The notes beneath the pieces were generated by a model that was not told the origin of the DNA, did no database searches, and saw only the letters and a list, made by a program, of their open reading frames with translations. DNA of 64,000 bases. Source: Candidatus Woesearchaeota archaeon (GTDB taxonomy: Archaea > Nanobdellota > Nanobdellia > Woesearchaeales > UBA12501). Shown piece by piece: positions 1 to 64,000 of the stretch; the stretch's first letter is position 1, and each line of letters opens with the position of its first letter. The position numbers and the translations under genes were made by a program. The DNA is taken from NCBI GenBank assembly GCA_030651375.1, contig JAUSFM010000014.1:89630-153629 (forward strand). Reading direction: 5' to 3'.

Positions 1-186
1 CGAGCGCAAACGAGAAAAATTTAATCAGAAAGTCAAACATCAGCCACACCCCTACACTGATGAGAATAATTCCGAAAACAATGTTGATAATGCGCATTGA
101 AATACCGAGCCGCCGCATGGATCATGCACCTTCCTTCTTTTTCTCTCCTTCGTTTTCTCTTTTTTTGTTTTTTCGTTTAAGTTTAC

Positions 187-1479
187 TTATTCGCCTTCAC
201 TATCGCTCGCATCGCCACTTTCTTTGTCGTCTCCATCAATCAGTATATTGATCGGCATGCCGAGGAATGCATTAATGGCGTCTTCAGCACCTTCGCGGAG
301 CGTGCTGACGTCGTCCTTGGTTTCTTTTTTTTCTGCCTTTTTAACTTTTACGATTCCAGCAGCGTGTTTCGTCTTGAGGTGGGCAGTTTTGTACTCGAGC
401 TCTTCAATCTCGCGCTGGACATTGTTGAGTCGGATGCGCTTGTACACGTCAAGAATTTGCTCGTTGATTTTTTCCATGAGCGCAGCGGTGTTTTTCAGGT
501 GCTCAACCGAAAGTTCGTTGAGCCGCGCTAGAGAATCGTGGCGTTCTTTGTCGTCCGTGCCAAACTGGCCGGTGAGGATGGTGCCGCGCAGCCGGTCGAG
601 CCCGTCGACAATCAGCACGTTGGTGTCGGCAAGCAGCGCATCGCCAGCGTTTGCGAGGTATGATTGAAAGAGCCGCGCTTCTTCAGGATACGCAGCGCAG
701 TATTTGCGGATGAGCCGCTCAATTGAGGAAAATGATTTTGAAAGAAGGTCGTGATGGTTCTTCAGTTTGCCCTTGAGCGCAGCCATTTGTTTTTGGAGCA
801 CTTCGAGTTCCTGAAATTGTTTTCCCGTCCGGAGCTGCTGCATGTGGGTTTCAGCGCTTGCAATCAGGCTTTCGGTGAGGGCAAGTGCCTGCTTTTCTTG
901 GATGATGGTATCAGCAAAGCCGCCTTTTTGCTTGACGGTTTCTTCGAGCTCGTTGATTTTCTTTTTTATGGTGGCAAGCTCGGCAAGCTTTGTTTGTTTC
1001 AGGCCGGCGAAAACTCCTTCAATGGCAGTGAGTTGGTTTCCCACATCACGAACCTCGTTGGAAAAGAATTCTTTGAGGATGATATAGTTGCGTGCCGTGT
1101 TTTTGACCAGCTGTCCCATCCGCTCTTCTGCCCCAGAGATAAACTGAAGCAATTTTTCATACGCAAGCTCGTTGGGAACAACGAGGCCGTCGGCAAAAGC
1201 GCTGACCGTGCGGAGATATGCTTCGCGGTTGCCAAGCATGATTTGTTTTTCTTTTTCTGGCAACGCCGCATTCATGAGTTGGGCTTCGCCGAGCAGTTTC
1301 AGCTTGTCCTTGAGCACGCCGCGTGCGTCCTGCAGTTGGCGCAGTTTTTCCCGGAGCTGCTGTTTTTCCTCGTCAATAAGCGTCATGCTGCGCTCAATAA
1401 ACCAGTCAAACAGCCGTTCAAGAGGGATGTTGTATTCCTCAATTGCAGCTTTTTTAAAGAACGTTTTGAGCCACTTCAC
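187..1479 (-). CDS. Long coiled-coil protein of unknown function (K/E/L/Q-rich, 430 aa)
   Basis: Long ORF with heptad-like charged composition. The opposite-strand ORF 751..1968 is an F/L-rich antisense shadow and also overlaps the Rpp21 gene. Confidence 0.5.
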   Translation of the reverse strand: MKWLKTFFKKAAIEEYNIPLERLFDWFIERSMTLIDEEKQQLREKLRQLQDARGVLKDKLKLLGEAQLMNAALPEKEKQIMLGNREAYLRTVSAFADGLVVPNELAYEKLLQFISGAEERMGQLVKNTARNYIILKEFFSNEVRDVGNQLTAIEGVFAGLKQTKLAELATIKKKINELEETVKQKGGFADTIIQEKQALALTESLIASAETHMQQLRTGKQFQELEVLQKQMAALKGKLKNHHDLLSKSFSSIERLIRKYCAAYPEEARLFQSYLANAGDALLADTNVLIVDGLDRLRGTILTGQFGTDDKERHDSLARLNELSVEHLKNTAALMEKINEQILDVYKRIRLNNVQREIEELEYKTAHLKTKHAAGIVKVKKAEKKETKDDVSTLREGAEDAINAFLGMPINILIDGDDKESGDASDSEGE

Positions 1480-1576
1480 GGTTTCACCACTTCCCCCCTT
1501 CCCCGGTTCCTTGTATCGGGGCGGTGCTGGCAGTATTTATATGGTTTGTTATACTCCAGTGATGGGAAGATACAGA

Positions 1577-1590
1577 TGAAGATAAAGATT
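1577..1590 (+). promoter_or_regulatory. TATA-like box (tttttaaagttt) about 20-25 nt upstream of the Rpp21 start
   Basis: AT-rich TATA-like element at archaeal promoter spacing from the ATG at 1607. Confidence 0.3.
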
Positions 1591-1606
1591 TTTAAAGTTT
1601 CAAATC

Positions 1607-1933
1607 TTGGCAGGGAGTATGAAAAAGCAAAAAAAGCACGCAAAAAAACAGGAAGAGCGCGCTACGGCGCAGCGCCGTGTTCACGAGCTTTTTTCCACCG
1701 CGGCAATACGGGCGTCGGCACCGGCAGCAGCCAACCGGCTGGTGCGGACTGCACGCCGGCTGGCAATGAAATTCCGGCTCCGACTTCCCTCAACGCTGAA
1801 ACGCCGTGTGTGCAAGCACTGTTACGCCTATCTCCGGCCAGGTGTGAATTGCCGTGTGCGACTCGCGAAACAGCGCGTCATTTATCGGTGCAACGCGTGC
1901 AAGAAATTTATGCGGTTTCCGTATGTGCGTTAA
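1607..1933 (+). CDS. rnp4: RNase P protein component 4 (Rpp21/Rpr2 family zinc-ribbon protein)
   Basis: 108 aa basic protein with a C-terminal CxxC...CxxC zinc ribbon (CKHCYAYL...YRCNACKKFMRF) and a basic N-terminal helix, as in archaeal Rpp21/Rpr2. Confidence 0.6.
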   Translation: MAGSMKKQKKHAKKQEERATAQRRVHELFSTAAIRASAPAAANRLVRTARRLAMKFRLRLPSTLKRRVCKHCYAYLRPGVNCRVRLAKQRVIYRCNACKKFMRFPYVR

Positions 1934-2013
1934 GCTATATTTTTTACTGTAGAGTACTCACCACATAAATCTTTATATAGAGCTTCCTGCCCCCGCAAAC
2001 GAGGGGATTATGG

Positions 2014-3132
2014 ATGGCAACAGAAGCAAAAAATCTTCGTGATGTAAGCAGTGTTCTTCGTACTTCTTTTCAGGCCATCAAACGTGACATCGCCGGCCTC
2101 ACCGAACGCCTTGAGGCAAACCAGCAACGCAATGAGATGGTTGCGCACCAGACCCAGCAGCTTGAGCATACGCTTGGCCTGCTTGCCGGCGATTTTATCA
2201 CCACGGACAAACTAAACGTCGTCAAAATCCAGCTCGGCGACCTGAAAGATGAGCTCAAGCGCGCTGATGCCGCAGAAAAAGCAGTGCGCGACCTACGCTC
2301 AATTGCCGCAACCAAAGTCACGACAGAAAAAGCACTGGCAGACCTGCGCAGCGAATTTGAGGCAAAGCACGCCCGCTGGCGCTCAAACGTAAAATCGCTC
2401 ACCAAAACAGTTGACAGCGCATTTGAAAAAATCAACAAAAACATGGCGGTTGTGCAGACGGCAAACAATAGAGACATTGACGGCCGCATGGCAGGATTCA
2501 GAAAAGAGTTTGACACGCGCCTCTATCAAGCAAGCGCAGAAGGTACTATGCGTACCGAAAAAACCAACGCTGCGCTCGCCGCACACCAAAAGCGCACGCA
2601 GGAAGAATTCCAGCGTGTCGCCCGAAAATCACACGTACACGAGCTTGTCCGCGACCTCAACAACGAATTCAACACACTAAAAGAGCGCCTCGCCACCATG
2701 GGCGATGAAACCGGCGAGCTGCGCAACGATGTCGAGTCACTTGACCACCGAACGCGCGACTTTGAAAGCATCCAAAAACAATTCTCAACCATGCATTCCA
2801 ATTTTGAAAGCCTCAAGAGCCGCATGGTGGCTGATATACATGACGTGCAGGATGATATTCATCGGCTGGGCAAAAAAGTCAAGGAAAACATCCCGCCAAA
2901 AGAACTCCGCAGCGCAGCGCGGCTGCTGCACCTCAAAAGTAAAACCCCACCGCTGGTCAAAACATCAAATGTGCTCATCAGCATTTCATTTGCACTCGTC
3001 GTGTTTGCAGGCATTCTCTTTTTTGCGCTTGCCAAAACAAACGGATTTCTGGTTACTTGGACTGTCGGGCTTGCCGTCGGGGTGTTTGTGATTGGCCTGC
3101 TGTTCAGAACAGTGCACGCGATAAAGAATTAA
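2014..3132 (+). CDS. Coiled-coil protein with C-terminal double transmembrane anchor
   Basis: 372 aa. Long alpha-helical charged region followed by two hydrophobic helices at the C-terminus (ISISFALVVFAGILFFALA / LAVGVFVIGLLF). A TATA-like 'ctttatatag' lies about 37 nt upstream. Confidence 0.5.
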   Translation: MATEAKNLRDVSSVLRTSFQAIKRDIAGLTERLEANQQRNEMVAHQTQQLEHTLGLLAGDFITTDKLNVVKIQLGDLKDELKRADAAEKAVRDLRSIAATKVTTEKALADLRSEFEAKHARWRSNVKSLTKTVDSAFEKINKNMAVVQTANNRDIDGRMAGFRKEFDTRLYQASAEGTMRTEKTNAALAAHQKRTQEEFQRVARKSHVHELVRDLNNEFNTLKERLATMGDETGELRNDVESLDHRTRDFESIQKQFSTMHSNFESLKSRMVADIHDVQDDIHRLGKKVKENIPPKELRSAARLLHLKSKTPPLVKTSNVLISISFALVVFAGILFFALAKTNGFLVTWTVGLAVGVFVIGLLFRTVHAIKN

Positions 3133-3234
3133 TACTAATAACCCACCACAAACTTTATAAGTAATTAACGGCATAAAAAAGCAATAAAGAAGCCCAGTAC
3201 TGAGAAGCAAAAGAGAGAAAGAAAGAGGTGACGT

Positions 3235-4044
3235 GTGGGTCGCACAATCGGCGTGATAGCTATCAAGGGAGGCGTTGGAAAAACAACTGTAGTCGCAAAT
3301 CTTGGCGCGGTGCTTGCCCACGAATTTAACCAGCGTGTGCTTATTCTTGACGCAAATTTTTCAGCAGCAAATCTGGGCTTGCATTTCGGCATTGTCAACC
3401 CTGAAATAACGCTTCATGACGTGCTGGCAGAAAAGCACGACATCAAAAAAGCTATTATCTCCCATGGCCGCATGGACATTATTGCCGGAAGCCTGGTGCC
3501 AAAAAAAGTTGACCCGCTCAAGCTTCGCAGCAAACTAAACCAGCTGAAAAAAGAGTATGATTTTATTCTTATCGATTCGTCCCCAGCGCTGAATGAGGAA
3601 ATCCTCGCAACTATGGTTGCTGCCGACGAGCTCATGGTGGTCACAACACCCGATTATCCCACGCTCAGCTGCACCATGCACGCGGTCAAAGTCGCCAAGC
3701 GACGCGGCACGCCAATCACCGGCATTATCGTCAATAAAAAGCGCAATCAGCTGTTTGAGCTCACCACTGAAGAAATCGAAGAGGCAACTGAAACACCTGT
3801 TATTGCAGTTGTCCGGGATGATGTGCGTGTGCTTGAAGCGCTTGCCGCAACAACACCCGCAACGATTTATGGGAATGTGACTGATGTGGTGGTTGAGTAC
3901 CGCAAACTCGGAGCGGCACTACTGGGAGAAACGTATCGTGATCCCCGTTTCCTCAACCGCATGCGGGATGCATTGTTCAAGACCGATACGGCAAAGCATG
4001 AAGTCAACCGCGCGGTGCTCGGCAGCCCGCTTGCAAAAAAGTAG
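3235..4044 (+). CDS. MinD/ParA-family P-loop ATPase (GTG start)
   Basis: Deviant Walker A 'AIKGGVGKTT' at the N-terminus. Overall MinD/Mrp/ParA architecture, 269 aa. Confidence 0.7.
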   Translation: MGRTIGVIAIKGGVGKTTVVANLGAVLAHEFNQRVLILDANFSAANLGLHFGIVNPEITLHDVLAEKHDIKKAIISHGRMDIIAGSLVPKKVDPLKLRSKLNQLKKEYDFILIDSSPALNEEILATMVAADELMVVTTPDYPTLSCTMHAVKVAKRRGTPITGIIVNKKRNQLFELTTEEIEEATETPVIAVVRDDVRVLEALAATTPATIYGNVTDVVVEYRKLGAALLGETYRDPRFLNRMRDALFKTDTAKHEVNRAVLGSPLAKK

Positions 4045-4057
4045 GAATGAACTCGCC

Positions 4058-4528
4058 ATGATTTCTTTTAGCACCTATGTTCTGGTTGCACTTTTCGCGT
4101 ACGGAGGCACCCTTGCTGGCGTGGGGACAAGTATTCTTGCGTCAGAAGAATTAAAATCAGGCCGTGTATGGCTCGCCCGCAGCAGAAAGATTTGGTATGT
4201 GCTACTCATTGCCGCCACCCTTTTTTTTCTTGTAGTAAGCCCATGGAGCATACCGGTCATCTTTCTGGGGTTTCTCTGTGCGTACGTCAATAAAATTTTT
4301 GTCGGCCCAATGGTGCACGTGTATGTTGGTTTTCTTTTTTTTCTTGCAGGCCGCGACCTCGCCTTTTTGTTGACCAGTGCAGTCGCCGTGTTCCTATTTT
4401 ATTTCACCAGCGGGGCAGCCGGCATGGCCCATGGAAAAGGTGATGTCAGAAAACGAATGAAAGCGGTGCTTCTCCGGCATCTTCCCTTTTTTGCGTGTTT
4501 GCCGCTGTATGCGTTATATATTTTTTAG
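4058..4528 (+). CDS. Small polytopic membrane protein (about 4 TM)
   Basis: Track ORF 3884..4528 trimmed to the internal ATG at 4058, because the 5' extension overlaps the MinD-like gene. Hydrophobic segments throughout. Confidence 0.4.
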   Translation: MISFSTYVLVALFAYGGTLAGVGTSILASEELKSGRVWLARSRKIWYVLLIAATLFFLVVSPWSIPVIFLGFLCAYVNKIFVGPMVHVYVGFLFFLAGRDLAFLLTSAVAVFLFYFTSGAAGMAHGKGDVRKRMKAVLLRHLPFFACLPLYALYIF

Positions 4529-4542
4529 GGGTTTTTGCTTGT

Positions 4543-4977
4543 TTAGAAATAATTGAAAAAAAACAGCGCAACCAGCATGCCGAGCACAATGCCTCCGGCA
4601 ACTTGGAGGGGTGTATGGCCGAGCACCTCGCGAACTTTTGTCACGCCCTTCTGTTTCACGCTGCGCAAAACCTGAATCATCTGGTTGATACGTCGAGCTG
4701 TTTCACCGGCTTCGCGCCGCACGCCAACCGCGTCAGCCATGACAATCAGCGAAAAAAGCAGTGCCACGGCAAAAACGGAAGTGTCTGCTTTGATGAGGTA
4801 GAGCGTCGTGGTCAGCGCCGTGGCCATAGCGGCGTGGGTTGAGGGCATGCCACCCGGCTCAAAGAGTAATAATGAGAGGTCGACCTTTTGATGATTCAAA
4901 AAATGAAGCGCGACTTTGATGCCTTGCGACAGAATCGCTGAGGTAACCACCGGAAAAAAAAGTTCATTGAAGCTCAT
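4543..4977 (-). CDS. DUF212-type membrane protein (acid phosphatase / vanadium-haloperoxidase-related fold)
   Basis: 144 aa. The motif 'GMPSTHAA...ADAVGVRREAGETARRINQ' resembles the divergent PAP2/DUF212 family. Confidence 0.45.
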   Translation of the reverse strand: MSFNELFFPVVTSAILSQGIKVALHFLNHQKVDLSLLLFEPGGMPSTHAAMATALTTTLYLIKADTSVFAVALLFSLIVMADAVGVRREAGETARRINQMIQVLRSVKQKGVTKVREVLGHTPLQVAGGIVLGMLVALFFFNYF

Positions 4978-4990
4978 AGAATCACCACAC

Positions 4991-5500
4991 TCACCATTTT
5001 TTTATTTTGCGCTGGCTCACCATTAAAAAGCCCATGATAACGAAGATTATAGGGATGCCGATTGTCGGGACGCCGAAAAAATAGAGTGCAGGAAAGACGA
5101 TACCATTCACCGTAATCGGCACGCCTTCAAAAAAAGTAGTGTGATTCATGATGTTGAAACGGGCAAGCCGTGCAATGCCGCAGAGCAGGAAAAAGATACC
5201 GCCTACCAGCGCGGGAACCGTACGCTCTGCAAGCAAGTAGCCAAACAGCGCTGGCGCAACGCTGAACGAAACTGTATCTGCCAACGAATCAAGCTCTTTT
5301 CCAAACAGGTGCGCCTGATGCCGCCAACGCGCGATTCTGCCATCAAGCCCATCAAGGACTGCGGCGACAAGCATGCCAATGCTGGCGAACGCAAATTGGT
5401 GCTGAAACGAAAAAATGATTGACAAAAATCCTGCACCAGCGCCGAGCAGAGTAATGCTGTCAGCGAGGGTTATCAGTTTTGTTATTTTCATCGAAGCCAC
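4991..5500 (-). CDS. CDP-alcohol phosphatidyltransferase (archaetidylserine synthase-like)
   Basis: Signature D-G-x2-A-R-x8-G-x3-D-x3-D present (DGLDGRIARWRHQAHLFGKELDSLAD). Polytopic. Overlaps the adjacent PS decarboxylase gene by 13 nt, suggesting an operon. Confidence 0.65.
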   Translation of the reverse strand: MASMKITKLITLADSITLLGAGAGFLSIIFSFQHQFAFASIGMLVAAVLDGLDGRIARWRHQAHLFGKELDSLADTVSFSVAPALFGYLLAERTVPALVGGIFFLLCGIARLARFNIMNHTTFFEGVPITVNGIVFPALYFFGVPTIGIPIIFVIMGFLMVSQRKIKKW

Positions 5501-6120
5501 CGCTCATTTGTTGCAATAACAGTTTTGCCGCCAACGACTTTTTGCCCTTCATGGACCGCAAGTTTGTACTTTGCCGGGAAGATGAGGGTTACTTGGCTGC
5601 CCATTTTGATGACACCAAGTGACTGCCCTTTTTCAACGTGATCATTTTTTTTGACAAAGCAGCGAATGCGCCGCGCGACGTAGCCGGCAATCTGAATCAC
5701 CTTTATTTTTCCAAAGTGAGTGTTCATCAGGATTTCATTTTTCTCATTTTCCAGCGCTGCTTTCATCGTGTATGCCTTGCGTACTGCGTTTTTCCATTTT
5801 CCTTTTTCATGGTGTGTGTACAGAATCGTGCCGGTGGTCGGCGCTTTCTGGAAATGCACATCGCTCAAGTGCATGACAATGTCGATGAGAAAGCAATCGT
5901 TGTCAACATCTTCAGTGAGTGTTTTTATTTTTCCCCAGCCTTTTTGCAGCGTGACATATTTTCTGGTGGTACGAATGATGCGCGCAATTTTTCCATGCGC
6001 TGGGCTCACGATATTATTTCCCGGTGTCGGCTCAATAAGCGGATTGCGAAGTGTGTACGAATAGAACAGAAATGCCGCTGCAGTAAAGAGGAGGGAGACG
6101 TAGATAAGCGCTATCACCAT
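5488..6120 (-). CDS. Phosphatidylserine (archaetidylserine) decarboxylase proenzyme
   Basis: PSD-family C-terminal region with a G-S self-cleavage site context (VIKMGSQVTLIFP) and an N-terminal TM. Adjacent to the CDP-alcohol transferase. Confidence 0.6.
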   Translation of the reverse strand: MVIALIYVSLLFTAAAFLFYSYTLRNPLIEPTPGNNIVSPAHGKIARIIRTTRKYVTLQKGWGKIKTLTEDVDNDCFLIDIVMHLSDVHFQKAPTTGTILYTHHEKGKWKNAVRKAYTMKAALENEKNEILMNTHFGKIKVIQIAGYVARRIRCFVKKNDHVEKGQSLGVIKMGSQVTLIFPAKYKLAVHEGQKVVGGKTVIATNERWLR

Positions 6121-6212
6121 ACTTTTATACAGCCACTGGTTCTTTTTAAAGTTGTTGGTTAGTGCTGAACAAAAACTATATAAACTAACGGTTGATTGGG
6201 CAATTTACTCAG

Positions 6213-6285
6213 GCCCCCATAGCTTAGCCGGTAGAGCGTGCGGCTGTTAACCGCAAGGTCGCCAGTTCGAGTCTGGCTGGGGGCG
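6213..6285 (+). tRNA. tRNA-Asn (anticodon GTT)
   Basis: Cloverleaf by eye. Acceptor gccccca/tgggggc, D stem gctt/gagc, anticodon stem tgcgg/ccgca with loop cTGTTAaa, T arm gccag-ttcgagt-ctggc, discriminator G. No encoded CCA. Confidence 0.85.
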
Positions 6286-6379
6286 TATTAATTCTTTTAG
6301 AGGTCTGTGGTTTGAGGTCTGAAGTACGTTAAAAAAATGCGCTGCGCAGAGAATTATTTTTTATCCATTGTTAGATATT

Positions 6380-6790
6380 CTATCCCAGTATATGGAATCC
6401 GGTGAACTCTACGGAGACACGAGTATATTGAAGAACCTGGCCAGCCTTAGGTGGGACAAGAGTATATTTAATAATCTCGCCATCCTTATTAAATTCTAAT
6501 TTTTTTAATGCCGGATTTTGTCGCACTAAATTACCTACTTCTACACGGTAGCCTCCGGTGGGAGCAGAAAGATAGTTATTACGCAAACCCTGCGCATTCA
6601 GTTGATCAACAATTGTCTGCACCGTGTCGCCTTCTCCTGCGATAATTTCATACGTTTCATATCGGGTAGTATGGCCAATTGTGGGTTGGACTGTTTCTTC
6701 TCCAACTTTTTCGATTTCAGCGCCAGTGGCAGTAGAAGCTACCCCTCCAACACCTAACGCAACAATCAGTGCAAGATCTTTTGGTTTCAT
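6380..6790 (-). CDS. Secreted or exported protein with N-terminal signal peptide, unknown function
   Basis: N-terminus MKPKDLALIVALGVGGVASTATG resembles a signal peptide. 136 aa. Confidence 0.4.
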   Translation of the reverse strand: MKPKDLALIVALGVGGVASTATGAEIEKVGEETVQPTIGHTTRYETYEIIAGEGDTVQTIVDQLNAQGLRNNYLSAPTGGYRVEVGNLVRQNPALKKLEFNKDGEIIKYTLVPPKAGQVLQYTRVSVEFTGFHILG

Positions 6791-6847
6791 AAGGTTTAGG
6801 ATATCTCCAGATATAAAAAGATTCTGTAACTTGAGTCATATCACTCC

Positions 6848-7594
6848 TTATTTTAATTCTTCTCCCGTCGCAAACTTCCACAACAGCTTAAAATAATTTG
6901 TATACGACGCTGCCATGCGTTCATCGTCGATAATCACGCCAAATGGCTCATCCGCCCAGATAAAAAAAGAAACCTTGTTGTCATACACATTCGTCGTTGC
7001 CGGACTGTCGTATTCTTTGGGAAGAAATGCAGCACGCGTGCAGGGCAAAGTATTCAGGTAGGCAATCCGTTCCTGTGCATTTTCATTGTAGAGATGGTAC
7101 TGCCATTGTTTTTGCCGCATGCGCCGTTCATGGTAAATGACTACAAATGATTTCATGCGCTCAGAAACATCGCGGGGAATGCCAAAGGAATAGATAGGAG
7201 CACCAGAAGCAAGCTGGTCGTCGGTCATCGCCTTAATGCCGGCAATGCCTTCAAAGATATGCGCTTTTGGCTTGGGGCCCGCGAGCTGGGCATGCATTTT
7301 TAATTCAGGCACGAGCCGGCTGAGCTGGAGTTTTTTTTCTTCCATCAGCGAACACACAGCCGCAGGGTCTGTTGCCTGAAATATTTTTTTCTCGTTCTGA
7401 AAAATGTAGGTGACAAGGCCGAGTGCAATCAGTTTTTCCAGAGCATCATAGACATTCGGCCGGTGGATGTCCATTTTTTCAGCAACTTCGCCGGCAGTAG
7501 ACGGGCCGCGCTGAAGAAGCCGCACATAGACTTTGATTTCATTTTTGCCGAGACCGATTGCTTCAAGTATCTGGTATCGTTCAGGAAGTTCCAT
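6848..7594 (-). CDS. TrmB-family transcriptional regulator
   Basis: N-terminal wHTH 'YQILEAIGLGKNEIKVYVRLLQRGPSTAGEVAEKMDIHRPNVYDALEKLIALGLV' typical of TrmB, plus a C-terminal effector domain. Confidence 0.65.
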   Translation of the reverse strand: MELPERYQILEAIGLGKNEIKVYVRLLQRGPSTAGEVAEKMDIHRPNVYDALEKLIALGLVTYIFQNEKKIFQATDPAAVCSLMEEKKLQLSRLVPELKMHAQLAGPKPKAHIFEGIAGIKAMTDDQLASGAPIYSFGIPRDVSERMKSFVVIYHERRMRQKQWQYHLYNENAQERIAYLNTLPCTRAAFLPKEYDSPATTNVYDNKVSFFIWADEPFGVIIDDERMAASYTNYFKLLWKFATGEELK

Positions 7595-7599
7595 AAGAA

Positions 7600-8511
7600 T
7601 TATTTGATGACGACTGTTTTTACGATTTCGGCCAGTTTTTTGTCATTGGCAAAGCCGGGCTGGTCACCCTCATCATATAATTGGAGGATGACTGTTTTTT
7701 CACCACTGATGTCTGAAAACTGGAACTTGGAAAGGTCAATCGTTGCCTTGAGGCGCTTTGCTGTTTCAAGCACGGCGTATTTTTTGATGAGCGGCGATGC
7801 TTTATACGCGCCGCTGGTTTTTTCATCAAACGCATACGCTTTTATTTTTGGAATGAACGCTTTTCCCCGATTTTCAAGGGTAAACGAAACGTCAGTTACC
7901 TTGCCGCCCCAGTCGCGCGTTGCGGTCTTGATGTCTTCAAGCGTCAAGGTCACGTCGCCTGCGGCGCTGGTTGCGCTGGTGCCTTCGGTAACGAGTGGTG
8001 TTGGTTCAGATTCAGCAGACGGTACAACTGGTTCTGCTGGAATAGTTTGTTCAGGAAGCGGCACAACGGGTGCAGAAAGGGTTTCTATTGGTTTTTCTGC
8101 TGGGGAGACCGGCTGGTTTGCCAACGCAATCCCTTCGCCAACGGCAACGCCAACCACGTTGCCTTCAACGCCTGAAGTGTCTGCACCAACAAGGTTCCAG
8201 GGAAACAGGGTGTAAAAGGGATTGTAAAAAAAGGAGACTGCAAAAAAGAGGAAGAGGAAGAGCAGCACGCCGCGCATAACGCGGTTGGGTGAAAAACTGA
8301 CGGTGACTTCTTTTTTTTGCTCGCTCGCGCGAGGTGCAGGCCGGACGGTTACCTTGGGCTCCGGATGGAGCTCTAGTTTCTTCTTGCCAAAGAAGCTTTT
8401 CTTTTCTTCTTTTTCTACGTTGTAGGGCTTCGGCTTTGCCTTTTCAATTTCATCATCAGAAAACAAGCGCTCTTCTGCCGCCCGAATCTCGTCACTGGTC
8501 AGGTTGCCCAT
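7600..8511 (-). CDS. Single-pass membrane protein with Thr/Pro/Val-rich extracellular region
   Basis: Cytoplasmic N-terminus, a TM (LLFLFLFFAVSFFY), then a low-complexity T/P/V-rich segment. 303 aa. Confidence 0.45.
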   Translation of the reverse strand: MGNLTSDEIRAAEERLFSDDEIEKAKPKPYNVEKEEKKSFFGKKKLELHPEPKVTVRPAPRASEQKKEVTVSFSPNRVMRGVLLFLFLFFAVSFFYNPFYTLFPWNLVGADTSGVEGNVVGVAVGEGIALANQPVSPAEKPIETLSAPVVPLPEQTIPAEPVVPSAESEPTPLVTEGTSATSAAGDVTLTLEDIKTATRDWGGKVTDVSFTLENRGKAFIPKIKAYAFDEKTSGAYKASPLIKKYAVLETAKRLKATIDLSKFQFSDISGEKTVILQLYDEGDQPGFANDKKLAEIVKTVVIK

Positions 8512-8614
8512 GCGCCAGAAAGAAGGTTCCAGATATATAAAGATTGTTGTGTGATGGAGAGTTTAAAAACGATAACAGAAGGTTTAAATAGGTATTTAAA
8601 TCACCCTCTTAAAA

Positions 8615-9574
8615 ATGGCACTCGTCGAACAATTTTCGGCATTTGAAGATGATCTTATTAGGCAATTCCATGCGCTTGGTTTTTTTCGGAATTTCAACAG
8701 GCTTTCTGATACTGATTTGAGAGAGTACCTTACCCAAAAATGGTTCTTGTCAATGAACTTTGTTGGCTGGTATGATCGGGCGATTAATGCGCTGAACGAT
8801 CCAGAAGCAAAGGAAGTGTTAAAAAAAATTGTGCATGATGAAACGCCCCGCGGCGCCCCATCGCATCGTGAAGATTTGCTTGCTGATTTAGAAGCCATTG
8901 GCATTTCCCGCGCAGACGTTTTATCGGCGCGCCCTACCCGAACAACGCAACGATCATTGATGCGGTTAAATCAGCTTGTTGCGTTCACGGATGATCCTGA
9001 TTATGACCTTCGTGTTATGAGCGCGTTGCGCATTGCCGGAGAAATTTTGGTTGCTGAAGAATATCGGCACGTTGTTCCAGAACTTGAACAACGGTATGGC
9101 TTAACACCTGAACGTTCCCGCTTTTATGCGCCCCATTTTTACCATGATAGAAAGGACAGCGAAACTGGGCAACATACGCATTCATTTGAAAGCGTTCTTG
9201 AACGCCTCATTTCAGACGAAGGAAAATTACGCATTGCCACGGAAAGTGCTGAACACGCGTTTCAGGTGCGAACGTATTTCCACAACCAATTTGACGCACG
9301 ACTTCGTGCACGAAAAGCACTTCCTCTTGCAGGTTTTGCAGCTGCGGCAGTGGCACTTATGTGTTACGTTGGTTCGCAGATTTCGCAGAAACCTGTTTCT
9401 TCGCCGCCTCGTTCACCGCCAAGCAGAACAAATTTGCCGGAAGCAGGAGTTCAGTTTTATCTTCAAGCTGACCGCTGGCTCTTACAAAGGTATGAAGAAA
9501 CAAGAGATAGACAGTACCTGAAAAATATTGGCACGTTTGAAGCAGCTCGTGATGTGTGGGGTCCCGGGCCGTAA
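8615..9574 (+). CDS. Hypothetical helical protein (possibly heme-oxygenase-like / PqqC-TenA-like fold) with C-terminal hydrophobic tail
   Basis: 319 aa. The motifs 'LREYLTQKWFLSMNFVGWYDRAINAL...HREDLLADLEAIGIS' loosely resemble the iron-containing redox enzyme (heme-oxygenase-like) family, so the family assignment is weak. Confidence 0.3.
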   Translation: MALVEQFSAFEDDLIRQFHALGFFRNFNRLSDTDLREYLTQKWFLSMNFVGWYDRAINALNDPEAKEVLKKIVHDETPRGAPSHREDLLADLEAIGISRADVLSARPTRTTQRSLMRLNQLVAFTDDPDYDLRVMSALRIAGEILVAEEYRHVVPELEQRYGLTPERSRFYAPHFYHDRKDSETGQHTHSFESVLERLISDEGKLRIATESAEHAFQVRTYFHNQFDARLRARKALPLAGFAAAAVALMCYVGSQISQKPVSSPPRSPPSRTNLPEAGVQFYLQADRWLLQRYEETRDRQYLKNIGTFEAARDVWGPGP

Positions 9575-10237
9575 TCACAGCTCAATTATCTTCCCTTTCT
9601 TCCCCACATTAATTACGCGTGTCCTGCCGATTTTTTCCTCGATGCCTTCTGCCTCGTGAACGTGGCTGCAGAGCAGAATGTCCGGCTGCAGTTCTTCAAC
9701 GGCTTTGCGCACGCCCTTGCTGCCTTCGAAGAATTTGCTGAACTGCTCCATCTTGGTACCGGCAGGGTGGATGTGGGTCATCATGATTTTTTTCTTGAGG
9801 TACTTGATTTTGTCAAAGCTTTTCTTCAACAAGCCATGCGCTTCTTCTTCAGTGACTTCTTGAAACGGCCCAACATTTGTGGTGCCGCCACAACCGAAAA
9901 TGCCGACGTCCTTATAGCGAATGGAGTAGCCGTGCATGTTCTTGACATCGTCGCCGTACAGTTCAGCAAGAAAATCAACCGTTGCAATGCTTTCATGGTT
10001 GCCTGGAATGACGAGCACTTTTTTATGTTTCTTCAGGAACGGACCGATGATGTTGTCTGTGCTTTGCTCGTTGTACGTGATGTCGCCGCATAACACGACG
10101 AGGTCGACGTTTTCTTTTTCTGCCCGGTCTGCCAGTTTCTTGATGAGTGTGGTGTCGCCGTGCACATCGCCGGCAGCGAGAATTTTGAGCTTTTCATGTT
10201 CTTTTTTTTCTTCTTTTTTTTGTTCCATCAGTTTCAC
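9575..10237 (-). CDS. Calcineurin-like metallophosphoesterase
   Basis: Motifs GDVHGD, CGDITYNE (GDxxxR/N) and GNHE present in order. 220 aa. Confidence 0.65.
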   Translation of the reverse strand: MKLMEQKKEEKKEHEKLKILAAGDVHGDTTLIKKLADRAEKENVDLVVLCGDITYNEQSTDNIIGPFLKKHKKVLVIPGNHESIATVDFLAELYGDDVKNMHGYSIRYKDVGIFGCGGTTNVGPFQEVTEEEAHGLLKKSFDKIKYLKKKIMMTHIHPAGTKMEQFSKFFEGSKGVRKAVEELQPDILLCSHVHEAEGIEEKIGRTRVINVGKKGKIIEL

Positions 10238-10243
10238 GAAGTG

Positions 10244-10816
10244 CTAACGCCTTTTAATACTTACGCTTTCAGCGTCAAGAAAAATGAGTGTTGAGGGCGC
10301 TGCTGTTTTTTGGCCTTCGTCGATAATGAAATCAACCGCTGCTTTGAGGTCAGGATCCACATCATCACTGCTCGTCATAAACGCTGCGCCGCTCTTGTTG
10401 ACGCTCGTCGTGACAAGAGGGATGCCGAGTTCGGCGATGACCGCACTCACCCAGTGGTTTGGAATCCGGACGCCGAGTGTCTCTTTGCCAACCGTGACGC
10501 TGTCAGCAACGCACTTTTGTTTCATGTTCATGACGAGCGTGTAGGGGCCGGGAAGTTTTGCGAGCCATTCGCGTGCAGCGGACGTGACATCGAGGTTTTC
10601 TTCAATCCAACCGAGCGACGGTGCGATGACAGAAAACGGCGCGTCTCCACGTCCTTTTAATTCGCGAATTTTTTTGACTGCGTTATGGTTGAGCGCGCTG
10701 CAACCGATGCCATAAATCGTGTCGGTTGGGTACACGAAGACTGCGCCGTCAAGGATTTTGGTAAAATACTGCTCCTTGTTCGCAAGGAACTCATCTTTGG
10801 TAATAATCAAGCTCAT
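10244..10816 (-). CDS. tsaC: L-threonylcarbamoyladenylate synthase (YrdC/Sua5 domain, short form)
   Basis: YrdC-domain motifs 'VYPTDTIYGIGCSALNHNAVKKIRELKGR' and 'PFSVIAPS'. 190 aa with no Sua5 C-terminal extension. Confidence 0.7.
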   Translation of the reverse strand: MSLIITKDEFLANKEQYFTKILDGAVFVYPTDTIYGIGCSALNHNAVKKIRELKGRGDAPFSVIAPSLGWIEENLDVTSAAREWLAKLPGPYTLVMNMKQKCVADSVTVGKETLGVRIPNHWVSAVIAELGIPLVTTSVNKSGAAFMTSSDDVDPDLKAAVDFIIDEGQKTAAPSTLIFLDAESVSIKRR

Positions 10817-11218
10817 AGAATAAAAGAAAAAAACAGGAGTTTTTAAACCTTCCCCTGTTTAATCCTCCAGCAACGCCTCCTGCGCATAGCCAAAGTCGTT
10901 GATGAAGTCAACACGCTGTTTGTAGTCCCTCCATTCAAGGAAGTCACCAAAAAAGTGCCGTTGGAGTGCCGCGAGCATAGTCTCACCTCCTAACAGAGCG
11001 CTGCTGCCAGCCGCTCGTCCAAAAAGAGCTCGTTGTGCTGCAGGTCATGGATTGCTTCTGCAATCAGCTGGTCGTTGATGTGCACCGTTTGTTCATTTTT
11101 CCGCTGGATGAGCGGCTGGCGTCGAATCATAAATTGATGGTTTTCTTGGTCTGTTGGTTGCATGGGTTCACCTCTTTTTTTCTCTGATTTATGGCTGGGG
11201 CGGGGGTTATCGATTGAG

Positions 11219-11435
11219 CGTTTGCTGTTTGACGCACTGGAAAAACAGTTGGTTGATGCTGGTTGTTGACATTTGGTTATTCATCGAAATCACCTCGTTT
11301 GCGATACCCTATTTAGAATCAGCCGGCTTTATATACCTCACGCGGGTGTTTGTCCAGTGTCCAGTGGTGGAGAATAATGCCTGCTGCCGCAAAAAATGAT
11401 GCTTATAGACAGCAATGGCACTGGACAGGCAAAGA
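11219..11435. promoter_or_regulatory. Cluster of four TCCAGTG cores in both orientations (ORB-like; candidate replication origin element) near orc1
   Basis: cactggaaaaac at 11226, gtccagtgtccagtgg at 11352-11367 (two cores), and cactggaca at 11422. They lie in a roughly 600-bp gap of no convincing coding sequence, about 300 bp from orc1/cdc6. Confidence 0.3.
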
Positions 11436-11465
11436 TTTAAAAAATGCCAATTTCTGCAAATGGAC

Positions 11466-11738
11466 ATGAACAAACGCCTTCATCTTATGATCCACGGTCG
11501 CGTGCAGGGCGTGTTTTTCCGGAGGTTTGTGTGCGAACAGGCACAACGCCTTGGGCTGACAGGACATGTCCGGAACACGAACAACGAAGTTGAGATTGTC
11601 GCAGAAGGCGATGAGAAGGTTCTGCAAGAACTCGTGATGGTGTGCCGAAAGGGGCCGACGGCGGCACGCGTGGATAAGATTGATGTTGAAGAAGAGAAAT
11701 GGACGGGAGAGTTTATGGGATTTGTGAGGAGGTATTGA
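11466..11738 (+). CDS. acyP: Acylphosphatase
   Basis: Conserved 'VxGxVQGVxFR' signature (IHGRVQGVFFRRF) and GxVxN (GHVRNTNNEVEIVAEG). Start moved to the internal ATG at 11466, about 90 aa. Confidence 0.7.
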   Translation: MNKRLHLMIHGRVQGVFFRRFVCEQAQRLGLTGHVRNTNNEVEIVAEGDEKVLQELVMVCRKGPTAARVDKIDVEEEKWTGEFMGFVRRY

Positions 11739-11766
11739 TTAGATTAGTTGAGATAGTCACACATAA

Positions 11767-12855
11767 TTATTTAAAATCATCCAGCGTCGTCACACCTGAT
11801 GGTGAGAATGTTATCATCGTGGTGTTGCCGTCTGGTCCTCCTCCAACTTTTTGCACGTTGAGGTATTTATTTTCAGCCAGCTTGTTGATTTTGCGCTGGA
11901 ATGTTTTATACCCGCCGGCGCCGCCTTCTTCTTGGTATTTTTTGAAGATGTCGCCGATTTTCTGGCCGGAACATTTTTTTATCAGGTCGAGAATAAACCG
12001 TGACTCATCCTCTAAAGCGTCTTTTTTCTTGATGGAAAACTCTTCGAGCTTTTTGACCGCAGCAGCCATGTGCGCTGGCATGATACTTCGCGACGCTGCA
12101 TCTTCTGCTGCGTTGCCCGCTTCTTTTAACAGATATAATCCGGAGCGCACGTCGCCGAGCGTGTATGCCTTGTCCGCTGCCTGCAAAAATGCCTCTTCCT
12201 GCCAGACATCGGGCACAAAGGAGTATTTCATGCGGTCGCGCAGAATGCCAACAACTTGTTCTTTGGTGTAGGGGCGAAATTCAAGAATTTCCGCCACGAG
12301 CCGCGATTTGATGCGCTGGTCAAGCTCGGCCAGCCAGGTCTTGTGGTTTGTCACGAGAATGATGCTCTTGCGATAAATCTCTTCCAGCAGTTGGTACAAA
12401 AGGTCGGTGTCCTCTAATTTGTCAACTTCGTCGAGCACAAACACCGCTGCTTTTTTGTTGAGCAAGTCTTTGACAATTTTGAATAATTCATCCCCACGCT
12501 TGTTGTGGGTGAATTTGTATTCAAGCTTTTCGCACATTTCTAGAATTACTTTGAAGCTGGAATTTTTCTGCCAGCAGTTGATGTAGAATGGAATAACGGC
12601 GTCACAGGTTTCGTCGGTTTCTTCCAGCTCTTTCATGATGTGCCGGAGTACTACGGTCTTGCCGATGCCCGGCGGGCCGTGGATAAAGATATTTCTGCCG
12701 GTGCGCTCGGCAATCAACGGCTTGATGCACAGCGCAATCTGGCGCTGTTCTGCTTCGCGGTAGGGCACGAGTTTTGGGATGAAATCATAGTCGAGTGGAA
12801 CAGGATCGCGAAACAAGCTTTCGCCGCTTCCGAGCATATTCTTGAAAAGAGCCAT
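11767..12855 (-). CDS. orc1: Orc1/Cdc6 replication initiator
   Basis: AAA+ Walker A 'GPPGIGKT', Walker B 'VFVLDEVD', and a C-terminal winged-helix region. 362 aa. Confidence 0.8.
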   Translation of the reverse strand: MALFKNMLGSGESLFRDPVPLDYDFIPKLVPYREAEQRQIALCIKPLIAERTGRNIFIHGPPGIGKTVVLRHIMKELEETDETCDAVIPFYINCWQKNSSFKVILEMCEKLEYKFTHNKRGDELFKIVKDLLNKKAAVFVLDEVDKLEDTDLLYQLLEEIYRKSIILVTNHKTWLAELDQRIKSRLVAEILEFRPYTKEQVVGILRDRMKYSFVPDVWQEEAFLQAADKAYTLGDVRSGLYLLKEAGNAAEDAASRSIMPAHMAAAVKKLEEFSIKKKDALEDESRFILDLIKKCSGQKIGDIFKKYQEEGGAGGYKTFQRKINKLAENKYLNVQKVGGGPDGNTTMITFSPSGVTTLDDFK

Positions 12856-12892
12856 GAAAGAGGAGGATTTGATTCCTATTAAATATTTTTGT

Positions 12893-14131
12893 ATGCCTCA
12901 CAACAATATTTATAAAGTTACTGCACTCTTTTTCTCTACAAAAAAGGGTGAAACCATTCCTGATATTCCGATTCCTGAAACAGCGCTCGCATCGCCGCAG
13001 ATGTATAATCGCGTTCTCGCTGTGGTGAATGATGCAACGCACACGCTCACCACGCGGCCGCTGACAACGGTTGCCTCGCTCAAAATAGCATACGATGTGT
13101 ACGAGCGCGCAAAAGCAGCCATGGAAACCCTGCCGCACAGCAACGGAAGGGCCATTGCACAGGAACGGCTCATGTTTCTCTATCGATATATTACTGATTC
13201 GCGCCGGCTCCTGATTTCTGACGACTTCAACAACAAAACTGAGTTTATCGTCAATCTGATTGACAAAGCAACACATTGCATCGAAGAAAACAAGCCGGAT
13301 GATGCTTCACAGCTCTACAGCAAGGCGCAGGAACTGTTCTCTGCGCTGCCTGACGAGCCAACGCTGCTGCACAAGAAAGAAAACACCCGAAAGCATCTCG
13401 GAGAACTGCACGAACGAATTGTGCACCGAAAAGAAATTGAGCAGGACCAGCGGTTTTATAGAACATTCCATTCAGTCGAAATGCTGCTCGACCGGGCTTC
13501 TACACTCGCAAAAAAAGATTCGGTTGGCGCGCGAAAAACCTATGACGACGCGCTGAAAGTGTACCGCTCATTAAACGTGCCGGCAGCATTTGTCTGGAAA
13601 AAAGCAGCAGTGCGCAAGCGCATCCATGCGGTTGAAGCGCAGCTCAAGCCGAGCAAAAAAGAATTTTATGCGCCGCTGGAACACACCTTGTCTCACGAGC
13701 TGGTTGAATTGATTGCCGGCGATCATTCCCTTAAATCCCAAGCGGGATTTTCCGAAATGGTCAAACTTCTTACCGAACTTGATTCCTGTTCTGTTGCGCA
13801 CATCGGCGAGGCTCGTGAACTATTCACATCTGCGAAAAAAAAGGCAGCGTCGTTCACCGGCGACAAGCGCGCATTGAATGCCTGTTTCGCAAAAATACGC
13901 GCGCGGCTCGAGCTGTTTTCCACGTTGGAAAAAATTCAGCACGTGCGAAGCGCCGGAGAGGTTCATACGCTCCTTGCGGAAACCCAGCGGCGCTCATTGG
14001 TGTACAACCAGCGCTATCCACACGACCACGCATGTACCGACGCGGTGTACGAAGAATGCGCACTGCTTAATTCGCTCATGGAAGAAGGGGTTACTGCGGG
14101 TGAAGTGGCGCGAGCTGTTTCACATTCGTAA
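12893..14131 (+). CDS. Hypothetical alpha-helical protein (start uncertain; the track start at 12842 overlaps divergent orc1)
   Basis: Long ORF with a TATA-like tttataaag at 12912. Alternative start ATG 13001. No recognizable motif. Confidence 0.35.
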   Translation: MPHNNIYKVTALFFSTKKGETIPDIPIPETALASPQMYNRVLAVVNDATHTLTTRPLTTVASLKIAYDVYERAKAAMETLPHSNGRAIAQERLMFLYRYITDSRRLLISDDFNNKTEFIVNLIDKATHCIEENKPDDASQLYSKAQELFSALPDEPTLLHKKENTRKHLGELHERIVHRKEIEQDQRFYRTFHSVEMLLDRASTLAKKDSVGARKTYDDALKVYRSLNVPAAFVWKKAAVRKRIHAVEAQLKPSKKEFYAPLEHTLSHELVELIAGDHSLKSQAGFSEMVKLLTELDSCSVAHIGEARELFTSAKKKAASFTGDKRALNACFAKIRARLELFSTLEKIQHVRSAGEVHTLLAETQRRSLVYNQRYPHDHACTDAVYEECALLNSLMEEGVTAGEVARAVSHS

Positions 14132-14662
14132 TGTTTCTGGGCGTAATTGTTCTGCAGCTCTCCGGTACAATCCCACGTCTGGTTCTCTGAACATTTCTCT
14201 GCCGTGCGCCGCATGATACGCCCCAAGCGTCTGTTCCCGAAAGAGCGGCTGTCTCAAATTGCCAATCACTGTAATCATTGCTGTGTACATTGACTGGATG
14301 ACCCCTTCATAGCTTTCGCGAGTGGTGGTTGCAGTATCGGGTTGCGTTTGAAAGTGTCGAAGGTGGCCAGCAAAGTCCCCGTCAAAATACCGTGTTGCGT
14401 GCGCTGCAAAATCGCGCTGTATCCGCCAGTTGCCTTTTTCCGAAAGCACAAAACCAAGCGCTTCAGAGGGCGTTACTGCTTTTTTTTCAGCAGCCAGCCT
14501 GACACTCTCCAAAAAAATACCAGCGAGAAAAATATCATCTTGTGCACGGCCATACTGCATCGTCGCGGTGCGTAATGCTGCTTCAAACTCGTGCGCTGGC
14601 TGATATGCTGGTTCAATAAACAACGCAGCAAAATTAATTCCCGCAAGGTCGTCGAGGCTCAT
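14120..14662 (-). CDS. Hypothetical protein
   Basis: 180 aa ORF. Its start overlaps the stop of the upstream gene (ATGA), suggesting operon coupling. Confidence 0.4.
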   Translation of the reverse strand: MSLDDLAGINFAALFIEPAYQPAHEFEAALRTATMQYGRAQDDIFLAGIFLESVRLAAEKKAVTPSEALGFVLSEKGNWRIQRDFAAHATRYFDGDFAGHLRHFQTQPDTATTTRESYEGVIQSMYTAMITVIGNLRQPLFREQTLGAYHAAHGREMFREPDVGLYRRAAEQLRPETLRM

Positions 14663-15273
14663 GGCCGCGCCTCCTGTCTTGTTAGCAAACGAGCGTATGC
14701 TTCTCGTTTTCCTTCGATGCGGTCACCGCACAGGTCGAGCCGATGATGGTGCTCGAACTGAAAGCCGCGTACAGCCAGAAGCGTCATAAGATCGGCAGTT
14801 TCTCCAAGGACACAGAGGTACGAAATTTCACCATAACTATGTATAGGTATCGTTGCGTCAGGTGAACAGCGTTGCACAACCTCGTGCCGCGCCTCTTCTT
14901 CGAGATGAGGCAAGCCAAAGATGCACCTTGTTCCAAGCTGTTCCTTGGCAAAAAGCGCGAGGCTACGAGTCTGTTCGTCAAGCAGTGTTGGTTTTTGTCC
15001 TCGTAATAATTCGGAACTGGCATACGGTACGAAAAGAAGTGCATGCGCTGGATCAGCTGCAATCGTGCTGATGCGCTCTTTCCAGAGTGCTTCAAGCAGG
15101 CGTGCATACTCGTGCCCAGGCATATCGCCAGGAAACTGTCCTTGTATAAATGCGCCAACTTTAGCATACGGAGTTCGCAAAAACTCTCCGTCGTACGGAA
15201 TCGGATTTCTCATGCCAAAAAACGGGTGTACGAGCACGTCGAGTGATTCAATTGGTGGCTGTTCGTTATTCAT
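14659..15273 (-). CDS. Hypothetical protein
   Basis: 204 aa ORF co-oriented and translationally coupled with 14120..14662 and with dph5 upstream. The opposite-strand ORF 14921..15829 is judged spurious. Confidence 0.4.
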   Translation of the reverse strand: MNNEQPPIESLDVLVHPFFGMRNPIPYDGEFLRTPYAKVGAFIQGQFPGDMPGHEYARLLEALWKERISTIAADPAHALLFVPYASSELLRGQKPTLLDEQTRSLALFAKEQLGTRCIFGLPHLEEEARHEVVQRCSPDATIPIHSYGEISYLCVLGETADLMTLLAVRGFQFEHHHRLDLCGDRIEGKREAYARLLTRQEARP

Positions 15274-16039
15274 TGTTCAGCACCTTCAGCATTTCTTCTT
15301 CCTTGAAATGGAGCGGTCCGGGAATGATGAGGCAGTGCAACGGTTTTCCAAAGTTATGCTTCATCAATTCTTCAACCGAGCCGTATTTGATAACAGCATC
15401 TTCATGTCCCATACGCGCGCATCCTACAACGAATGTTTTTTCCGTGACGATGTCTTGTTTTCGCTTTTTCTCGATGTCCAGCAGAATGTTCAGCGCGTCG
15501 TTAATTGTCATGAACCGTTCGCTTCCCTGTTCCATTTTGATATCCAGCAGGCACAGCGTGTGCGCGCCAATGGATTTGTTCTGCGCAATGACATCGTAAA
15601 AACTTTCCGGCTGGTGATTTTTTTCCGGGAATACAATGCTTGTTGTTTTGCCAAATTTGTAGAGCTCAAGGCCGGTGTTTGCCACCGCGTTGATGATGGA
15701 TACATTGTTGATAACCGTAACCGGAATATTTTTTTCCTTTGCACGCAACATAAGGTCAGTGTGCGTTGTCGCGCCAAACACATCACCCACCACAAGGAAG
15801 GCAACATCTTCTTGTTCCGCATCCTTTAGGATGGTTTCTTCTGCGTGTGACTCAACCAGCGTGCGGTCGGCGGAAATGAGCGGCTTGCCGTAGAATTGTT
15901 CAAGCACCTCTTTCGAACACCCTAATTGTGATGTATAGGTCTCAATATATAGTTTTGAACACTTTTTAACCGCTTCAAGGCCATGCAGGGTGATGTCTTT
16001 TTCTGTTCCAAGGCCGAGGCCGATGAGGTATAAAGCCAT
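15266..16039 (-). CDS. dph5: Diphthine synthase (tetrapyrrole-methylase fold)
   Basis: N-terminus 'MALYLIGLGLGTEKDITLHGLEAVKKCSKLYIETYTS' and overall Dph5 organisation. 257 aa. Confidence 0.75.
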   Translation of the reverse strand: MALYLIGLGLGTEKDITLHGLEAVKKCSKLYIETYTSQLGCSKEVLEQFYGKPLISADRTLVESHAEETILKDAEQEDVAFLVVGDVFGATTHTDLMLRAKEKNIPVTVINNVSIINAVANTGLELYKFGKTTSIVFPEKNHQPESFYDVIAQNKSIGAHTLCLLDIKMEQGSERFMTINDALNILLDIEKKRKQDIVTEKTFVVGCARMGHEDAVIKYGSVEELMKHNFGKPLHCLIIPGPLHFKEEEMLKVLNNE

Positions 16040-16159
16040 TTTAACAGAGAATTATGTGTTTCTTTTTAAACCTTTCGACATATATACTGCAACATATATG
16101 TTAGAATACAAATATATTTTTATATCTAATGTTCGTTTATAAATAGAAAAAAAGGGTTT

Positions 16160-16260
16160 GAGTTTTTGGCGAAACTCAAGCAACGACGAAATCGATATTG
16201 GCGAAAAACGGATTTTATCACACAAATTGGCGTTTGTGTAAAACAATTGGCGATTTCTAA
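16160..16260. promoter_or_regulatory. Four spaced (A/T)TTGGCG(A/T)3 repeats plus a hairpin upstream of ftsZ
   Basis: Copies at 16166, 16198, 16228 and 16248. Hairpin gagttt...aaactc around the first copy. TATA-like gtatataaag at 16281. Confidence 0.3.
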
Positions 16261-16377
16261 AAAGAGTAGAGTACAAACTAGTATATAAAGTTTTTGCTAG
16301 CCTGTACGCTTACACGCCTCAAAAGCGAGGCATCAAACAAAAAAACAGCCTAAAAAAATAAAAAAGGGGGTAGGAAC

Positions 16378-17445
16378 ATGGACTTCCTGGTCGAAAACGC
16401 AGTACAAAAACATGAGGATGAGTTAAAACAACTCAGTGCCCAGCAGGCAAACATCAAGGTGATTGGTGTAGGCGGCGGCGGCAACAATATGGTGAACTGG
16501 CTCTACAAAAAAGGAATTAAAGGAGCCGAAATCATCGCAGTCAACACCGATGCGCAGCACCTGACGGTGACTGACGCTGACAAGAAATTCATCATCGGCA
16601 AAGACCTCACTCGAGGCCTTGGCTGCGGCGGATTTCCCCAGCGTGGCGCAGAGGCGGCAAAAGAATCAATGCAGCACATCAAGGAAGCATTGAAAGATGC
16701 TGATATGGTCTTTGTCTGTGCAGGCCTTGGCGGCGGCACTGGAACAGGGGCAGCCCCAGTCATTGCTAAAGTAGCAAAAGACAACGGTAGCATTGTTATT
16801 GGAACAACAACCATGCCGTTCAAGATTGAGCGCGCGAGAATTGACAAGGCAGAATTTGGCCTGCAGCAGCTCCGCCAGGTTTCTGACACGGTTATTGTCA
16901 TCGACAACAACCGCCTCGTGTCAATCGCCGGCAACCTGCCCGTACAACAGGCATTTGCTGTTGCAAACGAGCTCATCTCAACCATGATTAAAGGTATCGT
17001 TGAAACAATCGCGGTGCCCAGCTTGGTCAACCTCGACTACGCAGACGTCAAAACCATCATGACTGATGGCGGCGTTGCAGCAATCGGCGTCGGCGCTTCT
17101 GACACGTCAAACCGTGTTGATGAAGCAGTCCGCGGCGCATTGAGCAATCCGCTCCTCGACATCAGCTACCAAGGCGCAACTGGCGCCATCATCCACATCC
17201 ACGGCGGGCCTGACCTGACGCTGGATGAAATCAACCGCGTCGGCGAGCAAATCACCGAAGCGATGGATGCTGATGCCAACGTCATCTGGGGCGCACGCGT
17301 CACCGAAGACATGAAGGGCAAGCTGACGATAATGACCATTATCACGGGCGTTAAGTCGCCATGGATACTGGGCAAAGGCGACGGCCGCAAGAACTTCAAC
17401 GCGTCACGCGTCAATGAAGAGCTTGGGATCGAAATGGTCCGTTAA
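16378..17445 (+). CDS. ftsZ: Cell division GTPase FtsZ
   Basis: Tubulin signature GGGTGTGAAPVIA and N-terminal GVGGGGNN. 355 aa. Confidence 0.9.
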   Translation: MDFLVENAVQKHEDELKQLSAQQANIKVIGVGGGGNNMVNWLYKKGIKGAEIIAVNTDAQHLTVTDADKKFIIGKDLTRGLGCGGFPQRGAEAAKESMQHIKEALKDADMVFVCAGLGGGTGTGAAPVIAKVAKDNGSIVIGTTTMPFKIERARIDKAEFGLQQLRQVSDTVIVIDNNRLVSIAGNLPVQQAFAVANELISTMIKGIVETIAVPSLVNLDYADVKTIMTDGGVAAIGVGASDTSNRVDEAVRGALSNPLLDISYQGATGAIIHIHGGPDLTLDEINRVGEQITEAMDADANVIWGARVTEDMKGKLTIMTIITGVKSPWILGKGDGRKNFNASRVNEELGIEMVR

Positions 17446-17515
17446 TATTTTTTTCTTAGTTTTTCTTTGCCTTCATTTTTTTACCACCCCCAAACCAAAA
17501 CGATGAAGGCAGGTG

Positions 17516-17556
17516 GGATCCCCGGGTTCCTGGGGATTCTTTTTATTTTTTTTACA
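17516..17556 (+). terminator. Hairpin followed by T-tract downstream of ftsZ
   Basis: ggatcccc-gggttcct-ggggattc stem-loop followed by tttttattttttttt. A second hairpin tgccttcat...atgaaggca lies at 17468-17511. Confidence 0.35.
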
Positions 17557-17645
17557 ACACCTGTTAGTTCTAAGACTCAAAAAATTGACAACAACCAGAA
17601 AAAGAACGAAAAAAAGAAAATAGAAAAATAAAAGAAACAAAACAG

Positions 17646-17876
17646 TTACATATCTTCAACGCTGGTAATTTTCTTCAGCACGGGAAAGCGCGCCTTGGTG
17701 CCGCTGCCCCACGTGTGAAATTCAATCTCGCCCATAACTTCTTTGCCGCGCGCTGGCTTTCCTGAAATAAGGCGCTGTTTGTCCTTTCCTGAAAAGGCGA
17801 CACGGGACTGGCTGCCTTGCGGCGAATTTGCCATCGTCAGCCGGCCGTTGTGAAATCGCATTGTTGCTTTAACCAT
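17646..17876 (-). CDS. rpl35ae: Ribosomal protein L35Ae (eL33)
   Basis: 76 aa. By eye, 'RFHNGRLT...ISGKPARGKEVMGEIEFHTWGSGTKARF' aligns with the archaeal L35Ae pattern 'NYRRGNRTQ...YLGKRV...GKITRPHGNSGAVRVRF'. Confidence 0.45.
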   Translation of the reverse strand: MVKATMRFHNGRLTMANSPQGSQSRVAFSGKDKQRLISGKPARGKEVMGEIEFHTWGSGTKARFPVLKKITSVEDM

Positions 17877-17920
17877 ATGAATACCTCCATTTTTACGTTT
17901 AGTTGATGTATTTTTTGATG

Positions 17921-18151
17921 TTATTCGACTAATTCAGCAAGATAATTGTACTTGGTGCTCTGGTCAGCGACGTCCAAGAATTTGAACTTGACCGGCGAAC
18001 CGGTGCTCATGCCGCGCTTCTTGAGCAACTGCCTACCGCCCTTGAGTTTTATTGGGCGGGAATGATTGAGCCCTTGACCGCGCGTCGGCACCACACCTGT
18101 TTGTTCATCATTAATTTTTCCCTTGTAAATAAGCGTTCGTGGCATACTCAT
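17921..18151 (-). CDS. Small basic protein of unknown function (track ORF trimmed to internal Met)
   Basis: The K/R-rich 5' extension of the track ORF overlaps the nitroreductase gene. The core 'MSMPRTLIYKGKINDEQTGVVPTRGQG...' is about 76 aa. Confidence 0.3.
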   Translation of the reverse strand: MSMPRTLIYKGKINDEQTGVVPTRGQGLNHSRPIKLKGGRQLLKKRGMSTGSPVKFKFLDVADQSTKYNYLAELVE

Positions 18152-18185
18152 CACCTCTTTTTTGAATGGAATGGAGAGATTCTTT

Positions 18186-18884
18186 TTAATGTTTTCCCTT
18201 TTGCTTTTCGTCCTCTGGTTTTTTTGAAAACTTTTCTTTGAAATAGCGCATGAAGCGTTTTCCCTGCTGGCCGGCTTCTTTTTTTGCGCTTTTTGCAAAT
18301 TCTTCATACTGCAGGCTGTAATCCCACAAGATAGCGTTCATGTTTCTGAACCGGTTGCCGTAACGCTGGAGATAGACAATAGTTTCCAGCATCATGCGGG
18401 GAGGTGCAGGCACTTCTTCGTCGGCATAGCCGATGGTAAGCACGCTGATTGGTGTTGCACGCTCGGGAATGGCGAGCGCAAGCCGCATCATCATCTCGTC
18501 AAACGCGCTGACGAGGCAGCAGCCAAGCCCTTCTGCAGTTGCCTGCACCATCATGTTTTCTGCGGCGCAGGAGCAGTCCTCAATTGTGTATTTTTCACCA
18601 GCCTTGCCGTAGTACTGGATTGTTCGTTCAGGAATGCTGCAAATGACAACGTGCAGTGGCGCGGTTTCCATCCAGACCTGATTCACACAGGCACGCGCAA
18701 TTTGTTTTCTGGTTTCGTCGTCCGTGACAATGATAAACTTCCAGTCCTGGACGTTGCCAGCTGAAGGAGCGTATTCTCCGGCAGTCAGAATGTTGATAAG
18801 CTTGTCCCATTCAACAGGAAGATCCTTGTACTTGCGAATACTTCGCCGCCGCTTGATGAGCTCAAGCACCTCTTTGGGGTCCAT
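18186..18884 (-). CDS. Nitroreductase-family flavoprotein
   Basis: N-terminus 'RRSIRKYKD' and 'AGEYAPSAGNVQDWKFIIV', the typical NADH oxidase/nitroreductase fold. Start set at the internal Met (MDPKEV). Confidence 0.6.
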   Translation of the reverse strand: MDPKEVLELIKRRRSIRKYKDLPVEWDKLINILTAGEYAPSAGNVQDWKFIIVTDDETRKQIARACVNQVWMETAPLHVVICSIPERTIQYYGKAGEKYTIEDCSCAAENMMVQATAEGLGCCLVSAFDEMMMRLALAIPERATPISVLTIGYADEEVPAPPRMMLETIVYLQRYGNRFRNMNAILWDYSLQYEEFAKSAKKEAGQQGKRFMRYFKEKFSKKPEDEKQKGKH

Positions 18885-18934
18885 ACCGGTTCTTATTGAT
18901 TTTTGGTTAATAAATGTTGTGCTCTTGGTTTCGA

Positions 18935-18948
18935 GTAAAACTTTAAAA
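18935..18948 (+). promoter_or_regulatory. TATA-like element (aaactttaaaaaca) about 25 nt upstream of the DNA ligase start
   Basis: AT-rich box at canonical archaeal spacing. Confidence 0.3.
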
Positions 18949-18971
18949 ACAATCACCTCTCCTTACAATGT

Positions 18972-20738
18972 ATGAAATACGCCTTCCTCGTTGAACTGTA
19001 CGAACAGCTGGAACAAACAGCCAAGCGCCTTGAAAAAACACGCGAGCTTTCGCTGTTTCTGAGAAAAGTGCCGGAGGATGACCTTGATAGCATTGCGCTT
19101 CTGCTGCAGGGAAGAATCTTTCCAGCGCACGACGAAAATACTATCGGCGTTGCTGCGCGACTTGTGCTTAAGGCAATCAGTGTAGCCACTGGCATCGACC
19201 AAACAAAAGTGGAGAAGGAATGGAAAAAAACTGGCGACCTCGGCGTCACTGCCGAGCATTTGACCACCGGAAAAAAACAGCGCACGCTCGTCAGCAGCCA
19301 TCTCACCGTGCGCAAAGTGTTTGAGAACCTAAGAAAGCTTGCCACCATTGAAGGTGAAGGAACGGTTGATAAAAAAATGCAGTTGATTGCAGAACTGCTC
19401 ACCAGCGCCGAGCCGAAAGAAGCGAAATATATCATACGCACAGTACTTGAAGACCTGCGCGTTGGTGTGGGTGATGGAACGCTGCGCGATGCGATTGTGT
19501 GGGCGTTCTTTGAAAGCGAAACAAAACTTAACTACGACGAAAAAGAAAAAACAATCACGCCGGAAAATCGTGAGGAGTACAACAAGCTCGTCGCCGCAGT
19601 GCAGAAAGCATACGACGTCACTGCTGATTTTGGTGCGGTTGCGCTCAACGCAAAAACCAAAGGCCTTAAAGGCATTGAAAAAGCAGACATCACCATTGGC
19701 AAGCCGCTCAAGGTGATGCTGTTTCAGAAAGCAGACGACCTCAAAGATGCGTTTGAACGGGTGGGAAAGCCGGCAGCGTTTGAATTCAAATACGACGGCT
19801 TCCGCCTCCAAGTCCATAAAAAAGGAGGTGTCATAAAACTATTCACCCGTCGGCTTGATGAAGTAACACGGCAATTTCCTGATGTGGTTGACGCGGTTGC
19901 AAAACACGCCAAAAGCGATAATTTTATTCTCGACGCTGAAGCAGTTGGCTTTGACCAAAAAACAAAAAAATACCTTCCATTTCAGAGTATCTCGCAGAGA
20001 ATCAAGCGCAAGTATGACATCAAAGAAATTGCAGAAAAATTTCCCGTCGAGCTCAACGTATTTGACCTCATGGCCTACAACGGCGAAAATGTGATGGACA
20101 AGCCGTTTATTGAGCGCCGCAAGCTCATTGAAAAAGTTGTTTCATCCACCAAATCAAAAATTGTTGTTGCTAAACATATTATCACGAGCGACTTGAAAGA
20201 AGCGCAGAAATTTTACGAGGAAAGCTTGGCCCACGGCGAAGAAGGTGTCATGGCAAAAAATTTGGAAGGTATCTACAAGCCCGGCTCGCGGGTTGGCTTT
20301 GGCGTGAAAGTCAAGCCGACCATGGAAACGCTGGACTTGGTGATTGTGGGCGCGGAGTGGGGTGAAGGAAAACGCAGCGAATGGCTGAGCAGTTTTACCC
20401 TTGCGTGCCAAGACGATGATGGAAAACTGCTGGAAATCGGCAAGGTCGGCACGGGCATCAAGGAACTTGAACAAGAGGAAGGCGGCGACGTGACATTTGA
20501 CGATTTGACCAAAGAATTGAAACCCGCAATTATCGAGGAGAAAGGCAAGGAAGTCAAAGTAAAGCCAAAACTGGTGATCGAAGTTGCATTCGAGGAAATC
20601 CAGAAAAGCCCGACGTATTCATCTGGTTACGCATTACGATTTCCACGGCTGATTCGCCTGCGCGAAGACAAGTCAAAAGCAGATATTTCGACGATAACAC
20701 AGGTGGAGAAGGCGTATAAAGGACAACGGGGACGGTAG
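18972..20738 (+). CDS. lig: ATP-dependent DNA ligase
   Basis: Adenylation motif I 'FEFKYDGFRLQVHK' (KxDG), motif V and OB domain. Length 588 aa, typical of archaeal LigA-type ATP ligases. Confidence 0.85.
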   Translation: MKYAFLVELYEQLEQTAKRLEKTRELSLFLRKVPEDDLDSIALLLQGRIFPAHDENTIGVAARLVLKAISVATGIDQTKVEKEWKKTGDLGVTAEHLTTGKKQRTLVSSHLTVRKVFENLRKLATIEGEGTVDKKMQLIAELLTSAEPKEAKYIIRTVLEDLRVGVGDGTLRDAIVWAFFESETKLNYDEKEKTITPENREEYNKLVAAVQKAYDVTADFGAVALNAKTKGLKGIEKADITIGKPLKVMLFQKADDLKDAFERVGKPAAFEFKYDGFRLQVHKKGGVIKLFTRRLDEVTRQFPDVVDAVAKHAKSDNFILDAEAVGFDQKTKKYLPFQSISQRIKRKYDIKEIAEKFPVELNVFDLMAYNGENVMDKPFIERRKLIEKVVSSTKSKIVVAKHIITSDLKEAQKFYEESLAHGEEGVMAKNLEGIYKPGSRVGFGVKVKPTMETLDLVIVGAEWGEGKRSEWLSSFTLACQDDDGKLLEIGKVGTGIKELEQEEGGDVTFDDLTKELKPAIIEEKGKEVKVKPKLVIEVAFEEIQKSPTYSSGYALRFPRLIRLREDKSKADISTITQVEKAYKGQRGR

Positions 20739-20744
20739 GAATAA

Positions 20745-20993
20745 TTATTTTCTTTTCTTCCGCTCGCTCAGCTTCACCATCTTTGCCAGCGCCACAACAC
20801 CCCAGACCACTTGCAGAATAATAAACGGCATGCTCTTGAGCGAGTAGGAGTAGTACGCCAACGCCGCAGCGCCGACCAGATTTAACAGATTGTATTCATA
20901 CGTGTCAGTTGCTTCGTAGAATTCATCCCAGAAAAAGGCAATCAGGATACACACGAGACCAACGCTGCCGATATAGATTGGCTCAATGATCAT
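20745..20993 (-). CDS. Small two-TM membrane protein
   Basis: 82 aa, two hydrophobic helices and a basic C-terminus. Overlaps the upstream gene stop (ATGA). Confidence 0.35.
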   Translation of the reverse strand: MIIEPIYIGSVGLVCILIAFFWDEFYEATDTYEYNLLNLVGAAALAYYSYSLKSMPFIILQVVWGVVALAKMVKLSERKKRK

Positions 20994-21529
20994 GCGCGGC
21001 CTCCTTCACCGTAATGTTCGGCAACATCGCTGATGGACCATGGCTTGCAGTCGTCTTTTCTGAAGCCCAGCTTTTTCGCCAGCGCGTAGATTTTCGGCAG
21101 TGACGCTGATTTGACTTCGAGAAACACGGGAATAAAGCGGTGCGCATCGAGATGCTTGTCAATCTGAACTATACAGCCCTTGAGGGAGTACATGGTTCTG
21201 TGTTTTTTCATCACCCACCACGGCGTGCACCCCAGACTTTCCAGCAGTGCTTTTGCCGCGGCAAAATCAGAAACAACAATTTTATGCTCCTTAAACACGC
21301 GGCCCGGGCCGTTACGAAGGTTCTGCTTAAACGTGAGTGTCGCAGTTTTTCCTTCCTGCCGGAGGCGAAGGGTCTGCTTTAGTTTGCGCAACTGTTCGTC
21401 TTCATAATCATAGAAAAGGGAATGGCTCATGCCGTCAAACAATTTCTTCGCACCGATTTTTTTCAGCCGTTGTTCGACGTTCTTTCGATTAATGCCGAGA
21501 ATTTTTACTTCGACCTCTTTCATGGACAT
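20990..21529 (-). CDS. CYTH-domain protein (CyaB/thiamine-triphosphatase-like triphosphate tunnel enzyme)
   Basis: N-terminal 'KEVEVKILGI' (ExExK signature) and the beta-strand-rich 179 aa size typical of the CYTH family. Confidence 0.55.
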   Translation of the reverse strand: MSMKEVEVKILGINRKNVEQRLKKIGAKKLFDGMSHSLFYDYEDEQLRKLKQTLRLRQEGKTATLTFKQNLRNGPGRVFKEHKIVVSDFAAAKALLESLGCTPWWVMKKHRTMYSLKGCIVQIDKHLDAHRFIPVFLEVKSASLPKIYALAKKLGFRKDDCKPWSISDVAEHYGEGGRA

Positions 21530-21558
21530 ATCATACGAAGAAGTTTATATAAATGTTA

Positions 21559-22185
21559 TTAAATGTTCTTTGGCTTTTTCCAGTCCACTAATTCCCCTGC
21601 TTTTCGCTCAATCATATCTGCTGGACGGAGAAGGGCAATCTGGGAACGAGAGAGAATGGAAACGTGCGGCATACGAGCGAGATACTGGGAAATATACCAC
21701 ACATCATCTGGCGAGGTCATCCATCCGCGCGCATCAAAACGAGACAAATGCACCGGGCCTGCATAGGAGCGAAGCGTTTTTCTTCCATCGTGGTTGGTGA
21801 AATATTCGTGAAAGTATGACATCACCAACTCGCGAATTGTTTTGTACACCGGCTCACGGTAGCGAAGCACGGCATGGTTTGTTTTTGAAATGGCGCCCCA
21901 GCATCCATTCTGTTTAAAGACGGCAATAACATGGTCTTCATCGTTCTTTGTTGCCACCATATCAACGATCAGGGGCGGATGGCCGTGAAAGCGTAACGCA
22001 GCTGCAGCAAATAATGCTCCTTCCATACAGTGTGCCTGGCGGTGCTTGAGCACCATACGGGGAGAATAGAGTGTTTCTCCGTGTGTTTCGAAATTGATGG
22101 GAATCCGGTTGAGAAAATCCTGAATTTTTGCAGGGGTGGATAGTTTTTTTAAAATGGCTTGTTCTGCAGGAGTAAAATCGAACAT
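21559..22185 (-). CDS. Hypothetical protein, possibly transglutaminase-like cysteine-protease fold
   Basis: Candidate Cys-His-Asp arrangement (HCMEGALFAAAALR ... DHVIAV ...). Weak. Confidence 0.3.
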   Translation of the reverse strand: MFDFTPAEQAILKKLSTPAKIQDFLNRIPINFETHGETLYSPRMVLKHRQAHCMEGALFAAAALRFHGHPPLIVDMVATKNDEDHVIAVFKQNGCWGAISKTNHAVLRYREPVYKTIRELVMSYFHEYFTNHDGRKTLRSYAGPVHLSRFDARGWMTSPDDVWYISQYLARMPHVSILSRSQIALLRPADMIERKAGELVDWKKPKNI

Positions 22186-22259
22186 GTGATTATTATAAGA
22201 TGAGGAGTATATTAAAGTTGTTTTTTTGGTAACAAAATAAAAAGATAAAGAACTTAGGT

Positions 22260-25200
22260 TTAACTACATCCCATTGAATTTCCACACGACAGGCATTTGT
22301 AACACGTCCCGCTCCGCACCGTAATGTGACCGCAGGTGTTGCACGCAGGCGCATCGCCCATAAGTGTGCTCATTTGTTTGCTCAAGGCGCCGTCGGTAGT
22401 CGGTTGTGGTACGCCTGAAGTCGAAGAGTGTACTTCCGGTTTCTGTTCTTTCTCAGCCGGTTTCACATGCGCCAAGTCGGTTCTGCCCAAATATTCAAGC
22501 GCAAGCACGCGCATGACAAAATCAATAATGCTTGTTGACGTCTTGATATTCGGATGGTCGGTCATGCCTGCCGGTTCGAAGCGCATAAACGTTAGTTCAT
22601 CAACATACTTGTCCATCGGAATGTTGTGTTGTAATCCGATATTGACTGCTTTAGCAACACAGTTGATGAGGCTGCGCAGTGTTGACCCTTCTTTATGCAT
22701 CTCGACGAAAAATTCTGCAAGGCTGCCGTCATCAAATTCACTCGTCAAAATCTTGAGGTTCTGGCCGGCAACGCTGGATTCAACCGTCAATCCGCGCCGG
22801 CGCTTCGGAAGCGTGCGCAGAGCTGCAGCGACGGATTTTTTTACTTCATCCTTTTCCGTTTTCTGCGCAGTGAGCGGTTGTGACTGCTTGCAACCGTCAC
22901 GGTACAAGGCAATTGCTTTTAATCCGAGCTTCCACGCCTCGATGTAAATTTTTTCAATGTCTTCAACGCTTGCTTCGTTGGGAATGTTAACGGTCTTTGA
23001 AATCGCGCCGGAAATGAACGGCTGCACTGCTGCCATCATCTTGACGTGCCCCATGGGCGCAATGAACCTTGTTCCACTGCCGCACTTATTGGCGCAGTCA
23101 AAGACAGCAACGTGCTCGGGCTTGAGGTGGGGCGCTCCTTCAACGGTTTGCGCGCCGCTCACATAAATCATGGCCTCGTTGATGTGCTGGGTGGTAAAGC
23201 CCCGCTTCTTGAGTTCGGGAATGTTGATGTTGGGTGTCCAGTCATCAAGACTTTTCATCTGTGCGATATAGTCTGCGGCTTCTTTGATTTGAGGGGCAGT
23301 GAATCCGCGTGCTACAAGCGCGCTTGGATTAATGTGAGGAGCTCCTTCGAGTGTGCCTCTTCCGACAATGTAACTTTTTATGTCATCAATCTGGAGCGCA
23401 TCATAGCCGAGTTTTTTCAGGGCGGTGATGATGGAGTTGTTGATAATCTTGAAGTAGCCGCCGCCTGCCAGTTTTTTCCATTTGACGAGGGAGAATTCCG
23501 GCTCAACACCAGTGGTGTCGCAGTCCATGAGCAGGCCGATTGTGCCAGTGGGGGCGATAACGGTTACCTGCGCGTTTCTGAATCCGTATTTTTCGCCGAG
23601 CGTGACCGCGGCGTCCCAGCTTTCCCGCGCTGCATTGAGCAAATTTTCCGGACAGTACCGCACGTCGATTTTGTAGGCCTCTTCGCGGTGCTTGTTGATG
23701 ACACGCAGCATGGGTTCCCGATTTGACGCGTAACCGTCAAACGGCCCGAGCAGGCCGGAAAGATGTGCGGATGCTTCATAGCCCGTGCCGCACATGATGG
23801 CGGTAATGGCGCCTGAAATCGCGCGGGCTTTATCACTATCATAGGGAATGCCATTGACCATCAGCAGGGTGCCGAGGTTTGCATAGCCCAGTCCCAGGGT
23901 TCGATATTGGTGGCTGCGCTCTGCAATTGCTTTTGTCGGATATGATGACATGCTCACAATGATTTCTTGCGCCGTGATAAATATCTTGCAGGCGTGTTCA
24001 AATGTTTCAATGTCAATCAAATTGCCGTCGTCAGAGGCGAATTTCATCAGGTTGATTGACGCAAGATTGCAGGCGGTGTTGTCGAGGAACATGTATTCGC
24101 TGCAGGGATTTGATGCATAGATTTTGTCAGAATTGGGGCAGGTGTGCCAGTCGTTGATAATCGTGTCGAACTGCACGCCGGGGTCGGCGCAGACCCATGC
24201 TGCTTCGCACACCATCTTCATGAGGTCGCGGGCTTTGTATTCTTTGTATATTTTTCCCGTGGTGCGTGAGGTAGTTGCCCATGAGCCGTTGTTGAGCATG
24301 GAGTTCATGAAGTCGTCGGTCAGCCGAACAGAGTTGTTTGAGTTCTGGCCGGAAACTGTTTGGTATGCTTCACCGTTAAAGTCAGCAGGGTATCCCGCGG
24401 CGATGAGGGCGTGCACTTTTTTTTCTTCGCGCACTTTCCAGAGGATGAAGTCTTCGATTTCAGGGTGGTCCATGTCGAGGCACACCATTTTTGCGGCGCG
24501 CCGCGTGGTGCCACCAGATTTTGTTGCGCCTGCGCCGGTGTCAAACACTTTGAGGAATGACATGAGGCCGGATGAGGTTCCTCCTCCTGACAGCTTTTCA
24601 TATTTTGAGCGGATTTTTGAAAAGTTGCTGCCCGTTCCTGAACCGAACTTGAACAGCCGCGCTTCTGCTTTCAGCAGGTCGAACATGCTCATGAGGTCGT
24701 CTTCAACCGGCTGGATGAAACAAGCTGAACATTGCGGCCGGCTGTACGCGTCTTCAGTCATTTTTACCTGGTGCAATTGTTCGTCATAGTACCAGTTTCC
24801 GCCGCTGCTCGTGATGCCGTATTTGTGGAGCCCACAATTGAACCAGACTGGAGAATTAAACGCGCCTTTTTGGGTGATAAGGAGGTTGGTGAGCTCTGCT
24901 TCAAACGTATCTGCTTCTTCTTTGGTTGCAAAGTAGCCGTGCACTTCGCCGGCTTCTCTCAGTGTGTTTGCAATTCTGAACACGAGCTGGCGGGCGCTGG
25001 ATTCAGAGCCCGTGCCGGGAACACCGGCCTTGCGGAAATATTTTGATGCGGCAATATCAGTAGCAAGCTGGGACCAGGTGCTCGGCACTTCGCAGTCCGC
25101 CATTTCAAAAACAACTTTGCCGGTTGGCTCTTTGATGAGTGAGGTGCGCTTGACATAGGTTTGCTCATCTAATGGATTGATGCCTGGCGTGGAAAAAAAA

Positions 25201-25310
25201 CGACGGAGAAAGCGAAGGGATGAAGCTGAAGAATCAACAGACGACAGGGACGATGAAGAGATTGATTGAGAAGATTGAGAAAATGTTTCACTCTGTACCT
25301 TGGCTGCCAT
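22260..25310 (-). CDS. nrdJ: Ribonucleoside-diphosphate reductase, class II (adenosylcobalamin-dependent NrdJ) with C-terminal zinc ribbon
   Basis: Catalytic core motifs (SNPCSEYMFLDNTACNLASINL, thiyl-radical Cys region) and the C-terminal 'CNTCGHITVRSGTCYKCLSCGNS'. The Ser-rich first ~40 aa suggest the real start may be slightly downstream. No intein blocks seen. Confidence 0.8.
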   Translation of the reverse strand: MAAKVQSETFSQSSQSISSSSLSSVDSSASSLRFLRRFFSTPGINPLDEQTYVKRTSLIKEPTGKVVFEMADCEVPSTWSQLATDIAASKYFRKAGVPGTGSESSARQLVFRIANTLREAGEVHGYFATKEEADTFEAELTNLLITQKGAFNSPVWFNCGLHKYGITSSGGNWYYDEQLHQVKMTEDAYSRPQCSACFIQPVEDDLMSMFDLLKAEARLFKFGSGTGSNFSKIRSKYEKLSGGGTSSGLMSFLKVFDTGAGATKSGGTTRRAAKMVCLDMDHPEIEDFILWKVREEKKVHALIAAGYPADFNGEAYQTVSGQNSNNSVRLTDDFMNSMLNNGSWATTSRTTGKIYKEYKARDLMKMVCEAAWVCADPGVQFDTIINDWHTCPNSDKIYASNPCSEYMFLDNTACNLASINLMKFASDDGNLIDIETFEHACKIFITAQEIIVSMSSYPTKAIAERSHQYRTLGLGYANLGTLLMVNGIPYDSDKARAISGAITAIMCGTGYEASAHLSGLLGPFDGYASNREPMLRVINKHREEAYKIDVRYCPENLLNAARESWDAAVTLGEKYGFRNAQVTVIAPTGTIGLLMDCDTTGVEPEFSLVKWKKLAGGGYFKIINNSIITALKKLGYDALQIDDIKSYIVGRGTLEGAPHINPSALVARGFTAPQIKEAADYIAQMKSLDDWTPNINIPELKKRGFTTQHINEAMIYVSGAQTVEGAPHLKPEHVAVFDCANKCGSGTRFIAPMGHVKMMAAVQPFISGAISKTVNIPNEASVEDIEKIYIEAWKLGLKAIALYRDGCKQSQPLTAQKTEKDEVKKSVAAALRTLPKRRRGLTVESSVAGQNLKILTSEFDDGSLAEFFVEMHKEGSTLRSLINCVAKAVNIGLQHNIPMDKYVDELTFMRFEPAGMTDHPNIKTSTSIIDFVMRVLALEYLGRTDLAHVKPAEKEQKPEVHSSTSGVPQPTTDGALSKQMSTLMGDAPACNTCGHITVRSGTCYKCLSCGNSMGCS

Positions 25311-25379
25311 AGTATCACCTACTTTGGGTTTGATTGATGGATTGAGTATCCCTGCAAAATTCCGCTAAAATCAACATAT

Positions 25380-25406
25380 TGTGTTGTTTTTTTGCAAAAC
25401 ACCACA
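25380..25406. promoter_or_regulatory. Imperfect palindrome tgtgttgtttttttgcaaaacaccaca upstream of nrdJ
   Basis: Centred on TTGCAA, about 70-95 nt upstream of the nrdJ start codon. Confidence 0.25.
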
Positions 25407-25580
25407 ACATCTTGTGTTTCGGCGTATACGATGGGTCGCGTTTGTCCTATTTAAAGTTTATTATTCCGGAAATTCCATTTATAAAATTGATATACTGGAA
25501 AATATATATTAAAAAAGCGATGTAACTTTGTGAGTGTAAAAACGACAGAAAAGTCACGTTCAGGTCACGCTCGATGGCGA

Positions 25581-26402
25581 TTACTTCACCGCTCGAATGC
25601 CGGAAGCGTCCTCATGATACTCAACGTTCCGAAACCCTGCTTCTTTCAGATGATTGAGTATGGAAAGATAAAATTGTTTTCCTTTGGTCTTGTCCGGCAT
25701 CGGCGCATAGTGGTAGAGAATGCCGTGAGGAACAAGAACGCGGTACAACTGCTCATAAAATAAGGGATGATAAAGTTCCGGCGCACGGGTGAAGGTGGGA
25801 GGGTCATGCACAATGCGCTGGAAAAAATTGTTTTTGAAGCTACGAATGCCTGATGAGATGTCTTCTTCATGCACCTGAATTTTTTTATTCGTAAAAAGTT
25901 CCTGTGAATAGGGATTGTATTCTGCCAAGCGCAGCACATTGCTGTCTTTTTCAAAGGTGTGCACCTCATCGGCAAACCGCGCCGCCCAGATCGCTGTGTA
26001 TCCGGCGCCGCCGCAGGTGTCTAAGACAATTCCTTTGATGGGGTCGATGAGCTTCATTTTTCTTTTGGTGTCCTCTTTCGGCGAAATATGCGTCGAACGG
26101 TGCATGGGCGTTGATGACAGGGTGAAAGTTGGCCAGTCGGTTGTGGGGACAAGCTTGTAATACGTCTGCGTCTCATCAGAAAAAAAAGCAATGCGCTTTA
26201 CCTGATTGTCTTCAAGCGCATAGAGAAAATGCTCCTTGAGATTTTTGAAGTCGTTTTGGGGAATTTTTTGGCCAGCAATATCGACGACAGTGCGGCTTAT
26301 TTGTATCGTTGTTTGAGATTTTCCAAGGTCGAGAGAAACCGTGATTTCTTCTTTCGCTGCTGCGATTGTATCAGCGATTTTTTTGGTTATGACGAGCACC
26401 AT
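25581..26402 (-). CDS. Class I SAM-dependent methyltransferase with DPP motif (putative RNA N-methyltransferase)
   Basis: Motif I 'VLDTCGGAGYTAI' and motif IV 'IVHDPPTF'. Immediately downstream of truD in the same orientation. Start trimmed to avoid overlap with truD. Confidence 0.5.
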   Translation of the reverse strand: MVLVITKKIADTIAAAKEEITVSLDLGKSQTTIQISRTVVDIAGQKIPQNDFKNLKEHFLYALEDNQVKRIAFFSDETQTYYKLVPTTDWPTFTLSSTPMHRSTHISPKEDTKRKMKLIDPIKGIVLDTCGGAGYTAIWAARFADEVHTFEKDSNVLRLAEYNPYSQELFTNKKIQVHEEDISSGIRSFKNNFFQRIVHDPPTFTRAPELYHPLFYEQLYRVLVPHGILYHYAPMPDKTKGKQFYLSILNHLKEAGFRNVEYHEDASGIRAVK

Positions 26403-26412
26403 GGTACACATC

Positions 26413-27555
26413 CTATTGCAGAAATACGCGCTTGGTAATAATCGTCGCATAGCTTCCTTTGGGAAGGGTGAACGAGAACGTTGTTTTATATTTGGTGTTG
26501 TTCAATTCATCCAACGCTGGCTTGGTCATGGAAAAATCGCGCGGTGTTACCAATACCGGCCGCTCGCCGGGCTTGAAGAAGGTGCCGCTTTCTGCTTTGA
26601 TGTCAAAATCGGTGAGGGTGAAGGATTCTTTTTTCAGGATATGGTCAACAACCTGTTTCTCTGCGTCAGTCAGTTTTATGATCGGAGTGATGAGTGGAAA
26701 TCGTTTGGGAATTTTTTTCTTTTGGTCATCCGAGAGGGTGGTGTAAAAAGAATGGTCGCCCACTTTGTAGGGAACGCAGATGAATTCTTCGCATTGTTTT
26801 TCGACAATTGAGCGTATGCACTCGTTCCATACATAACTCTGGTAGGCTGCGACAAACATCTGGCGCAGATTGAGCGGGATTTGTTTGTATGCTTCTTTCC
26901 AGCTTTTGGTTTTCGCGTAGGCGACTTGTATCCGCTGGAATGATTTGTTTGCCAGCGTGAGCGTGCCGAATTTCTCCCACTGCTGTTTGATGAGCCGTTT
27001 TTCCGTCTTTACCGTGAGCGCTTCATGCCGTGAATATTCTGTAAGAAATAATTTGACCGCCCCTTCATGGTTCTTTTTCATGATTTCTTTGGCAATGAAT
27101 TTTTTTTCGATCACACTGCCGAAGCGCTGGCTGTCAAAGTAATTTGGCACGCCGAATGTTAGTTCTCCGGCCCGGTCCAGCACCGCATCGAGATCTGGTT
27201 CGGGGATGTCACGCACCGTGATGGTGAATTTGTTTCCGCGAAGATCTCCGATTTTCAGCGGGGCGTCCGTGTATCCGACACGGGTGAGCGAGAAATTGTT
27301 TTCTTTGGTGTTTGGTATCTGTTTTTGCTTCGGCAGGGTCATGTACTGCTTTGAAACCGCGTGCCTGTCCTTCAGTCCGGCAACGCCGAAATCAGTAATG
27401 GGAATATTATTTTTTCGCGCAAGGTGCTTGATGAGCGCAAAGGTTTCCATGCCCTTCTTTTCGAGCAGATAGAGGCAATACCTGCCATCTTTTTCGGTTG
27501 TGCGGCTGGCGATTTCTTCGACTTTGAAGTCATCGGGCTGCTGGCGGAGTTTCAT
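26413..27555 (-). CDS. truD: tRNA pseudouridine synthase TruD/Pus7 family
   Basis: N-terminal 'MKLRQQPDDFKVEE' and catalytic 'GLKDRHAVSKQYMT' (GxKD motif). 380 aa. Confidence 0.7.
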   Translation of the reverse strand: MKLRQQPDDFKVEEIASRTTEKDGRYCLYLLEKKGMETFALIKHLARKNNIPITDFGVAGLKDRHAVSKQYMTLPKQKQIPNTKENNFSLTRVGYTDAPLKIGDLRGNKFTITVRDIPEPDLDAVLDRAGELTFGVPNYFDSQRFGSVIEKKFIAKEIMKKNHEGAVKLFLTEYSRHEALTVKTEKRLIKQQWEKFGTLTLANKSFQRIQVAYAKTKSWKEAYKQIPLNLRQMFVAAYQSYVWNECIRSIVEKQCEEFICVPYKVGDHSFYTTLSDDQKKKIPKRFPLITPIIKLTDAEKQVVDHILKKESFTLTDFDIKAESGTFFKPGERPVLVTPRDFSMTKPALDELNNTKYKTTFSFTLPKGSYATIITKRVFLQ

Positions 27556-27604
27556 AGAGGTATCAGAACAGGGGTGATATTAAAGAGTATCGGTACGTGC
27601 AGGA

Positions 27605-28870
27605 TTATTTTTTTTGCCCACACGCTGTCTGTAACACTGTTGCCAAAACCATCCCGGCATAATACGCCCGTTCAGGCGTTTCTTTGGCGGGGCAGATTCT
27701 CATATACCCTGTTCCATGAAGAAGTTCTTCATCCAATAAAGATTTAGGATAGCTGCCTTCAGATGCGCGCTGCACCTTTTCTTCTGAATGAGATATCCAC
27801 TGGATACCCAAGGTCATACCCAGTGTTTCGCTTATCATTTTTTTCGCTTCGAAGTCAACTCGTTGCTTAAAATGAAAGGTCATGATGGGCATGCCAGAAA
27901 ATGCGTGAAAAAAATCCCCATACTGATTATCAGCATCAACACGTTGATATCCTTGTTTGAAGGCTTCTGCGCTTGCCGCAATCACGTCCCTCATTCGGTT
28001 TTCATACCCAAGCGCATGGAGCGCCTGCACCGTGCGCGCGGCTTTGCTTGTGCATCCGTCGCACGCAAGCGTTATTTTCGGGCCTATCGTGAGCCCGTTG
28101 GGAATTAATGACCATGTTGCGCCGAGGCTTCGGGGCCCGAATCGTTTTGATGTTGATTCAACGATGATGCTATTGTGGGAATATTCTGATGATGCATGCC
28201 GAGCGCCCTGCTCTTGCAACCCGCGAAATACGTCATCAAATAGTGGAGTGATGCCATATTTTTCTGCGTGAGTTTCAATACGTTCAATCTGCTCGCGGCT
28301 ATAGCGGTAGCCTAATGGATTCGCCGGATCAACAATAATTAGGCTCGCCCCTTTTCTCAATACCGATTCTGGCGCTTGCTCAAATTTGCCAATCAATTCG
28401 TCCGGTGTTCGCGCAAATATATCAACTGACTCAACACCCGGAACGGGCCCAACAATGGTGTCGAAGATCCAGTTCGGAGATGCGTAAAAAACAAACGGCT
28501 TTTCGGGCGTTACGAGCTCTGCGAGAATTCCCTGTATCGCGTGCCGTGCGCCTTCGGTTGATGCAACAACACGATACCTCGACAAATCAAATGTTGTTTC
28601 TTCTTCAAGAATACGGCGTGCAATGTCTTCGAGCGCCATCGGCTCTGTTTCGTTACACGCCTGATTAAAAACGCCGGCGCGGGTAAGTTCGCGCAGTGCT
28701 TCCCGTTCCTGTTCGTTTATGCCAAAAGGGAGCAGAGGAGTGTTTGCATCGTAAAAATCTAATTGAGGCACGCCAAACCATGTTCCATACATCAAATGCT
28801 CTCCGGGGATGCGCAAAGAAACAAGGTCTCCCGGAAGAGCACCGGTTTCAGGAAGTGGTGTCTCTGCCAT
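27605..28870 (-). CDS. PLP-dependent aminotransferase class I/II-fold protein
   Basis: 'IIVDPANPLGY...AEKYGITPLFDDVFRGL...VESTSKRFGPRSLGATW' shows the Asp and SxSK lysine motifs of fold-type I aminotransferases. Confidence 0.5.
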   Translation of the reverse strand: MAETPLPETGALPGDLVSLRIPGEHLMYGTWFGVPQLDFYDANTPLLPFGINEQEREALRELTRAGVFNQACNETEPMALEDIARRILEEETTFDLSRYRVVASTEGARHAIQGILAELVTPEKPFVFYASPNWIFDTIVGPVPGVESVDIFARTPDELIGKFEQAPESVLRKGASLIIVDPANPLGYRYSREQIERIETHAEKYGITPLFDDVFRGLQEQGARHASSEYSHNSIIVESTSKRFGPRSLGATWSLIPNGLTIGPKITLACDGCTSKAARTVQALHALGYENRMRDVIAASAEAFKQGYQRVDADNQYGDFFHAFSGMPIMTFHFKQRVDFEAKKMISETLGMTLGIQWISHSEEKVQRASEGSYPKSLLDEELLHGTGYMRICPAKETPERAYYAGMVLATVLQTACGQKK

Positions 28871-28874
28871 GAGC

Positions 28875-29930
28875 TCACATCGGCGTGGCCATGCTTATCC
28901 GCATGCCTAACTCTCGCGCACCTTGATATACCATTTGTTCATCCATCGGCCCAACAGTAATTCTCAGTGCTTTCATATCTCGTATCTTGTCATACTGGCG
29001 ACGATGGCCATCGGGAAGAAAAGAGCCCATGCCTGCCACAACCATCTCGCCTTTGAGTTCTTTTTCTAATTCGGTACCAGTATAACGGCAGTGTTCTGGC
29101 AGCCGCACAAGTGAGGTAATTGCACAGGGCGATGCCCGTACGACGGTTGTTTCTGGTGGCGCAAACAGATGGAGACCGTTGTCAAATGCCTCGTTTCTTC
29201 TCTTTAATTCCGCGAGCGCCGATGCGGTTGCATTATGATATGCTAACTGCAACAAGCTTCCACGAACGTATCTTCCGGTTTCGTATTCAGGAGTGGAAGT
29301 AACCGACATCTTCATCTTTTTTGCGCTGGGCGCATCAGGGGCAAGAATGTATGAAACATCTCCTAATGGCTCGTCACCATATCGTTTTGAAAATCCTTCA
29401 ACAACGTATGGCCGGGTAAAGAATCGTGCGATACTATCTCGTTGTCCGGGTTCGTCCAATCCCCGTAGTATATCATCAATCACGATATCAACACCATACC
29501 TGCACGCGGTTTCGTCTAATAGTCGTGCTGCTGGTTCAGAAATCGTGTACATCAATGGAACAGCAGGATTTACCAAAATCAAAGCGTAGATTGTTCCTTT
29601 TTTTGCTTCCCGCTCAAAATTTTCAACAAGGCTTTCTTCGTTTGGTGCTTCAAAAAAGGTAAAGGGGAGTGTATTGCATATTAATTGAAAATGCCAGTTA
29701 GGTACGGGTATGGCAACCTGTTTATTTGGCTGGCATAATTCATGAAAGACGTGGTCTAAGGCATCTCGTGTGGTGCTTGCGCAGGGGATGATACGTTCTG
29801 TTTCAACCGCCAGTGTTGTTTCTGTACGCAAGATCTCGTGTACGACCTCTTCTATCGGTACGAGTGCTCTTTTTTGGGCGGAAGTGATACGATGGTCTGC
29901 ACGGCATATGTCCTCTTCTATATTCGCCAA
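28875..29930 (-). CDS. Divergent paralog of the adjacent PLP aminotransferase-like protein
   Basis: 'ILVNPAVPLMY...CRYGVDIVIDDILRGL...VEGFSKRYGDEPLGDV' is collinear with the downstream neighbour. Confidence 0.45.
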   Translation of the reverse strand: MANIEEDICRADHRITSAQKRALVPIEEVVHEILRTETTLAVETERIIPCASTTRDALDHVFHELCQPNKQVAIPVPNWHFQLICNTLPFTFFEAPNEESLVENFEREAKKGTIYALILVNPAVPLMYTISEPAARLLDETACRYGVDIVIDDILRGLDEPGQRDSIARFFTRPYVVEGFSKRYGDEPLGDVSYILAPDAPSAKKMKMSVTSTPEYETGRYVRGSLLQLAYHNATASALAELKRRNEAFDNGLHLFAPPETTVVRASPCAITSLVRLPEHCRYTGTELEKELKGEMVVAGMGSFLPDGHRRQYDKIRDMKALRITVGPMDEQMVYQGARELGMRISMATPM

Positions 29931-29997
29931 TCGTTCAAAATCATCGGGCGGTATGTGACTCGTTACGCTATACTCCCCAAAATGTGCAGAACCAAAA

Positions 29998-30040
29998 TTG
30001 TAGGTAGGGCGAAGATGATTATAGGTAGGACGAAGAGCTT
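29998..30040. repeat. Direct repeat ATTGTAGGTAGGGCGAAGA / ATTATAGGTAGGACGAAGA upstream of the aminotransferase-like operon
   Basis: Two roughly 19-nt near-identical copies separated by 2 nt, about 70-110 nt upstream of the 28875..29930 start. Confidence 0.35.
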
Positions 30041-30276
30041 GGCCAACTTGGAAAGATACATGTTGGTTAACCAGCCTTACTAGTTGATCTGGGGGAGGGA
30101 GTATGAATCGTACCCCCCTCTAGTTCAAACTCAATAAATTCCCCAGTGTCGTCATTCTTTGTTCCCATAAGCAAAACCTGATTTTAAGAAGAAAAAAGCC
30201 TTTGATTTATAAACCTTTGTGGTTAGAAGATATTGAGGAGGATATTACACGTGGGCAATTAGCCCAACAAGTCAAA

Positions 30277-30350
30277 CGCCTCTGCTGGGATTTGAACCCA
30301 GGTCCCAAGCTCCGCAAGCTCGTATACTGTCCAAGCTATACTACAGAGGC
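30277..30350 (-). tRNA. tRNA-Arg (anticodon GCG)
   Basis: Reverse complement gives acceptor gcctctg/cagaggc, anticodon stem cgagc/gcttg with loop ttGCGga, T arm ctggg-ttcaaat-cccag, discriminator G. Confidence 0.8.
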
Positions 30351-30460
30351 ATGGCACTAAGAAGTATATGGCTTGTTTATAAGATTTATTGTTTTAGGGG
30401 CTCTTTTCTTTTGTTTTATAAATAAAAAAATTTATAAGTTATGTCATCGGGAATGACCAT

Positions 30461-30973
30461 ATGAGACAATTAAAGACTATATTTGACACTAATATCTACG
30501 GCGAACTTTTGTCAAAATCAGAGTATGTTGATTTGATTGAAAAAATAAGGTCTGATGGGGGTCTTGTTGTTTTTGGCTTTAGAGAAATAAGAAAAGAACT
30601 AAAAGATACTCCCAAAGATAAGGCCACACATGATGACTCCCAATTGCGAATTGCTTTGCTGGTGTTATACGATAAACTGGTAAAATCAGAAAGAGACTTG
30701 CTTGTCACGCCTGAAATAGAAAAGTTGGCGATTGATTACCACAAGGAATATCAAAAATTAGGAGGTATTACTTCTTTAAATATTCTAAAACGTGATTTTC
30801 TTATTGTTGCCTGTGCCTCAATTAAAAATATGGATATTGTGTATTCGGATGATAACAGCACCATGTTATCAAAATTATCAATCGAATCATATACTGCCAT
30901 CAATAGCCGTGAAAATCTCAGGTCACCTAATTTTCTTAATTTTAAAGATTTGAGAAAAAAATATAACTTTTAA
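30461..30973 (+). CDS. PIN-domain protein (VapC-like nuclease fold)
   Basis: 'IFDTNIYGELL' first-strand Asp motif, and C-terminal 'FLIVACASIKNMDIVYSDDNS' resembling the PIN acidic quartet. AT-rich codon usage. Confidence 0.45.
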   Translation: MRQLKTIFDTNIYGELLSKSEYVDLIEKIRSDGGLVVFGFREIRKELKDTPKDKATHDDSQLRIALLVLYDKLVKSERDLLVTPEIEKLAIDYHKEYQKLGGITSLNILKRDFLIVACASIKNMDIVYSDDNSTMLSKLSIESYTAINSRENLRSPNFLNFKDLRKKYNF

Positions 30974-31155
30974 CTTGTTTGTTTTACAAACCTACGTGCT
31001 GCCTTACAAAATTGAGGGTCTTCCTGCCATTTTCTAAGCAAAGCAAGGAACTCTTTAAAACTCTTTTTCTTTAGTTCAGTATAAGAAACATCTTTCTTGC
31101 CAGTCCCTTTTTTTCCCATCCGCGTCACCTTTCTAAGGTTGAGTGTTTTTTTCAT
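30970..31155 (-). CDS. Small basic protein in the AT-rich islet (unknown function)
   Basis: 61 aa, K-rich, convergent with the PIN gene. Confidence 0.2.
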   Translation of the reverse strand: MKKTLNLRKVTRMGKKGTGKKDVSYTELKKKSFKEFLALLRKWQEDPQFCKAARRFVKQTS

Positions 31156-31264
31156 TTTTAAAATTACCGTTTCTTTTATTAATACATCCTTTTATTGAGG
31201 ATAATGTGTTATAGTTTAGTACCAAAAAGTAGCATTAACATATATACCTTTCGGAAAACTCAGT

Positions 31265-31918
31265 TTATGCTTTTATGGCTATGGTGCTGGGTGCTTTTCG
31301 CCCAACCGATGGCCCGTCCTTGATGACAAAGCCGGCTTTTTTCATGTTCTGCCGAACCTCAGTTGCACAGCTGTAGGTCGTAAGCATAGCTCCTTTTTTC
31401 ATTACGCCCGCCACTGCCCTGAAAAATTCTTCAGTCCACAGCTCCGGGCATTTCTTGGGTGAGAACGGGTCAAAAAAAACAACGTCGAACGAGAGAGGAA
31501 CGAGGCGCGTGATTGTTTTTCGCGCGTCGCCGAGTATGATTTTGAGGCTGATATTTTTCTCGGTTATTGAAAATCCCTTTTTTTGTACGCAGGCCTGCAC
31601 CAGCGGATAGCGTGCGAACTTTGGTGTGAGTGTTGGAATTGTCTGAAGAATTTGCTCGTCGTTTTCAAGGCCGACAATTTCCATGGTGCCTTCGGCAACA
31701 TCGAGCGCAGCGGCGGTGTTGTATCCAAGGCCAAAACACACGTCGAGTACGCGCACGTTTTTTTCCAGCTTTTCCCGGCATACCTCGGCGTATTTTTTAA
31801 CGGCTTCTTCCTCGGCGCCGGACATGGAGTGGTAGGCCTCGCCGTACTGTGTGTTATAAAAGGTCACCGAGCCGTCCCCGGTAACTATTTTGTTCAGCTC
31901 CATTATGTTTTGGAACAC
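31265..31918 (-). CDS. MnmC-like SAM-dependent methyltransferase domain protein (DUF752 family)
   Basis: 'VLDVCFGLGYNT' and 'DVVFFDPFSPKKCPELWTEEFF' match the MnmC C-terminal methyltransferase signature (DxFxDgFsP...peLW). Confidence 0.55.
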   Translation of the reverse strand: MFQNIMELNKIVTGDGSVTFYNTQYGEAYHSMSGAEEEAVKKYAEVCREKLEKNVRVLDVCFGLGYNTAAALDVAEGTMEIVGLENDEQILQTIPTLTPKFARYPLVQACVQKKGFSITEKNISLKIILGDARKTITRLVPLSFDVVFFDPFSPKKCPELWTEEFFRAVAGVMKKGAMLTTYSCATEVRQNMKKAGFVIKDGPSVGRKAPSTIAIKA

Positions 31919-31954
31919 GAGAAACTATATAAAATGTGATGGTTTTGGCAGTGC

Positions 31955-33076
31955 ATGGCAAAAAAGAATGATTTTGTTATTCTTCCCACCGGTCCTAATG
32001 GATATATGGCTGAAGGTGTTGCATTATGTCTTGGAAAACAAGCATTACCTATTCAGAGTGCTGCGTTTAGCGATGGCCACATGATTCGCCGTATTGTTGA
32101 TACCGTGCGAAGAAAGCCAGTGTATCTTGTGCAGACATACATCGCTGGCCAACCTTATCAAATGCTTACCGAAGTCGGCCAGATGCTCAACGCTGCATTC
32201 CATGCCAGTGCTGCCCGAAGAACGGTGGTTATGCCAAAAGCAGTAGGTGACCGACAAGATCGAATTAACCAAGCAGGAGAGCCCATCGAAGTCCAGGAAG
32301 TTGCTGAAGAGCTTGAATCAAAAGGTATGGACAGCTTAATCGTGGTGCGGCCGCATTTTGCGCAATATTCATCAGTTGTTCGCCGGCCGACGCTGATGCT
32401 TTCCGGCTTGCCCTTGTTTGCGTACCATCTTCGTCAGCAAGTTGAAAATTATGATGAACTTTGTTTTGTTGCTGCAGATGGCGGCGCAGAAAAAGAAACC
32501 CGTCTCTTCATGGAGATTATGGGCTCAACACATTACGCAACCGTGATCCAAGGCCGCAAAGTTACTGATAAAACCGCTGATTCAAAAATACTGGCAGGTG
32601 TTTCAGGCGTTGAGCATATTCAAGGAAGGCATTGCGTGTTTATTGAAGATATCGTCGAAAGCGGCACGACCGCATCAAATGCTGCACAAGCGGTTATGGA
32701 TGCTGGAGCAAAAAGTGCAGTACTCTATGCGCCCCATCTTGGCTTGAGTGGCAAGGCACCAGAGTATCTCAATGGTTCACCTCTTTCTGCGGTTATTGGT
32801 CTCGACACGGTGTACCACCCGCCAGAATTTCTCGCACAGTTTGAAAAGGTTAAAATCATCAGCTGTGTTCCCATGCTTGCCGACGTCATCAAGCGCGACC
32901 GCTTCGGTGAATCAACGCGGCTGTTTGCCTGCCTTGACCGTGTGACACTCGCTACAGAGCCGGAGAAGATGTTCGAACTTGTTGAACGAGTGTATCGTGA
33001 AGCCCGAAAATTAACGTACGATAGCGGCAACCAAAATCATCGGTTGCTCCAAGACCGCGTCGCCAACCTTTTTTAA
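31955..33076 (+). CDS. prs: Ribose-phosphate pyrophosphokinase (PRPP synthetase) family
   Basis: N-terminal 'FSDGHMIRRIVDTVRRKPVYLVQTY' (FSDGE...VRG.DVfiiQS pattern) and PRPP-binding loop 'VFIEDIVESGTTA'. 373 aa, longer than typical Prs. Confidence 0.55.
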   Translation: MAKKNDFVILPTGPNGYMAEGVALCLGKQALPIQSAAFSDGHMIRRIVDTVRRKPVYLVQTYIAGQPYQMLTEVGQMLNAAFHASAARRTVVMPKAVGDRQDRINQAGEPIEVQEVAEELESKGMDSLIVVRPHFAQYSSVVRRPTLMLSGLPLFAYHLRQQVENYDELCFVAADGGAEKETRLFMEIMGSTHYATVIQGRKVTDKTADSKILAGVSGVEHIQGRHCVFIEDIVESGTTASNAAQAVMDAGAKSAVLYAPHLGLSGKAPEYLNGSPLSAVIGLDTVYHPPEFLAQFEKVKIISCVPMLADVIKRDRFGESTRLFACLDRVTLATEPEKMFELVERVYREARKLTYDSGNQNHRLLQDRVANLF

Positions 33077-34596
33077 TAATCCGCCAAATTTATCTGCCCT
33101 TTTCTCTTATTTTCCCTCACAACAACTTTTTCCCCATCCTGCCCGACTTGTTTTTTGATGGCAGCGGCGATGGATTTTCCAATCAGCTGGGACAGCACCA
33201 GAACATCTGCCTTTTTCACATCCTCGATCGCGCAGATTTTGTTGTTGAACAGCTTGCGCGCGCGCACCCGCCCAATACCGGCGAGTTTTAGCAATGGCAG
33301 CAGCTCTTCCTTGACGCCGTACTTGAGGCGAACGCGCGCCTTTTGTATTTTTTTCAGCTCATCAAAGTTTTTGTTCATGCGTGCCAGCTCGCTGGCGGCA
33401 TACAAAAGCCAATCGGCGCGATCCAGCTTGACGCGTATCTCGCCGGGCCGGACGTCAAACGTCTCGAGCAGGAACTCTTCATCTTTTTCATTCATCCACT
33501 CGTCAAAAAAGAGTGCAGTCTTAAACGAATTGAGAAAATCATCATACTCCGGGTCGTACAGCGACGGCTCAAGATGGATAAGGAGCCCTTCATACTCGCA
33601 CAGCTTTTGCTGCATTGATTCGTATTCTTTTTTGCGCACGGTCAACTGTGGGCGAAGCTCGAGCTGTGCCGCGATAAGATGAAGATAGGAAAATTCGTTT
33701 GTTGCTTTGGTACCAGAACGTTCCATGCCGATGAGCACCTGGTGCGCAGTGTACGGGTCAAGATATAACTCAGCAACGCGCTTGCCAATCGGCGTTGCGC
33801 TGATGCGCCCGCTGCGCCCTTGTTCAAGTTCAGCTGCTGACACAAAGTCGCCTCGTTCGTGTGCACGCATGCTTGCCGCGATGAATCCGTAGGTTTCCAG
33901 CACCCCGAGCACGCGGTTAATAATTTTTTCAAAATGCGCCATATCCTGATAGTGCGCCGCCCAAAAGGTTTCGCTGAAAAAAGCAAGGAGCTCTTCTTCG
34001 GTTGAGACAAATTCAGATGCAACAAGCGCAAGAACATACATGCGCAGCACCGGCTCGACCGCAAGTTTTGAATGAATTTCTTCGGGGACACCGCAAATGT
34101 ACCGCTCATAAATATGCTCAGCTTCCTTTTCACTGTCGGCAACCGCAATGGCCTCGCCGTAGGTATCGTATGCAGGACGCCCGCTTCTTCCTGCCATCTG
34201 CTCGTACTCGAGCACCGGAATCCAGTCAAGGCCACGGTGGCCGTACCGTTTCAGGTCGCGAAGTATCGTGCGAAACGAAGGAACATCAATGCCTGCGGCA
34301 AGCGTAGGGGTTGCGCAGATAATTTTGATTGCCCCGCCCCGAAAATTATCTTCCACGAGTTCGCGCTGTTTGGGCGTCAGGCCGGAGTGGTGGAATGCGA
34401 TGCCTTTTTTTGCGCAGGTTGCAAGCCGCTGGCACTGCCGAGTCGGTGTGGAGAGTACGTTGAGCAACTCATCGGAAAGCACCGTCAGCGATGCGATCTG
34501 CTCGGCGCCCAGATTTTTTATCTGTTTTGCAAGGTCTTCTGCTGTTTTTTCGGCAGAGCGTTTGGTGTTCACAAACACAAGCGCCTGCTTGTTCAT
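33073..34596 (-). CDS. Hel308/Ski2-like helicase, C-terminal portion only (RecA2, winged helix, ratchet, HhH); N-terminal ATPase domain absent
   Basis: Motifs 'ALVFVNTKRSAE', 'FHHSGLTPKQRELVEDNFRGGAIKIICATPTLAAGIDVP' and 'MAGRSGRPAYDTYGEAI' are present, but Walker A/DEAH are absent. The 5' region of the track ORF is overlapped by the Lrp gene in another frame. Confidence 0.5.
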   Translation of the reverse strand: MNKQALVFVNTKRSAEKTAEDLAKQIKNLGAEQIASLTVLSDELLNVLSTPTRQCQRLATCAKKGIAFHHSGLTPKQRELVEDNFRGGAIKIICATPTLAAGIDVPSFRTILRDLKRYGHRGLDWIPVLEYEQMAGRSGRPAYDTYGEAIAVADSEKEAEHIYERYICGVPEEIHSKLAVEPVLRMYVLALVASEFVSTEEELLAFFSETFWAAHYQDMAHFEKIINRVLGVLETYGFIAASMRAHERGDFVSAAELEQGRSGRISATPIGKRVAELYLDPYTAHQVLIGMERSGTKATNEFSYLHLIAAQLELRPQLTVRKKEYESMQQKLCEYEGLLIHLEPSLYDPEYDDFLNSFKTALFFDEWMNEKDEEFLLETFDVRPGEIRVKLDRADWLLYAASELARMNKNFDELKKIQKARVRLKYGVKEELLPLLKLAGIGRVRARKLFNNKICAIEDVKKADVLVLSQLIGKSIAAAIKKQVGQDGEKVVVRENKRKGQINLADY

Positions 34597-34618
34597 GCCG
34601 AGGGTATGCAGCGCAAGA

Positions 34619-35167
34619 TTAATCGCGCCGGAGTCGGTGGGTGACGGGATGTCCATGGCGTGCGGAGAATGCATGAGGATTATAAACTTTTCTTTGGTGG
34701 CGCATCTTTTCAGGGAGTTCAGCCCAGAACTGCTCGCGGTGAATGTCGGATATAACATAGTAAATATTCTTTTCGCGGATGGCGAAAAGAGTGTCAAGCT
34801 CTTCAACAAAATGCTCGAGCTCGCCCATGGTTCGAAACACAACTTCGGCCATGAAATCATAGCCGTTGTTTATTTTATAGAGTGAATTGAGGCATTTCTG
34901 TTTCTCGAAATATTCTAGGATTTTGTCTTTTTCTTCTGGCGCAACTTTCATGGTGATGAACGCCCACGCATGAAACCCAAGCCGGCCAAAGTTGAGCAAC
35001 GCGGTATATTTGGTGATGAACGCGGAAAATCTGCCTGCCAGATAATCAAAAAGTGTTGATACCGGCATCTTTGATGCTCTGCCCAGTTTGGTGAGCGGCA
35101 TGCGCGCATTGACCCGTAGATGAGCGACTGCTGATTTTTCTGCTGGTGAAAGTTCCATACGTTCCAT
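34619..35167 (-). CDS. Lrp/AsnC-family transcriptional regulator
   Basis: HTH 'SPAEKSAVAHLRVNARMPLTKLGRASKMPVSTLFDYL' plus a RAM-domain-like 'FHAWAFITMKVAPE...GYDFMAEVVFRTMGELEHFVEEL'. Start set at the internal Met (MERMEL). Confidence 0.6.
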   Translation of the reverse strand: MERMELSPAEKSAVAHLRVNARMPLTKLGRASKMPVSTLFDYLAGRFSAFITKYTALLNFGRLGFHAWAFITMKVAPEEKDKILEYFEKQKCLNSLYKINNGYDFMAEVVFRTMGELEHFVEELDTLFAIREKNIYYVISDIHREQFWAELPEKMRHQRKVYNPHAFSARHGHPVTHRLRRD

Positions 35168-35339
35168 AGATACACCTCCAAAAAATAACCGAACGCAGCA
35201 TGACAGCCTCGCTGCGCATGTGCCTGCCGTGCTGCATTCGATATAAAAGATATGTTCACCGCCGCGCATATTAAGTTGCGTTGTATTTTAGAATACAGAG
35301 AAGTATAGGGATGGACGACAGAAATAGTATCGAACTGTT

Positions 35340-36074
35340 TCAGAAAAATACTCCTGTACGATGCATTGGACGGCCAGGATGCTCAAACTGTTCCGCAAAA
35401 CAAAATTGCCAACAATCCCAGTCGATCATGGTTCGAAAATCTTTTCCCTGTATTGGGCCAATGTGTGCTGAGGGGTTAAATTCGTGTATAACCGCCGCAA
35501 CCTGTTCCCAGAAACGGGTGAGAACTTCTTCTGTTTCAAGGACATAGTCAATAGTTTTTGTTCCGGCATCAGGAAAGTTTCCGTCATAGTTGGCGACAAG
35601 CACGGGCTTATTTGTTTTGTCACCAAGAATCGTGCCTTCATATTCTCGGCAATCATCAAAAAAATGGTCTCGGCCGCGATACTCTGCTTTGACTCCTTTC
35701 AGCGCATCCCGAAACCGATCGCGCTCTGCTGCCATTTCCGGGGAAACTGAAAAATACAGATGGAGCATGGTGCGGTGGGGATACCACACCTTTTTCAGTG
35801 TACGCTCATCAAGTGTGTCGGCGACAACATAGGTAGCATGCTGCCGCAATGCAACTACATGCCCCGAACAGGTGTGGTATGTGTCCTCAACAAACGGCAA
35901 TCCCCACAATGCAGGCACAATCTCCCGAATGGGCTCTTCAAGAAGCGGCTTAAACTGTTGGTAAATCTGTATTCGATCGGCATCCATTGGTTCACTGGTT
36001 TTTCCGTTCGCGTAGCGCCGTTTCGCCGTAGGCGAAACGGCTTCCGTCGTCCACAACAGTTTTTTGCGAAGCAA
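35340..36074 (-). CDS. Hypothetical protein
   Basis: 244 aa ORF with no recognizable motif. Start may be the internal Met at 35987. Confidence 0.35.
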   Translation of the reverse strand: MLRKKLLWTTEAVSPTAKRRYANGKTSEPMDADRIQIYQQFKPLLEEPIREIVPALWGLPFVEDTYHTCSGHVVALRQHATYVVADTLDERTLKKVWYPHRTMLHLYFSVSPEMAAERDRFRDALKGVKAEYRGRDHFFDDCREYEGTILGDKTNKPVLVANYDGNFPDAGTKTIDYVLETEEVLTRFWEQVAAVIHEFNPSAHIGPIQGKDFRTMIDWDCWQFCFAEQFEHPGRPMHRTGVFF

Positions 36075-36085
36075 AAAAATGTTGA

Positions 36086-36158
36086 TGGGGTTGGGAAGAT
36101 TTGAACTCCCGTCGCACCCACCCCAAGGGTGAATCCTACCAGGCTAGACTACAACCCC
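36086..36158 (-). tRNA. tRNA-Pro (anticodon GGG)
   Basis: Reverse complement gives acceptor ggggttg/caacccc, anticodon stem caccc/gggtg with loop ttGGGgt, T arm gggag-ttcaaat-cttcc, discriminator A. Confidence 0.8.
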
Positions 36159-36233
36159 GATGAGATGGACAAAACTGGCAGGGGATATTTAAATGTTTGT
36201 GGATAACCAGCTTTGGCGTAAAAGGGCGAGAAT

Positions 36234-38096
36234 TTAGTTAGATAGGTGGAGATTATGAGAGCAGTGAAAAGTTCTCGGTAGATGGTTTTGAATTGTTTTC
36301 TGGCACCATATCAAGTCGGTCAAGATAGAAAACTGCTTGCCGATCGTCAACATATATCCACGAATTGTGTATTTTTTTATGAGCTGTTTTATCTTCCTCT
36401 CAGTATCTGCTGTTTTATTTGCTTCACAATACACCTTTTTTGTATCGACTCCAGTTTTTTGGACGAGTAGATTTCCACACATATTGGTAAAATCAGTTCG
36501 GTGAAGGACAACAAATCGCACGGTCTTTCTGAATTTCTCAAAGTCCCAATCAAGAATGTCATCTGTTTCGTGAAGGGTAGTGTTATCAACGCGCGAAACA
36601 AGGCCGCCTATGATTTTATGTTCGTGATGCATCTGTGCGTACATATTTCGTGCGCTCACTCCGTTGGTGTTCTGAAGTCCAACAGCGAGCGGCAAGTCAA
36701 GAACGGCACCGCCTTTTATCTCAAAAAGGGCATCCTCATAATAACTTAGTTCTTCATCAGCTTGCGGCGTGGCGTGAGACATAGGTATTGGTATTGCGGT
36801 AAGGTCAATGAAGATTATCCCGACGAGAAGAACCGCTACAAGAATGTTTCCGTTTCCCTTTAAAAACCGCAAACCTTTGCTTTTTTCGAGCACCATTTTT
36901 ATTCCGTACCCTGCAAGTACGATGGTTCCAAGGGATACCATAAATGTGAATCGGGTGAATCGAAGACTATCCATGAACGGCAGCTGCCTGAGGAGATTGG
37001 CAGGCATCGCGATATCTTGAAGAAACTCGTTTCCATAAAACCGAATTCCTTTTTCTCCAATACTCAACACAAAAAAAATAATCGCAAAGAGTATCCAGAA
37101 CCATTTTTTATTGTCTTTGGAAAACAACATTCCCGCGGCAGCAAGAATGAGTACGGATATGCCAAGGTATTCATATCCTCCACCCCCTTTGAACACGGTG
37201 CTCGTTGCAGGTCGAAGCAAATAGTTGGCAACATCAGTTTTATCATTCTCCGTTCCTACAGCGGTGTGAATACCCTTTTTTTCGATCATACGAAACGAGT
37301 GCGGCGAGGACAACACTATGAACAGGGCACCGATGAGGACCAGCTTCCACCATACTTTTTTTAAGCTTGGTTGGTGGCTGGTTGGATTTTTTGCTGAGGT
37401 TGTTTGGTTCTTTCTTTTTTCGACAAGGTAGTCTGCAAAAAAATATGCCAAAAATAGTCCAGTAAACAGAATCATAAACAAGGCATATACGGGCTCTAAA
37501 TAGAATATGACACCAAGAACAAGAGCGGCTATGGCACTGTTTTTTACCGTTGGATTATCACGGGTCTTGAACAAGAACAAAATATACAAAGGGATGAATT
37601 GTATTGATGCAAAGTTAAGATGATTCAGTATGCGAAACATATGCCACGGACTGAACGCGTATAGAATACCCATGATAATCGCGGCTTGTTTATTATTGAG
37701 AAGATAATCACCGAGAAGATACATGCAATACCCCGCAAGAGGGAAGGTAAGAAGAACAAGAATGTTATACGCAGCGATGTATCCAACAACTTTGGCGAGA
37801 AGCATGCCGATGAATGAGTTTAAAATACTGAGTGTATGAAACGTGAGATCGACACCGTGGGGGTAAAAAAGATAGTCGGTGTAAAAAAAAGGCAGTCCGT
37901 CGTGCAGTGATTTTTCCATCCACCACATATTCCACATAAAAACAAGACTATCTTTTGGATCGTGACTCATCGGCTTATCAAGATTAAACACAAGTGGGTA
38001 GGTAAAAAAGATAGTCAGCAGAGAAAATACTGCAAAAAGTATAACGAACTTTTTCAGGTTGGGATGGTGAGAATCAGACGTCGATGGTTCACCCAT
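36234..38096 (-). CDS. Polytopic (about 12-13 TM) membrane protein with C-terminal soluble domain, candidate GT-C-type glycosyltransferase
   Basis: 620 aa. N-terminal 420 aa are hydrophobic helices with a conserved loop 'PLVFNLDKPMSHDPKDSLVFMWNMWWM'. Paralogous to 38836..40551. Embedded in a glycosylation gene cluster. Confidence 0.45.
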   Translation of the reverse strand: MGEPSTSDSHHPNLKKFVILFAVFSLLTIFFTYPLVFNLDKPMSHDPKDSLVFMWNMWWMEKSLHDGLPFFYTDYLFYPHGVDLTFHTLSILNSFIGMLLAKVVGYIAAYNILVLLTFPLAGYCMYLLGDYLLNNKQAAIIMGILYAFSPWHMFRILNHLNFASIQFIPLYILFLFKTRDNPTVKNSAIAALVLGVIFYLEPVYALFMILFTGLFLAYFFADYLVEKRKNQTTSAKNPTSHQPSLKKVWWKLVLIGALFIVLSSPHSFRMIEKKGIHTAVGTENDKTDVANYLLRPATSTVFKGGGGYEYLGISVLILAAAGMLFSKDNKKWFWILFAIIFFVLSIGEKGIRFYGNEFLQDIAMPANLLRQLPFMDSLRFTRFTFMVSLGTIVLAGYGIKMVLEKSKGLRFLKGNGNILVAVLLVGIIFIDLTAIPIPMSHATPQADEELSYYEDALFEIKGGAVLDLPLAVGLQNTNGVSARNMYAQMHHEHKIIGGLVSRVDNTTLHETDDILDWDFEKFRKTVRFVVLHRTDFTNMCGNLLVQKTGVDTKKVYCEANKTADTERKIKQLIKKYTIRGYMLTIGKQFSILTDLIWCQKTIQNHLPRTFHCSHNLHLSN

Positions 38097-38138
38097 GCAG
38101 ATTTCGTACCCCCCTATGCACAGAACGAGGTATGCTAT

Positions 38139-38849
38139 TTAATGTTTATGGATAATCGCATACAGAAGCATCCCGCGAGGAGAGGTGCTCGCAAGCTCTC
38201 GCACAAATAATTTCTCGGCGAGCGAAGATGAGACAAGGCTCAAAAACGGCGAAAACGAAAAAAAAGTTCCGATGTCAGCACCAACATCTTTATCTTTAAG
38301 CATTGCAGCCAGCCGTTGTGGCGTGAATCGGCTCACGTGCTGTTCGCCCGCCATGCGCGCCGTAAGGCGGAACGTGTCACAAAGCCATTCCATAACCGGC
38401 CAGAAACTGTGGTAGTTTGGCGTTGTCAAGATAAGCACACCTCCTTTTTTAAGAACCCGTAGGCATTCATCCAGCGTTTTTTCAGGCTGGTGAAGATGCT
38501 CAAGAATTTCAAACAAGAAAATTTTTGAAAAGATTTGATCCTCGTAAGGTAATTTTTCAACGGAAGCAACGGTGAAGTGAACATTCTTTATTTTGTTTTT
38601 TTGCGCCAGGCCCCGAGCAAATTCCAATGCCCTCTTGTTGATGTCAATTCCGTGATATTGACTCACCTGCGGCGCATATTTTTGCATAAAAATCCCTGAG
38701 CCGCAGGCAACATCAAGAACAACATCATGTTTGCTTAACTGCACTTTTTCTCTGACAAACGCCAGCCGTTGTTGATGCCAGAAACGTTGGATGCGTTTTC
38801 CCTGATGCAACGCATCATACTGGTATGAACCTTGTTCATGCAGTTTCAT
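38139..38849 (-). CDS. Class I SAM-dependent methyltransferase (type 11-like)
   Basis: Motif I 'VVLDVACGSGIF', post-I acidic 'GIDIN', and 'GVLILTTPN'. Confidence 0.55.
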   Translation of the reverse strand: MKLHEQGSYQYDALHQGKRIQRFWHQQRLAFVREKVQLSKHDVVLDVACGSGIFMQKYAPQVSQYHGIDINKRALEFARGLAQKNKIKNVHFTVASVEKLPYEDQIFSKIFLFEILEHLHQPEKTLDECLRVLKKGGVLILTTPNYHSFWPVMEWLCDTFRLTARMAGEQHVSRFTPQRLAAMLKDKDVGADIGTFFSFSPFLSLVSSSLAEKLFVRELASTSPRGMLLYAIIHKH

Positions 38850-40551
38850 TTTCCCCTCCGAGCAGGTATAGGTCATAGATGGCAACGTAACCATTATCAT
38901 ACACCCTTGCCAGCGCAATCTCTTTTTTCAGATTGAGCATAGATACATTTTTTTCAACAACCCACGCAGTGTTGCAGTAGATTATGTTTGTACCAAGCTT
39001 CTTATCCCCAAGTGTATCACAGAGTTTATTCGCGAAGTCTTGGTGAAAAATTATATATCGTACGTTCTTTTTGAAGTCATCAAGCGTCCACGTGCCAATC
39101 GATTGATAGGTATTCAATGACGTATTTTCTACACGCGAAACAAGACCGCCCATTATTTTCTGACCGTGGTGCATTTGCATAAACATGTTTCGCGCATTTA
39201 CTGAGTTAGGATTCGTCGTCCACTCTGCGAGGGGCAAATCGATAACTGGGCCACCTTCGCTCCGTGCAATATGTTGATAATACAAAAGCTCAGAAGGGTA
39301 TTCTATTCTGCCACCAGTAAGATGAACCGGAACTGCCGCAACGTCCATGATAAGGAGTAAAGCAAGACTAAGGAGAATGAGTGCTCTACGAGAGAGTTCC
39401 GCATTTAGACTGAAGCGCTCAAGCAGCACTTTTGCTCCCCACCCAGCGAGGATAATCACGCCGAGCGACACCAAAAAGCTGTATCGTGAGAAGCGGACGG
39501 CATCAAGTAATGGAATCTTCGCAAAAACTCCTGCAGGCAGTGTCAGCCATGGAAACCATTCTTTCCCTGCAATGAGAATACCCTTTGTGCCTAAGGTGAT
39601 AAGCAGTGCAAGTCCTGCCATCGTACACCACACACCTCTGTTTTTTGCATACCAGACCCCAATAAAGGCAAGCAGGAGTACACCCCACCCAAGATAAGGG
39701 TATCCACCTTTTCCCGGGAGGACGGTAGCACTTTCTGGTCGTCGCAGATAATCAACCAAATCAACCCGTTCTTTCTCGATGCGGAAGGTGGCATGTTCGC
39801 CGCTCTTAATGATCATTCGGGCAACAAGGGGTGAAACGAGCAGACCGAAGACTATGAGCATTCCGCTAAGGCAGATGATACCTTTTCGCTTCTGCTCCTT
39901 CTCTGCGGTACGCCAAAGCAAAGAAAGGATCACGAGACCGGTCACCATCAGCATAAACAGCGCATATGTCGGCTCAAGATAAAAAATAGTAGCGAGGATG
40001 ATACCAGTGATGCAACTACGGCGCATGGTTGGTTCATCAATCGTCTTAAAAAGGAAAAGGAGGTAGAGAGGGATAAACTGGAGGGATGCAAAGTTAAGAT
40101 GAGTCATCATATGATACATATGCCACGAGCTGAATGCAAAGAGAATACCCATGAGAAATGCTGCTGATTTATTTCCGGTGAGATATTTTCCGAAGAGATA
40201 CATACTATACCCCGCCAATGGAAATGTCAGCAGCACGAGCAGGTTATACGTTAGTATAAACCCAAAAAAAGGAAATAGCAGCATGCCGATAAACGAGTTT
40301 AATGGCGTCAGCGTGTGAAAGGTGAGGTCAACCCCTTCAGGGTGAAATAGATAAGGAGTATAAAACAGTGAATGTCCTTCGGTGATAGCTGTTTTCATCC
40401 ACCACATGTTCCACATAAAGACGACGGTGTCCTTAGGATCACGAGCCATAGTCTTGTCCATATTAAAAATAAGAGGGAAAGTAAGAATGAGTGTGAGTAC
40501 ACAAAAACAAAAAATAACCAAAGCATGTTCCTTAACGTTTTGCGTGTTCAT
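38836..40551 (-). CDS. Paralog of the 36234..38096 membrane protein (candidate GT-C glycosyltransferase)
   Basis: Shares 'PLIFNMDKTMARDPKDTVVFMWNMWWM...YTPYLFHPEGVDLTFHTL...LNSFIGMLL' with its paralog. Start set at the internal Met to limit overlap with the GT2 gene. Confidence 0.45.
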   Translation of the reverse strand: MNTQNVKEHALVIFCFCVLTLILTFPLIFNMDKTMARDPKDTVVFMWNMWWMKTAITEGHSLFYTPYLFHPEGVDLTFHTLTPLNSFIGMLLFPFFGFILTYNLLVLLTFPLAGYSMYLFGKYLTGNKSAAFLMGILFAFSSWHMYHMMTHLNFASLQFIPLYLLFLFKTIDEPTMRRSCITGIILATIFYLEPTYALFMLMVTGLVILSLLWRTAEKEQKRKGIICLSGMLIVFGLLVSPLVARMIIKSGEHATFRIEKERVDLVDYLRRPESATVLPGKGGYPYLGWGVLLLAFIGVWYAKNRGVWCTMAGLALLITLGTKGILIAGKEWFPWLTLPAGVFAKIPLLDAVRFSRYSFLVSLGVIILAGWGAKVLLERFSLNAELSRRALILLSLALLLIMDVAAVPVHLTGGRIEYPSELLYYQHIARSEGGPVIDLPLAEWTTNPNSVNARNMFMQMHHGQKIMGGLVSRVENTSLNTYQSIGTWTLDDFKKNVRYIIFHQDFANKLCDTLGDKKLGTNIIYCNTAWVVEKNVSMLNLKKEIALARVYDNGYVAIYDLYLLGGENETA

Positions 40552-41275
40552 AGGTTCCAATGACCTCGTTGAGCAATATCCGAACAGTATCAAAGAGCAT
40601 ACGGGGAGGGTCACGAAGCATGCTCACCCTCGACTCCGGTGTGTAGCGCGCGTTGATAGGCAGTTCAATGAATGGAACGTGAAATTTTTTTATCAGATAG
40701 GCAAGCTCGACGTCAAACGCAAACCGATCAATGGTCATCAGCGAAAAAAGCTGCTGCCCAGTCGCTCGTTCCATCAGCTTAAATCCACATTGAGTGTCTT
40801 TGATGCCCCACACCAAGAGTTTGGTTACTCCACTAAAAATCCTGCCAGGAATTTTACGGTGCCATGGCTGGCCAATGACCATTGCCCCCTGTTTGAGCCG
40901 TGAACCAAGAACTATCTTGTACTGTGAAAGATAGGGAAGGAATGTTTCGAGCTCGGCGATGGGAATCGTGCTGTCCGCATCCATAATCAAAATCCAGTCG
41001 TGCTGTGCTACGGCAACGCCGCGCCGGACGCTGTATCCTTTCCCGCGGTTCGTTCCGTTTGCAAGAAGATGAATGTCGGTTGTTCCCTGAGCCTTTTTTT
41101 TAACATCGTTGATGGTATTGTCAGCAGAGCCGTCATCAACAATAATAATCTCATACCCCTCCTGTTTTTTCTTCATCCAGTGTCGGATAGCATCGATTGT
41201 TGGTGGAACGCGCTTTTCTTCATTGTAACACGGAATAATGATTGATATGCTTGGGCTCTTTTTTTGCTCGTTCAT
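40532..41275 (-). CDS. Family-2 glycosyltransferase, dolichyl-phosphate sugar synthase (Dpm1/GtrB-like)
   Basis: 'ISIIIPCYNEEKRV...IIIVDDGSADNT' and DxD-like 'LIMDADSTI'. 247 aa soluble GT2 typical of Dol-P-hexose synthases. Confidence 0.65.
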   Translation of the reverse strand: MNEQKKSPSISIIIPCYNEEKRVPPTIDAIRHWMKKKQEGYEIIIVDDGSADNTINDVKKKAQGTTDIHLLANGTNRGKGYSVRRGVAVAQHDWILIMDADSTIPIAELETFLPYLSQYKIVLGSRLKQGAMVIGQPWHRKIPGRIFSGVTKLLVWGIKDTQCGFKLMERATGQQLFSLMTIDRFAFDVELAYLIKKFHVPFIELPINARYTPESRVSMLRDPPRMLFDTVRILLNEVIGTYEHAKR

Positions 41276-42027
41276 CAGGTGACAGGTACGTTGTTTTGTT
41301 TATATGTTTTTATTTTTTCGAGTACCTCTCTGACGGCGAGCACATAATCGCCCCCATACCGTGGCGCCTTGGTGAACGCAGTTGCAGCCAGTACCCCTGC
41401 ACCGCCCATGCGAAGAAATTCGATGACATCCTCCGACTCTTCAATCCCTGCACCGGCATAGACTGGAATTGATGGATTTATTTTTTTGACCGTATCGAGA
41501 GTTTTTTGGAGCTCGTCTTTTTTTTCTTTGATGATTGAGATACGCTGGCCGATGAATGCGTCCCATTCGACGGCAATGGCGCATGATGCAGGAAGAAACG
41601 GTACAATTCGTGAAGCTGTTTCAGCACTGTCAACACAGACGATAACACGCAGTTCCTTGTCGCACGCTTTTTTGATAGTTGCGAGAAGATCGTTTAATTT
41701 TTCAGGTGACGAGTCATTGCTATACCTGCGTTCTTCGCAATGGTTCAGCAGCGTGCCATTAGCAACGCCGACAAGGGAATCAACACACACCGCACCTGTT
41801 CTGCTGTCACCAGTCGCAACATTGTCAATTTTCTGTGACAACAAAATGATCTGATGCGGAATATGGTCAAGCGCGCACCGCGCTTTGTCAAGGTCAGCAA
41901 CAGGCACGCAGAGTGCCACGGAAATTTCATACTGCACAGTCAATGAAGCGACCGCTGCACAATAGTCCGCAACCTGCGTTCCGGTGATGTGCTGTTTCAG
42001 ATTGATAACAATAGACGGCCAGTGCAT
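41275..42027 (-). CDS. tpiA: Triosephosphate isomerase (archaeal type)
   Basis: 'SIVINLKQH', catalytic 'GTLLNHCEERR', 'YAGAGIEESEDV' and 'GGAGVLAATAFTKA' match archaeal TIM. The stop overlaps the downstream GT2 start (TGATG). Confidence 0.7.
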   Translation of the reverse strand: MHWPSIVINLKQHITGTQVADYCAAVASLTVQYEISVALCVPVADLDKARCALDHIPHQIILLSQKIDNVATGDSRTGAVCVDSLVGVANGTLLNHCEERRYSNDSSPEKLNDLLATIKKACDKELRVIVCVDSAETASRIVPFLPASCAIAVEWDAFIGQRISIIKEKKDELQKTLDTVKKINPSIPVYAGAGIEESEDVIEFLRMGGAGVLAATAFTKAPRYGGDYVLAVREVLEKIKTYKQNNVPVT

Positions 42028-42060
42028 ACCTCTACCAAACAACCATGTGCTTTAATTTAT

Positions 42061-42411
42061 TTATGGTGATTTAGAAGTAGCATCTAACCTTTCAGTCAAT
42101 CTTCTTCCCTTTTCAGTCAGCGCGTAAAGAGGCGGGCGCGTTCCCACTTTTTCAATAGCCTGCAATCCAAGAAGCGGGCCGAGCACCTGATCACCAAAAC
42201 GCTGTGCTGTTCTCGGGTGTGCATAGGGGCCGCCTACATCACGCATCAAGACCGACAGCTGATAAGGGACAGGACAACCGTCGCGCTCATACGCTTCATT
42301 GTCACCATACATAATTCGAAGCGTCGACTGTGCAAACGGATTTAACGCTCGGGCATGATCATCAATAGAGCCGTTTCCGTTCCCATTTGTAGACGCCATA
42401 AGCAAAACCAA
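42061..42411 (-). CDS. Small hypothetical protein (possible winged-helix DNA-binding)
   Basis: 116 aa. 'LYALTEKGRRL' resembles a wHTH recognition wing. Weak. Confidence 0.25.
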   Translation of the reverse strand: MVLLMASTNGNGNGSIDDHARALNPFAQSTLRIMYGDNEAYERDGCPVPYQLSVLMRDVGGPYAHPRTAQRFGDQVLGPLLGLQAIEKVGTRPPLYALTEKGRRLTERLDATSKSP

Positions 42412-42441
42412 ACCTGGAGAAGAAAAACCCCTATTTAAGCC

Positions 42442-43176
42442 TTACGCTTTGCACGCGCCCTCGCTGCAGCTGTGCTCGCACCGCACCTTCTCATAATTAA
42501 TAAACTTTACTCCGGGCCGGTTGGTGTCATATGTCGGATCACAGAACCATTCGATGAGCATCTTGTCGTTAAAACAGAAATCCTCTTCGACCTTTTTTTT
42601 GCCGACAAGGCTGATGGTGCGCCCTTTTTTGAATTCTGTATACTTCTCTTTCTCGTCGCTATCCTCACAATAGAAAACACACGTGCCATCCTTGCACCCT
42701 TTGCCATTGTACTGGATACAGTTCCTGTTCGCTACGCAGCTCACACCCACACAACTACTCCCTTTGCAGGTAGTGCCTGCTTCGCAGTATTTGTCAAGTA
42801 CCCATTTGGTGGTGCACTCACTATTTTTTGAGTCTCTTAATTCCTTCAGTACTTTGTCATAGCCAATTCCTAGTCCGACGATCGGGTCATTGTCGCACCG
42901 CTTTTTGCCGGTTTCTTTCAATTCGCAGTTTTGCGGCAGCTTTTTCGGTGGAAGCACTGGTTCTTGCTTCTGCGCAGTGGCGCAGAGCCAGTATTTTTCC
43001 TTTGCCAGTGTGCACTCGTCTGAAGTGTCTGAACTACACATCCGTTTCAGTTTAGTCCCCTCATTTGCGCACGGATTCCAGACTACAGTGCCTGTCGGCA
43101 ACTCACCGTTGGCGAGCAGAAAGAACCAAACTGCGCTGAGGATGAGAAGGATGGTAAGGATTGTTTCGCGTCGCAT
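42442..43176 (-). CDS. Cysteine-rich secreted or surface protein (at least 25 Cys)
   Basis: N-terminal signal/TM 'ILTILLILSAVWFFLLA', then a 210 aa domain with regularly spaced Cys (CxxxC, CC pairs), suggesting a disulfide- or metal-rich extracellular module. Confidence 0.45.
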   Translation of the reverse strand: MRRETILTILLILSAVWFFLLANGELPTGTVVWNPCANEGTKLKRMCSSDTSDECTLAKEKYWLCATAQKQEPVLPPKKLPQNCELKETGKKRCDNDPIVGLGIGYDKVLKELRDSKNSECTTKWVLDKYCEAGTTCKGSSCVGVSCVANRNCIQYNGKGCKDGTCVFYCEDSDEKEKYTEFKKGRTISLVGKKKVEEDFCFNDKMLIEWFCDPTYDTNRPGVKFINYEKVRCEHSCSEGACKA

Positions 43177-43256
43177 ACGAGGCCTCTTTTTCTTGTTTTA
43201 TAGCACCGAGAATATATAAAGTTTTAGAACAAATCTGTGTGGCTGAGGGGAACAAC

Positions 43257-43649
43257 CTTTTTTTGCTTCGCAAAAAAAGCTTGCGCAGCAACGAACGTGT
43301 TTTCTCCTCCGGAGAAAACGGCGCTTCAAGCAACTATTTGGTACGATTTACGAAGTACAAATAGGGGGCTGATGGGATTTGGAACCTGCGCAATCTTTTT
43401 GCGCTGCGGCACAAAAAGCTTGAACACGCTGGTGCCGCCTACGCTCCGCTCGGCGGCACGGCACTAGTTACAACGTCGATGTACGACCCTACGACCTACG
43501 AAGTACCAAAAGAAACATGGGGCTGATGGGATGTAAACCAACATTTTTTTGCTGCGGCAAAAAACTGTTGCGAACGACGAACGAGTTTCCGCCTCCGGCG
43601 AAAACAGCGCTTCGCGCAACTATTTGGTACGATTTACGAAGTACAAATA
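43257..43649. repeat. Three tandem degenerate repeat units (about 130-155 nt), each containing hairpins and ending in a copy of the 3'-terminal 14-18 nt of tRNA-Ile
   Basis: Units at about 43257-43386, 43387-43542 and 43543-43672. Each has a tttttgcNNNNgcaaaaa hairpin, a GC-rich palindrome (ctcctccggag / ccgcctccggcg) and the terminal ggggctgatgggat(ttg). The last unit overlaps the intact tRNA. Confidence 0.6.
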
Positions 43650-43725
43650 TGGGGCTGATGGGATTTGAACCCACGACCTCTCGATTATCAGTCGAGTGCT
43701 ACTAGCCAGGCTAAGCTACAGCCCC
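43650..43725 (-). tRNA. tRNA-Ile (anticodon GAT)
   Basis: Reverse complement GGGGCTGTAGCTTAGCCTGGCTAGTAGCACTCGACTGATAATCGAGAGGTCGTGGGTTCAAATCCCATCAGCCCCA. Anticodon stem ctcga/tcgag with loop ctGATaa. Collinear with canonical archaeal tRNA-Ile. Confidence 0.8.
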
Positions 43726-43821
43726 GTACGCCGGAAGAGGAGTGAGCGGCTTTATAAAATTAACGTGTTAGGGGTTTTTTTGCCGTAAACTATTTAAAAA
43801 CAACCTTATATAAATAGTCCC

Positions 43822-44166
43822 ATGCCATTTCCAAAAAAAGAGGGTGACGAGCCAGCAGATTCTGAACGCATGCAACGACTTGAACAGCGTGAGTCCCAGA
43901 CTGAAGAAAAAGTGCAGAAGCTCCAAGAGGTACTGAAAAATGTTGAGCAGCGCCAACAGCAGGGAAAAAAATATGCTATTTTGAAACTGCTTATCCGTGC
44001 AGGGCTCCTGACCGCGCCGCTGTGGGTATTGTTTCTGCTCTCGCTGAAAACAGACGTTACGCTGTACCTTTCGGTCTGGGGCATAGCCCTCGTGCTACTG
44101 CTCTATTTCGGCACACTTGGATTGTATTTGTATGCGCGCTACCTCAAAAAAGGTGAGGAGCAATGA
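43822..44166 (+). CDS. Small membrane protein with N-terminal coiled-coil segment
   Basis: 114 aa, two TM helices. Stop overlaps the next gene start (ATGA). Confidence 0.4.
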   Translation: MPFPKKEGDEPADSERMQRLEQRESQTEEKVQKLQEVLKNVEQRQQQGKKYAILKLLIRAGLLTAPLWVLFLLSLKTDVTLYLSVWGIALVLLLYFGTLGLYLYARYLKKGEEQ

Positions 44167-45170
44167 AACGATTTTTGTTCCTGATTCTTCTCGCTATTCT
44201 TTCGGCGCTCCCTTTTGTTGGCGCGCAAAACTGTATTGAGCCAACATCAGAACTCCATCTGACTAAAGACACCATATTTTGTGACGGACATTACAAAGTG
44301 TCACGCATTGTTGCTGATGCAGAGAACATCACACTGCACTGTGGCGGCGCAACGCTTGAAGGCGACCTTGGCTCTGACGGCATCATCATCACCAAATCGA
44401 ACGTCAAGCTCAAGAGCTGTACGCTGATAACGTACCAAAAAGCAGTCAGCATGCTGAACGCTCCTGCTCCCTCATTTGAAAATGTGGTGCTGAAAAATAA
44501 TGTCATCGGCATCTACGCCGTCAACACACGGTTCAAGCCGCATGGTGTCCTGTTTGAGGACAACGAACGAAACATGGTGCTGGAGGAAAAGGAAGCGCCA
44601 ACGCGAACCATTGAAAACCATGTGCTGCCGGAACTGCTTGCGGCGCTGAATATTTCGACGGCAAACCACGCAGCAGCAGCGAAGCGAGTGGCGCTTGAAA
44701 AAACAATTACCGTTGAAGAAAAAGAAAATCGTACGACCATAACAGTGTCGCTAACGGCGAAAGAAGATATACCCAATCTTCTTGTGTATGAACATATTCC
44801 GAAAGAACTTGCCGCAACAGCAGATGATGTTGTGTTTTCCTACCCTGATGTGCAGGTGGTGAATCCGGATCCTGATTTTCTCATTCCCATTGGCAGAATC
44901 AAAATCAACACCAAAGTAAAAATCGAGTACCGGCTTAACAAAAAAGTCTCTGCCGGCGATCCGATGCCCTCAACGGTTGTTGCGGAAGGAGAGAACGAAA
45001 ACAACGAGCCGCCAGTTGAAGAACCTATTGACACCACTGCTCCTGCAGAGGTTACTGACCTTTCACCACCCTCATCGGTGGTGTGGTGGACACTCCTCTT
45101 TCTGGGCCTTGCCCTTGTGGTGACTGCGGCCGTGTATCACATCGAGAAAAAAGGCCGCGAACAGCATTAA
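44163..45170 (+). CDS. Secreted surface protein with signal peptide, putative parallel beta-helix repeats and C-terminal TM anchor
   Basis: Signal 'MKRFLFLILLAILSALPFVGAQN'. Repeated 'N/V-x-L-x-x-N/C' strand pattern. C-terminal 'WWTLLFLGLALVVTAAVY' plus a basic tail. Confidence 0.45.
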   Translation: MKRFLFLILLAILSALPFVGAQNCIEPTSELHLTKDTIFCDGHYKVSRIVADAENITLHCGGATLEGDLGSDGIIITKSNVKLKSCTLITYQKAVSMLNAPAPSFENVVLKNNVIGIYAVNTRFKPHGVLFEDNERNMVLEEKEAPTRTIENHVLPELLAALNISTANHAAAAKRVALEKTITVEEKENRTTITVSLTAKEDIPNLLVYEHIPKELAATADDVVFSYPDVQVVNPDPDFLIPIGRIKINTKVKIEYRLNKKVSAGDPMPSTVVAEGENENNEPPVEEPIDTTAPAEVTDLSPPSSVVWWTLLFLGLALVVTAAVYHIEKKGREQH

Positions 45171-45182
45171 AAAATAAAAAGA

Positions 45183-46187
45183 TTAAAGTCTCATCAACTG
45201 GCGAATGAGAGCGTCTTTGCTTCGATGGTACTGTTCTGTTTCGCTGTGCTCAAGCACCATCGGAACAGGCACGATGCCATTCCGAAAGCTCACGCGCTGG
45301 CCAATACATACATTGGTTTGGTTATAGCTCGTCAAGACGGAAAGCGATGGCTGGTACGGTGAATCGTGCGCAGCTGCTTCAATGACGCGCATCATGCAGG
45401 AAGCAATTTCAGGTGATGTTGAGCCCAGCAGGTGCATCCACCGGCCTGCTTCGCCAATGAGCTGGCGGCGAAGCGACGCGCGCAAAAAAGTCGGGTCTTT
45501 TTTTTGGTGCTGTTCACATTCTGTAAATGAGTATCCGGCAATCGTGGCGTTGGAAAATACCGGCACGGCATATTCATTGTGCGTGCCGATAACCCATGCA
45601 TCGACATCAGTTAGTTCAAGCAGTGGTTGTCCCTTCTGAAATTCAGTCAAAAGAATTCGTCTGAAACGCTCTCGGTCGCCTTCATTGAAACCCGCAACCA
45701 ACGACGCATCAAGCCCGCTTTCGCGCAGAAAAAAATAGGTAAGGATATCAATAGGATTGGTGCAGACCAGTACACGCCCTGCATAGCGGCGCGCACGCTC
45801 GTTGAATGCCGCGGCGCAATCGTATATCGCCGGAAGATTGGCTGCAAGAAAATCATCTCGTGAGGCTCCTGCTGCAACACGCTCACGCCAGTGCACGCCA
45901 TCAACGGGACTCGACGCATCCAGTGAAATGAAAGTAACTAATGGTTCTGCTTCAACCAGTTCATCTAAGGTGCACAGCGTGACGATTGGTTTGAGTGGAA
46001 AGATTCGCTGGCTGACCATGACGGTGAGATACTCCTGCAATGCAGCGGCATTGCGCTGGGTACGATTAACGAGATACAATCGCTCAAGGAGTTCACTGAA
46101 CCTGCAAAGCTCTGCTGCAACTTGCCAGCCGACTGAAAGCAGGTCACGGCCGGTGCCGATGATTCCAACTGAATACGGTCCATCCAT
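45183..46187 (-). CDS. L-lactate/malate dehydrogenase-family protein (divergent)
   Basis: Rossmann 'VGIIGTGRDLLSVGWQVA', 'VLVCTNPIDILT' (NPVD-like) and a catalytic-His region 'VIGTHNEY'. Confidence 0.5.
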   Translation of the reverse strand: MDGPYSVGIIGTGRDLLSVGWQVAAELCRFSELLERLYLVNRTQRNAAALQEYLTVMVSQRIFPLKPIVTLCTLDELVEAEPLVTFISLDASSPVDGVHWRERVAAGASRDDFLAANLPAIYDCAAAFNERARRYAGRVLVCTNPIDILTYFFLRESGLDASLVAGFNEGDRERFRRILLTEFQKGQPLLELTDVDAWVIGTHNEYAVPVFSNATIAGYSFTECEQHQKKDPTFLRASLRRQLIGEAGRWMHLLGSTSPEIASCMMRVIEAAAHDSPYQPSLSVLTSYNQTNVCIGQRVSFRNGIVPVPMVLEHSETEQYHRSKDALIRQLMRL

Positions 46188-46247
46188 TCCGGCTGCAGAA
46201 GGTGCGTACTTTAAATTTTTTTAGGGTGATGAATAGGCAATATGCAG

Positions 46248-46760
46248 TTAATATTTCTTTAACAAATGTGGTATCGCAGCGCCAACGGCGCATGGCATGG
46301 AAAGGAGAATCACCACATTAAACACGCCTTGCTGGCTCGAGAAAAATTGGTCAATGCCAAAAATGTGCACCAGTGCAACGGAAACAATAATCGCAATGCC
46401 ATACAGCGTCACGAATCGCTTGAACCAGAACTGGGAAAAGCCCCGATGACGTCGCTCGGCAAGGCTCACTCTGCTGTACCCAATCCAATAAATTTCACTG
46501 GTGAGAATGATCATGGTTGCTATGCCAATAAACAGGGCGTGACGCTGGGTCAAATGCTCTGCGGTCTGCACCAACCCGCCACTGAGAATAAAAGTAAAGC
46601 CGATGAGCAGCGCGCCGAAAAAGGTGTTGATGATATCACGCTTCGAAAAGTGAGAAGGATATTTTTCAATCAGCTTGTCACGAAGCAGTTCGATGTTCTG
46701 CTCAATTTGCTCAATTCCTTGCTGCTCTTTTTTCACATACTGCCTGATGGTGGTAGCCAT
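46248..46760 (-). CDS. Membrane protein (about 4 TM), unknown function
   Basis: 170 aa. Abuts the upstream small ORF. Confidence 0.4.
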   Translation of the reverse strand: MATTIRQYVKKEQQGIEQIEQNIELLRDKLIEKYPSHFSKRDIINTFFGALLIGFTFILSGGLVQTAEHLTQRHALFIGIATMIILTSEIYWIGYSRVSLAERRHRGFSQFWFKRFVTLYGIAIIVSVALVHIFGIDQFFSSQQGVFNVVILLSMPCAVGAAIPHLLKKY

Positions 46761-47048
46761 CTAATATCGCTCCAGGCCAACAATCTTGAACGGCTCCTCT
46801 TTTTCTTTTGCAGGATTTGTTTCCTGCGCTGTTATTTCGTCATGAGCAGATGCAGGTGAATCTAAGGTGGTGTCGAACATGCTGAAGATGCTGTTTCCGT
46901 CAGCGGCTGTGGGTGCATCGGGCGCGGACATGCCGGTGCTGCCCATACTGGCACTGGTGCTATTCCGGTCAAGAAGCGTTGAAAGAAGGGCTATAACTTT
47001 GCGGATGTCGGTTTCAGAATCGTGCGTCGTATCAATGGTGATTTTCAC
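46761..47048 (-). CDS. Small hypothetical protein
   Basis: 95 aa, acidic/Ser-rich C-terminus. Confidence 0.3.
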   Translation of the reverse strand: MKITIDTTHDSETDIRKVIALLSTLLDRNSTSASMGSTGMSAPDAPTAADGNSIFSMFDTTLDSPASAHDEITAQETNPAKEKEEPFKIVGLERY

Positions 47049-47142
47049 GCGGTGCCTCTTTTTGATTTCTGTTTATTTTCTGCAGTTTTCCCGTGTTTTG
47101 AACGTATTTAAACCTTTCTATTTTTCGCTTCTTTCTTTAAAA

Positions 47143-47151
47143 AGATTTATA
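47143..47151 (+). promoter_or_regulatory. TATA-like box (atttatata) about 26 nt upstream of lonB
   Basis: AT-rich element at archaeal promoter spacing. Confidence 0.3.
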
Positions 47152-47176
47152 TACCTCTTGGAAACTTCCCGACGAT

Positions 47177-49135
47177 ATGAAGCGCCAGAAAAAGACCGAA
47201 GCACGAGCCGAAGCAACGGCTGCAGCAATGGTGGCAACAGGAGAAACACGTCCGCCATTGATATTCAAAACCACGAAAGATCTAGTGGTGCCCGGCCGCA
47301 TGGTGGACCAGGTTATCGGCCAAGACGAGGCAGTCAATATTATCAAAAAAGCAGGACTCCAACGCCGCCATGTACTCCTTATCGGTGAGCCGGGTACAGG
47401 CAAATCAATGCTGGGCATGGCGCTTGCAGAACTGCTTCCCAAAGAAAAACTGGCTGACATTCTTGCCTATCCAAATCCGAATGATGAAAACCAGCCGCTC
47501 ATCCGCACGGCTGCCGCAGGCACGGGCAGAACGCTCGTGGCGCAGGCACGCCTTGAAAGCAATGGTGTGTTCAAAAACCAGAACATGATTTTTCTGATTA
47601 TTGCTATTGCGATTTCACTCGTGCCGTATTATTTGTACAGCAGGAAAATATTTCCGTTTGACAGCCCAGTCATTTATGCAGCATCAATGATTACCGGCGT
47701 CGTTTTTGTGCTGGGAATTATTCTCTTTATCAATCTCGGCAAGCGCGTGATGCCGAAAATCAATGTGCCAAAAATTGTGGTTGATAATTTTGGAAAAAAA
47801 GAAGCACCCTTTTTGGATGCAACCGGCGGACATGCCGGAGCACTGCTCGGTGACTGCCTGCACGACCCGTTCCAGACCGGCGGACTGGGCACGCCGGCGC
47901 ATGAGCGCATAGTAGCAGGCATGATTCACAAGGGGCATATGGGCGTGCTGTTTATCGACGAAATCGCTACGCTCCAGCCCCACACGCAGCAGGAACTGCT
48001 CACGGCAATGCAGGAAGGCAAGTACGCAATCACTGGCCAGAGCGAACGCAGCGCCGGCGCCATGGTCAGGACTGAAGCAGTGCCCTGCAATTTTATTCTC
48101 GTTGCCGCGGGCAATCTTGAAACACTCAAACACATGCACCCTGCGTTGCGCTCGCGCATTCGCGGGTATGGGTACGAAGTGTACATGAAAGAAACAATGA
48201 AGGACACGCCTGAAAACCGGGCACTCATCGCACGCCTCGTTGCACAGGAAGTGGTAAAGGACAAACGCATCCCGCATTTTACGCAGCAAGCAGTTGAAGT
48301 GATGGTGCAGGAAGCACGCAAAATGGCAAACCGCAAAGGCCACATCACGCTTCGGCTCCGTGAGCTCGGTGGACTGGTACGCGCTGCAGGAGACCTCGCT
48401 CTTGAAAGAAAACATCCAGCAGTCTCAGGGCAGGACGTGCTCGACGCGAAAAAATATGCGCGCACGCTGGAAAAACAGCTCGCGGACCAGCTGATTGAGC
48501 GCAGAAAAGAATATGAAGTTATCATCATTGAAGGCAAGCGAGTAGGACGAGTGAACGGGCTTGCTGTTATGGGCGGCGAAACAGGAATTTACTCAGGCAT
48601 TATTCTCCCCATTGAAAGCCAGGTCACGCCGGGCGGCAAGGAACGCCAAGTGGTCGCCACCGGAAAACTCGGTGAAATTGCCAAAGAGGCAATCAAAAAT
48701 GTTACTGCTATCATTAAAAAATATTTCGGCGAAGACATCAAGGAAAAACATGACATTTACGTCCAGTTTCTGCAGACCTATGAAGGGGTTGAGGGAGACA
48801 GCGCGAGCATTGCGGTTGCAACGTCAATTATTTCCGCGCTGAAAAATATCCCGGTGCGCCAAGACACGGCAATGACCGGAAGCCTTTCAGTGCGGGGCGA
48901 TGTGCTGCCTGTGGGCGGGGTGAGCGCAAAAGTGGAAGCGGCCATTGACTCAGGCCTGACGCAGGTTATTGTGCCACGATGCAATGTGCAGGACATTGTC
49001 GTGACTGAAGAAAAACTGAAGCTCATCAAAATTATTCCGGTTGATACCATCTCGCAAGTCCTGAAAGAAGCTCTGGATTGGAAGGGCAAGGAATCAGTGC
49101 TGAAGAAGATTATCGCGATGAATGGAAATAAGTAA
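47177..49135 (+). CDS. lonB: Archaeal membrane-bound Lon protease (LonB)
   Basis: Walker A 'GEPGTGKS', a two-TM insertion within the AAA+ module ([15 protein letters not shown]... / [14 protein letters not shown]), and a C-terminal Ser-Lys protease domain ([12 protein letters not shown]... / ...[14 protein letters not shown]). Confidence 0.85.
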
Positions 49136-49146
49136 ACGCACTGAAC

Positions 49147-51240
49147 TCATCGCCGTGCCCCTACTTCTTTTCCTTCAGGTGTATATTTCTTGACATCGAT
49201 AACGCTCTCAACATTGCGGATGAGCGTGGTGAGCTGGTCAATGCCCACTGCTGGAGGAACATCCAGTTTGAACGTGATAACAACATTGTCTTTTTTGCTG
49301 CGTGTGTTCACCGCAAGCACATTAATGCCCTGGCGCGCAATGAGATTCAGAACCTGTGCCAGCAAGCCAACACGGTCATGGACCACGACTTTCAGTTTCT
49401 GAATGTTTTCAGTGTCGTCTTCTTTCCATGCTGCAACAAGCGCCTGGCTCTGGTTCAGCGTTGCGCTGTTCGGGCAGGCCTTTGCGTGAATCGTTATCTT
49501 TTTTTCTTTGGTCAAAAACGCGAGAATCGGCGTCTTGAATAGTGGTGCGCAACATTTTGAAAATTTAATCTGCGCCGGCTTCGGCTTCATGCCACTGATG
49601 ATTATTTTTTCTTTGAGCCGCACGCTAATGGGCGAGGCATCATCGTCTGCGCCCGAGACATCGGTCTTGATGTTAAGGATTGTTTTTATCTTACTGCGCG
49701 CCTTGCTACTTTTCACAAACGAAAGCCATGCCCGCGCTGGATGCGCATTGCGCTGGAGGGTGATATTAACGACATCGCCGCTTTTCAGCAGCGTGTCAAG
49801 CGCCACATTGAAGCCATTGACCTCGGCCCTGGTGCAGTGATTGCCAACGTTGGTATGGACGGCGTAGGCAAAATCAACCGGCGTTGATGCCTCCGGAAGA
49901 GAAATCGGGTCGCCTTTCGGCGTAAAGACGACAATTTCATTTTCAAACAAGTCAATGCGCAGGGTTTCGACAAACTCTTGCGCAGTTTTTGATTCCTGCT
50001 TCCATTCGAGCAGCTGCTTCAGCCAGCTCAGCTTCCGGTCAAACCGCTTGTCGCGTTCGCTGCCTTTGTACCGCCAGTGCGCAGCAATGCCCTCCTCGGC
50101 GAGGTTGTGCATTTCTTTTGTTCGTATCTGAATTTCAATAATTTTTCCGTGCGGGCTCACCACCGAGGTGTGCAGTGACTGGTAGCCGTTTGCCTTGGGC
50201 ACTGAAAGATAATCTTTGAACCTGCCGGGAATCGGCTTCCAAAGCTCATGCACTATGCCAAGCGCTGCGTAACATTCAGGAACCGTGCTCACGACGATAC
50301 GAATGGCGATAAGGTCGTAAATTTCTGAGAAATCTTTTTGTTTTTTCTTCATCTTTTGGTAGATGCTGTAAAAATATTTTGCCCGGCCAACAACATCCGC
50401 GGCAATCTGCGCTGCTTCTAATTTTTTGTGGATATGGGAAATAAGTTCCTTGGTATTTTTTTCGCGCTCTGCTCTTTTTTCTGAAATGCGCGCGCGTATT
50501 TTGTGGTACGATTCAGGCTCAACAACTTTGAACGCGAGGTCTTCAAGTTCGCCTTTCATCGAGCGCATGCCAAGCTTGTGCGCAATCGGCGCATAGATGT
50601 TCATTGTTTCTTGGGCAATGCGCTGTATTTTTTCGGGCCGGAATCCGCTCGTGCCGAGCGTGCGCATGTTATGGAGCCGATCAGCCAACTTGATGAGAAT
50701 AACGCGCACATCCTTTGCCGTGGCGAGGAGGATTTTCCGGATGTTTTCAGCAGTGTATTGCTCTTTTGACTCAAAGCGTATCTGAATTTTGGTCACGCCA
50801 TCAACCAGCGAGGATATTTCCTCACCGAATTCCTTTTTCAGCTGCTCGATGGTGACGCCGCAGTCTTCGACACAGTCGTGCAGCAGGGCGGCGCATAAGC
50901 TTGCTGAATCCGCCTTGAACGCCATGAGAATCGATGCTGTTTCAAGCGGGTGGATAAAATAGAATTCTCCTGAACTTCGCGTCTGGCCATGGTGCGCGTT
51001 GTGCGCAAAAATAAATGCTTTTTTCAGCTTGGAAAGGTCGGCATGGTGGTTATACTCCAAGACCTTTTTGAGAAATGTCTCGCAGCTTTCATGCGTGTGC
51101 GTGCCTTGGTCAAACGCGCGGATTTCTTCAAGCAGGTGTTCGGGGATAGAGGGAGTAGAGTGTGCCATGGCGGTGCCATTTTTTCCATTGCGCTTTAAAA
51201 GCGTTGTTAGGGAGGTTATCACGTCAGCCATAAGCATCAA
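49147..51240 (-). CDS. Long RelA/SpoT-homolog (p)ppGpp synthetase/hydrolase (HD, synthetase, TGS and ACT domains)
   Basis: HD motif 'HPLETASILMAFKADSASLCAALLHDCVEDC', synthetase 'DLIAIRIVV...GYQSLHTSV', TGS 'VVFTPKGDPISLPEASTPVDFAYAVHTNVG', and a C-terminal ACT-like region. 697 aa. Confidence 0.75.
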   Translation of the reverse strand: MMLMADVITSLTTLLKRNGKNGTAMAHSTPSIPEHLLEEIRAFDQGTHTHESCETFLKKVLEYNHHADLSKLKKAFIFAHNAHHGQTRSSGEFYFIHPLETASILMAFKADSASLCAALLHDCVEDCGVTIEQLKKEFGEEISSLVDGVTKIQIRFESKEQYTAENIRKILLATAKDVRVILIKLADRLHNMRTLGTSGFRPEKIQRIAQETMNIYAPIAHKLGMRSMKGELEDLAFKVVEPESYHKIRARISEKRAEREKNTKELISHIHKKLEAAQIAADVVGRAKYFYSIYQKMKKKQKDFSEIYDLIAIRIVVSTVPECYAALGIVHELWKPIPGRFKDYLSVPKANGYQSLHTSVVSPHGKIIEIQIRTKEMHNLAEEGIAAHWRYKGSERDKRFDRKLSWLKQLLEWKQESKTAQEFVETLRIDLFENEIVVFTPKGDPISLPEASTPVDFAYAVHTNVGNHCTRAEVNGFNVALDTLLKSGDVVNITLQRNAHPARAWLSFVKSSKARSKIKTILNIKTDVSGADDDASPISVRLKEKIIISGMKPKPAQIKFSKCCAPLFKTPILAFLTKEKKITIHAKACPNSATLNQSQALVAAWKEDDTENIQKLKVVVHDRVGLLAQVLNLIARQGINVLAVNTRSKKDNVVITFKLDVPPAVGIDQLTTLIRNVESVIDVKKYTPEGKEVGARR

Positions 51241-51276
51241 CTGGTTGAGCCAGTGGTCGGTGGATGGTAGAGTAAG

Positions 51277-51288
51277 ATTTATAATCTT
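51277..51288 (+). promoter_or_regulatory. TATA-like box (agatttataatc) about 15-25 nt upstream of kae1
   Basis: Lies in a 62-nt divergent intergenic region between the RelA/SpoT gene and kae1. Confidence 0.3.
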
Positions 51289-51302
51289 TTTGGTGTCTCG
51301 CC

Positions 51303-52343
51303 ATGTTTATGGCACCTAAAAAGCAACTTTGCCTCGGCATTGAAACAACCGCGCATACCTTCGGCGCCAGCGTTGTAGAGAGCACGGGAAAGATTCTATC
51401 GAATGAGAAAGATGCCTTTCAGACCGCCCGCGGAGGAATGATTCCATTTCAGGTAGCCCAGCACCATGTCGAAATCTGCGACGCAGTCATTACAAAGGCG
51501 CTGGCCGCTGCAGGCGCGGAAATAACTGATATCGACGTCATTGCGATCTCTTCATCGCCAGGCATCGGCCCCATGCTTCGCATCGGGTGTACCGCTGCAC
51601 GTTCACTTGCTGGATTGTATAAAAAGCCGCTTGTGCCCGTCAACCACTGCATTGCCCACCTTGAGATTGGCCGGCTTGTGAGCAAGGCAAAAGACCCGGT
51701 GCTGCTGTACGCCTCCGGCGCGAATACCCAGGTCATCGCATTTGAAGGGGGGAAATATCGCGTGTTTGGCGAAACGCTTGACATCGGCGTTGGAAATTTT
51801 CTGGATACGTTTGCACGGCACGCTAAACTCGGCTTTCCCGGCGGGCCAAAAATCGAGAAGCTTGCCGCTGCCTGCAAAAACAAGGAAAAACTTGTCGAGT
51901 TGCCGTACTGCGTCAAGGGCATGGACGTGACCTTCGGCGGCATGCTGACAAACATACAACAAAAATATGACCGCAGAGAGTATGCACTTGAAGATATTTC
52001 GTATGCAGTGCAGGAAACCGCCTTTGCCATGCTCGTCGAAATCAGTGAACGCGCGCTGGCGCATACTGGAAAAACAGAACTCGTGCTCGGCGGCGGCGTT
52101 GCCTGTAACAAACGGCTGCAGGAAATGTGCCGCATCATGTGTGAAGAACGAGGCGCGCAATGCTACTGTCCTGAAAACCAATTTCTGGTTGATAACGCTG
52201 CAATGATTGCGTGGACGGGACTACTCGAATACAACGCAGGAATAAAAATCGAGTGGCAGCACGCTGCACAACTGAAGAAGGATCCCTATTTGCGAACGGA
52301 TGAGGCGGATATACCGTGGCGGCTTCAGCCAAACACTCTCTGA
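51303..52343 (+). CDS. kae1: tRNA N6-adenosine threonylcarbamoyltransferase Kae1 (stand-alone, not fused to Bud32)
   Basis: 'LGIETTAHTFGASVVE', the Kae1/TsaD ASKHA fold with metal-binding His pair 'HCIAHLE'. 346 aa. Convergent overlap with tatD. Confidence 0.8.
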   Translation: MFMAPKKQLCLGIETTAHTFGASVVESTGKILSNEKDAFQTARGGMIPFQVAQHHVEICDAVITKALAAAGAEITDIDVIAISSSPGIGPMLRIGCTAARSLAGLYKKPLVPVNHCIAHLEIGRLVSKAKDPVLLYASGANTQVIAFEGGKYRVFGETLDIGVGNFLDTFARHAKLGFPGGPKIEKLAAACKNKEKLVELPYCVKGMDVTFGGMLTNIQQKYDRREYALEDISYAVQETAFAMLVEISERALAHTGKTELVLGGGVACNKRLQEMCRIMCEERGAQCYCPENQFLVDNAAMIAWTGLLEYNAGIKIEWQHAAQLKKDPYLRTDEADIPWRLQPNTL

Positions 52344-53128
52344 TAATTCATAAAAATTGCGTTGGCTGTTTCCGTCACGTCAAACCCTTTTATCTCTGCA
52401 ATCTTTTTGATGCTCAGAGCAATATTTGCCGGCTCATTTCGCTCGCCTTTCACCGGCCCCAAATAGGGCGCATCGGTTTCAGTGAATAGCTGGTTGATGT
52501 TGATTCGTTTGGTGAGTTCCTGAAACTGGGATGAAAACACCACATTTGTTGGTATCGAAAAATTGAACCCTGCGTCAGCAGCTTTCATCGCCAGCTTGAT
52601 TGCGCCGCCGAAACAATGCATCACTATGTTGACGGGCTTGATTGATGAGGACTGAAGCATGTCGATGCACTCTTTCTCTGCACTTCTCGAATGAATGATA
52701 ATTGGCTTTTTTAATTTTTCAGCAGCAGCAATCATCTGCTCAAACAATGGTTTTTGCTGGTCAAGAAATCCCTTAATCGTAAAATTATCAAGCCCTACTT
52801 CGCCGATGGCGACAATCTTGTTTTTTTCCTTTTTTCCTTCGCGCAGTATCCATGCAACTTCCGCATCGACGTCAAACCGCGGGAGCGCCAGAGGAAAGCG
52901 CGCGTTTTTTGTATGGTCCCAGAGAATGTTGACAGGATAAATGCCAACCGCGGCATACACGCTTGAATATTTTTGTGCCAATGAAATGCACGCCCGGTTT
53001 GTTTCCGTGTCGAGGCCGTTGGTAATACTGCGCTTCACACCGGCTTTTTCAGCCCGGGCAACTACCGCAGCGCAGTCTTTTTCAAACTGCGCGTCAAAAA
53101 GATGCGTGTGCACGTCAACGAGGTTCAT
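52325..53128 (-). CDS. tatD: TatD-family metal-dependent hydrolase/DNase
   Basis: N-terminal 'MNLVDVHTHL' plus later His/Asp/Glu metal ligands ('IIIHSR', 'MHCFGG', 'LFTETDAPYL'). Confidence 0.75.
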   Translation of the reverse strand: MNLVDVHTHLFDAQFEKDCAAVVARAEKAGVKRSITNGLDTETNRACISLAQKYSSVYAAVGIYPVNILWDHTKNARFPLALPRFDVDAEVAWILREGKKEKNKIVAIGEVGLDNFTIKGFLDQQKPLFEQMIAAAEKLKKPIIIHSRSAEKECIDMLQSSSIKPVNIVMHCFGGAIKLAMKAADAGFNFSIPTNVVFSSQFQELTKRININQLFTETDAPYLGPVKGERNEPANIALSIKKIAEIKGFDVTETANAIFMNYQRVFG

Positions 53129-53173
53129 GGATTTTCAGAAGCAGGCGCGCTATTTAAAGATTTGGATACCGAT

Positions 53174-53731
53174 TTAGAGTAACGCCTTGAGCAGTATCTC
53201 GGCAAACTTAGTGAAGAAAATATAATTGAAGATAACGCCGCCAACTGCAGAGGTAAAAGAGGAAAGCGGATTGTATCCAAACACGAACACGTACATAAAA
53301 AACAAAATCACATACAGCACAGCGGACAATCCGATGCCGACCCATACAATGTTTGCTGACGAAAAAAAAAGCGCAATGACGAGCAGGAAACCATACACGA
53401 CCATCTTGCCAAACATGGTTGCGCAGATTCTGCCGGTGGTAATATGCGAAATAAGAATCATCAGCACCATGCTGATGACGCCCACCCACACGCTGAATGT
53501 GAAAGTTAGAATGAGCGAGAAAAAAGTGATCAGCTCAAAGCCAATCGGCACATTCACTATCCGTTTATAGATAGTGGAAAGCCCGCCGAGAATAATCAGC
53601 CCAAGCACAATCAGCGGTTTTCTGAAGAGCACCACAAAGAGCAAAGCGAGGAGGACGAGAATATAAGTGAGCATGTGTTTCTTAAACTCGTGCACAATTT
53701 TTTGGGTATTTTTTGTGTCCATATTATCCAC
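53174..53731 (-). CDS. Polytopic membrane protein (paralog A of a tandem pair)
   Basis: 185 aa, about 5 TM. Shares 'FRK...V.....L.......RF.IV.LGIEL.TFF..ILT' with the upstream paralog. Confidence 0.4.
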   Translation of the reverse strand: MDNMDTKNTQKIVHEFKKHMLTYILVLLALLFVVLFRKPLIVLGLIILGGLSTIYKRIVNVPIGFELITFFSLILTFTFSVWVGVISMVLMILISHITTGRICATMFGKMVVYGFLLVIALFFSSANIVWVGIGLSAVLYVILFFMYVFVFGYNPLSSFTSAVGGVIFNYIFFTKFAEILLKALL

Positions 53732-54329
53732 CCAAGAGCCGCACCAGCGGCTCGCCGAAACGTGCGAACAGGAAATAATTCACCGCCAAATTGATGAGGA
53801 TAGTAACCGGCCCCCAGAAAAAGCTGAACTGTGACAAGAAACCCCAGACAAAGAAAAAAACAAGGTTCATAATCACCGCAAGAATCATGCCAATGACGAC
53901 AATGTTATAGCCCGACAAGAAGTAGGCCAGCAGACAGAGAAGCGGGTAGACCGCAAACTTTGCCAGCGTGTACACTGGCTCGCGCACGGACAGAAAATCA
54001 CCGAGCGCAATCATGGCAATGGTTGCGATGCTCGCGACCAGCGGGCCGTAGGCATACGTCAATACGATGGCAAAAAAAGTGTACAGCTCAATGCCAAGAG
54101 ACACGATGGTGAACCGTTTGTGGAGCGCGACGAGCGCCGCAAGGAGCACCATCATGAGGATGGTAAAAATGGTGACGAATGTTTTCCTGAATACAATGAC
54201 GAGAATTAGAAACAAAAACAGGAAGAGATAGGACTTCAAGCGCGTGCGCTGGACGAGATTTTTCAGCGCAGTATTCAATGCTTTCAGCTTTTGAATCCGT
54301 GCCTGCGCTACGTTGAAAGGAATCTTCAT
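53724..54329 (-). CDS. Polytopic membrane protein (paralog B of a tandem pair)
   Basis: 201 aa. Collinear with 53174..53731 and overlaps it by 8 nt. Confidence 0.4.
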   Translation of the reverse strand: MKIPFNVAQARIQKLKALNTALKNLVQRTRLKSYLFLFLFLILVIVFRKTFVTIFTILMMVLLAALVALHKRFTIVSLGIELYTFFAIVLTYAYGPLVASIATIAMIALGDFLSVREPVYTLAKFAVYPLLCLLAYFLSGYNIVVIGMILAVIMNLVFFFVWGFLSQFSFFWGPVTILINLAVNYFLFARFGEPLVRLLGG

Positions 54330-54351
54330 AATCGTTAAAAAAACCTATTCC

Positions 54352-55299
54352 CTATTTAATGTTTGCGATGCGCTCTTTCACCGCGCCATAAATTAAGGGC
54401 AGCGCAATCGTCGCGTCACAGATGACATCAACAAAGTCTGCTTTGACATTCATCTTGCCCCATGAGATTCCTTCTTTTAGGGGAGCGCCGCTGCTGCCGC
54501 CGGGCTCGGGATGGTCGGTGGTTATTTGCACGCCGTACGTCGCTGCGTTGGGCGCGAGCTGCATTGCCTGTTGGATATAATTTTTCGGCACGCCGCCGCC
54601 AATGTAGATGACGCCTGCTTTTTTCGTGTCCCACGCAATGTCCATGATTGATTTCAAGTCCTCAAATGCTTTTACCTGGGCTTTTTTTCCTTTTGCCAAC
54701 TGGCCCCATATCATCAGCCCGATGCCGGAGTCGGCCAATGCAGGACAGAAAATCGGAATGTTTTTTTCTGCGCACATTTTGAGGATTGAATCTTCTGGTG
54801 TGCATGTCAGAAGGCCGCCAACAGTTTTGAGGAGCTCAGGTATTGTTTCGATTGTCGAAAGCGTTTCAAAATGTTTTTCAAAAAAATCCTCGAGCCCCTC
54901 GTAGATGGTGTTGGGCATGAAGCTGTCAAACATGCGGTAGATATGCTGTTCGTTTAATTCTTTGTCATCTGCTATTTCAGTGCCGTGGTTGTGGTGATAC
55001 CCCAATGCTTCAGCCATGTCATGCGTCAGTGTTGCGCCGGTGGTGACGAATACCTTGATTCTACCGGACGCGAGCATATCGATGATGACTTTTTTCATGC
55101 CGCCCGGCACCATGGCGCCGGCGACGCCGAGGAAAATGGTACATTCATTGTCGCGGAACATTTTTTCCATGATGTCTGCTGCTTTCGCAACTCTGCCGGC
55201 ACCCATGACGGCGTTGCCCATTTCTTTGACAAGCTGGTTCACGCTCATGTTGGGAGCAAGGGCGATGTGCTTGATTGGACGGATGTTGGTCGAATTCAT
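54352..55299 (-). CDS. dys: Deoxyhypusine synthase
   Basis: 'TIFLGVAGAMVPGGMKKVIIDML...VFVTTGATLTHDMAEALGYHHNHG' and a C-terminal 'GGGVPKNY' NAD/spermidine site. 315 aa. Confidence 0.8.
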   Translation of the reverse strand: MNSTNIRPIKHIALAPNMSVNQLVKEMGNAVMGAGRVAKAADIMEKMFRDNECTIFLGVAGAMVPGGMKKVIIDMLASGRIKVFVTTGATLTHDMAEALGYHHNHGTEIADDKELNEQHIYRMFDSFMPNTIYEGLEDFFEKHFETLSTIETIPELLKTVGGLLTCTPEDSILKMCAEKNIPIFCPALADSGIGLMIWGQLAKGKKAQVKAFEDLKSIMDIAWDTKKAGVIYIGGGVPKNYIQQAMQLAPNAATYGVQITTDHPEPGGSSGAPLKEGISWGKMNVKADFVDVICDATIALPLIYGAVKERIANIK

Positions 55300-55401
55300 G
55301 ACGGTTGGGGAAGCCAGTTTATTTATATATGTTTGGGGAAGGTATTTAAAGGAAAATCAAACAACAAAATTTATAAAACCGTGCCCATCCCCGCTCGTAC
55401 T

Positions 55402-55872
55402 ATGGCAATTATCGGATTTAACTTTACCAAGATGCACGTTGAGCGCAAGGCACCTATTGCCGGCAAGATTTCAGTCAAGAATAACGTTTCTATCAAAGAC
55501 GTTGAAAAAAACGACTTCAACTTTGGCAAGGTAAAGCAAACCGGCCTGAAGTTTACATTCGAATTTACGGTTGACTACGAGCCAAAAATTGCAGACATCC
55601 TTCTTGAAGGCGAAGTGATTGACTTACAGGACGAGAAGCGCGCTGACGCTATTGTCAAAGAATGGAAGAAAAGCAAAAAGCTCGAGCCTGCAATCATGAC
55701 CTCCATTTTGAACACCGTGTTGAGCAAGGCAAACGTGCAGGCACTTATTATGAGCAGAGACATGAACCTTCCGCCGCCCATTCCGCTGCCGAAAGTAAAT
55801 GTACGGGGAAGCGGGAACACAAACGACACGGACGCGATGGAGTCTAATGAGACGGTTGAAGTGAAGAAGTGA
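55402..55872 (+). CDS. Hypothetical protein (track ORF trimmed to ATG 55402; the upstream part is antisense to dys)
   Basis: 156 aa, beta-rich N-terminus, Pro-rich C-terminus. Confidence 0.3.
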   Translation: MAIIGFNFTKMHVERKAPIAGKISVKNNVSIKDVEKNDFNFGKVKQTGLKFTFEFTVDYEPKIADILLEGEVIDLQDEKRADAIVKEWKKSKKLEPAIMTSILNTVLSKANVQALIMSRDMNLPPPIPLPKVNVRGSGNTNDTDAMESNETVEVKK

Positions 55873-55955
55873 GCAACAGAGTACCTGTACTAATTAGAAA
55901 AGATTAGAAGAATAAAAAAATTCTATCGGCGAATTCCGACAAAGAGATTCAACCA

Positions 55956-57500
55956 TTATCTCACACTCCCTATTCCTGCACCGATTGTTTTCGACAACGC
56001 TCGCGCTGGTTCATAACTTGGATCAATGCGAAGTACCGTAGCAACAGCGTGGCGTGCTCCTGCATAATTTCGTTGTCGTGCAAGCAGTTGCGCCATTTCA
56101 TAATGCGCGCGGATATGTTGCGGATCTGCGACCACGACTTGGTTAAATGCAGTTATTGCTCCGGTAACATCTCCCTTGACTGCCCGCTGGCAGCCAAACA
56201 TGTAGGTACCGACGAGACGCTGCTCGCGAACGGTATCTTTGGGCAGGCGCTGAAATGCGGCAAGCGCTTCAGTATTTCTGCCATAGCGCATAAGGCGAAC
56301 CGCTGCTTCATATCCGTTTCCTTTTGTAAGCCGTTCATAGAGCTCTGCAGTTTTACCTGCAACGGTTTTGATACTATATTCTGTTGCTGCGGTTGTTTGT
56401 GCGCGACGGCACATAGTGCCTGCTTCTCGCCCGTCGAGTTTTCCCATAACTTGCACAACTGTATCGGTTAATGAGCGTGTGGTTGGCTGCATGCCCCATG
56501 CCAGTCCCGGGTCAACAAACAATTCTTTAGGTGCACTATTTGCAGTGATAGCAACAGGAATGCCACGAATCATAGCGTCTGCTGCTGACAGACTGAAACT
56601 TTCATAATCGCTGGGCACGAGCACGAGGTCTGCTCGGCGGTACCATTCACCCAATTTCACCGGATCCATTATTCGCCCTGCAAAATAAACATCGCCTGCA
56701 ACTGCTCCCAATCGAGTGGCCATATAGTTTTTGATGTTCGGATTTCCATCACCTACAATGACAAGCCGCGCGCGCTTGCGCAGTGCGGTGCGTGCATGCT
56801 GATGAATTGCTGGGAACGCTTCAGCAATGCGCTCAAGCCCCTTGCGTTCGGCAATGCGCCCGACATACAAAAGCACAAGGTCATCAGGGGAAATAGGTGG
56901 CGCACCGGGTGCGGTTGTTCGCCGTAAGGTATCCCGTGTTCCGTGTTCTAAGGGAAGTTCAACACCATTGGGAATAAGGATTGTTTTTTCGCGCAAATCC
57001 TTACGCCCATTAATGACTGATTCCCTGCCAAAAACTGAAAAACACACGAGCGCGTCTGAAGCATCATACACGCGAAAGCGGGTGTCATGGGGATTATGTT
57101 GCTGCTTTGGGTCCATAAGCACAAAATGAGTAGTAGTCACTTTTGGCACGCCGGCAAACCGGCGCTCAATCGCATCCATGCCGCCGTACGGCTCGCCGAA
57201 ATAAATGCCGTGAAAGTGAACCACGTCATACGCGCCCGGCGGAACGCTTTGAAGAAAAGAGTCAATTGATGGAAACGTCCGTTTCGGCATTGTTTCAGGG
57301 CGCTGCGTTGATGGCGCATACAAATGGACGCTGCGGTTGACCAGCGTGCCGTTTTGTTTGTACGGAAAAAAAGTTGCAACAGCTGCTTCAACCCTCCCCT
57401 GCTGATTGAGTTCTTTAAATAAGAGTTCGGTAACTGCTCCAACGCCGCCGTGCATGCGTGTTGCAAAAGGGCTCATGAAGAGAATTTTTGGTTTCGCCAT
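55956..57500 (-). CDS. GT4-family glycosyltransferase (GT-B fold) fused to C-terminal TPR repeats
   Basis: 'LLYVGRIAERKGLERIAEAF' and 'ADLVLVPSDYESFSLSAADAMIRGIPVAIT' (E-x7-E region), followed by 34-residue TPR-like repeats. Confidence 0.6.
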   Translation of the reverse strand: MAKPKILFMSPFATRMHGGVGAVTELLFKELNQQGRVEAAVATFFPYKQNGTLVNRSVHLYAPSTQRPETMPKRTFPSIDSFLQSVPPGAYDVVHFHGIYFGEPYGGMDAIERRFAGVPKVTTTHFVLMDPKQQHNPHDTRFRVYDASDALVCFSVFGRESVINGRKDLREKTILIPNGVELPLEHGTRDTLRRTTAPGAPPISPDDLVLLYVGRIAERKGLERIAEAFPAIHQHARTALRKRARLVIVGDGNPNIKNYMATRLGAVAGDVYFAGRIMDPVKLGEWYRRADLVLVPSDYESFSLSAADAMIRGIPVAITANSAPKELFVDPGLAWGMQPTTRSLTDTVVQVMGKLDGREAGTMCRRAQTTAATEYSIKTVAGKTAELYERLTKGNGYEAAVRLMRYGRNTEALAAFQRLPKDTVREQRLVGTYMFGCQRAVKGDVTGAITAFNQVVVADPQHIRAHYEMAQLLARQRNYAGARHAVATVLRIDPSYEPARALSKTIGAGIGSVR

Positions 57501-57503
57501 GGT

Positions 57504-59108
57504 TCATCCAGTGGTACGGTTTCGCCGATACACATACACGTCCTTGTCCATAAATCCAAGTTCTGTTCCGCTGCGGGCGAGCTCTTTCCAAAACTGCCAG
57601 TCCTGGCCGCGCGGCCATAGCCTGCTGAAATAGCCAGCTGCATCAATCGCTTTTTTGGTCATCAGTGTTGTTCCGCCATGGATGATGGGCGCTCCTTCGA
57701 GCTCCATCGGCGAACAAGGATTGACCTGTCCTGTTCTGAATCGTTGAAGATTATATGTATGATAACGCGCTGCGCCTGATTCAGGAAATGGCCTTCCGTG
57801 CTCATCAGTTGTCCTGCTCTGTGCATGGACAATACCGACGGTTGGATGCGCTTGAAGATAATCGATTTGTGATGTGGTCTTATCTGGAAGAATTGCGTCG
57901 CTGCCGCCGGTGACTGAAAAGTAACGAGCACCGCGGGCTTTTCCAATCTTTAGTCCGCGCGCAAATGCGCCGCCTGCGCCACGATTTTCTTCGCTCACAA
58001 CGACGACACTACCATCACTGATCTCGCGTGCATACCTTTTGCGGATGCTGTCTGCGGTTGCTCCGGTGGTGCTTCCATCGTCAATAACAATGGCGCCCAC
58101 GCGGTGGTGCCCCTCTTGGTTTAAAATACTCGTGAGGCACTGGTCAACATGATATGGATTTTCATTATAGAGTGCAACAATGTAGGCAACATCAATTGGT
58201 GGTGCAGCGCACGCCTGCGCTGTTTCTGCTTCGGTGATGCGATGAAATGCACGGCGTTGGAACGGATTATGTGGTGTGCTGTTTTTTCGTGCTGCATCAA
58301 AAAGTTTCAGCACGCCTTCGACACCTTCATTGCACAGGCCGCGGTAATAGGCAATTTCAGGATTTGCCGGATCTTTTTTTGCCGCTTGGTACAGGTACCA
58401 TCGCGCTGCCTTGGTGTGCTGTGCTCCGATGTCGCCGTCACGCAGGCCGAAAACAGCGTGTGCTTTTGCACGCAACAGAGCACGAGAGGGATTAGTTTCG
58501 CCAGCAGGTATTTGGTTCAATCGATCAGTTGCATCACGCTCAATTTTTTCTATCAATTGTGTGATCTCCGGTGTGGGTCTTTTTTGTTGGACGTTGAGCA
58601 AGGTGGCAAGCGCTTCTCGTTCACGTCCCTCCCGCGCCAATGCTTTTCCTAATCCTTGGTAGGCAACAGGATTGTGGGGGTTGACAAATTCAATAACTTC
58701 ACGAAAACAGTGTTCTGCGGCATCATACCTCTGTAGGGTAAAAAGAAGGTCGCCGAGTTCAATCCACGCTGAATCGTTCATATAATCATTTCTTAACACG
58801 AATGTATAACCACCGGGAAAGGGGTTATTGTTCCGAGGGGTTGCGGCGCGCAAGGAAGGAGTGTCAAAAAGCATTGCGGGATTGCTGGTTCCCACGGCCT
58901 TGACAACATGGCCGCGATCGCGGTCGGCACGGGCTGCGCTGTGGAACTTGGCATTCGCGTTATATAGAGTGGCAACAGACTGTTCAAAAGCAGACGTGGG
59001 TTGTAGTCGTAATTGTCCCCGTACAAGTAACTCTTCAAATTGGCGGTGTGCTGTTTCAGGATCGCCGGTTCTGCTGACTGCTCTTGCGCGTATGATTGCA
59101 GGGTTCAT
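57504..59108 (-). CDS. N-terminal TPR repeats fused to family-2 glycosyltransferase domain
   Basis: GT2 'VAYIVALYNENPYHVDQCLTSILNQ...AIVIDDGSTTG' and a DxD-like region. The N-terminal 250 aa are TPR-like. Confidence 0.6.
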   Translation of the reverse strand: MNPAIIRARAVSRTGDPETAHRQFEELLVRGQLRLQPTSAFEQSVATLYNANAKFHSAARADRDRGHVVKAVGTSNPAMLFDTPSLRAATPRNNNPFPGGYTFVLRNDYMNDSAWIELGDLLFTLQRYDAAEHCFREVIEFVNPHNPVAYQGLGKALAREGREREALATLLNVQQKRPTPEITQLIEKIERDATDRLNQIPAGETNPSRALLRAKAHAVFGLRDGDIGAQHTKAARWYLYQAAKKDPANPEIAYYRGLCNEGVEGVLKLFDAARKNSTPHNPFQRRAFHRITEAETAQACAAPPIDVAYIVALYNENPYHVDQCLTSILNQEGHHRVGAIVIDDGSTTGATADSIRKRYAREISDGSVVVVSEENRGAGGAFARGLKIGKARGARYFSVTGGSDAILPDKTTSQIDYLQAHPTVGIVHAQSRTTDEHGRPFPESGAARYHTYNLQRFRTGQVNPCSPMELEGAPIIHGGTTLMTKKAIDAAGYFSRLWPRGQDWQFWKELARSGTELGFMDKDVYVYRRNRTTG

Positions 59109-59174
59109 GGGAAGGAATGAAGAAGAAGTACTATATAAACCTTTCTATTTTTTAACCACTACTAAGTGGTTATT

Positions 59175-60605
59175 TTAATCGGCTTTTGGAGGGGCCAAAA
59201 ATACGCTCATTTTGGCTTCTACCTGACCATCGAGCCGTTTTGCCCGGTATTTCAGCCCGGCACCGTACTTACGGTTGCCTTCAGTGCTGCTCTCTGCGCT
59301 GATAACTTCCCCCAACAAATACATTCCCGCTGCGCTGTCAATGCCGCCACGCCCACTTCCCCGAAAGATAGTGAGTTGCTTTTTTGCTTCAGGATAATCT
59401 CCTTCCATGAACGCAGCAAGGCCTCGCATAAAAAAAGGATAATATTCAATGGGCACCGGCGTTGCAAGAGCCTGCAGTTTCTCTTCGATGGTCGCGTCTT
59501 TTTTTCGCGCGTAGTATTTTAATCCGGCAGCCCATTTTGCTGCGCCCGCGTTCAGTGGTTTTCCATCAGGTCCCTGATTCTGCGCATCAACAACCATGCC
59601 GAATAAGTACACACCAACGGCGTCGTCTGCTGATTCACTTTTTAGAAACGGTGCAAGGTGCTGTCGAGCATCTCCATATGCTCCAGAACCATAGGCGCGC
59701 GCGCCTCGAATGAATGCACCGCGATAGGCAGGCGACGGCACTGCCCCTGCACGAAGTAACTCGTACACTAAAAGATGTGCAAGAAGATGGGGTGTTTCAC
59801 CAACATCGGGCCGCACTGCTTCTTTCAATCCTTGGCGCAGAGCGGATGTTTCTTCACCAAGCCGGCGTATCTGATTCGTTGCTGCTTCAACTGCCTGTGT
59901 GTATTCCGCTTGAATACGGGCTTCTGCTGCACGCGCTGTTTTCAACGCTGGCTCTAAACCCTCTGCCCGTGTTCTATATATTTCTGCATCTGCTAGATTT
60001 TTATCAGCTTGTCGGCGTGCAGTAGCGCGCTCTGCGCGCGCAATGTCGCCATCACGAACTGCGGCATTATACAGCGTGCGGTTTTTATCTCGCTCGCGTT
60101 CCGCTACTTCAACGCGTGCTTCGAGTTCGCGAACTTTCGCCGGATCACCGCCCTTACTCGCAAGAAGTTCTTGAATGCGCCGTTCTGAAATGCCTGCACC
60201 AGTTGCAGCAGCCCGAACAAGATCGAGTAATTTTCTTTCTAAATCTCCTTTTTCTGTTTCTGCAACAGCCAACCGATCCTTCAAAATCTGTGCTCCTGCA
60301 AGAATACGCGCAACCTGTTCTTCAGGAATGCCGCCGCCGTTGCCGTAGCTGTTCACCCAGCTCTCGAGCTGGGCTGCATCCGCAGCTTCAATCTCCTGAT
60401 ACGCGCCATTCAAAACCTTGAAAACGCCGTCGGCAGGCAAGCCGTAATCAACAAAATCTTTTCCACCCTGATCCGGGTGGAGCAGCCGCGCGGCATTGCG
60501 ATAATATTTTTTTGCTGCATCAACTAATGTGCCGTTGACTAACAAAACCTCAAGCTGTCCCTTGCTGAAGGGAAATTTGCTGAGTGGATTTTCTTTGGTA
60601 GCCAT
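59175..60605 (-). CDS. J-domain (DnaJ-like, HPD motif) protein with central coiled coil and two copies of a novel C-terminal ~70-aa module
   Basis: 'AAKKYYRNAARLLHPDQGGKDF...FKVLNGAYQEI' is a canonical J-domain helix II-HPD-helix III. The middle is an R/A/E-rich coiled coil. The C-terminal module repeats (…GVYLFGMVV…KAA…; …GMYLLGEVI…LDGQVEAKM). Confidence 0.55.
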   Translation of the reverse strand: MATKENPLSKFPFSKGQLEVLLVNGTLVDAAKKYYRNAARLLHPDQGGKDFVDYGLPADGVFKVLNGAYQEIEAADAAQLESWVNSYGNGGGIPEEQVARILAGAQILKDRLAVAETEKGDLERKLLDLVRAAATGAGISERRIQELLASKGGDPAKVRELEARVEVAERERDKNRTLYNAAVRDGDIARAERATARRQADKNLADAEIYRTRAEGLEPALKTARAAEARIQAEYTQAVEAATNQIRRLGEETSALRQGLKEAVRPDVGETPHLLAHLLVYELLRAGAVPSPAYRGAFIRGARAYGSGAYGDARQHLAPFLKSESADDAVGVYLFGMVVDAQNQGPDGKPLNAGAAKWAAGLKYYARKKDATIEEKLQALATPVPIEYYPFFMRGLAAFMEGDYPEAKKQLTIFRGSGRGGIDSAAGMYLLGEVISAESSTEGNRKYGAGLKYRAKRLDGQVEAKMSVFLAPPKAD

Positions 60606-60624
60606 GATATGCGTTCACCCTCTT

Positions 60625-61629
60625 TTATCTTTTCGGCGTGATTTTCGGCGCACCGAGATATCCGGCGACGGTGCTGGCTGCTGCGGGATCACGTGTTTTG
60701 AGATCCGCAACAAACGTCGCGTACGACGCAGGGCCGCGGGTTTGTTCGATCATGCCGGCGATGAGTGGAGGAATCATCTCAACCAGTTCGCCTAATGCAA
60801 CATACCGTTCAGTTTCGCTTCCTGGTGTGATGCAGGATTTTTTTGCAATCTGGAAAACAGGGTTGTTTCCTTGTATGCCCTTACAATCAACGACATAAAA
60901 CAAGCTGCTTACCGCTTTGAACGCTGCAAGTGATGTTCGCCAATTGACATTCATCGGGCACCCGTAATCCTCTCCCATAAATACGTCTGCGTAATATCGG
61001 TCCTTGACATCAGTAAATACCCCTCTAGATTTTAGATCTGCCAACTGGCCATGCGCCGCAGTTTCCATAAAAGTAACTGCAACAACTTTTCGCCTTTTTC
61101 CTTCGGGAACGTGCGCAGCACTAACCAGTTTTGCTGCTTCATTCCAGCCACATTCATAATTCTCCACCGTATCAAAATTGCTTGGCGCCGGCCGAATTCC
61201 AGCAAGATATTGTTGGACAGCGGCCCTATCTTTATTAAGCGGGAAAATATCGACACCAAGAACAGGTTCACGAAATGAAGACTGGCCATAATGGTCCGTA
61301 AGTGCCAGAATTGCGAATCGTGTTGTTGCACCGGGTTTCCATAATTCGCCTGAAAAATCGTTAATCGTTTTTTCAACTTGCCCTATAGTTGGGTACATAC
61401 TACCAGTTCTATCCACCACGGCAACAACATCAACAACGCTGCCTTCGGCTTCCAGTTTTGCTGCGCCTTTGACGTCGCCGGCTGCGAGGAGCCGTGCAGA
61501 ATCAGTAATCACTGAATCAACAAATGCTTCTGCAGCTTGTTCTACTGTTTGTCCTTTCGGCAGGGATTTTGCGTCCTTTCCTGCGCCTAATCCTAATAGT
61601 TCATCTAACAAATTTTTAGAGTCTGCCAT
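60625..61629 (-). CDS. von Willebrand factor A (vWA)-like domain protein
   Basis: MIDAS-like 'VVAVVDRTGSM' (DxTxS) followed by a Rossmann-like alternation. 334 aa. Weak family assignment. Confidence 0.4.
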   Translation of the reverse strand: MADSKNLLDELLGLGAGKDAKSLPKGQTVEQAAEAFVDSVITDSARLLAAGDVKGAAKLEAEGSVVDVVAVVDRTGSMYPTIGQVEKTINDFSGELWKPGATTRFAILALTDHYGQSSFREPVLGVDIFPLNKDRAAVQQYLAGIRPAPSNFDTVENYECGWNEAAKLVSAAHVPEGKRRKVVAVTFMETAAHGQLADLKSRGVFTDVKDRYYADVFMGEDYGCPMNVNWRTSLAAFKAVSSLFYVVDCKGIQGNNPVFQIAKKSCITPGSETERYVALGELVEMIPPLIAGMIEQTRGPASYATFVADLKTRDPAAASTVAGYLGAPKITPKR

Positions 61630-61631
61630 AG

Positions 61632-62240
61632 TTATTCACCTTGTGTTGTTATTGGTTTCATTTTCGTTTCGATTTCTGCGTCAAGCGTTCGTGCTTTGCC
61701 AATGAGATGTCTGCTGAATTTTTGCGCCCCGACGTCTTCAGGATATAATCGTCCGACAACCACTCCCAAAAGATAGGTCCCGTGCGGGCAGTCTACTGTT
61801 TTCCTAAACGACTCAAGCATGCTGCGTGCTATAGCGAGGTCGCCGAATCGGAATGCAGCAACGCCGCCTTCATACGTCTCCAGATACGCTGCAGGAATAT
61901 GTTGTTTGGCAAGTTCCCGTGTAACATCTTCTACAGATCGGGCCACAGGCGCATCTTTTTCAAGCTTGAAGATCGTTCCATCGGCAATACTATAATCGTT
62001 CAGATGTAAAAACTCCTTAACTGCAGTATAATCAACGCCGAGGCCATATGTTTTGTTGGCCATAGTCTCCAAAGCATTGTACGTTCTTCTTCTTATTGCT
62101 TCATCTTCCTCCCAAAATTGGTCCATCCGTCTCTCCCTTAATCGGTCTTGAATGGTAGCCTCTGGTTGGCCTGGAACATTTCGCTTTCTGCCCCCGGTTA
62201 TTACTCTAGCAACCAGTCGGGTAAATATATTTTCACTCAT
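61632..62240 (-). CDS. Small protein (203 aa) carrying the shared C-terminal module of the cluster
   Basis: Track ORF trimmed to the ATG at 62240, 2 nt after the upstream stop. C-terminal 'GDLAIARSMLESFRKTVDCPHGTYLLGVVVGRLYPEDVGAQKFSRHLIGKARTLDAEIETKM'. Confidence 0.4.
   Translation of the reverse strand: MSENIFTRLVARVITGGRKRNVPGQPEATIQDRLRERRMDQFWEEDEAIRRRTYNALETMANKTYGLGVDYTAVKEFLHLNDYSIADGTIFKLEKDAPVARSVEDVTRELAKQHIPAAYLETYEGGVAAFRFGDLAIARSMLESFRKTVDCPHGTYLLGVVVGRLYPEDVGAQKFSRHLIGKARTLDAEIETKMKPITTQGE
61655..61765. repeat. About 110-nt DNA segment near-identical to 62258-62363 (47-nt perfect core)
   Basis: tcaagcgttcgtgctttgccaatgagatgtctgctgaatttttgcgc is identical at 61681-61727 and 62279-62325, with near-identical flanks. 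Encodes the conserved module in two adjacent genes. Confidence 0.6.
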
Positions 62241-63993
62241 GCGCCAACACCTCATGCATATGCGTTTCAATTTCTGTGTCAAGCGTTCGTGCTTTGCCAA
62301 TGAGATGTCTGCTGAATTTTTGCGCTCCAGAATTATCTGGGTATAATCGTTCGACAACTGTGCCGAGCAAATACAGCCCGGGAGCCACATCGGTTCCTCT
62401 GAAGGTTTCGAGTGCAGTCCGAGCTTCGGATAAGTTTCCTTCAGCGAAGGCACGTAACCCAGTTTGATAAGGAGTATGATATTGTTCTGGCACGCCGGAT
62501 AATAATGCAGCAAGAGGTTGCACCACTGTTTTTTCTGCTTCTGCTTCCAACATTCCAACTTCTTCCCTGCGTTGTGCGTAGGCGCCGAGGAATCCGGCAA
62601 CTGCATCCATGACAGCAGCGTACGGGTTCAATCCTGCAAAGCGATATAATGCTGCTTTATCCTGAACTGCTTCGGGTGTGATTTCGCCGGTAAGGCTGGT
62701 AACAACTTGGTTGAGGAAGGTTCCTAATTCTCTTTGTTGAGCACCGCTCGTGGCAGTGAGCTGTTTAATTTGACTTGTTTGTTCACCGAGCTGGCCACGA
62801 AGTGTTTCCGTTTCTCCACGCGCAGCATCACGTTCTGTTTCAGCTGCAGCGAAACGGCTGCGATAGGTTCGTAATGCAGCAGCCATGGGCACGTGAACAT
62901 CGGACAAGAAACCGTTAAACCATTGCGTTGCTTCACGCTCTTGTTGATATGCCTGTACGATGCCAGTAAGATACCTACACATTTCTTGGTCTTCTTCGCT
63001 GTTGCCAGCGAATTTTCTTTTGATAGTTGTGTACACTTCATTTGGATCTGCCATGGAAACAAGACTTGACAGAACACCAGTGACCGCGGTAAGCCTATCA
63101 GCGAGTGTATAGTTTGTTCTGTTGAGTTTACGTATTTCTTCTTGATGAACTGTTTGCGCTGCTTTCAAATCTGCAATTTCTCCCAGTTTTCCAGCAATGC
63201 GCGACGCTGCTGCGCCTGCCTGCCGTCCTGTTTCTGCCTTTGCCTCTCCAAGCAAAGCGTCCAGAGTCTGATACAACGTCGGATCAACGCCCAAGCGCAC
63301 AAACAATGCGCGCATATACGCTGCATCATCCTCTGCAGCACGCCGTGCATATTCGGTTCGGGAGAATCGGTTGGTTAATTCGCCGCCATACATTCCATGC
63401 AACCGCTGGTTGCCTCGCCAAGATAATTTGTGCCTGATGTCAGCAGGTGTTGCCGGCCGTGCGCGGACATAGACGACAGAAACATCATCTTTTCCAACAA
63501 ACTGTTCATTGAATTCAGCAAGCCAATCTTGTTCGAATTCTTTAGTGTTTTTGTCGGAAGGAATTGAAGCAGGATTGTGGTGCTGCGCCCAAGAAACAAC
63601 TTCTTCGTATCCAATCGCGGATAATGGCTTCTTGACATGACGTTCGATGGCCGATGAATTCAGCATATTATTTCCGATGATGAGCTCTCTGATTTTAAGT
63701 TTTCTGAACGTCGTCCATGCGCCGAAGCCGACGCCGGGTGAGTTTTCTGAAAAAGAAGTGCTTGCTGAATCTGCGATAAGGTCAGCAACGTTTTGGGGCG
63801 AGACGGTATAGTCCAGTTCCACACGGCGTTCGCCGCGCTTGTAATCCCATTGAACCGTGCCGAGTGCAGCGGTGAGGTCGGCAGGCGACAAAAATGCAGC
63901 GCCGTCAGACAGGAGCATGATGTCCCCGGCAAGCGGCTGAACCGCACAGGAGACAGTGAAATCTTTTTCAGCCATGCCCAGCGCCCGTGACAC
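62233..63993 (-). CDS. Large (586 aa) protein with unknown N-terminal domain, central coiled coil and the shared C-terminal module
   Basis: C-terminal 'GNLSEARTALETFRGTDVAPGLYLLGTVVERLYPDNSGAQKFSRHLIGKARTLDTEIETHM'. First gene of a four-gene co-directional cluster. Start lies 7 nt from the window edge. Confidence 0.45.
   Translation of the reverse strand: MSRALGMAEKDFTVSCAVQPLAGDIMLLSDGAAFLSPADLTAALGTVQWDYKRGERRVELDYTVSPQNVADLIADSASTSFSENSPGVGFGAWTTFRKLKIRELIIGNNMLNSSAIERHVKKPLSAIGYEEVVSWAQHHNPASIPSDKNTKEFEQDWLAEFNEQFVGKDDVSVVYVRARPATPADIRHKLSWRGNQRLHGMYGGELTNRFSRTEYARRAAEDDAAYMRALFVRLGVDPTLYQTLDALLGEAKAETGRQAGAAASRIAGKLGEIADLKAAQTVHQEEIRKLNRTNYTLADRLTAVTGVLSSLVSMADPNEVYTTIKRKFAGNSEEDQEMCRYLTGIVQAYQQEREATQWFNGFLSDVHVPMAAALRTYRSRFAAAETERDAARGETETLRGQLGEQTSQIKQLTATSGAQQRELGTFLNQVVTSLTGEITPEAVQDKAALYRFAGLNPYAAVMDAVAGFLGAYAQRREEVGMLEAEAEKTVVQPLAALLSGVPEQYHTPYQTGLRAFAEGNLSEARTALETFRGTDVAPGLYLLGTVVERLYPDNSGAQKFSRHLIGKARTLDTEIETHMHEVLAHE
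62258..62363. repeat. Second copy of the near-identical ~110-nt segment (see 61655-61765)
   Basis: Same 47-nt perfect core, 62279-62325. Confidence 0.6.
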
Positions 63994-64000
63994 GCGGTTG

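What the first reader, a model, noticed from the sequence alone, without database searches (positions are those of the whole stretch)
43257..43725. tRNA-Ile followed by three degenerate tandem units, each ending in the tRNA 3' terminus
Downstream of tRNA-Ile(GAT) on the minus strand there are three successive units of 130-155 nt. Each contains an A/T-clamped hairpin (tttttgcNNNNgcaaaaa), a GC-rich palindrome (ctcctccggag-like) and a terminal copy of ggggctgatgggat(ttg), which is the reverse complement of the tRNA 3' end. Repeated partial tRNA 3' ends are the classic footprint of tyrosine-integrase att sites, so the array may record serial integration and excision at this tRNA. The adjacent genes (a Cys-rich secreted protein at 42442-43176 and a small wHTH-like ORF) could be cargo remnants, although no integrase lies within about 2 kb. 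Alternatively the units could be a structured small RNA family co-opting the tRNA terminator region.
Basis: seen in the sequence. Interest (0 to 1): 0.6.

Follow-up and report, generated by a model that had tools for sequence, protein, structure and literature searches.

The report
Variable repeat array behind archaeal tRNA-Ile
Downstream of the tRNA-Ile gene of a groundwater Woesearchaeote lies a strain-variable tandem array of short non-coding hairpin units, each carrying a copy of the tRNA's last 14-27 bases; it is an archaeal counterpart of the E. coli tyrT repeats and not the scar of an integrated virus or plasmid.

Summary
tRNA-Ile(GAT) (43650-43725, minus) is followed by three units of 132, 154 and 127 nt. 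Each unit has a conserved GC hairpin, an A/T-clamped palindrome and a copy of the tRNA's T-loop-to-3'-end.

Sister lineages have an empty site, where the tRNA abuts the next gene's promoter. Others carry one or two related units. Seven contigs of the same population (99.1-99.6% identical flanks) show at least three array alleles: A-B-C, D-A-B' and D-A'. Their breakpoints lie both at the tRNA-end copies and inside the hairpins.

I found no integrase in the 64 kb window, and the units match nothing in viral, plasmid or phage collections. The neighbouring genes are syntenic in every lineage, so they are not cargo.

The units are built from sequences that also follow tRNA-Pro and tRNA-Asn as 3' trailers. 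Their right end is 85-98% conserved across lineages, and the GC hairpin covaries.

The best reading is a recombination-driven tandem array of tRNA trailer/terminator modules. It is analogous but not homologous to the E. coli tyrT/rtT 178-bp repeats. A cassette array served by a recombinase acting in trans is not excluded.

The parts
43650..43725 (-). tRNA-Ile(GAT), 76 nt, no encoded CCA. Its last 22 nt (ggttcaaatcccatcagcccca, 43650-43671) are the sequence repeated in the array.
   Evidence: ARAGORN; Rfam tRNA, 67.2 bits.
43751..43760 (-). Archaeal TATA-like box (attttataaa) about 30 nt upstream of the tRNA. It is conserved in all related loci.
   Evidence: Read from the sequence. Inferred promoter, not tested.
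43518..43649 (-). Unit A: class I 5' hairpin (43621-43649), GC hairpin (43585-43606), A/T-clamped palindrome (43539-43570) and alpha-type tRNA-end copy ggtttacatcccatcagcccca (43518-43539).
43364..43517 (-). Unit B: diverged class I 5' part containing a 7-nt micro-repeat, GC hairpin of different sequence (43432-43459), A/T-clamped palindrome (43391-43422) and beta-type tRNA-end copy gcaggttccaaatcccatcagccccc (43364-43389).
43237..43363 (-). Unit C: class I 5' hairpin (43335-43363), GC hairpin (43298-43319), A/T-clamped palindrome (43253-43283) and degenerate terminal tRNA-end copy ggttgttcccctcagccacac (43237-43257).
   Evidence: The junction with the ancestral flank was identified by comparison with L003 and L004.
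43177..43236 (-). Ancestral tRNA 3' flank, which is the promoter region of the Cys-rich gene (agatttgttctaaaactttatatatt...). In empty-site lineages it directly follows the tRNA.
36007..36084 (-). Paralogous hairpin-pair module (A/T-clamped palindrome, gacgacg linker, GC hairpin) starting 1 nt after tRNA-Pro. Its orientation relative to the tRNA is opposite to that in the Ile units. It has no tRNA-end copy.
   Evidence: The same module is present in L004 and deleted in L003.
6289..6345 (+). 3' trailer of tRNA-Asn. It is a paralogue of the class II 5' part that forms unit D in sister strains.
   Evidence: local alignment z=6.4, 33 of 41 identical.

Best explanation
This is a tandem array anchored on a tRNA 3' flank, of the kind known from the E. 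coli tyrT operon.

Structure of the repeat. The repeating unit is [last 14-27 nt of tRNA-Ile, from the T-arm/T-loop to the discriminator] + [a variable 5' trailer part] + [a GC hairpin] + [an A/T-clamped palindrome with T5-7/A5-7 runs].

How it changes (shown by the allele comparison). Copy number and composition change through unequal recombination or replication slippage between short direct repeats. Two kinds of repeat are used: the tRNA-end copies (an 18-nt exact repeat bounds unit D) and the palindromic modules (these give hybrid units).

What it is made of (shown). The building blocks are the same sequence modules that form the 3' trailers of other tRNA genes in this lineage (tRNA-Pro, tRNA-Asn).

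What it does (inferred). The palindromes place an oligo-T run on both strands. They most likely act as termination/insulation and trailer elements for the strongly transcribed tRNA gene, which otherwise sits about 20 nt from the next gene's TATA box.

Why the tRNA-end copy is there (inferred). It is part of the repeat unit. It stays identical to the resident tRNA either through recurrent recombination with the selected tRNA 3' end or through a function of its own.

How the first unit arrived is not shown.
For: 1. Empty site. L003, L004 and L007 have the tRNA directly followed by the flank that follows the terminal degenerate copy in the window.
2. n units with n+1 tRNA-end copies. This matches E. 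coli tyrV, where the 19-nt tRNA-Tyr 3' end (also T-loop to 3' end) occurs exactly six times, three of them at 178-nt spacing downstream including a terminal copy.
3. Alleles within one population. With flanks 99.1-99.6% identical, the arrays are A-B-C (window), D-A-B' (L098) and D-A' (L100). Four further contigs (L010, L101, L102, L103) show D as the first unit. D is bounded by the tRNA end and its own copy. The other two deletions have breakpoints inside A/T palindromes.
4. Copy-number difference in another lineage: one unit in L012/L013, at least two identical units in L014.
5. In L005 the copy matches that genome's own variant tRNA 3' end (ctcac rather than cccat), and the unit's 5' part resembles the native trailer that follows the copy.
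6. The hairpin module occurs in the window only in the Ile units and 3' of tRNA-Pro. The class II 5' part is a paralogue of the tRNA-Asn trailer.
7. Constraint. The unit right parts are 86-90% identical between lineages whose adjacent CDS third positions are 43-53% identical. Within the same units, the right end is 85-98% identical and the 5' part 51-58%. The GC hairpin is 98.4% paired with compensatory changes in 3 of 9 pairs.
8. No integrase among about 55 window ORFs.
9. No match in IMG/VR, PLSDB or phage records.
Against: - The origin of the first unit is unexplained. The unit sequence has no counterpart at the empty site, so at least one true insertion with duplication of the tRNA end must have occurred.
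- Junction variants are shared by lineages with under 50% protein identity. These are alpha (gattg|gttYacatc) and beta (gattgcgYa|ggttcYcaaatc), each with its own characteristic T-loop mutation. Independent duplications of the resident tRNA end cannot produce this pattern. It needs either an old array under selection or an element-borne att-like site.
- The 14-nt core is perfect in nine of the ten tRNA-end copies catalogued, while every T-loop is mutated. Simple neutral decay does not predict that.
- The termination/insulation function is pure inference. The palindromes are not bacterial-type terminators. Oligo-T runs alone are abundant in the window, so it is not obvious why hairpins would be needed.
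- An 18-nt repeat is short for RadA-dependent recombination.
Confidence: 0.55

Rival explanations
1. Miniature non-autonomous integrative cassettes. Each unit would be a roughly 110-160-bp element whose conserved right end (palindrome + junction + T-loop-variant tRNA end) is an attP-like site. A recombinase encoded elsewhere in the genome, or on a mobile element, would insert units at the tRNA-Ile T-loop/3'-end att site or at any earlier copy. That would build a cassette array.
For: - Direct repeats run from the T-arm/T-loop to the tRNA 3' end, the classic T-loop-class att block. Mycobacteriophage Ms6 is an example: its attP core recombines with an attB in the tRNA-Ala T-loop at the gene's 3' end (PMC1762012 abstract).
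- Empty sites exist in sister lineages.
- n units come with n+1 copies.
- Element-type junction variants alpha and beta are shared across distant lineages, and across both orientations of the tRNA.
- The 14-nt core is perfect and the right end is 85-98% conserved.
- The tRNA-proximal unit D is present or absent among strains.
- The tRNA locus itself is inverted in one clade. This recalls integrase-driven inversions between tRNA fragments in Thermococcales (PMC5495485 abstract).
Against: - No integrase in 64 kb.
- No copy of the unit or its right end in IMG/VR, plasmids or phages.
- Two of three allele differences have breakpoints in the palindromes, not at the att-like core.
- The 5' parts of 'the same' unit are only 51-58% identical while the right ends are 85-98%. 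That fits old vertical inheritance better than recent spread.
- The most widely shared unit type (class II/beta) is the tRNA-proximal one in all four lineages that have it. A newest-at-the-att-site model then needs independent insertions.
- A circle of 130-160 bp is very small for a recombination substrate.
Confidence: 0.2
2. Trailer-derived structured small RNAs. The units would be co-transcribed with tRNA-Ile, released by RNase Z cleavage after the discriminator, and act as stable RNAs, like RttR from the E. coli tyrT repeats. The tRNA-end copy would be part of the RNA. This rival is compatible with the best explanation as a statement about function.
For: - Each unit starts exactly at the nucleotide after the discriminator, which is the RNase Z site.
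- Units fold below shuffled controls (z -1.1 to -2.9 for Ile units, -4.9 for the tRNA-Pro module).
- The GC hairpin covaries.
Against: - Class II and III units begin with T5-7 immediately after the tRNA. That should terminate archaeal RNA polymerase before the unit is transcribed.
- No TATA-like box is visible inside the units, so distal units lack an evident promoter.
- No Rfam family matches, RtT included.
- The hairpins are perfect palindromes. They would be equally conserved as DNA sites or as terminators.
- The same module works in either orientation relative to its tRNA.
- No expression data are available.
Confidence: 0.15
3. Decayed scars of successive large integrated elements (virus or plasmid), with the neighbouring Cys-rich protein and small ORF as left-over cargo.
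For: Repeated tRNA 3' ends downstream of a tRNA are the usual footprint of integrase att sites (general knowledge).
Against: - The units are homologous to each other and to tRNA-Pro and tRNA-Asn trailers.
- They are conserved far above neutral.
- They carry no ORF remnants.
- The neighbouring genes keep the same order in all lineages, empty-site ones included.
- No compositional island is visible at 42-44 kb.
Confidence: 0.04
4. Assembly artefact: a repeat wrongly expanded or chimerically joined in a metagenome-assembled genome.
For: Short-read (Logan) contigs of the same run break inside the array, at 43281 and 43620.
Against: - Those independent contigs confirm both ends: tRNA joined to unit A, and unit C's palindrome joined to the flank.
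- The A-copy-B junction is reproduced in L098 from another sample.
- The longest exact repeat between units is about 34 nt, which normal k-mer sizes resolve.
- Related arrays occur in five other lineages from different projects.
- The B-copy-C junction is seen only in the window.
Confidence: 0.03

Closest known systems
E. coli tyrT-tyrV operon 178-bp repeats (rtT/RttR sRNA, tpr)
   Same: - Tandem units lie directly 3' of a tRNA gene.
- Each unit begins with a copy of the tRNA's 3' end, starting in the T-loop (19 nt in E. coli).
- A terminal extra copy gives n units with n+1 copies.
- The array lies between the tRNA and the end of the transcription unit.

I verified these features on NC_000913.3: six exact copies of the 19-mer, with spacing 178, 178, 178.
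   Different: - There is no sequence or Rfam homology.
- The E. coli units are 95% identical to each other, whereas these are mosaic at 69-83%.
- These units carry two conserved palindromic hairpins and mutated T-loops.
- They are shared, with the same junction variants, by lineages whose neighbouring protein is 45-61% identical.
- They differ between strains of one population.
- No ORF equivalent to tpr was found, and no evidence for an RttR-like RNA.
tRNA-targeting integrative elements with a T-loop-class att site (e.g. mycobacteriophage Ms6 at tRNA-Ala; archaeal integrated elements)
   Same: - The direct repeat spans the T-loop to the tRNA 3' end and bounds inserted DNA.
- Relatives have an empty site.
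- The tRNA gene stays intact (PMC1762012).
   Different: - No integrase, no cargo and no element-sized insert.
- The inserts are 110-160-nt non-coding units built from tRNA-trailer modules.
- Allele breakpoints also lie outside the att-like core.
Integron cassette arrays (attI plus attC palindromes)
   Same: - A serial array of short units, each ending in an imperfect palindrome next to a conserved core.
- Composition varies between strains.
   Different: - No IntI-type integrase is adjacent.
- The units carry no ORFs.
- The anchor is a tRNA 3' end, not attI.
- The resemblance is one of form only. No defining feature was met.
REP/BIME-type or MITE-type extragenic palindromic repeats
   Same: Short non-coding palindromic modules, found in more than one place and in both orientations, sometimes in tandem.
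   Different: - In 64 kb they occur only at two tRNA 3' flanks.
- They have no terminal inverted repeats and no short target-site duplication.

Membership tests
Integrase-mediated integrative element at a tRNA gene | Inserted DNA flanked by direct repeats of the tRNA 3' part (attL/attR) | tested here: met
   Two perfect 14-nt cores (similarity spanning 22-27 nt) plus one degenerate terminal copy.
Integrase-mediated integrative element at a tRNA gene | Tyrosine or serine recombinase gene inside or next to the insert | tested here: not met
   The units are non-coding. No Phage_integrase or recombinase hit among about 55 ORFs across the 64 kb window. The rest of the genome was not available.
Integrase-mediated integrative element at a tRNA gene | Empty site in related genomes | tested here: met
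   L003, L004 and L007 have the tRNA followed at once by the flank.
Integrase-mediated integrative element at a tRNA gene | Cargo genes absent from empty-site relatives | tested here: not met
   The Cys-rich gene, the ~100-aa ORF and TIM keep the same order in all lineages.
Integrase-mediated integrative element at a tRNA gene | Rearrangement breakpoints confined to the att core | tested here: not met
   The D presence/absence difference is at the core, but the L098 and L100 deletions have breakpoints inside the A/T palindromes.
tyrT/rtT-type tRNA 3'-flank tandem repeats | Tandem homologous units directly 3' of the tRNA, each starting with the tRNA 3' end (T-loop to end), plus a terminal partial copy | tested here: met
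   The E. coli reference was checked.
tyrT/rtT-type tRNA 3'-flank tandem repeats | Sequence/structure homology to RtT RNA (Rfam) | tested here: not met
   No Rfam hit to the units at E<=10. This is an analogue, not a homologue.
tyrT/rtT-type tRNA 3'-flank tandem repeats | Co-transcription with the tRNA and release of a stable RNA | not testable with these tools
   No expression data. T5-7 runs at the start of class II/III units argue against read-through.
Integron cassette array | IntI integrase with attI next to the array; ORF-bearing cassettes ending in attC | tested here: not met
   No integrase. The units have no conserved ORF, and the alleles differ by whole-unit indels.
REP/MITE-type dispersed palindromic repeats | Many dispersed intergenic copies | tested here: not met
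   nhmmer profiles of the module and of the right end hit only the Ile array and the tRNA-Pro flank in 64 kb.

The most novel reading that the evidence does not exclude
The conserved 56-60-nt right end of each unit (A/T-clamped palindrome + fixed junction + T-loop-mutated copy of the tRNA-Ile T-arm and acceptor strand) is a recombination site. On this reading the array is a tRNA-anchored cassette system of a DPANN archaeon: tiny non-coding cassettes are inserted, excised and perhaps inverted by a recombinase acting in trans. It would resemble an integron in form, with a tRNA 3' end in the role of attI.
Probability: 0.15. Interest if true: 0.7.

Novelty: new variant of a known kind. Interest (0 to 1): 0.4.

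Why it matters
The only worked example I know of tandem repeats that each carry a tRNA's 3' end is the E. coli tyrT/rtT locus. From memory, its origin has never been settled. Here a non-homologous archaeal counterpart comes with comparative material that E. coli does not offer in this form:

- empty sites in sister lineages;
- single-unit and multi-unit lineages;
- both orientations of the tRNA;
- at least three alleles within one groundwater population.

The locus could therefore show how such arrays arise and turn over. It could also show whether the tRNA-end copy is a by-product of recombination or a functional site.

The result has a practical side as well. Repeated tRNA 3' ends are not by themselves evidence of integrated mobile elements. 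Such arrays also break short-read assemblies of DPANN genomes.

Tried and rejected
- Scans for the tRNA 3' end in IMG/VR returned only an unrelated phage tRNA-Ile (L008) and chance 15-mer matches. None carried the hairpin module. Scans for the alpha and beta right ends found nothing.
- blastn of the array against plasmids and phages gave no match.
- A genome-contig scan for the tRNA found nothing. A scan with the Cys-rich protein alignment found only a distant Methanosarcinales hit, which I did not use. The clade appears to be absent from the GTDB representatives.
- tRNA-like fold of the units: Rfam at E<=10 finds no tRNA or other family in the units.
- Pairing between the G/U-rich class II trailer and the tRNA 3' strand, or an inverted copy of the tRNA end: duplex energies beat shuffles only for L012 (p~0.01) and L010 (p~0.04), not for L096, L005, A, B or the Asn trailer. 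I dropped this as inconsistent.
- The bacterial-type promoter and terminator scan found nothing. It does not cover archaeal signals.
- Duplicated 3' ends at other tRNAs: none at Asn, Arg or Pro in the window or the related loci.
- Small ORFs overlapping the array: I did not pursue these. The alleles differ by whole-unit deletions, so no reading frame is conserved.

Full report
**Organism and setting**

The window comes from an archaeon. It encodes Hel308, an ATP-dependent DNA ligase, archaeal TruD, LonB and an archaea-specific SMC-related protein. A public source names the Cys-rich protein next to the finding as 'MAG: hypothetical protein Q7R76_04780 [Candidatus Woesearchaeota archaeon]'. Promoters here look archaeal, with TATA-like boxes about 25-30 nt upstream of the genes.

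**The observation**

tRNA-Ile(GAT) lies at 43650-43725 on the minus strand (ARAGORN; Rfam 67 bits). It encodes no CCA. The 14-mer GGGGCTGATGGGAT, the reverse complement of the tRNA's 3' end, occurs exactly three times in the window: at 43365, 43519 and in the tRNA itself at 43651.

Read in the tRNA's direction, the gene is followed by three units:
- A: 43649->43518, 132 nt
- B: 43517->43364, 154 nt
- C: 43363->43237, 127 nt

. Each unit contains, in order:
- a 5' part, which in A and C is a small hairpin tatttgtac...gtaccaaata;
- a GC-rich hairpin clamped by T and A runs;
- an A/T-clamped palindrome (T5-7-GC-loop-GC-A5-7);
- a copy of the tRNA 3' end.

. A and C are 82-83% identical, and B is about 69% identical to either.

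First, similarity to the tRNA extends over 22-27 nt, from the T-stem/T-loop to the discriminator, and every copy has a mutated T-loop. Second, unit C ends in a fourth, degenerate copy (ggttgttcccctcagccacac, 43237-43257). The array therefore has n units and n+1 tRNA ends.

**Comparative evidence across lineages**

I fetched syntenic loci through orthologues of the Cys-rich protein (8 proteins in the whole database) and of the 114-aa protein upstream of the tRNA. The gene order Ldh-like / ~330 aa / ~115 aa / tRNA-Ile / Cys-rich / ~100 aa / TIM is kept in all of them. The neighbours are therefore resident genes, not cargo.

| Locus | Cys-rich protein identity | State of the tRNA-Ile 3' flank |
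|---|---|---|
| L003 | 81% | Empty: tRNA followed at once by tagatttgttctaaaactttataaa, the Cys-rich gene's promoter |
| L004 | 60% | Empty, same flank |
| L007 | 46% | Empty |
| L096 | 60% | One unit |
| L095 | 60% | At least one unit |
| L005 | 45% | One unit |
| L012/L013 | 47% | One unit |
| L014 | same lineage as L012 | At least two identical units |
| L104 | not measured | One unit |

In the window, that empty-site flank follows the degenerate copy. The array is therefore about 415 nt of extra DNA bounded by tRNA-end copies.

In L005 the tRNA has a different T-stem (gtgag/ctcac), and the downstream copy matches that variant. The 5' part of L005's unit also resembles the native trailer that follows the copy.

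In L007, L012-L015 and L104/L105 the tRNA, together with its promoter and any unit present, is inverted relative to the flanking genes.

**Alleles within one population**

Seven contigs from other samples share 99.1-99.6% identical flanks with the window. Six of them (all but L010) were recovered through an exact match to the 114-aa protein, and L099 duplicates L002. Their arrays differ:

| Contig(s) | Array |
|---|---|
| window | tRNA-A-B-C |
| L098 | tRNA-D-A-B' |
| L100 | tRNA-D-A' |
| L102 | tRNA-D-A... (contig ends) |
| L010, L101, L103 | tRNA-D... (contig ends) |

D is a 160-nt unit with a different ('class II') 5' part. Its right end is almost identical to that of B. D is bounded by the tRNA end and its own copy, which form an 18-nt exact repeat.

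B' and A' are hybrid units. The A/T palindrome of B (in B') or of A (in A') is fused to the terminal palindrome of C, deleting 140 and about 286 nt respectively.

Recombination therefore occurs at the tRNA-end copies and also between the palindromic modules. That is the behaviour of a tandem repeat under unequal recombination or slippage. It is not the behaviour of a strictly site-specific system.

Independent Logan contigs from the window's own sequencing run confirm both ends of the array: tRNA joined to A, and C's palindrome joined to the flank. They break inside the array, as expected for a repeat.

**What the units are made of**

- An nhmmer profile of the hairpin pair hits only four places in the 64 kb window: the three Ile units and the sequence starting 1 nt after tRNA-Pro (36007-36084). 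At tRNA-Pro the module has the opposite orientation relative to its tRNA and no tRNA-end copy.
- L004 has the same module after tRNA-Pro. L003 has lost both palindromes there.
- The class II 5' part (unit D and the units of L096, L012 and L104) is a paralogue of the tRNA-Asn trailer in the window (z=6.4).
- A/T-clamped palindromes are otherwise rare in the window, whereas plain T6+ runs are common.

The units are thus mosaics of tRNA 3'-trailer modules.

**Constraint on the units**

- Between lineages, the unit right parts are 86-90% identical, while third codon positions of the adjacent gene are 43-53% identical.
- Within class II/beta units, the 56-60-nt right end (palindrome, junction, tRNA-end copy) is 85-98% identical. 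The 5' part of the same units is 51-58% identical.
- The GC hairpin keeps 98.4% of its cells paired, with compensatory changes at 3 of 9 pairs. Its covariation score beats 499 of 500 shuffles. B and L005 have hairpins of unrelated sequence at the same position.
- Two junction types recur in distant lineages: alpha (gattg|gttYacatc...) and beta (gattgcgYa|ggttcYcaaatc...).

These are not decaying scars. The uneven conservation along a unit argues for old inheritance with selection on the right end, and against recent spread of whole units.

**Tests of the integrase reading**

- None of about 55 ORFs in the window hits a recombinase family.
- The tRNA end, the junction between copy and palindrome, and the alpha and beta right ends match nothing relevant in IMG/VR.
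- The array has no match in PLSDB or phage records.
- Rfam finds nothing in the units.

**Closest known system**

I checked the E. coli K-12 tyrT-tyrV locus directly. The 19-nt 3' end of tRNA-Tyr, which also starts in the T-loop, occurs exactly six times:
- twice in the two tRNA genes themselves;
- once in the spacer between them;
- three times at 178-nt intervals downstream of tyrV, the last as a terminal partial repeat.

The units are annotated with the sRNA rttR and the ORF tpr. The literature states that rttR is encoded by one repeat unit of the tyrT operon (PMC3318445).

The archaeal array has the same architecture but no homology. It differs in its palindromic modules, its mosaic composition, its conservation across lineages and its turnover between strains.

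**Mechanism**

Shown:
- The array is extra DNA between the tRNA end and its ancestral flank.
- It gains or loses units through recombination at short direct repeats of two kinds.
- Its modules are shared with other tRNA trailers.
- Its hairpins and right end are under constraint.

Inferred:
- The palindromes, which put an oligo-T run on either strand, serve termination/insulation and trailer formation. The tRNA gene otherwise sits about 20 nt from the next TATA box.
- The tRNA-end copy persists through recombination with the selected tRNA end, or because it has a function of its own.

Not explained:
- How the first unit arrived.
- Why all copies carry T-loop mutations while the 14-nt core stays perfect. 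One possibility is that longer identity with the tRNA would destabilise the array. Another is that the core is a recombinase crossover site.

**Verdict**

The integrase-scar interpretation is only partly supported. The best reading is a tyrT-like, recombination-driven tandem array of tRNA trailer/terminator modules (confidence 0.55). A cassette system served by a recombinase in trans remains possible (confidence 0.2 as a rival; 0.15 in the fuller integron-like form given under the novel case).

Noticed in passing
L007 2466-2605; L012 250-590; L104/L105 (corresponds to window ~43237-43775): In one clade of relatives the tRNA-Ile gene is inverted relative to the flanking 114-aa and Cys-rich genes. 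The inverted segment includes the tRNA's promoter and, where present, its unit and tRNA-end copy. The boundaries carry short inverted T-rich motifs (gtttgaagaac / cttcttctaaaac).
   Followed up: partly
window 36007-36084 (-); L004 5699-5778; L003 9971-10000: The hairpin-pair module starts 1 nt after tRNA-Pro in the window and in L004. In L003 both palindromes are neatly deleted, leaving a T7 run and the linker. This is a second example of palindrome loss.
   Followed up: partly
window 6289-6345 (+): The tRNA-Asn 3' trailer (ttttagaggtctgtggtttgaggtctgaagtacg...) is a paralogue of the class II 5' part of unit D found in sister strains. tRNA trailers in this lineage therefore form sequence families.
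   Followed up: partly
window 49147-51240 (-): A long RelA/SpoT-type protein (HD, RelA_SpoT, TGS and ACT domains in the precomputed annotation of the identical Logan contig). It is conserved next to LonB in the relative L003. From memory, such long RSH proteins are unusual in archaea.
   Followed up: no
window 43281 and 43620; L001 end at window ~36085: Short-read (Logan, k=31) contigs of the same sequencing run end exactly at the repeated modules of the tRNA-Ile array and at the tRNA-Pro palindrome. These modules fragment short-read assemblies of this genome.
   Followed up: yes
window 42442-43176 (-): The Cys-rich secreted protein has 19 invariant cysteines across its family. Only 8 clusters exist among 5.8 billion database proteins, and it has no Pfam domain. 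It is a lineage-specific resident gene.
   Followed up: partly
window 43482-43501: A 7-nt micro-repeat (cgtaggt/cgtaggg, 2.6 copies) lies inside the 5' part of unit B. It accounts for part of B's extra length.
   Followed up: no
window 30001-32000 and 36001-38000: G+C drops to 0.40 and 0.43 next to tRNA-Arg and tRNA-Pro, against about 0.48-0.50 elsewhere. The ORFs there have mostly no family hits.
   Followed up: no

Follow-up and report, generated by a model that had tools for sequence, protein, structure and literature searches.

Several described systems share parts with the locus reported here. In TerY-P (Anantharaman et al. 2012, as cited in PMC10542128), a TerY-like vWA protein is encoded with a PP2C phosphatase and a Ser/Thr kinase, and such triads are outlined in PMC10542128 and PMC7159879 as predicted phosphorylation switches. 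The conflict systems covered by Kaur et al. 2020 (PMC7159879) show kinase/PP2C/standalone-vWA and DnaJ-or-TPR/Hsp70 themes and include MoxR-vWA ternary and GTPase/Hsp70 systems, TPR/J-domain accessories, glycosyltransferase components and effector-associated domains (EADs), which are adaptor domains common to several components. In archaea, the vWA protein ArnB of the Sulfolobus ArnA/ArnB pair is regulated by phosphorylation, with kinases and a phosphatase acting on it in the accounts given in PMC6509490, PMC7472852 and PMC12852372. Among chaperones, DnaJ-TPR is a very common architecture (PMC10410713), and DnaK-DnaJ-GrpE is present in many DPANN archaea (PMC8204110).

The window analysed here is a 64,000-nucleotide stretch from a Candidatus Woesearchaeota archaeon. 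Its relevant features are as follows:

62233..64000, minus strand: gene A, represented only by its 3' two-thirds (P0012, 906 aa, residues 321-906), as it runs past the window end
63424..63993, minus strand: C-terminal part of the gene A PP2C catalytic domain, with motifs GDIMLLSDGAAF (63892-63927) and GKDDVSVVYVRA (63460-63495)
62236..62484, minus strand: module copy of gene A (aa 504-586), from blastp to B and D and alignments
61776..62256, minus strand: 481-bp segment missing from the closest relative, L007 (from a blastn comparison of L007 with the window, and from the junction sequences)
61632..62240, minus strand: gene B, 202 aa from the ATG at 62240, with one module copy
61635-61889, minus strand: module copy of gene B, after a 114-aa N-terminus without known origin
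60625..61629, minus strand: gene C, 334-aa vWA protein
61399..61413, minus strand: MIDAS-like motif D73-R-T75-G-S77 (DxTxS) of gene C, from the alignment
60736-61440, minus strand: vWA core of gene C (about aa 64-298), preceded by a helical extension and followed by a three-helix segment at the C-terminus
61144-61164 and 61045-61074, minus strand: ENYECGW and TFMETAAHGQ, family-specific invariant motifs of gene C, from the alignment
59175..60605, minus strand: gene D, 476 aa, with an N-terminal J-domain, a ~170-residue coiled coil and two module copies
60339..60566, minus strand: J-domain of gene D (aa 14-89), with HPD at aa 43-45 (60471-60479)
59817..60323, minus strand: long helical/coiled-coil region of gene D (aa 95-263; AF2 helices 95-136 and 155-263, low to moderate confidence)
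59193..59729, minus strand: tandem module copies of gene D (aa about 293-385 and 387-471), from blastp, alignment and AF2
57504..59108, minus strand: gene E, soluble TPR + family-2 glycosyltransferase
55956..57500, minus strand: gene F, soluble family-4 glycosyltransferase with a C-terminal TPR

We read this locus as what the window shows of a conserved operon that is anchored in the chromosome, yet evolves unusually fast, in a narrow Woesearchaeota-type (DPANN) clade, and we give that reading, together with the mechanism set out below, slightly less than an even chance. On this best explanation, a MIDAS-type vWA protein (C) and, after it, a class C J-domain protein (D) make up the core, which usually has a PP2C-coiled coil-module protein (A) before it and soluble TPR-glycosyltransferases (E and F) after it, and relatives may add a module-tagged methyltransferase or a Ser/Thr kinase. 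The first-pass annotation had described a four-gene operon with 2-19 nt gaps. Its four minus-strand ORFs are all in place and the tight packing holds for B-C (2 nt) and C-D (19 nt), but A and B overlap by 8 nt, and 62233-63993 is not a complete gene: there is no stop codon from 63993 to the window end, and the full product is P0012. Nor is the unit a four-gene operon, as A is cut by the window, B is the product of a lineage-specific insertion, and the same gene run continues into E, which starts 66 nt after D, and F, 3 nt after E.

Gene A consists of a PP2C phosphatase, a helical/coiled-coil region and one C-terminal module. The C-terminal sequence of P0012 is identical to the window's gene A product. 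The full-length protein scores above threshold with Pfam PP2C_2 (E 4e-8, 33.5 bits, cut-off 24), matches the NCBIfam Stp1/IreP PP2C model (E 2e-20) and carries the catalytic Asp motifs. NED, ADGLGG and NVGDSR lie in its N-terminal part, SDG and DDVS are also found, and, judged by the known PP2C motif pattern, GDIMLLSDGAAF and GKDDVSVVYVRA probably represent motifs 8 and 11.

Gene C had been called a vWA/MIDAS-like protein. Its sequence match is weak (Pfam VWA_2, E 0.1), but the predicted structure firmly indicates a vWA fold (Rossmann-like alpha/beta), and the DxTxS motif is invariant in six aligned homologues and also present in two more distant ones (P0029/P0030). Compared with the canonical MIDAS pattern DxSxS...T...D, the remaining two ligands are non-canonical, with E156/N157 and E189 as invariant candidates. 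Placed on the strands and helices of the model, ENYECGW and TFMETAAHGQ appear to match the positions of other vWA metal ligands.

Gene D, whose product is identical to a protein named 'J domain-containing protein' by NCBI, had been credited with a 'textbook' J-domain. The HPD motif is there, and both profile and structural evidence support the domain, but the Pfam DnaJ (PF00226) match is below threshold (E 0.032, 14.8 bits, cut-off 27.8). J-domains make up 19 of the 21 listed matches in a profile search against PDB (each E 0.16-1.9), and hhalign against a manually compiled J-domain alignment gives 86.7% probability (E 4e-6). Every orthologue examined has HPD: it is invariant in gene D, P0002-P0004 and L005, and is found too in the distant L009 and L010 orthologues. 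In the AF2 model, helices 15-23, 27-42, 58-74 and 77-86 (pLDDT 75-83) fit helices I-IV, giving the four-helix topology, with AAKKYYRNAARLL as the basic helix II. A J-domain in this genome is less odd than first claimed, given how many DPANN have DnaK-DnaJ-GrpE (PMC8204110). The missing Hsp70 was borne out, in that no Hsp70 motifs occur in the 64-kb window.

The module claimed to be common to three of these proteins, and double in the J-domain protein, is supported far above chance by blastp: A501-582 matches B115-197 at 59% identity (E 6e-25), and A matches D370-471 and D294-374 with E 9e-13 and 2e-5, respectively. Each unit is a fixed block of four to five helices and ~85 aa in which one loop varies and the tail, K[AT]..LD..[IV]E.KM, is conserved; the AF2 model of the gene D copies also has four to five helices per copy, at low confidence (pLDDT 50-74). 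The module, at first called novel, is probably not a new fold class, for TPR and Sel1 proteins are all that it has as remote relatives: a search of 1.84e9 proteins found TPR proteins such as P0022 (E 1e-4) and P0023 (E 2e-4), and P0028, a protein with a Sel1 match, aligns at 31% identity (E 9e-4). Its exact form, however, is seen solely in this operon family. Like Sel1-like repeats (SLR) and TPRs, the module shows helix-hairpin periodicity, with the patterns G..AF..G.Y..A...L and GMYLLG...W..KA, and orthologues have canonical TPRs where the window proteins have the module. Unlike them, it is a fixed ~85-aa block, and none of nine copies reaches a Pfam TPR/Sel1 gathering threshold (best HemY_N E 0.039, TPR_16 E 0.014, TPR_2 E 0.04). 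Foldseek's top matches are nearly all TPR proteins, every one with E > 0.5. From these weak profile matches and the low-confidence model, a divergent Sel1/TPR-like helical repeat unit is the best explanation.

Gene B, judged by sequence comparison, is a recent, lineage-specific, insertion-derived stand-alone copy of the module outside the operon core. It has no counterpart in L007 (the nearest relative), L002/L006, L004 or L009, and the 481-bp segment that L007 lacks is bordered by the module's 3' half (~117 bp), present twice (62257-62373 and 61659-61775; 86% identity over 102 bp). The source record calls gene B as 164 aa from 62126 (P0011), and there is a weak IS630 transposase match (E 0.0067).

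That the gene order would be conserved in related genomes was confirmed. The vWA-J adjacency occurs in five lineages, with identity falling to 34-36% (L005, L010/L011); PP2C, vWA and J genes follow one another in L004, L006 and L009, and in L004 and L009 the glycosyltransferases come next. In L007 and L012, gene E again follows the J gene, but glycosyltransferases are not adjacent to the vWA-J pair in L005 and L010. The cluster sits between cdc48 and dhs (in L013, cdc48 is next to the PP2C gene at a contig end), a fixed site among housekeeping genes in every genome seen and not a mobile island. Between relatives, flanking proteins are 85-88% identical, while the operon's proteins reach only 41-64% (vWA), 34-54% (J) and 23-33% (PP2C). 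Co-occurrence statistics are small because vWA proteins of the gene C type form only ~8 sequence clusters.

The modules of A and D are alike within each genome, whatever their type. In the window type, A matches D with E 9e-13; in L004, the type is classical TPR, with the PP2C-protein and J-protein copies 64% identical (E 3e-30); and L009 has a third kind, matched within the genome at E 2e-8. Any relatedness among the three types is undetectable by hhalign (probability 1-2%). Even among modules of the window type, A shares more with the D copies encoded in the same genome (33-38%) than with its L006 orthologue (27%), and the L006 A module likewise prefers the D copies of L006 (31-40%). In L012, the same module is carried by a methyltransferase at the operon end. 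These patterns suggest that the module has been exchanged in step between the PP2C and J proteins across lineages. Gene conversion between adjacent repeats, without selection, could partly account for the matching.

How does this locus compare with the systems described above? Its likeness to TerY-P lies in a standalone vWA protein beside a PP2C, associated coiled-coil proteins, the predicted phosphorylation-switch logic and a nearby Ser/Thr kinase in some relatives: a plain Pkinase four genes downstream (L002, L006) or across cdc48 (L009). Relative to TerY-P as outlined in PMC10542128, the kinase is non-adjacent, absent from the window (tblastn) and without a recognised zinc-ribbon or OB fusion; the PP2C continues into a coiled coil and a repeat module; the constant vWA partner is a J-domain protein, which is not a feature of TerY-P in that account; and neither the vWA nor the PP2C protein is matched by a TerY-type model of PADLOC or NCBIfam. 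At E <= 1, PADLOC gave no match for full-length A, C or P0009, which bears on TerY-P only if PADLOC 2.0 includes models for it. With MoxR-vWA and GTPase/Hsp70 systems, the locus shares the pairing of vWA with chaperone function, and its matched modules resemble EADs (PMC7159879). However, it has no GTPase or recognised effector domain and, at any locus examined, no MoxR-type AAA+ gene beside vWA in the operon (the AAA+ gene that lies divergently next to it in L004, L009 and L013 is a housekeeping-type Cdc48); a chaperone link would act in trans via the J-domain; and we are dealing with a single-copy archaeal (DPANN) system that occupies a fixed housekeeping locus. ArnA/ArnB, in the accounts cited, differs in having an FHA/zinc-ribbon partner and PP2A rather than PP2C and in lacking the J-domain partner, and there is no specific sequence similarity. 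Class C DnaJ-TPR proteins (PMC10410713) likewise combine an HPD J-domain with TPR-type helical repeats, presumably client-selecting, but gene D has a highly divergent J-domain, an inserted ~170-residue coiled coil, a private repeat exchangeable between lineages and strict coupling to a vWA gene. The first-pass view that this is not a described system is supported: A, C and D match no PADLOC model, and literature searches turned up no vWA + J-domain pairing.

We propose the following mechanism. The metal site of the vWA protein would bind a client or scaffold protein, and the PP2C, together with a kinase encoded nearby or elsewhere, would set the phosphorylation state of the complex, as in TerY-P-type switches. 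The J-domain would bring in the cell's DnaK/Hsp70, so that the complex is remodelled or released. Identical C-terminal modules may dock the phosphatase, the J-protein and, in a sister genome, the methyltransferase on a common partner or on each other, and such shared docking would explain the coordinated replacement of the module in the phosphatase and the J-protein. The TPR-glycosyltransferases may modify the same cytoplasmic protein target. Counting against this are the window's lack of both Hsp70 and kinase, the relatives' kinase being several genes away and not universal, and the failure of A and C to match PADLOC models and of C to match TerY-type NCBIfam models.

The strongest rival, though we consider it unlikely, is an antiviral or conflict system of the TerY-P/vWA-ternary kind, in which the vWA protein senses an invader protein, the PP2C and kinase set the threshold, the J-protein and Hsp70 drive assembly, the glycosyltransferases are effectors and the swapped modules are diversifying recognition parts. 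It would account for the vWA + PP2C pair with a kinase in L002, L006 and L009, for divergence far above that of the flanks and for module types that change between lineages, and it has parallels in Kaur et al. 2020 (PMC7159879); MkoA and PD-T4-6 are among the PADLOC kinase models that fit the L002 kinase. Gene F matches Pfam GT4-conflict (E 3e-13), but less strongly than generic GT4 models (Glyco_trans_1_4, E 3e-20; it also matches TPR_16, E 4e-8). Against a conflict role, PADLOC defence-protein models match none of A, C, D, E or F, nothing in the locus is an obvious toxic effector such as a nuclease, protease or pore, the window has no kinase, IMG/VR viral contigs hold no relatives, and the operon keeps to its single housekeeping site.

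On a reading that is somewhat less probable again, the locus would be an island for glycosylating proteins in the cytoplasm and assembling them into a filament or cell-contact structure, like flagellin glycosylation islands using TPR-glycosyltransferases. The coiled-coil PP2C and J proteins would then be scaffolds or chaperones of a glycosylated subunit, and pressure on a glycoprotein exposed at the surface would make the locus variable. Soluble TPR-glycosyltransferases that follow the J gene and vary by genome (gene E: Glycos_transf_2 E 3e-12, TPR_14 E 1e-8), the long coiled coils of A and D and a hypervariable locus at a fixed site fit this, and gene D's top Foldseek match, non-significant, is the TPR-glycosyltransferase GmaR. 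However, the cluster contains no pilin, archaellin or S-layer substrate gene, sugar-nucleotide biosynthesis gene, flippase or membrane protein, and the vWA-J pair of L005 and L010 does without adjacent glycosyltransferases. The earlier suggestion of surface assembly gains no direct support either, with no TM segment predicted in any window protein.

It is improbable that the locus encodes no dedicated system at all and that D, as a general class C co-chaperone, and A, as a general phosphatase, lie beside a vWA gene by chance and share modules through local duplication and gene conversion alone. DnaJ-TPR proteins are very common (PMC10410713), gene B shows that local module duplication occurs and independent genomes are few, but vWA-J adjacency persists in five lineages despite ~35% identity, the genes overlap or sit 2-19 nt apart, and A and D agree in module type for all three unrelated types; the replacements are not explained by gene conversion alone.

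Returning to the vWA-J operon, what we have is a rare gene set in a small DPANN clade that combines vWA, J-domain coiled-coil and PP2C proteins. It is conceivable, though we would not expect it, that it represents a previously undescribed vWA-centred class in which a dedicated J-domain coiled-coil protein recruits Hsp70 in trans as the ATP-driven partner, and interchangeable, genome-matched C-terminal modules direct the PP2C, the J-protein and enzymes that modify proteins to a single target that changes rapidly. If so, it would be analogous to both the MoxR-vWA chaperone pair and TerY-P, and its extreme divergence at a fixed locus would mark an arms race at a virus or host-symbiont interface in DPANN archaea.

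The four minus-strand open reading frames that the first-pass annotation read as a J-domain/vWA operon are all present and tightly packed: A and B overlap by 8 nt, and gaps of 2 nt and 19 nt separate B from C and C from D. The first gene, however, is truncated by the window, so its PP2C part was not visible to that annotation.

62233-64000, minus strand: gene A, PP2C, coiled coil and C-terminal module, running off the window end
63892-63927, minus strand: PP2C motif SDG of gene A
63460-63495, minus strand: PP2C motif DDVS of gene A
61632-62240, minus strand: gene B, module protein
60625-61629, minus strand: gene C, vWA protein
59175-60605, minus strand: gene D, J-domain, coiled coil and two modules
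57504-59108, minus strand: gene E, TPR and glycosyltransferase GT2
55956-57500, minus strand: gene F, glycosyltransferase GT4 and TPR

Other genes in the window include deoxyhypusine synthase (DS), Kae1/TsaD, TatD and LonB. A 697-aa long RelA/SpoT homologue is encoded at 49147-51240 on the minus strand (HD_4 E 8e-46, RelA_SpoT E 5e-44, TGS, ACT). It is predicted to be a bacterial-type bifunctional (p)ppGpp synthetase/hydrolase, and bacterial-type long RelA/SpoT proteins are unusual for archaea. G+C falls to 0.40 at 30001-32000 and 0.43 at 36001-38000, compared with about 0.48 elsewhere, and these stretches beside tRNA genes may be small islands.

30276-30351: tRNA-Arg, adjoining the low-G+C stretch 30001-32000
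36086-36158: tRNA-Pro, adjoining the low-G+C stretch 36001-38000

Gene A is cut off by the window end, and no stop codon was found between 63993 and that point. A full-length product is available in P0012, a 906-aa match in the representative library which from residue 321 to its C-terminus is exactly the window sequence of A. The N-terminal part of P0012 matches Pfam PP2C_2 above threshold (E 4e-8), and P0012 also matches the NCBIfam Stp1/IreP PP2C model (E 2e-20). Of the PP2C motifs, SDG and DDVS fall inside the window, and NED, ADGLGG and NVGDSR outside it; orthologues of 1018-1094 aa share this layout. On these profile matches, gene A encodes a PP2C phosphatase.

For gene C, VWA_2 matches at a constant position, with E values of 0.1 for C itself, 0.009 for its L004 orthologue and 0.001 for its L002 orthologue (L-numbers denote loci of relatives). 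The protein P0009 has a precomputed PF00092 match, and a profile of C searched against PDB sequences gave a single insignificant match (3rag, E 0.25). This sequence evidence is weak; the vWA assignment required a structure model, which supports the fold firmly. The first MIDAS motif, DxTxS (D73, T75, S77), is invariant in 6/6 aligned homologues and also occurs in P0029 and P0030, which are more distant. The other metal ligands are non-canonical; judging by strand and helix positions in the model, the family-specific motifs ENYECGW and T[FC]METAAHGQ would take the expected positions of the remaining ligands.

The J-domain of D had been called textbook, but it is divergent and falls below the Pfam DnaJ threshold (E 0.032). 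When PDB sequences were searched with a profile built from the N-terminal 112 aa of five orthologues, 19/21 of the matches listed were J-domains (Tim14, auxilin, zuotin, DnaJ, Hsp40), with E values of 0.16-1.9; every one of these alignments spans HPD. Using hhalign, the N-terminus matched a small J-domain alignment with a probability of 86.7% (E 4e-6, 63 columns). HPD is kept in every orthologue examined, including the distant L005, L009 and L010, and the model helices fit the J-domain I-IV topology (pLDDT 75-83). A helix or coiled coil of ~170 residues follows, and then two modules. NCBI annotates an identical protein, from a Candidatus Woesearchaeota MAG, as 'J domain-containing protein', which makes the window DNA of a DPANN archaeon. 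Neither an Hsp70 signature nor GrpE was found within the 64-kb window. The DnaK-DnaJ-GrpE set occurs in many DPANN archaea (PMC8204110), and DnaJ-TPR is among the commonest class C architectures (PMC10410713), so a J-protein in this genome is not surprising in itself and is less of an oddity than first suggested. Broadly, D is a member of the DnaJ-TPR class C proteins.

The C-terminal module common to A, B and D is real, and D does carry it twice. Residues 501-582 of A match residues 115-197 of B at 59% identity (E 6e-25), and A matches D at both 370-471 (E 9e-13) and 294-374 (E 2e-5). Eight copies were combined into a profile, and a search of 1.84 billion representative proteins with it gave 20 matches at E <= 1e-3. 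Full-length copies occurred only in PP2C proteins (P0012, P0014 and P0013, the last being L2_244), J-proteins (P0002 and P0003, with four copies in P0003), B (P0011) and one methyltransferase (P0019). The weaker matches that were scanned included multi-repeat TPR proteins (P0022, P0023) as well as P0028, a small Sel1-matching protein that is 31% identical to the module over the whole module length; P0016 and P0018 had only unrelated repeat-domain Pfam matches. No module copy reached threshold against the Pfam TPR and Sel1 models. The model of D has four to five helices per module copy, at low confidence. Foldseek with this model (pLDDT 57) gave nothing significant, nearly all of the best matches being TPR proteins, and the module profile against PDB sequences uninformatively gave designed helical repeats alone (E 0.005-0.04) plus one SEL-1 protein at E 2.1. 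We conclude that this operon family has a module of its own, probably a divergent Sel1/TPR-like unit rather than a new fold class, and that the exact form is confined to the family. This agrees with the loose Sel1/TPR-like periodicity noted at first. The methyltransferase P0019 (L012 3549-4460) is SAM-dependent, has its module copy at the N-terminus and is the last gene of a sister-genome operon (…TPR-GT2, GT4-TPR, module-MTase).

Gene B is predicted to be young and outside the core. In L007, the closest relative, DNA identity to the window is 94% across the last part of gene A and 83% from the module end through C and D into E. The L007 A-like gene ends in the tail …KMKPITTQGE, which B carries in the window, and the vWA gene is directly next. 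Relative to L007, the window has 481 bp without a match (61776-62256) and an additional copy of ~117 bp from the 3' half of the module (86% identical over 102 bp). In L002/L006, L004 and L009 the A-like gene and the vWA gene have no B-like gene between them, and the translated proteins of these loci gave no match to the N-terminal part of B. The sole match to the N-terminal 114 aa of B (61890-62240) is a weak one to an IS630-family transposase (E 0.0067, aa 15-112), a possible sign that the gene arose from the remnant of a mobile element. B is best seen as the predicted product of an insertion or duplication.

Related genomes preserve the order of vWA followed by J-protein, so synteny is conserved and these two genes are the constant core.

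Gene order in relatives (lengths in aa in brackets; (−), minus strand; <->, divergent genes; CC, coiled coil; MTase, methyltransferase)
L004: GatE, GatD, Cdc48 (−) <-> PP2C(1018) -> vWA(331) -> J(499) -> GT2… -> deoxyhypusine synthase
L013: GatE, GatD, Cdc48 (−) <-> PP2C(1094) -> start of further gene, contig ends
L009 (vWA 41% identical): Pkinase (−), Cdc48 (−) <-> PP2C(1063) -> vWA -> J(544) -> GT2 -> APH/MTase -> GT2 … DS, TatD, TsaD
L006: PP2C -> vWA -> J(649) -> GT4, GT4, GT2 -> Pkinase (L002 begins inside the PP2C gene and reaches further downstream, to … DS)
L005 (43% identity): vWA -> J-CC-TPR(670); PP2C not visible
L010/L011 (36% identity): vWA -> J-CC(200); PP2C not visible

PP2C and glycosyltransferases are frequent additions to this core, and a kinase is an occasional one. 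A Cdc48-type double AAA+ ATPase gene divergently adjoins the PP2C gene in L004 (3326-5602), L009 (3707-6574) and L013 (2929-5205), which may reflect a functional link or no more than synteny. The window itself contains no kinase or Cdc48, and a Cdc48 gene may lie close by, beyond the window end. The operon-linked Pkinase of L002 (7373-8392) and L006 (9249-10268) has an atypical catalytic loop (…LCLDLTLTN…, SDPD) in place of the usual HRDLKxxN and DFG, and could be a pseudokinase. The vWA family is rare: it accounts for about 8 clusters among 5.8 billion, with one extra locus in JGI metagenomes, no locus in IMG/VR and no relatives of C among GTDB species representatives. At the 10 nearest loci, reached through the small conserved protein next to the cluster, A, C and D had no relatives.

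Divergence within the operon far outpaces that of its flanks. When the window is compared with L002, L004 and L009, identity is 83-88% for the neighbouring DS, TatD and small conserved protein, against 41-64% for the vWA protein, 34-54% for the J-protein and 23-33% for the PP2C protein. Our yardstick for genome relatedness was a conserved ~156-aa protein (55402-55872, plus strand) at a constant site, with the glycosyltransferase cluster on one side and deoxyhypusine synthase on the other. This protein has no Pfam match, and is 83-87% identical in L002, L004 and L009 and <=56% identical in the nearest GTDB representatives.

The type of C-terminal module varies by lineage, yet is matched inside each genome. 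For example, the L004 PP2C and J proteins have canonical TPR units in common (64% and 54% identity, E 3e-30 and 3e-23), and those of L009 have a third helical module in common (E 2e-8 and 5e-4). Relatedness between the window, L004 and L009 types is undetectable (hhalign probability 1-2%), and a common origin for them was rejected. Among window-type modules, each PP2C module resembles the J modules of its own genome more than it does the module of the PP2C orthologue. Such a pattern favours selection that would keep the phosphatase and J-protein addressed to a common partner or to each other. Gene conversion can homogenise copies but leaves the replacement by unrelated modules in both genes unexplained, so it is insufficient alone. 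There is a weak similarity between the C-terminus of the L009 GT2 (12824-14281, 485 aa) and the L009-type module (E 0.019 and 0.26), which, if genuine, would extend the matching to the glycosyltransferases.

The most economical model, whose functional steps we infer, is a five-element switch; its domain identities, gene order and module matching come from tool results. The vWA protein would bind a client via its metal site, and PP2C and a kinase would toggle phosphorylation of the complex, by likeness to vWA/PP2C/kinase triads, for which phosphorylation switching has been proposed (PMC10542128 and PMC7159879), and to the archaeal vWA protein ArnB, which is phosphorylation-regulated (PMC6509490, PMC7472852 and PMC12852372). 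The J-domain would bring DnaK, which would remodel or release the complex, while matched modules would co-localise the enzymes. The same protein might be modified by the TPR-glycosyltransferases, plus the methyltransferase in the sister genome. TM-like segments are absent from all window proteins, which places the predicted chemistry in the cytoplasm; secreted or surface proteins were rejected on this ground, and the suggested surface assembly finds no direct support.

By analogy, the locus would work most like TerY-P or a vWA-chaperone switch. An actual TerY-P-like defence system is an alternative we consider rather unlikely: PADLOC gave no match for A (partial and full length), B, C, D, E, F, P0009 or the L005 J-protein, and the locus differs in having no adjacent fused kinase. 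It also differs from MoxR-vWA systems, as MoxR is absent. Somewhat less probable still is a protein-glycosylation and assembly island. Searches for solved relatives of E and F gave generic GT4 and TPR matches only. Mere adjacency of the genes is improbable, set beside the vWA-J order kept in relatives. The single domains are ordinary, but the literature searched gave no description of strict vWA-J pairing, concerted module swapping or fast divergence at a fixed locus, in agreement with the first-pass view that this is not a described system.

For most lineage-specific genes of the DPANN archaea, which are reduced and uncultivated symbionts, no role has been assigned. If the operon serves ordinary proteostasis or glycosylation, the value of these results is limited to the correct annotation of four hypothetical genes. 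Under the switch model, a dedicated J-protein tied to vWA and PP2C would carry the pairing of vWA with ATP-driven chaperones, known with MoxR, to the Hsp70 system, and the step-wise swap of matched docking modules in a pair of distinct enzymes would be a clear natural case of modular re-addressing. With 23-64% identity against 83-88% in its flanks, the operon is among the fastest-changing parts of the genome, and is therefore a candidate for virus- or host-interaction functions.
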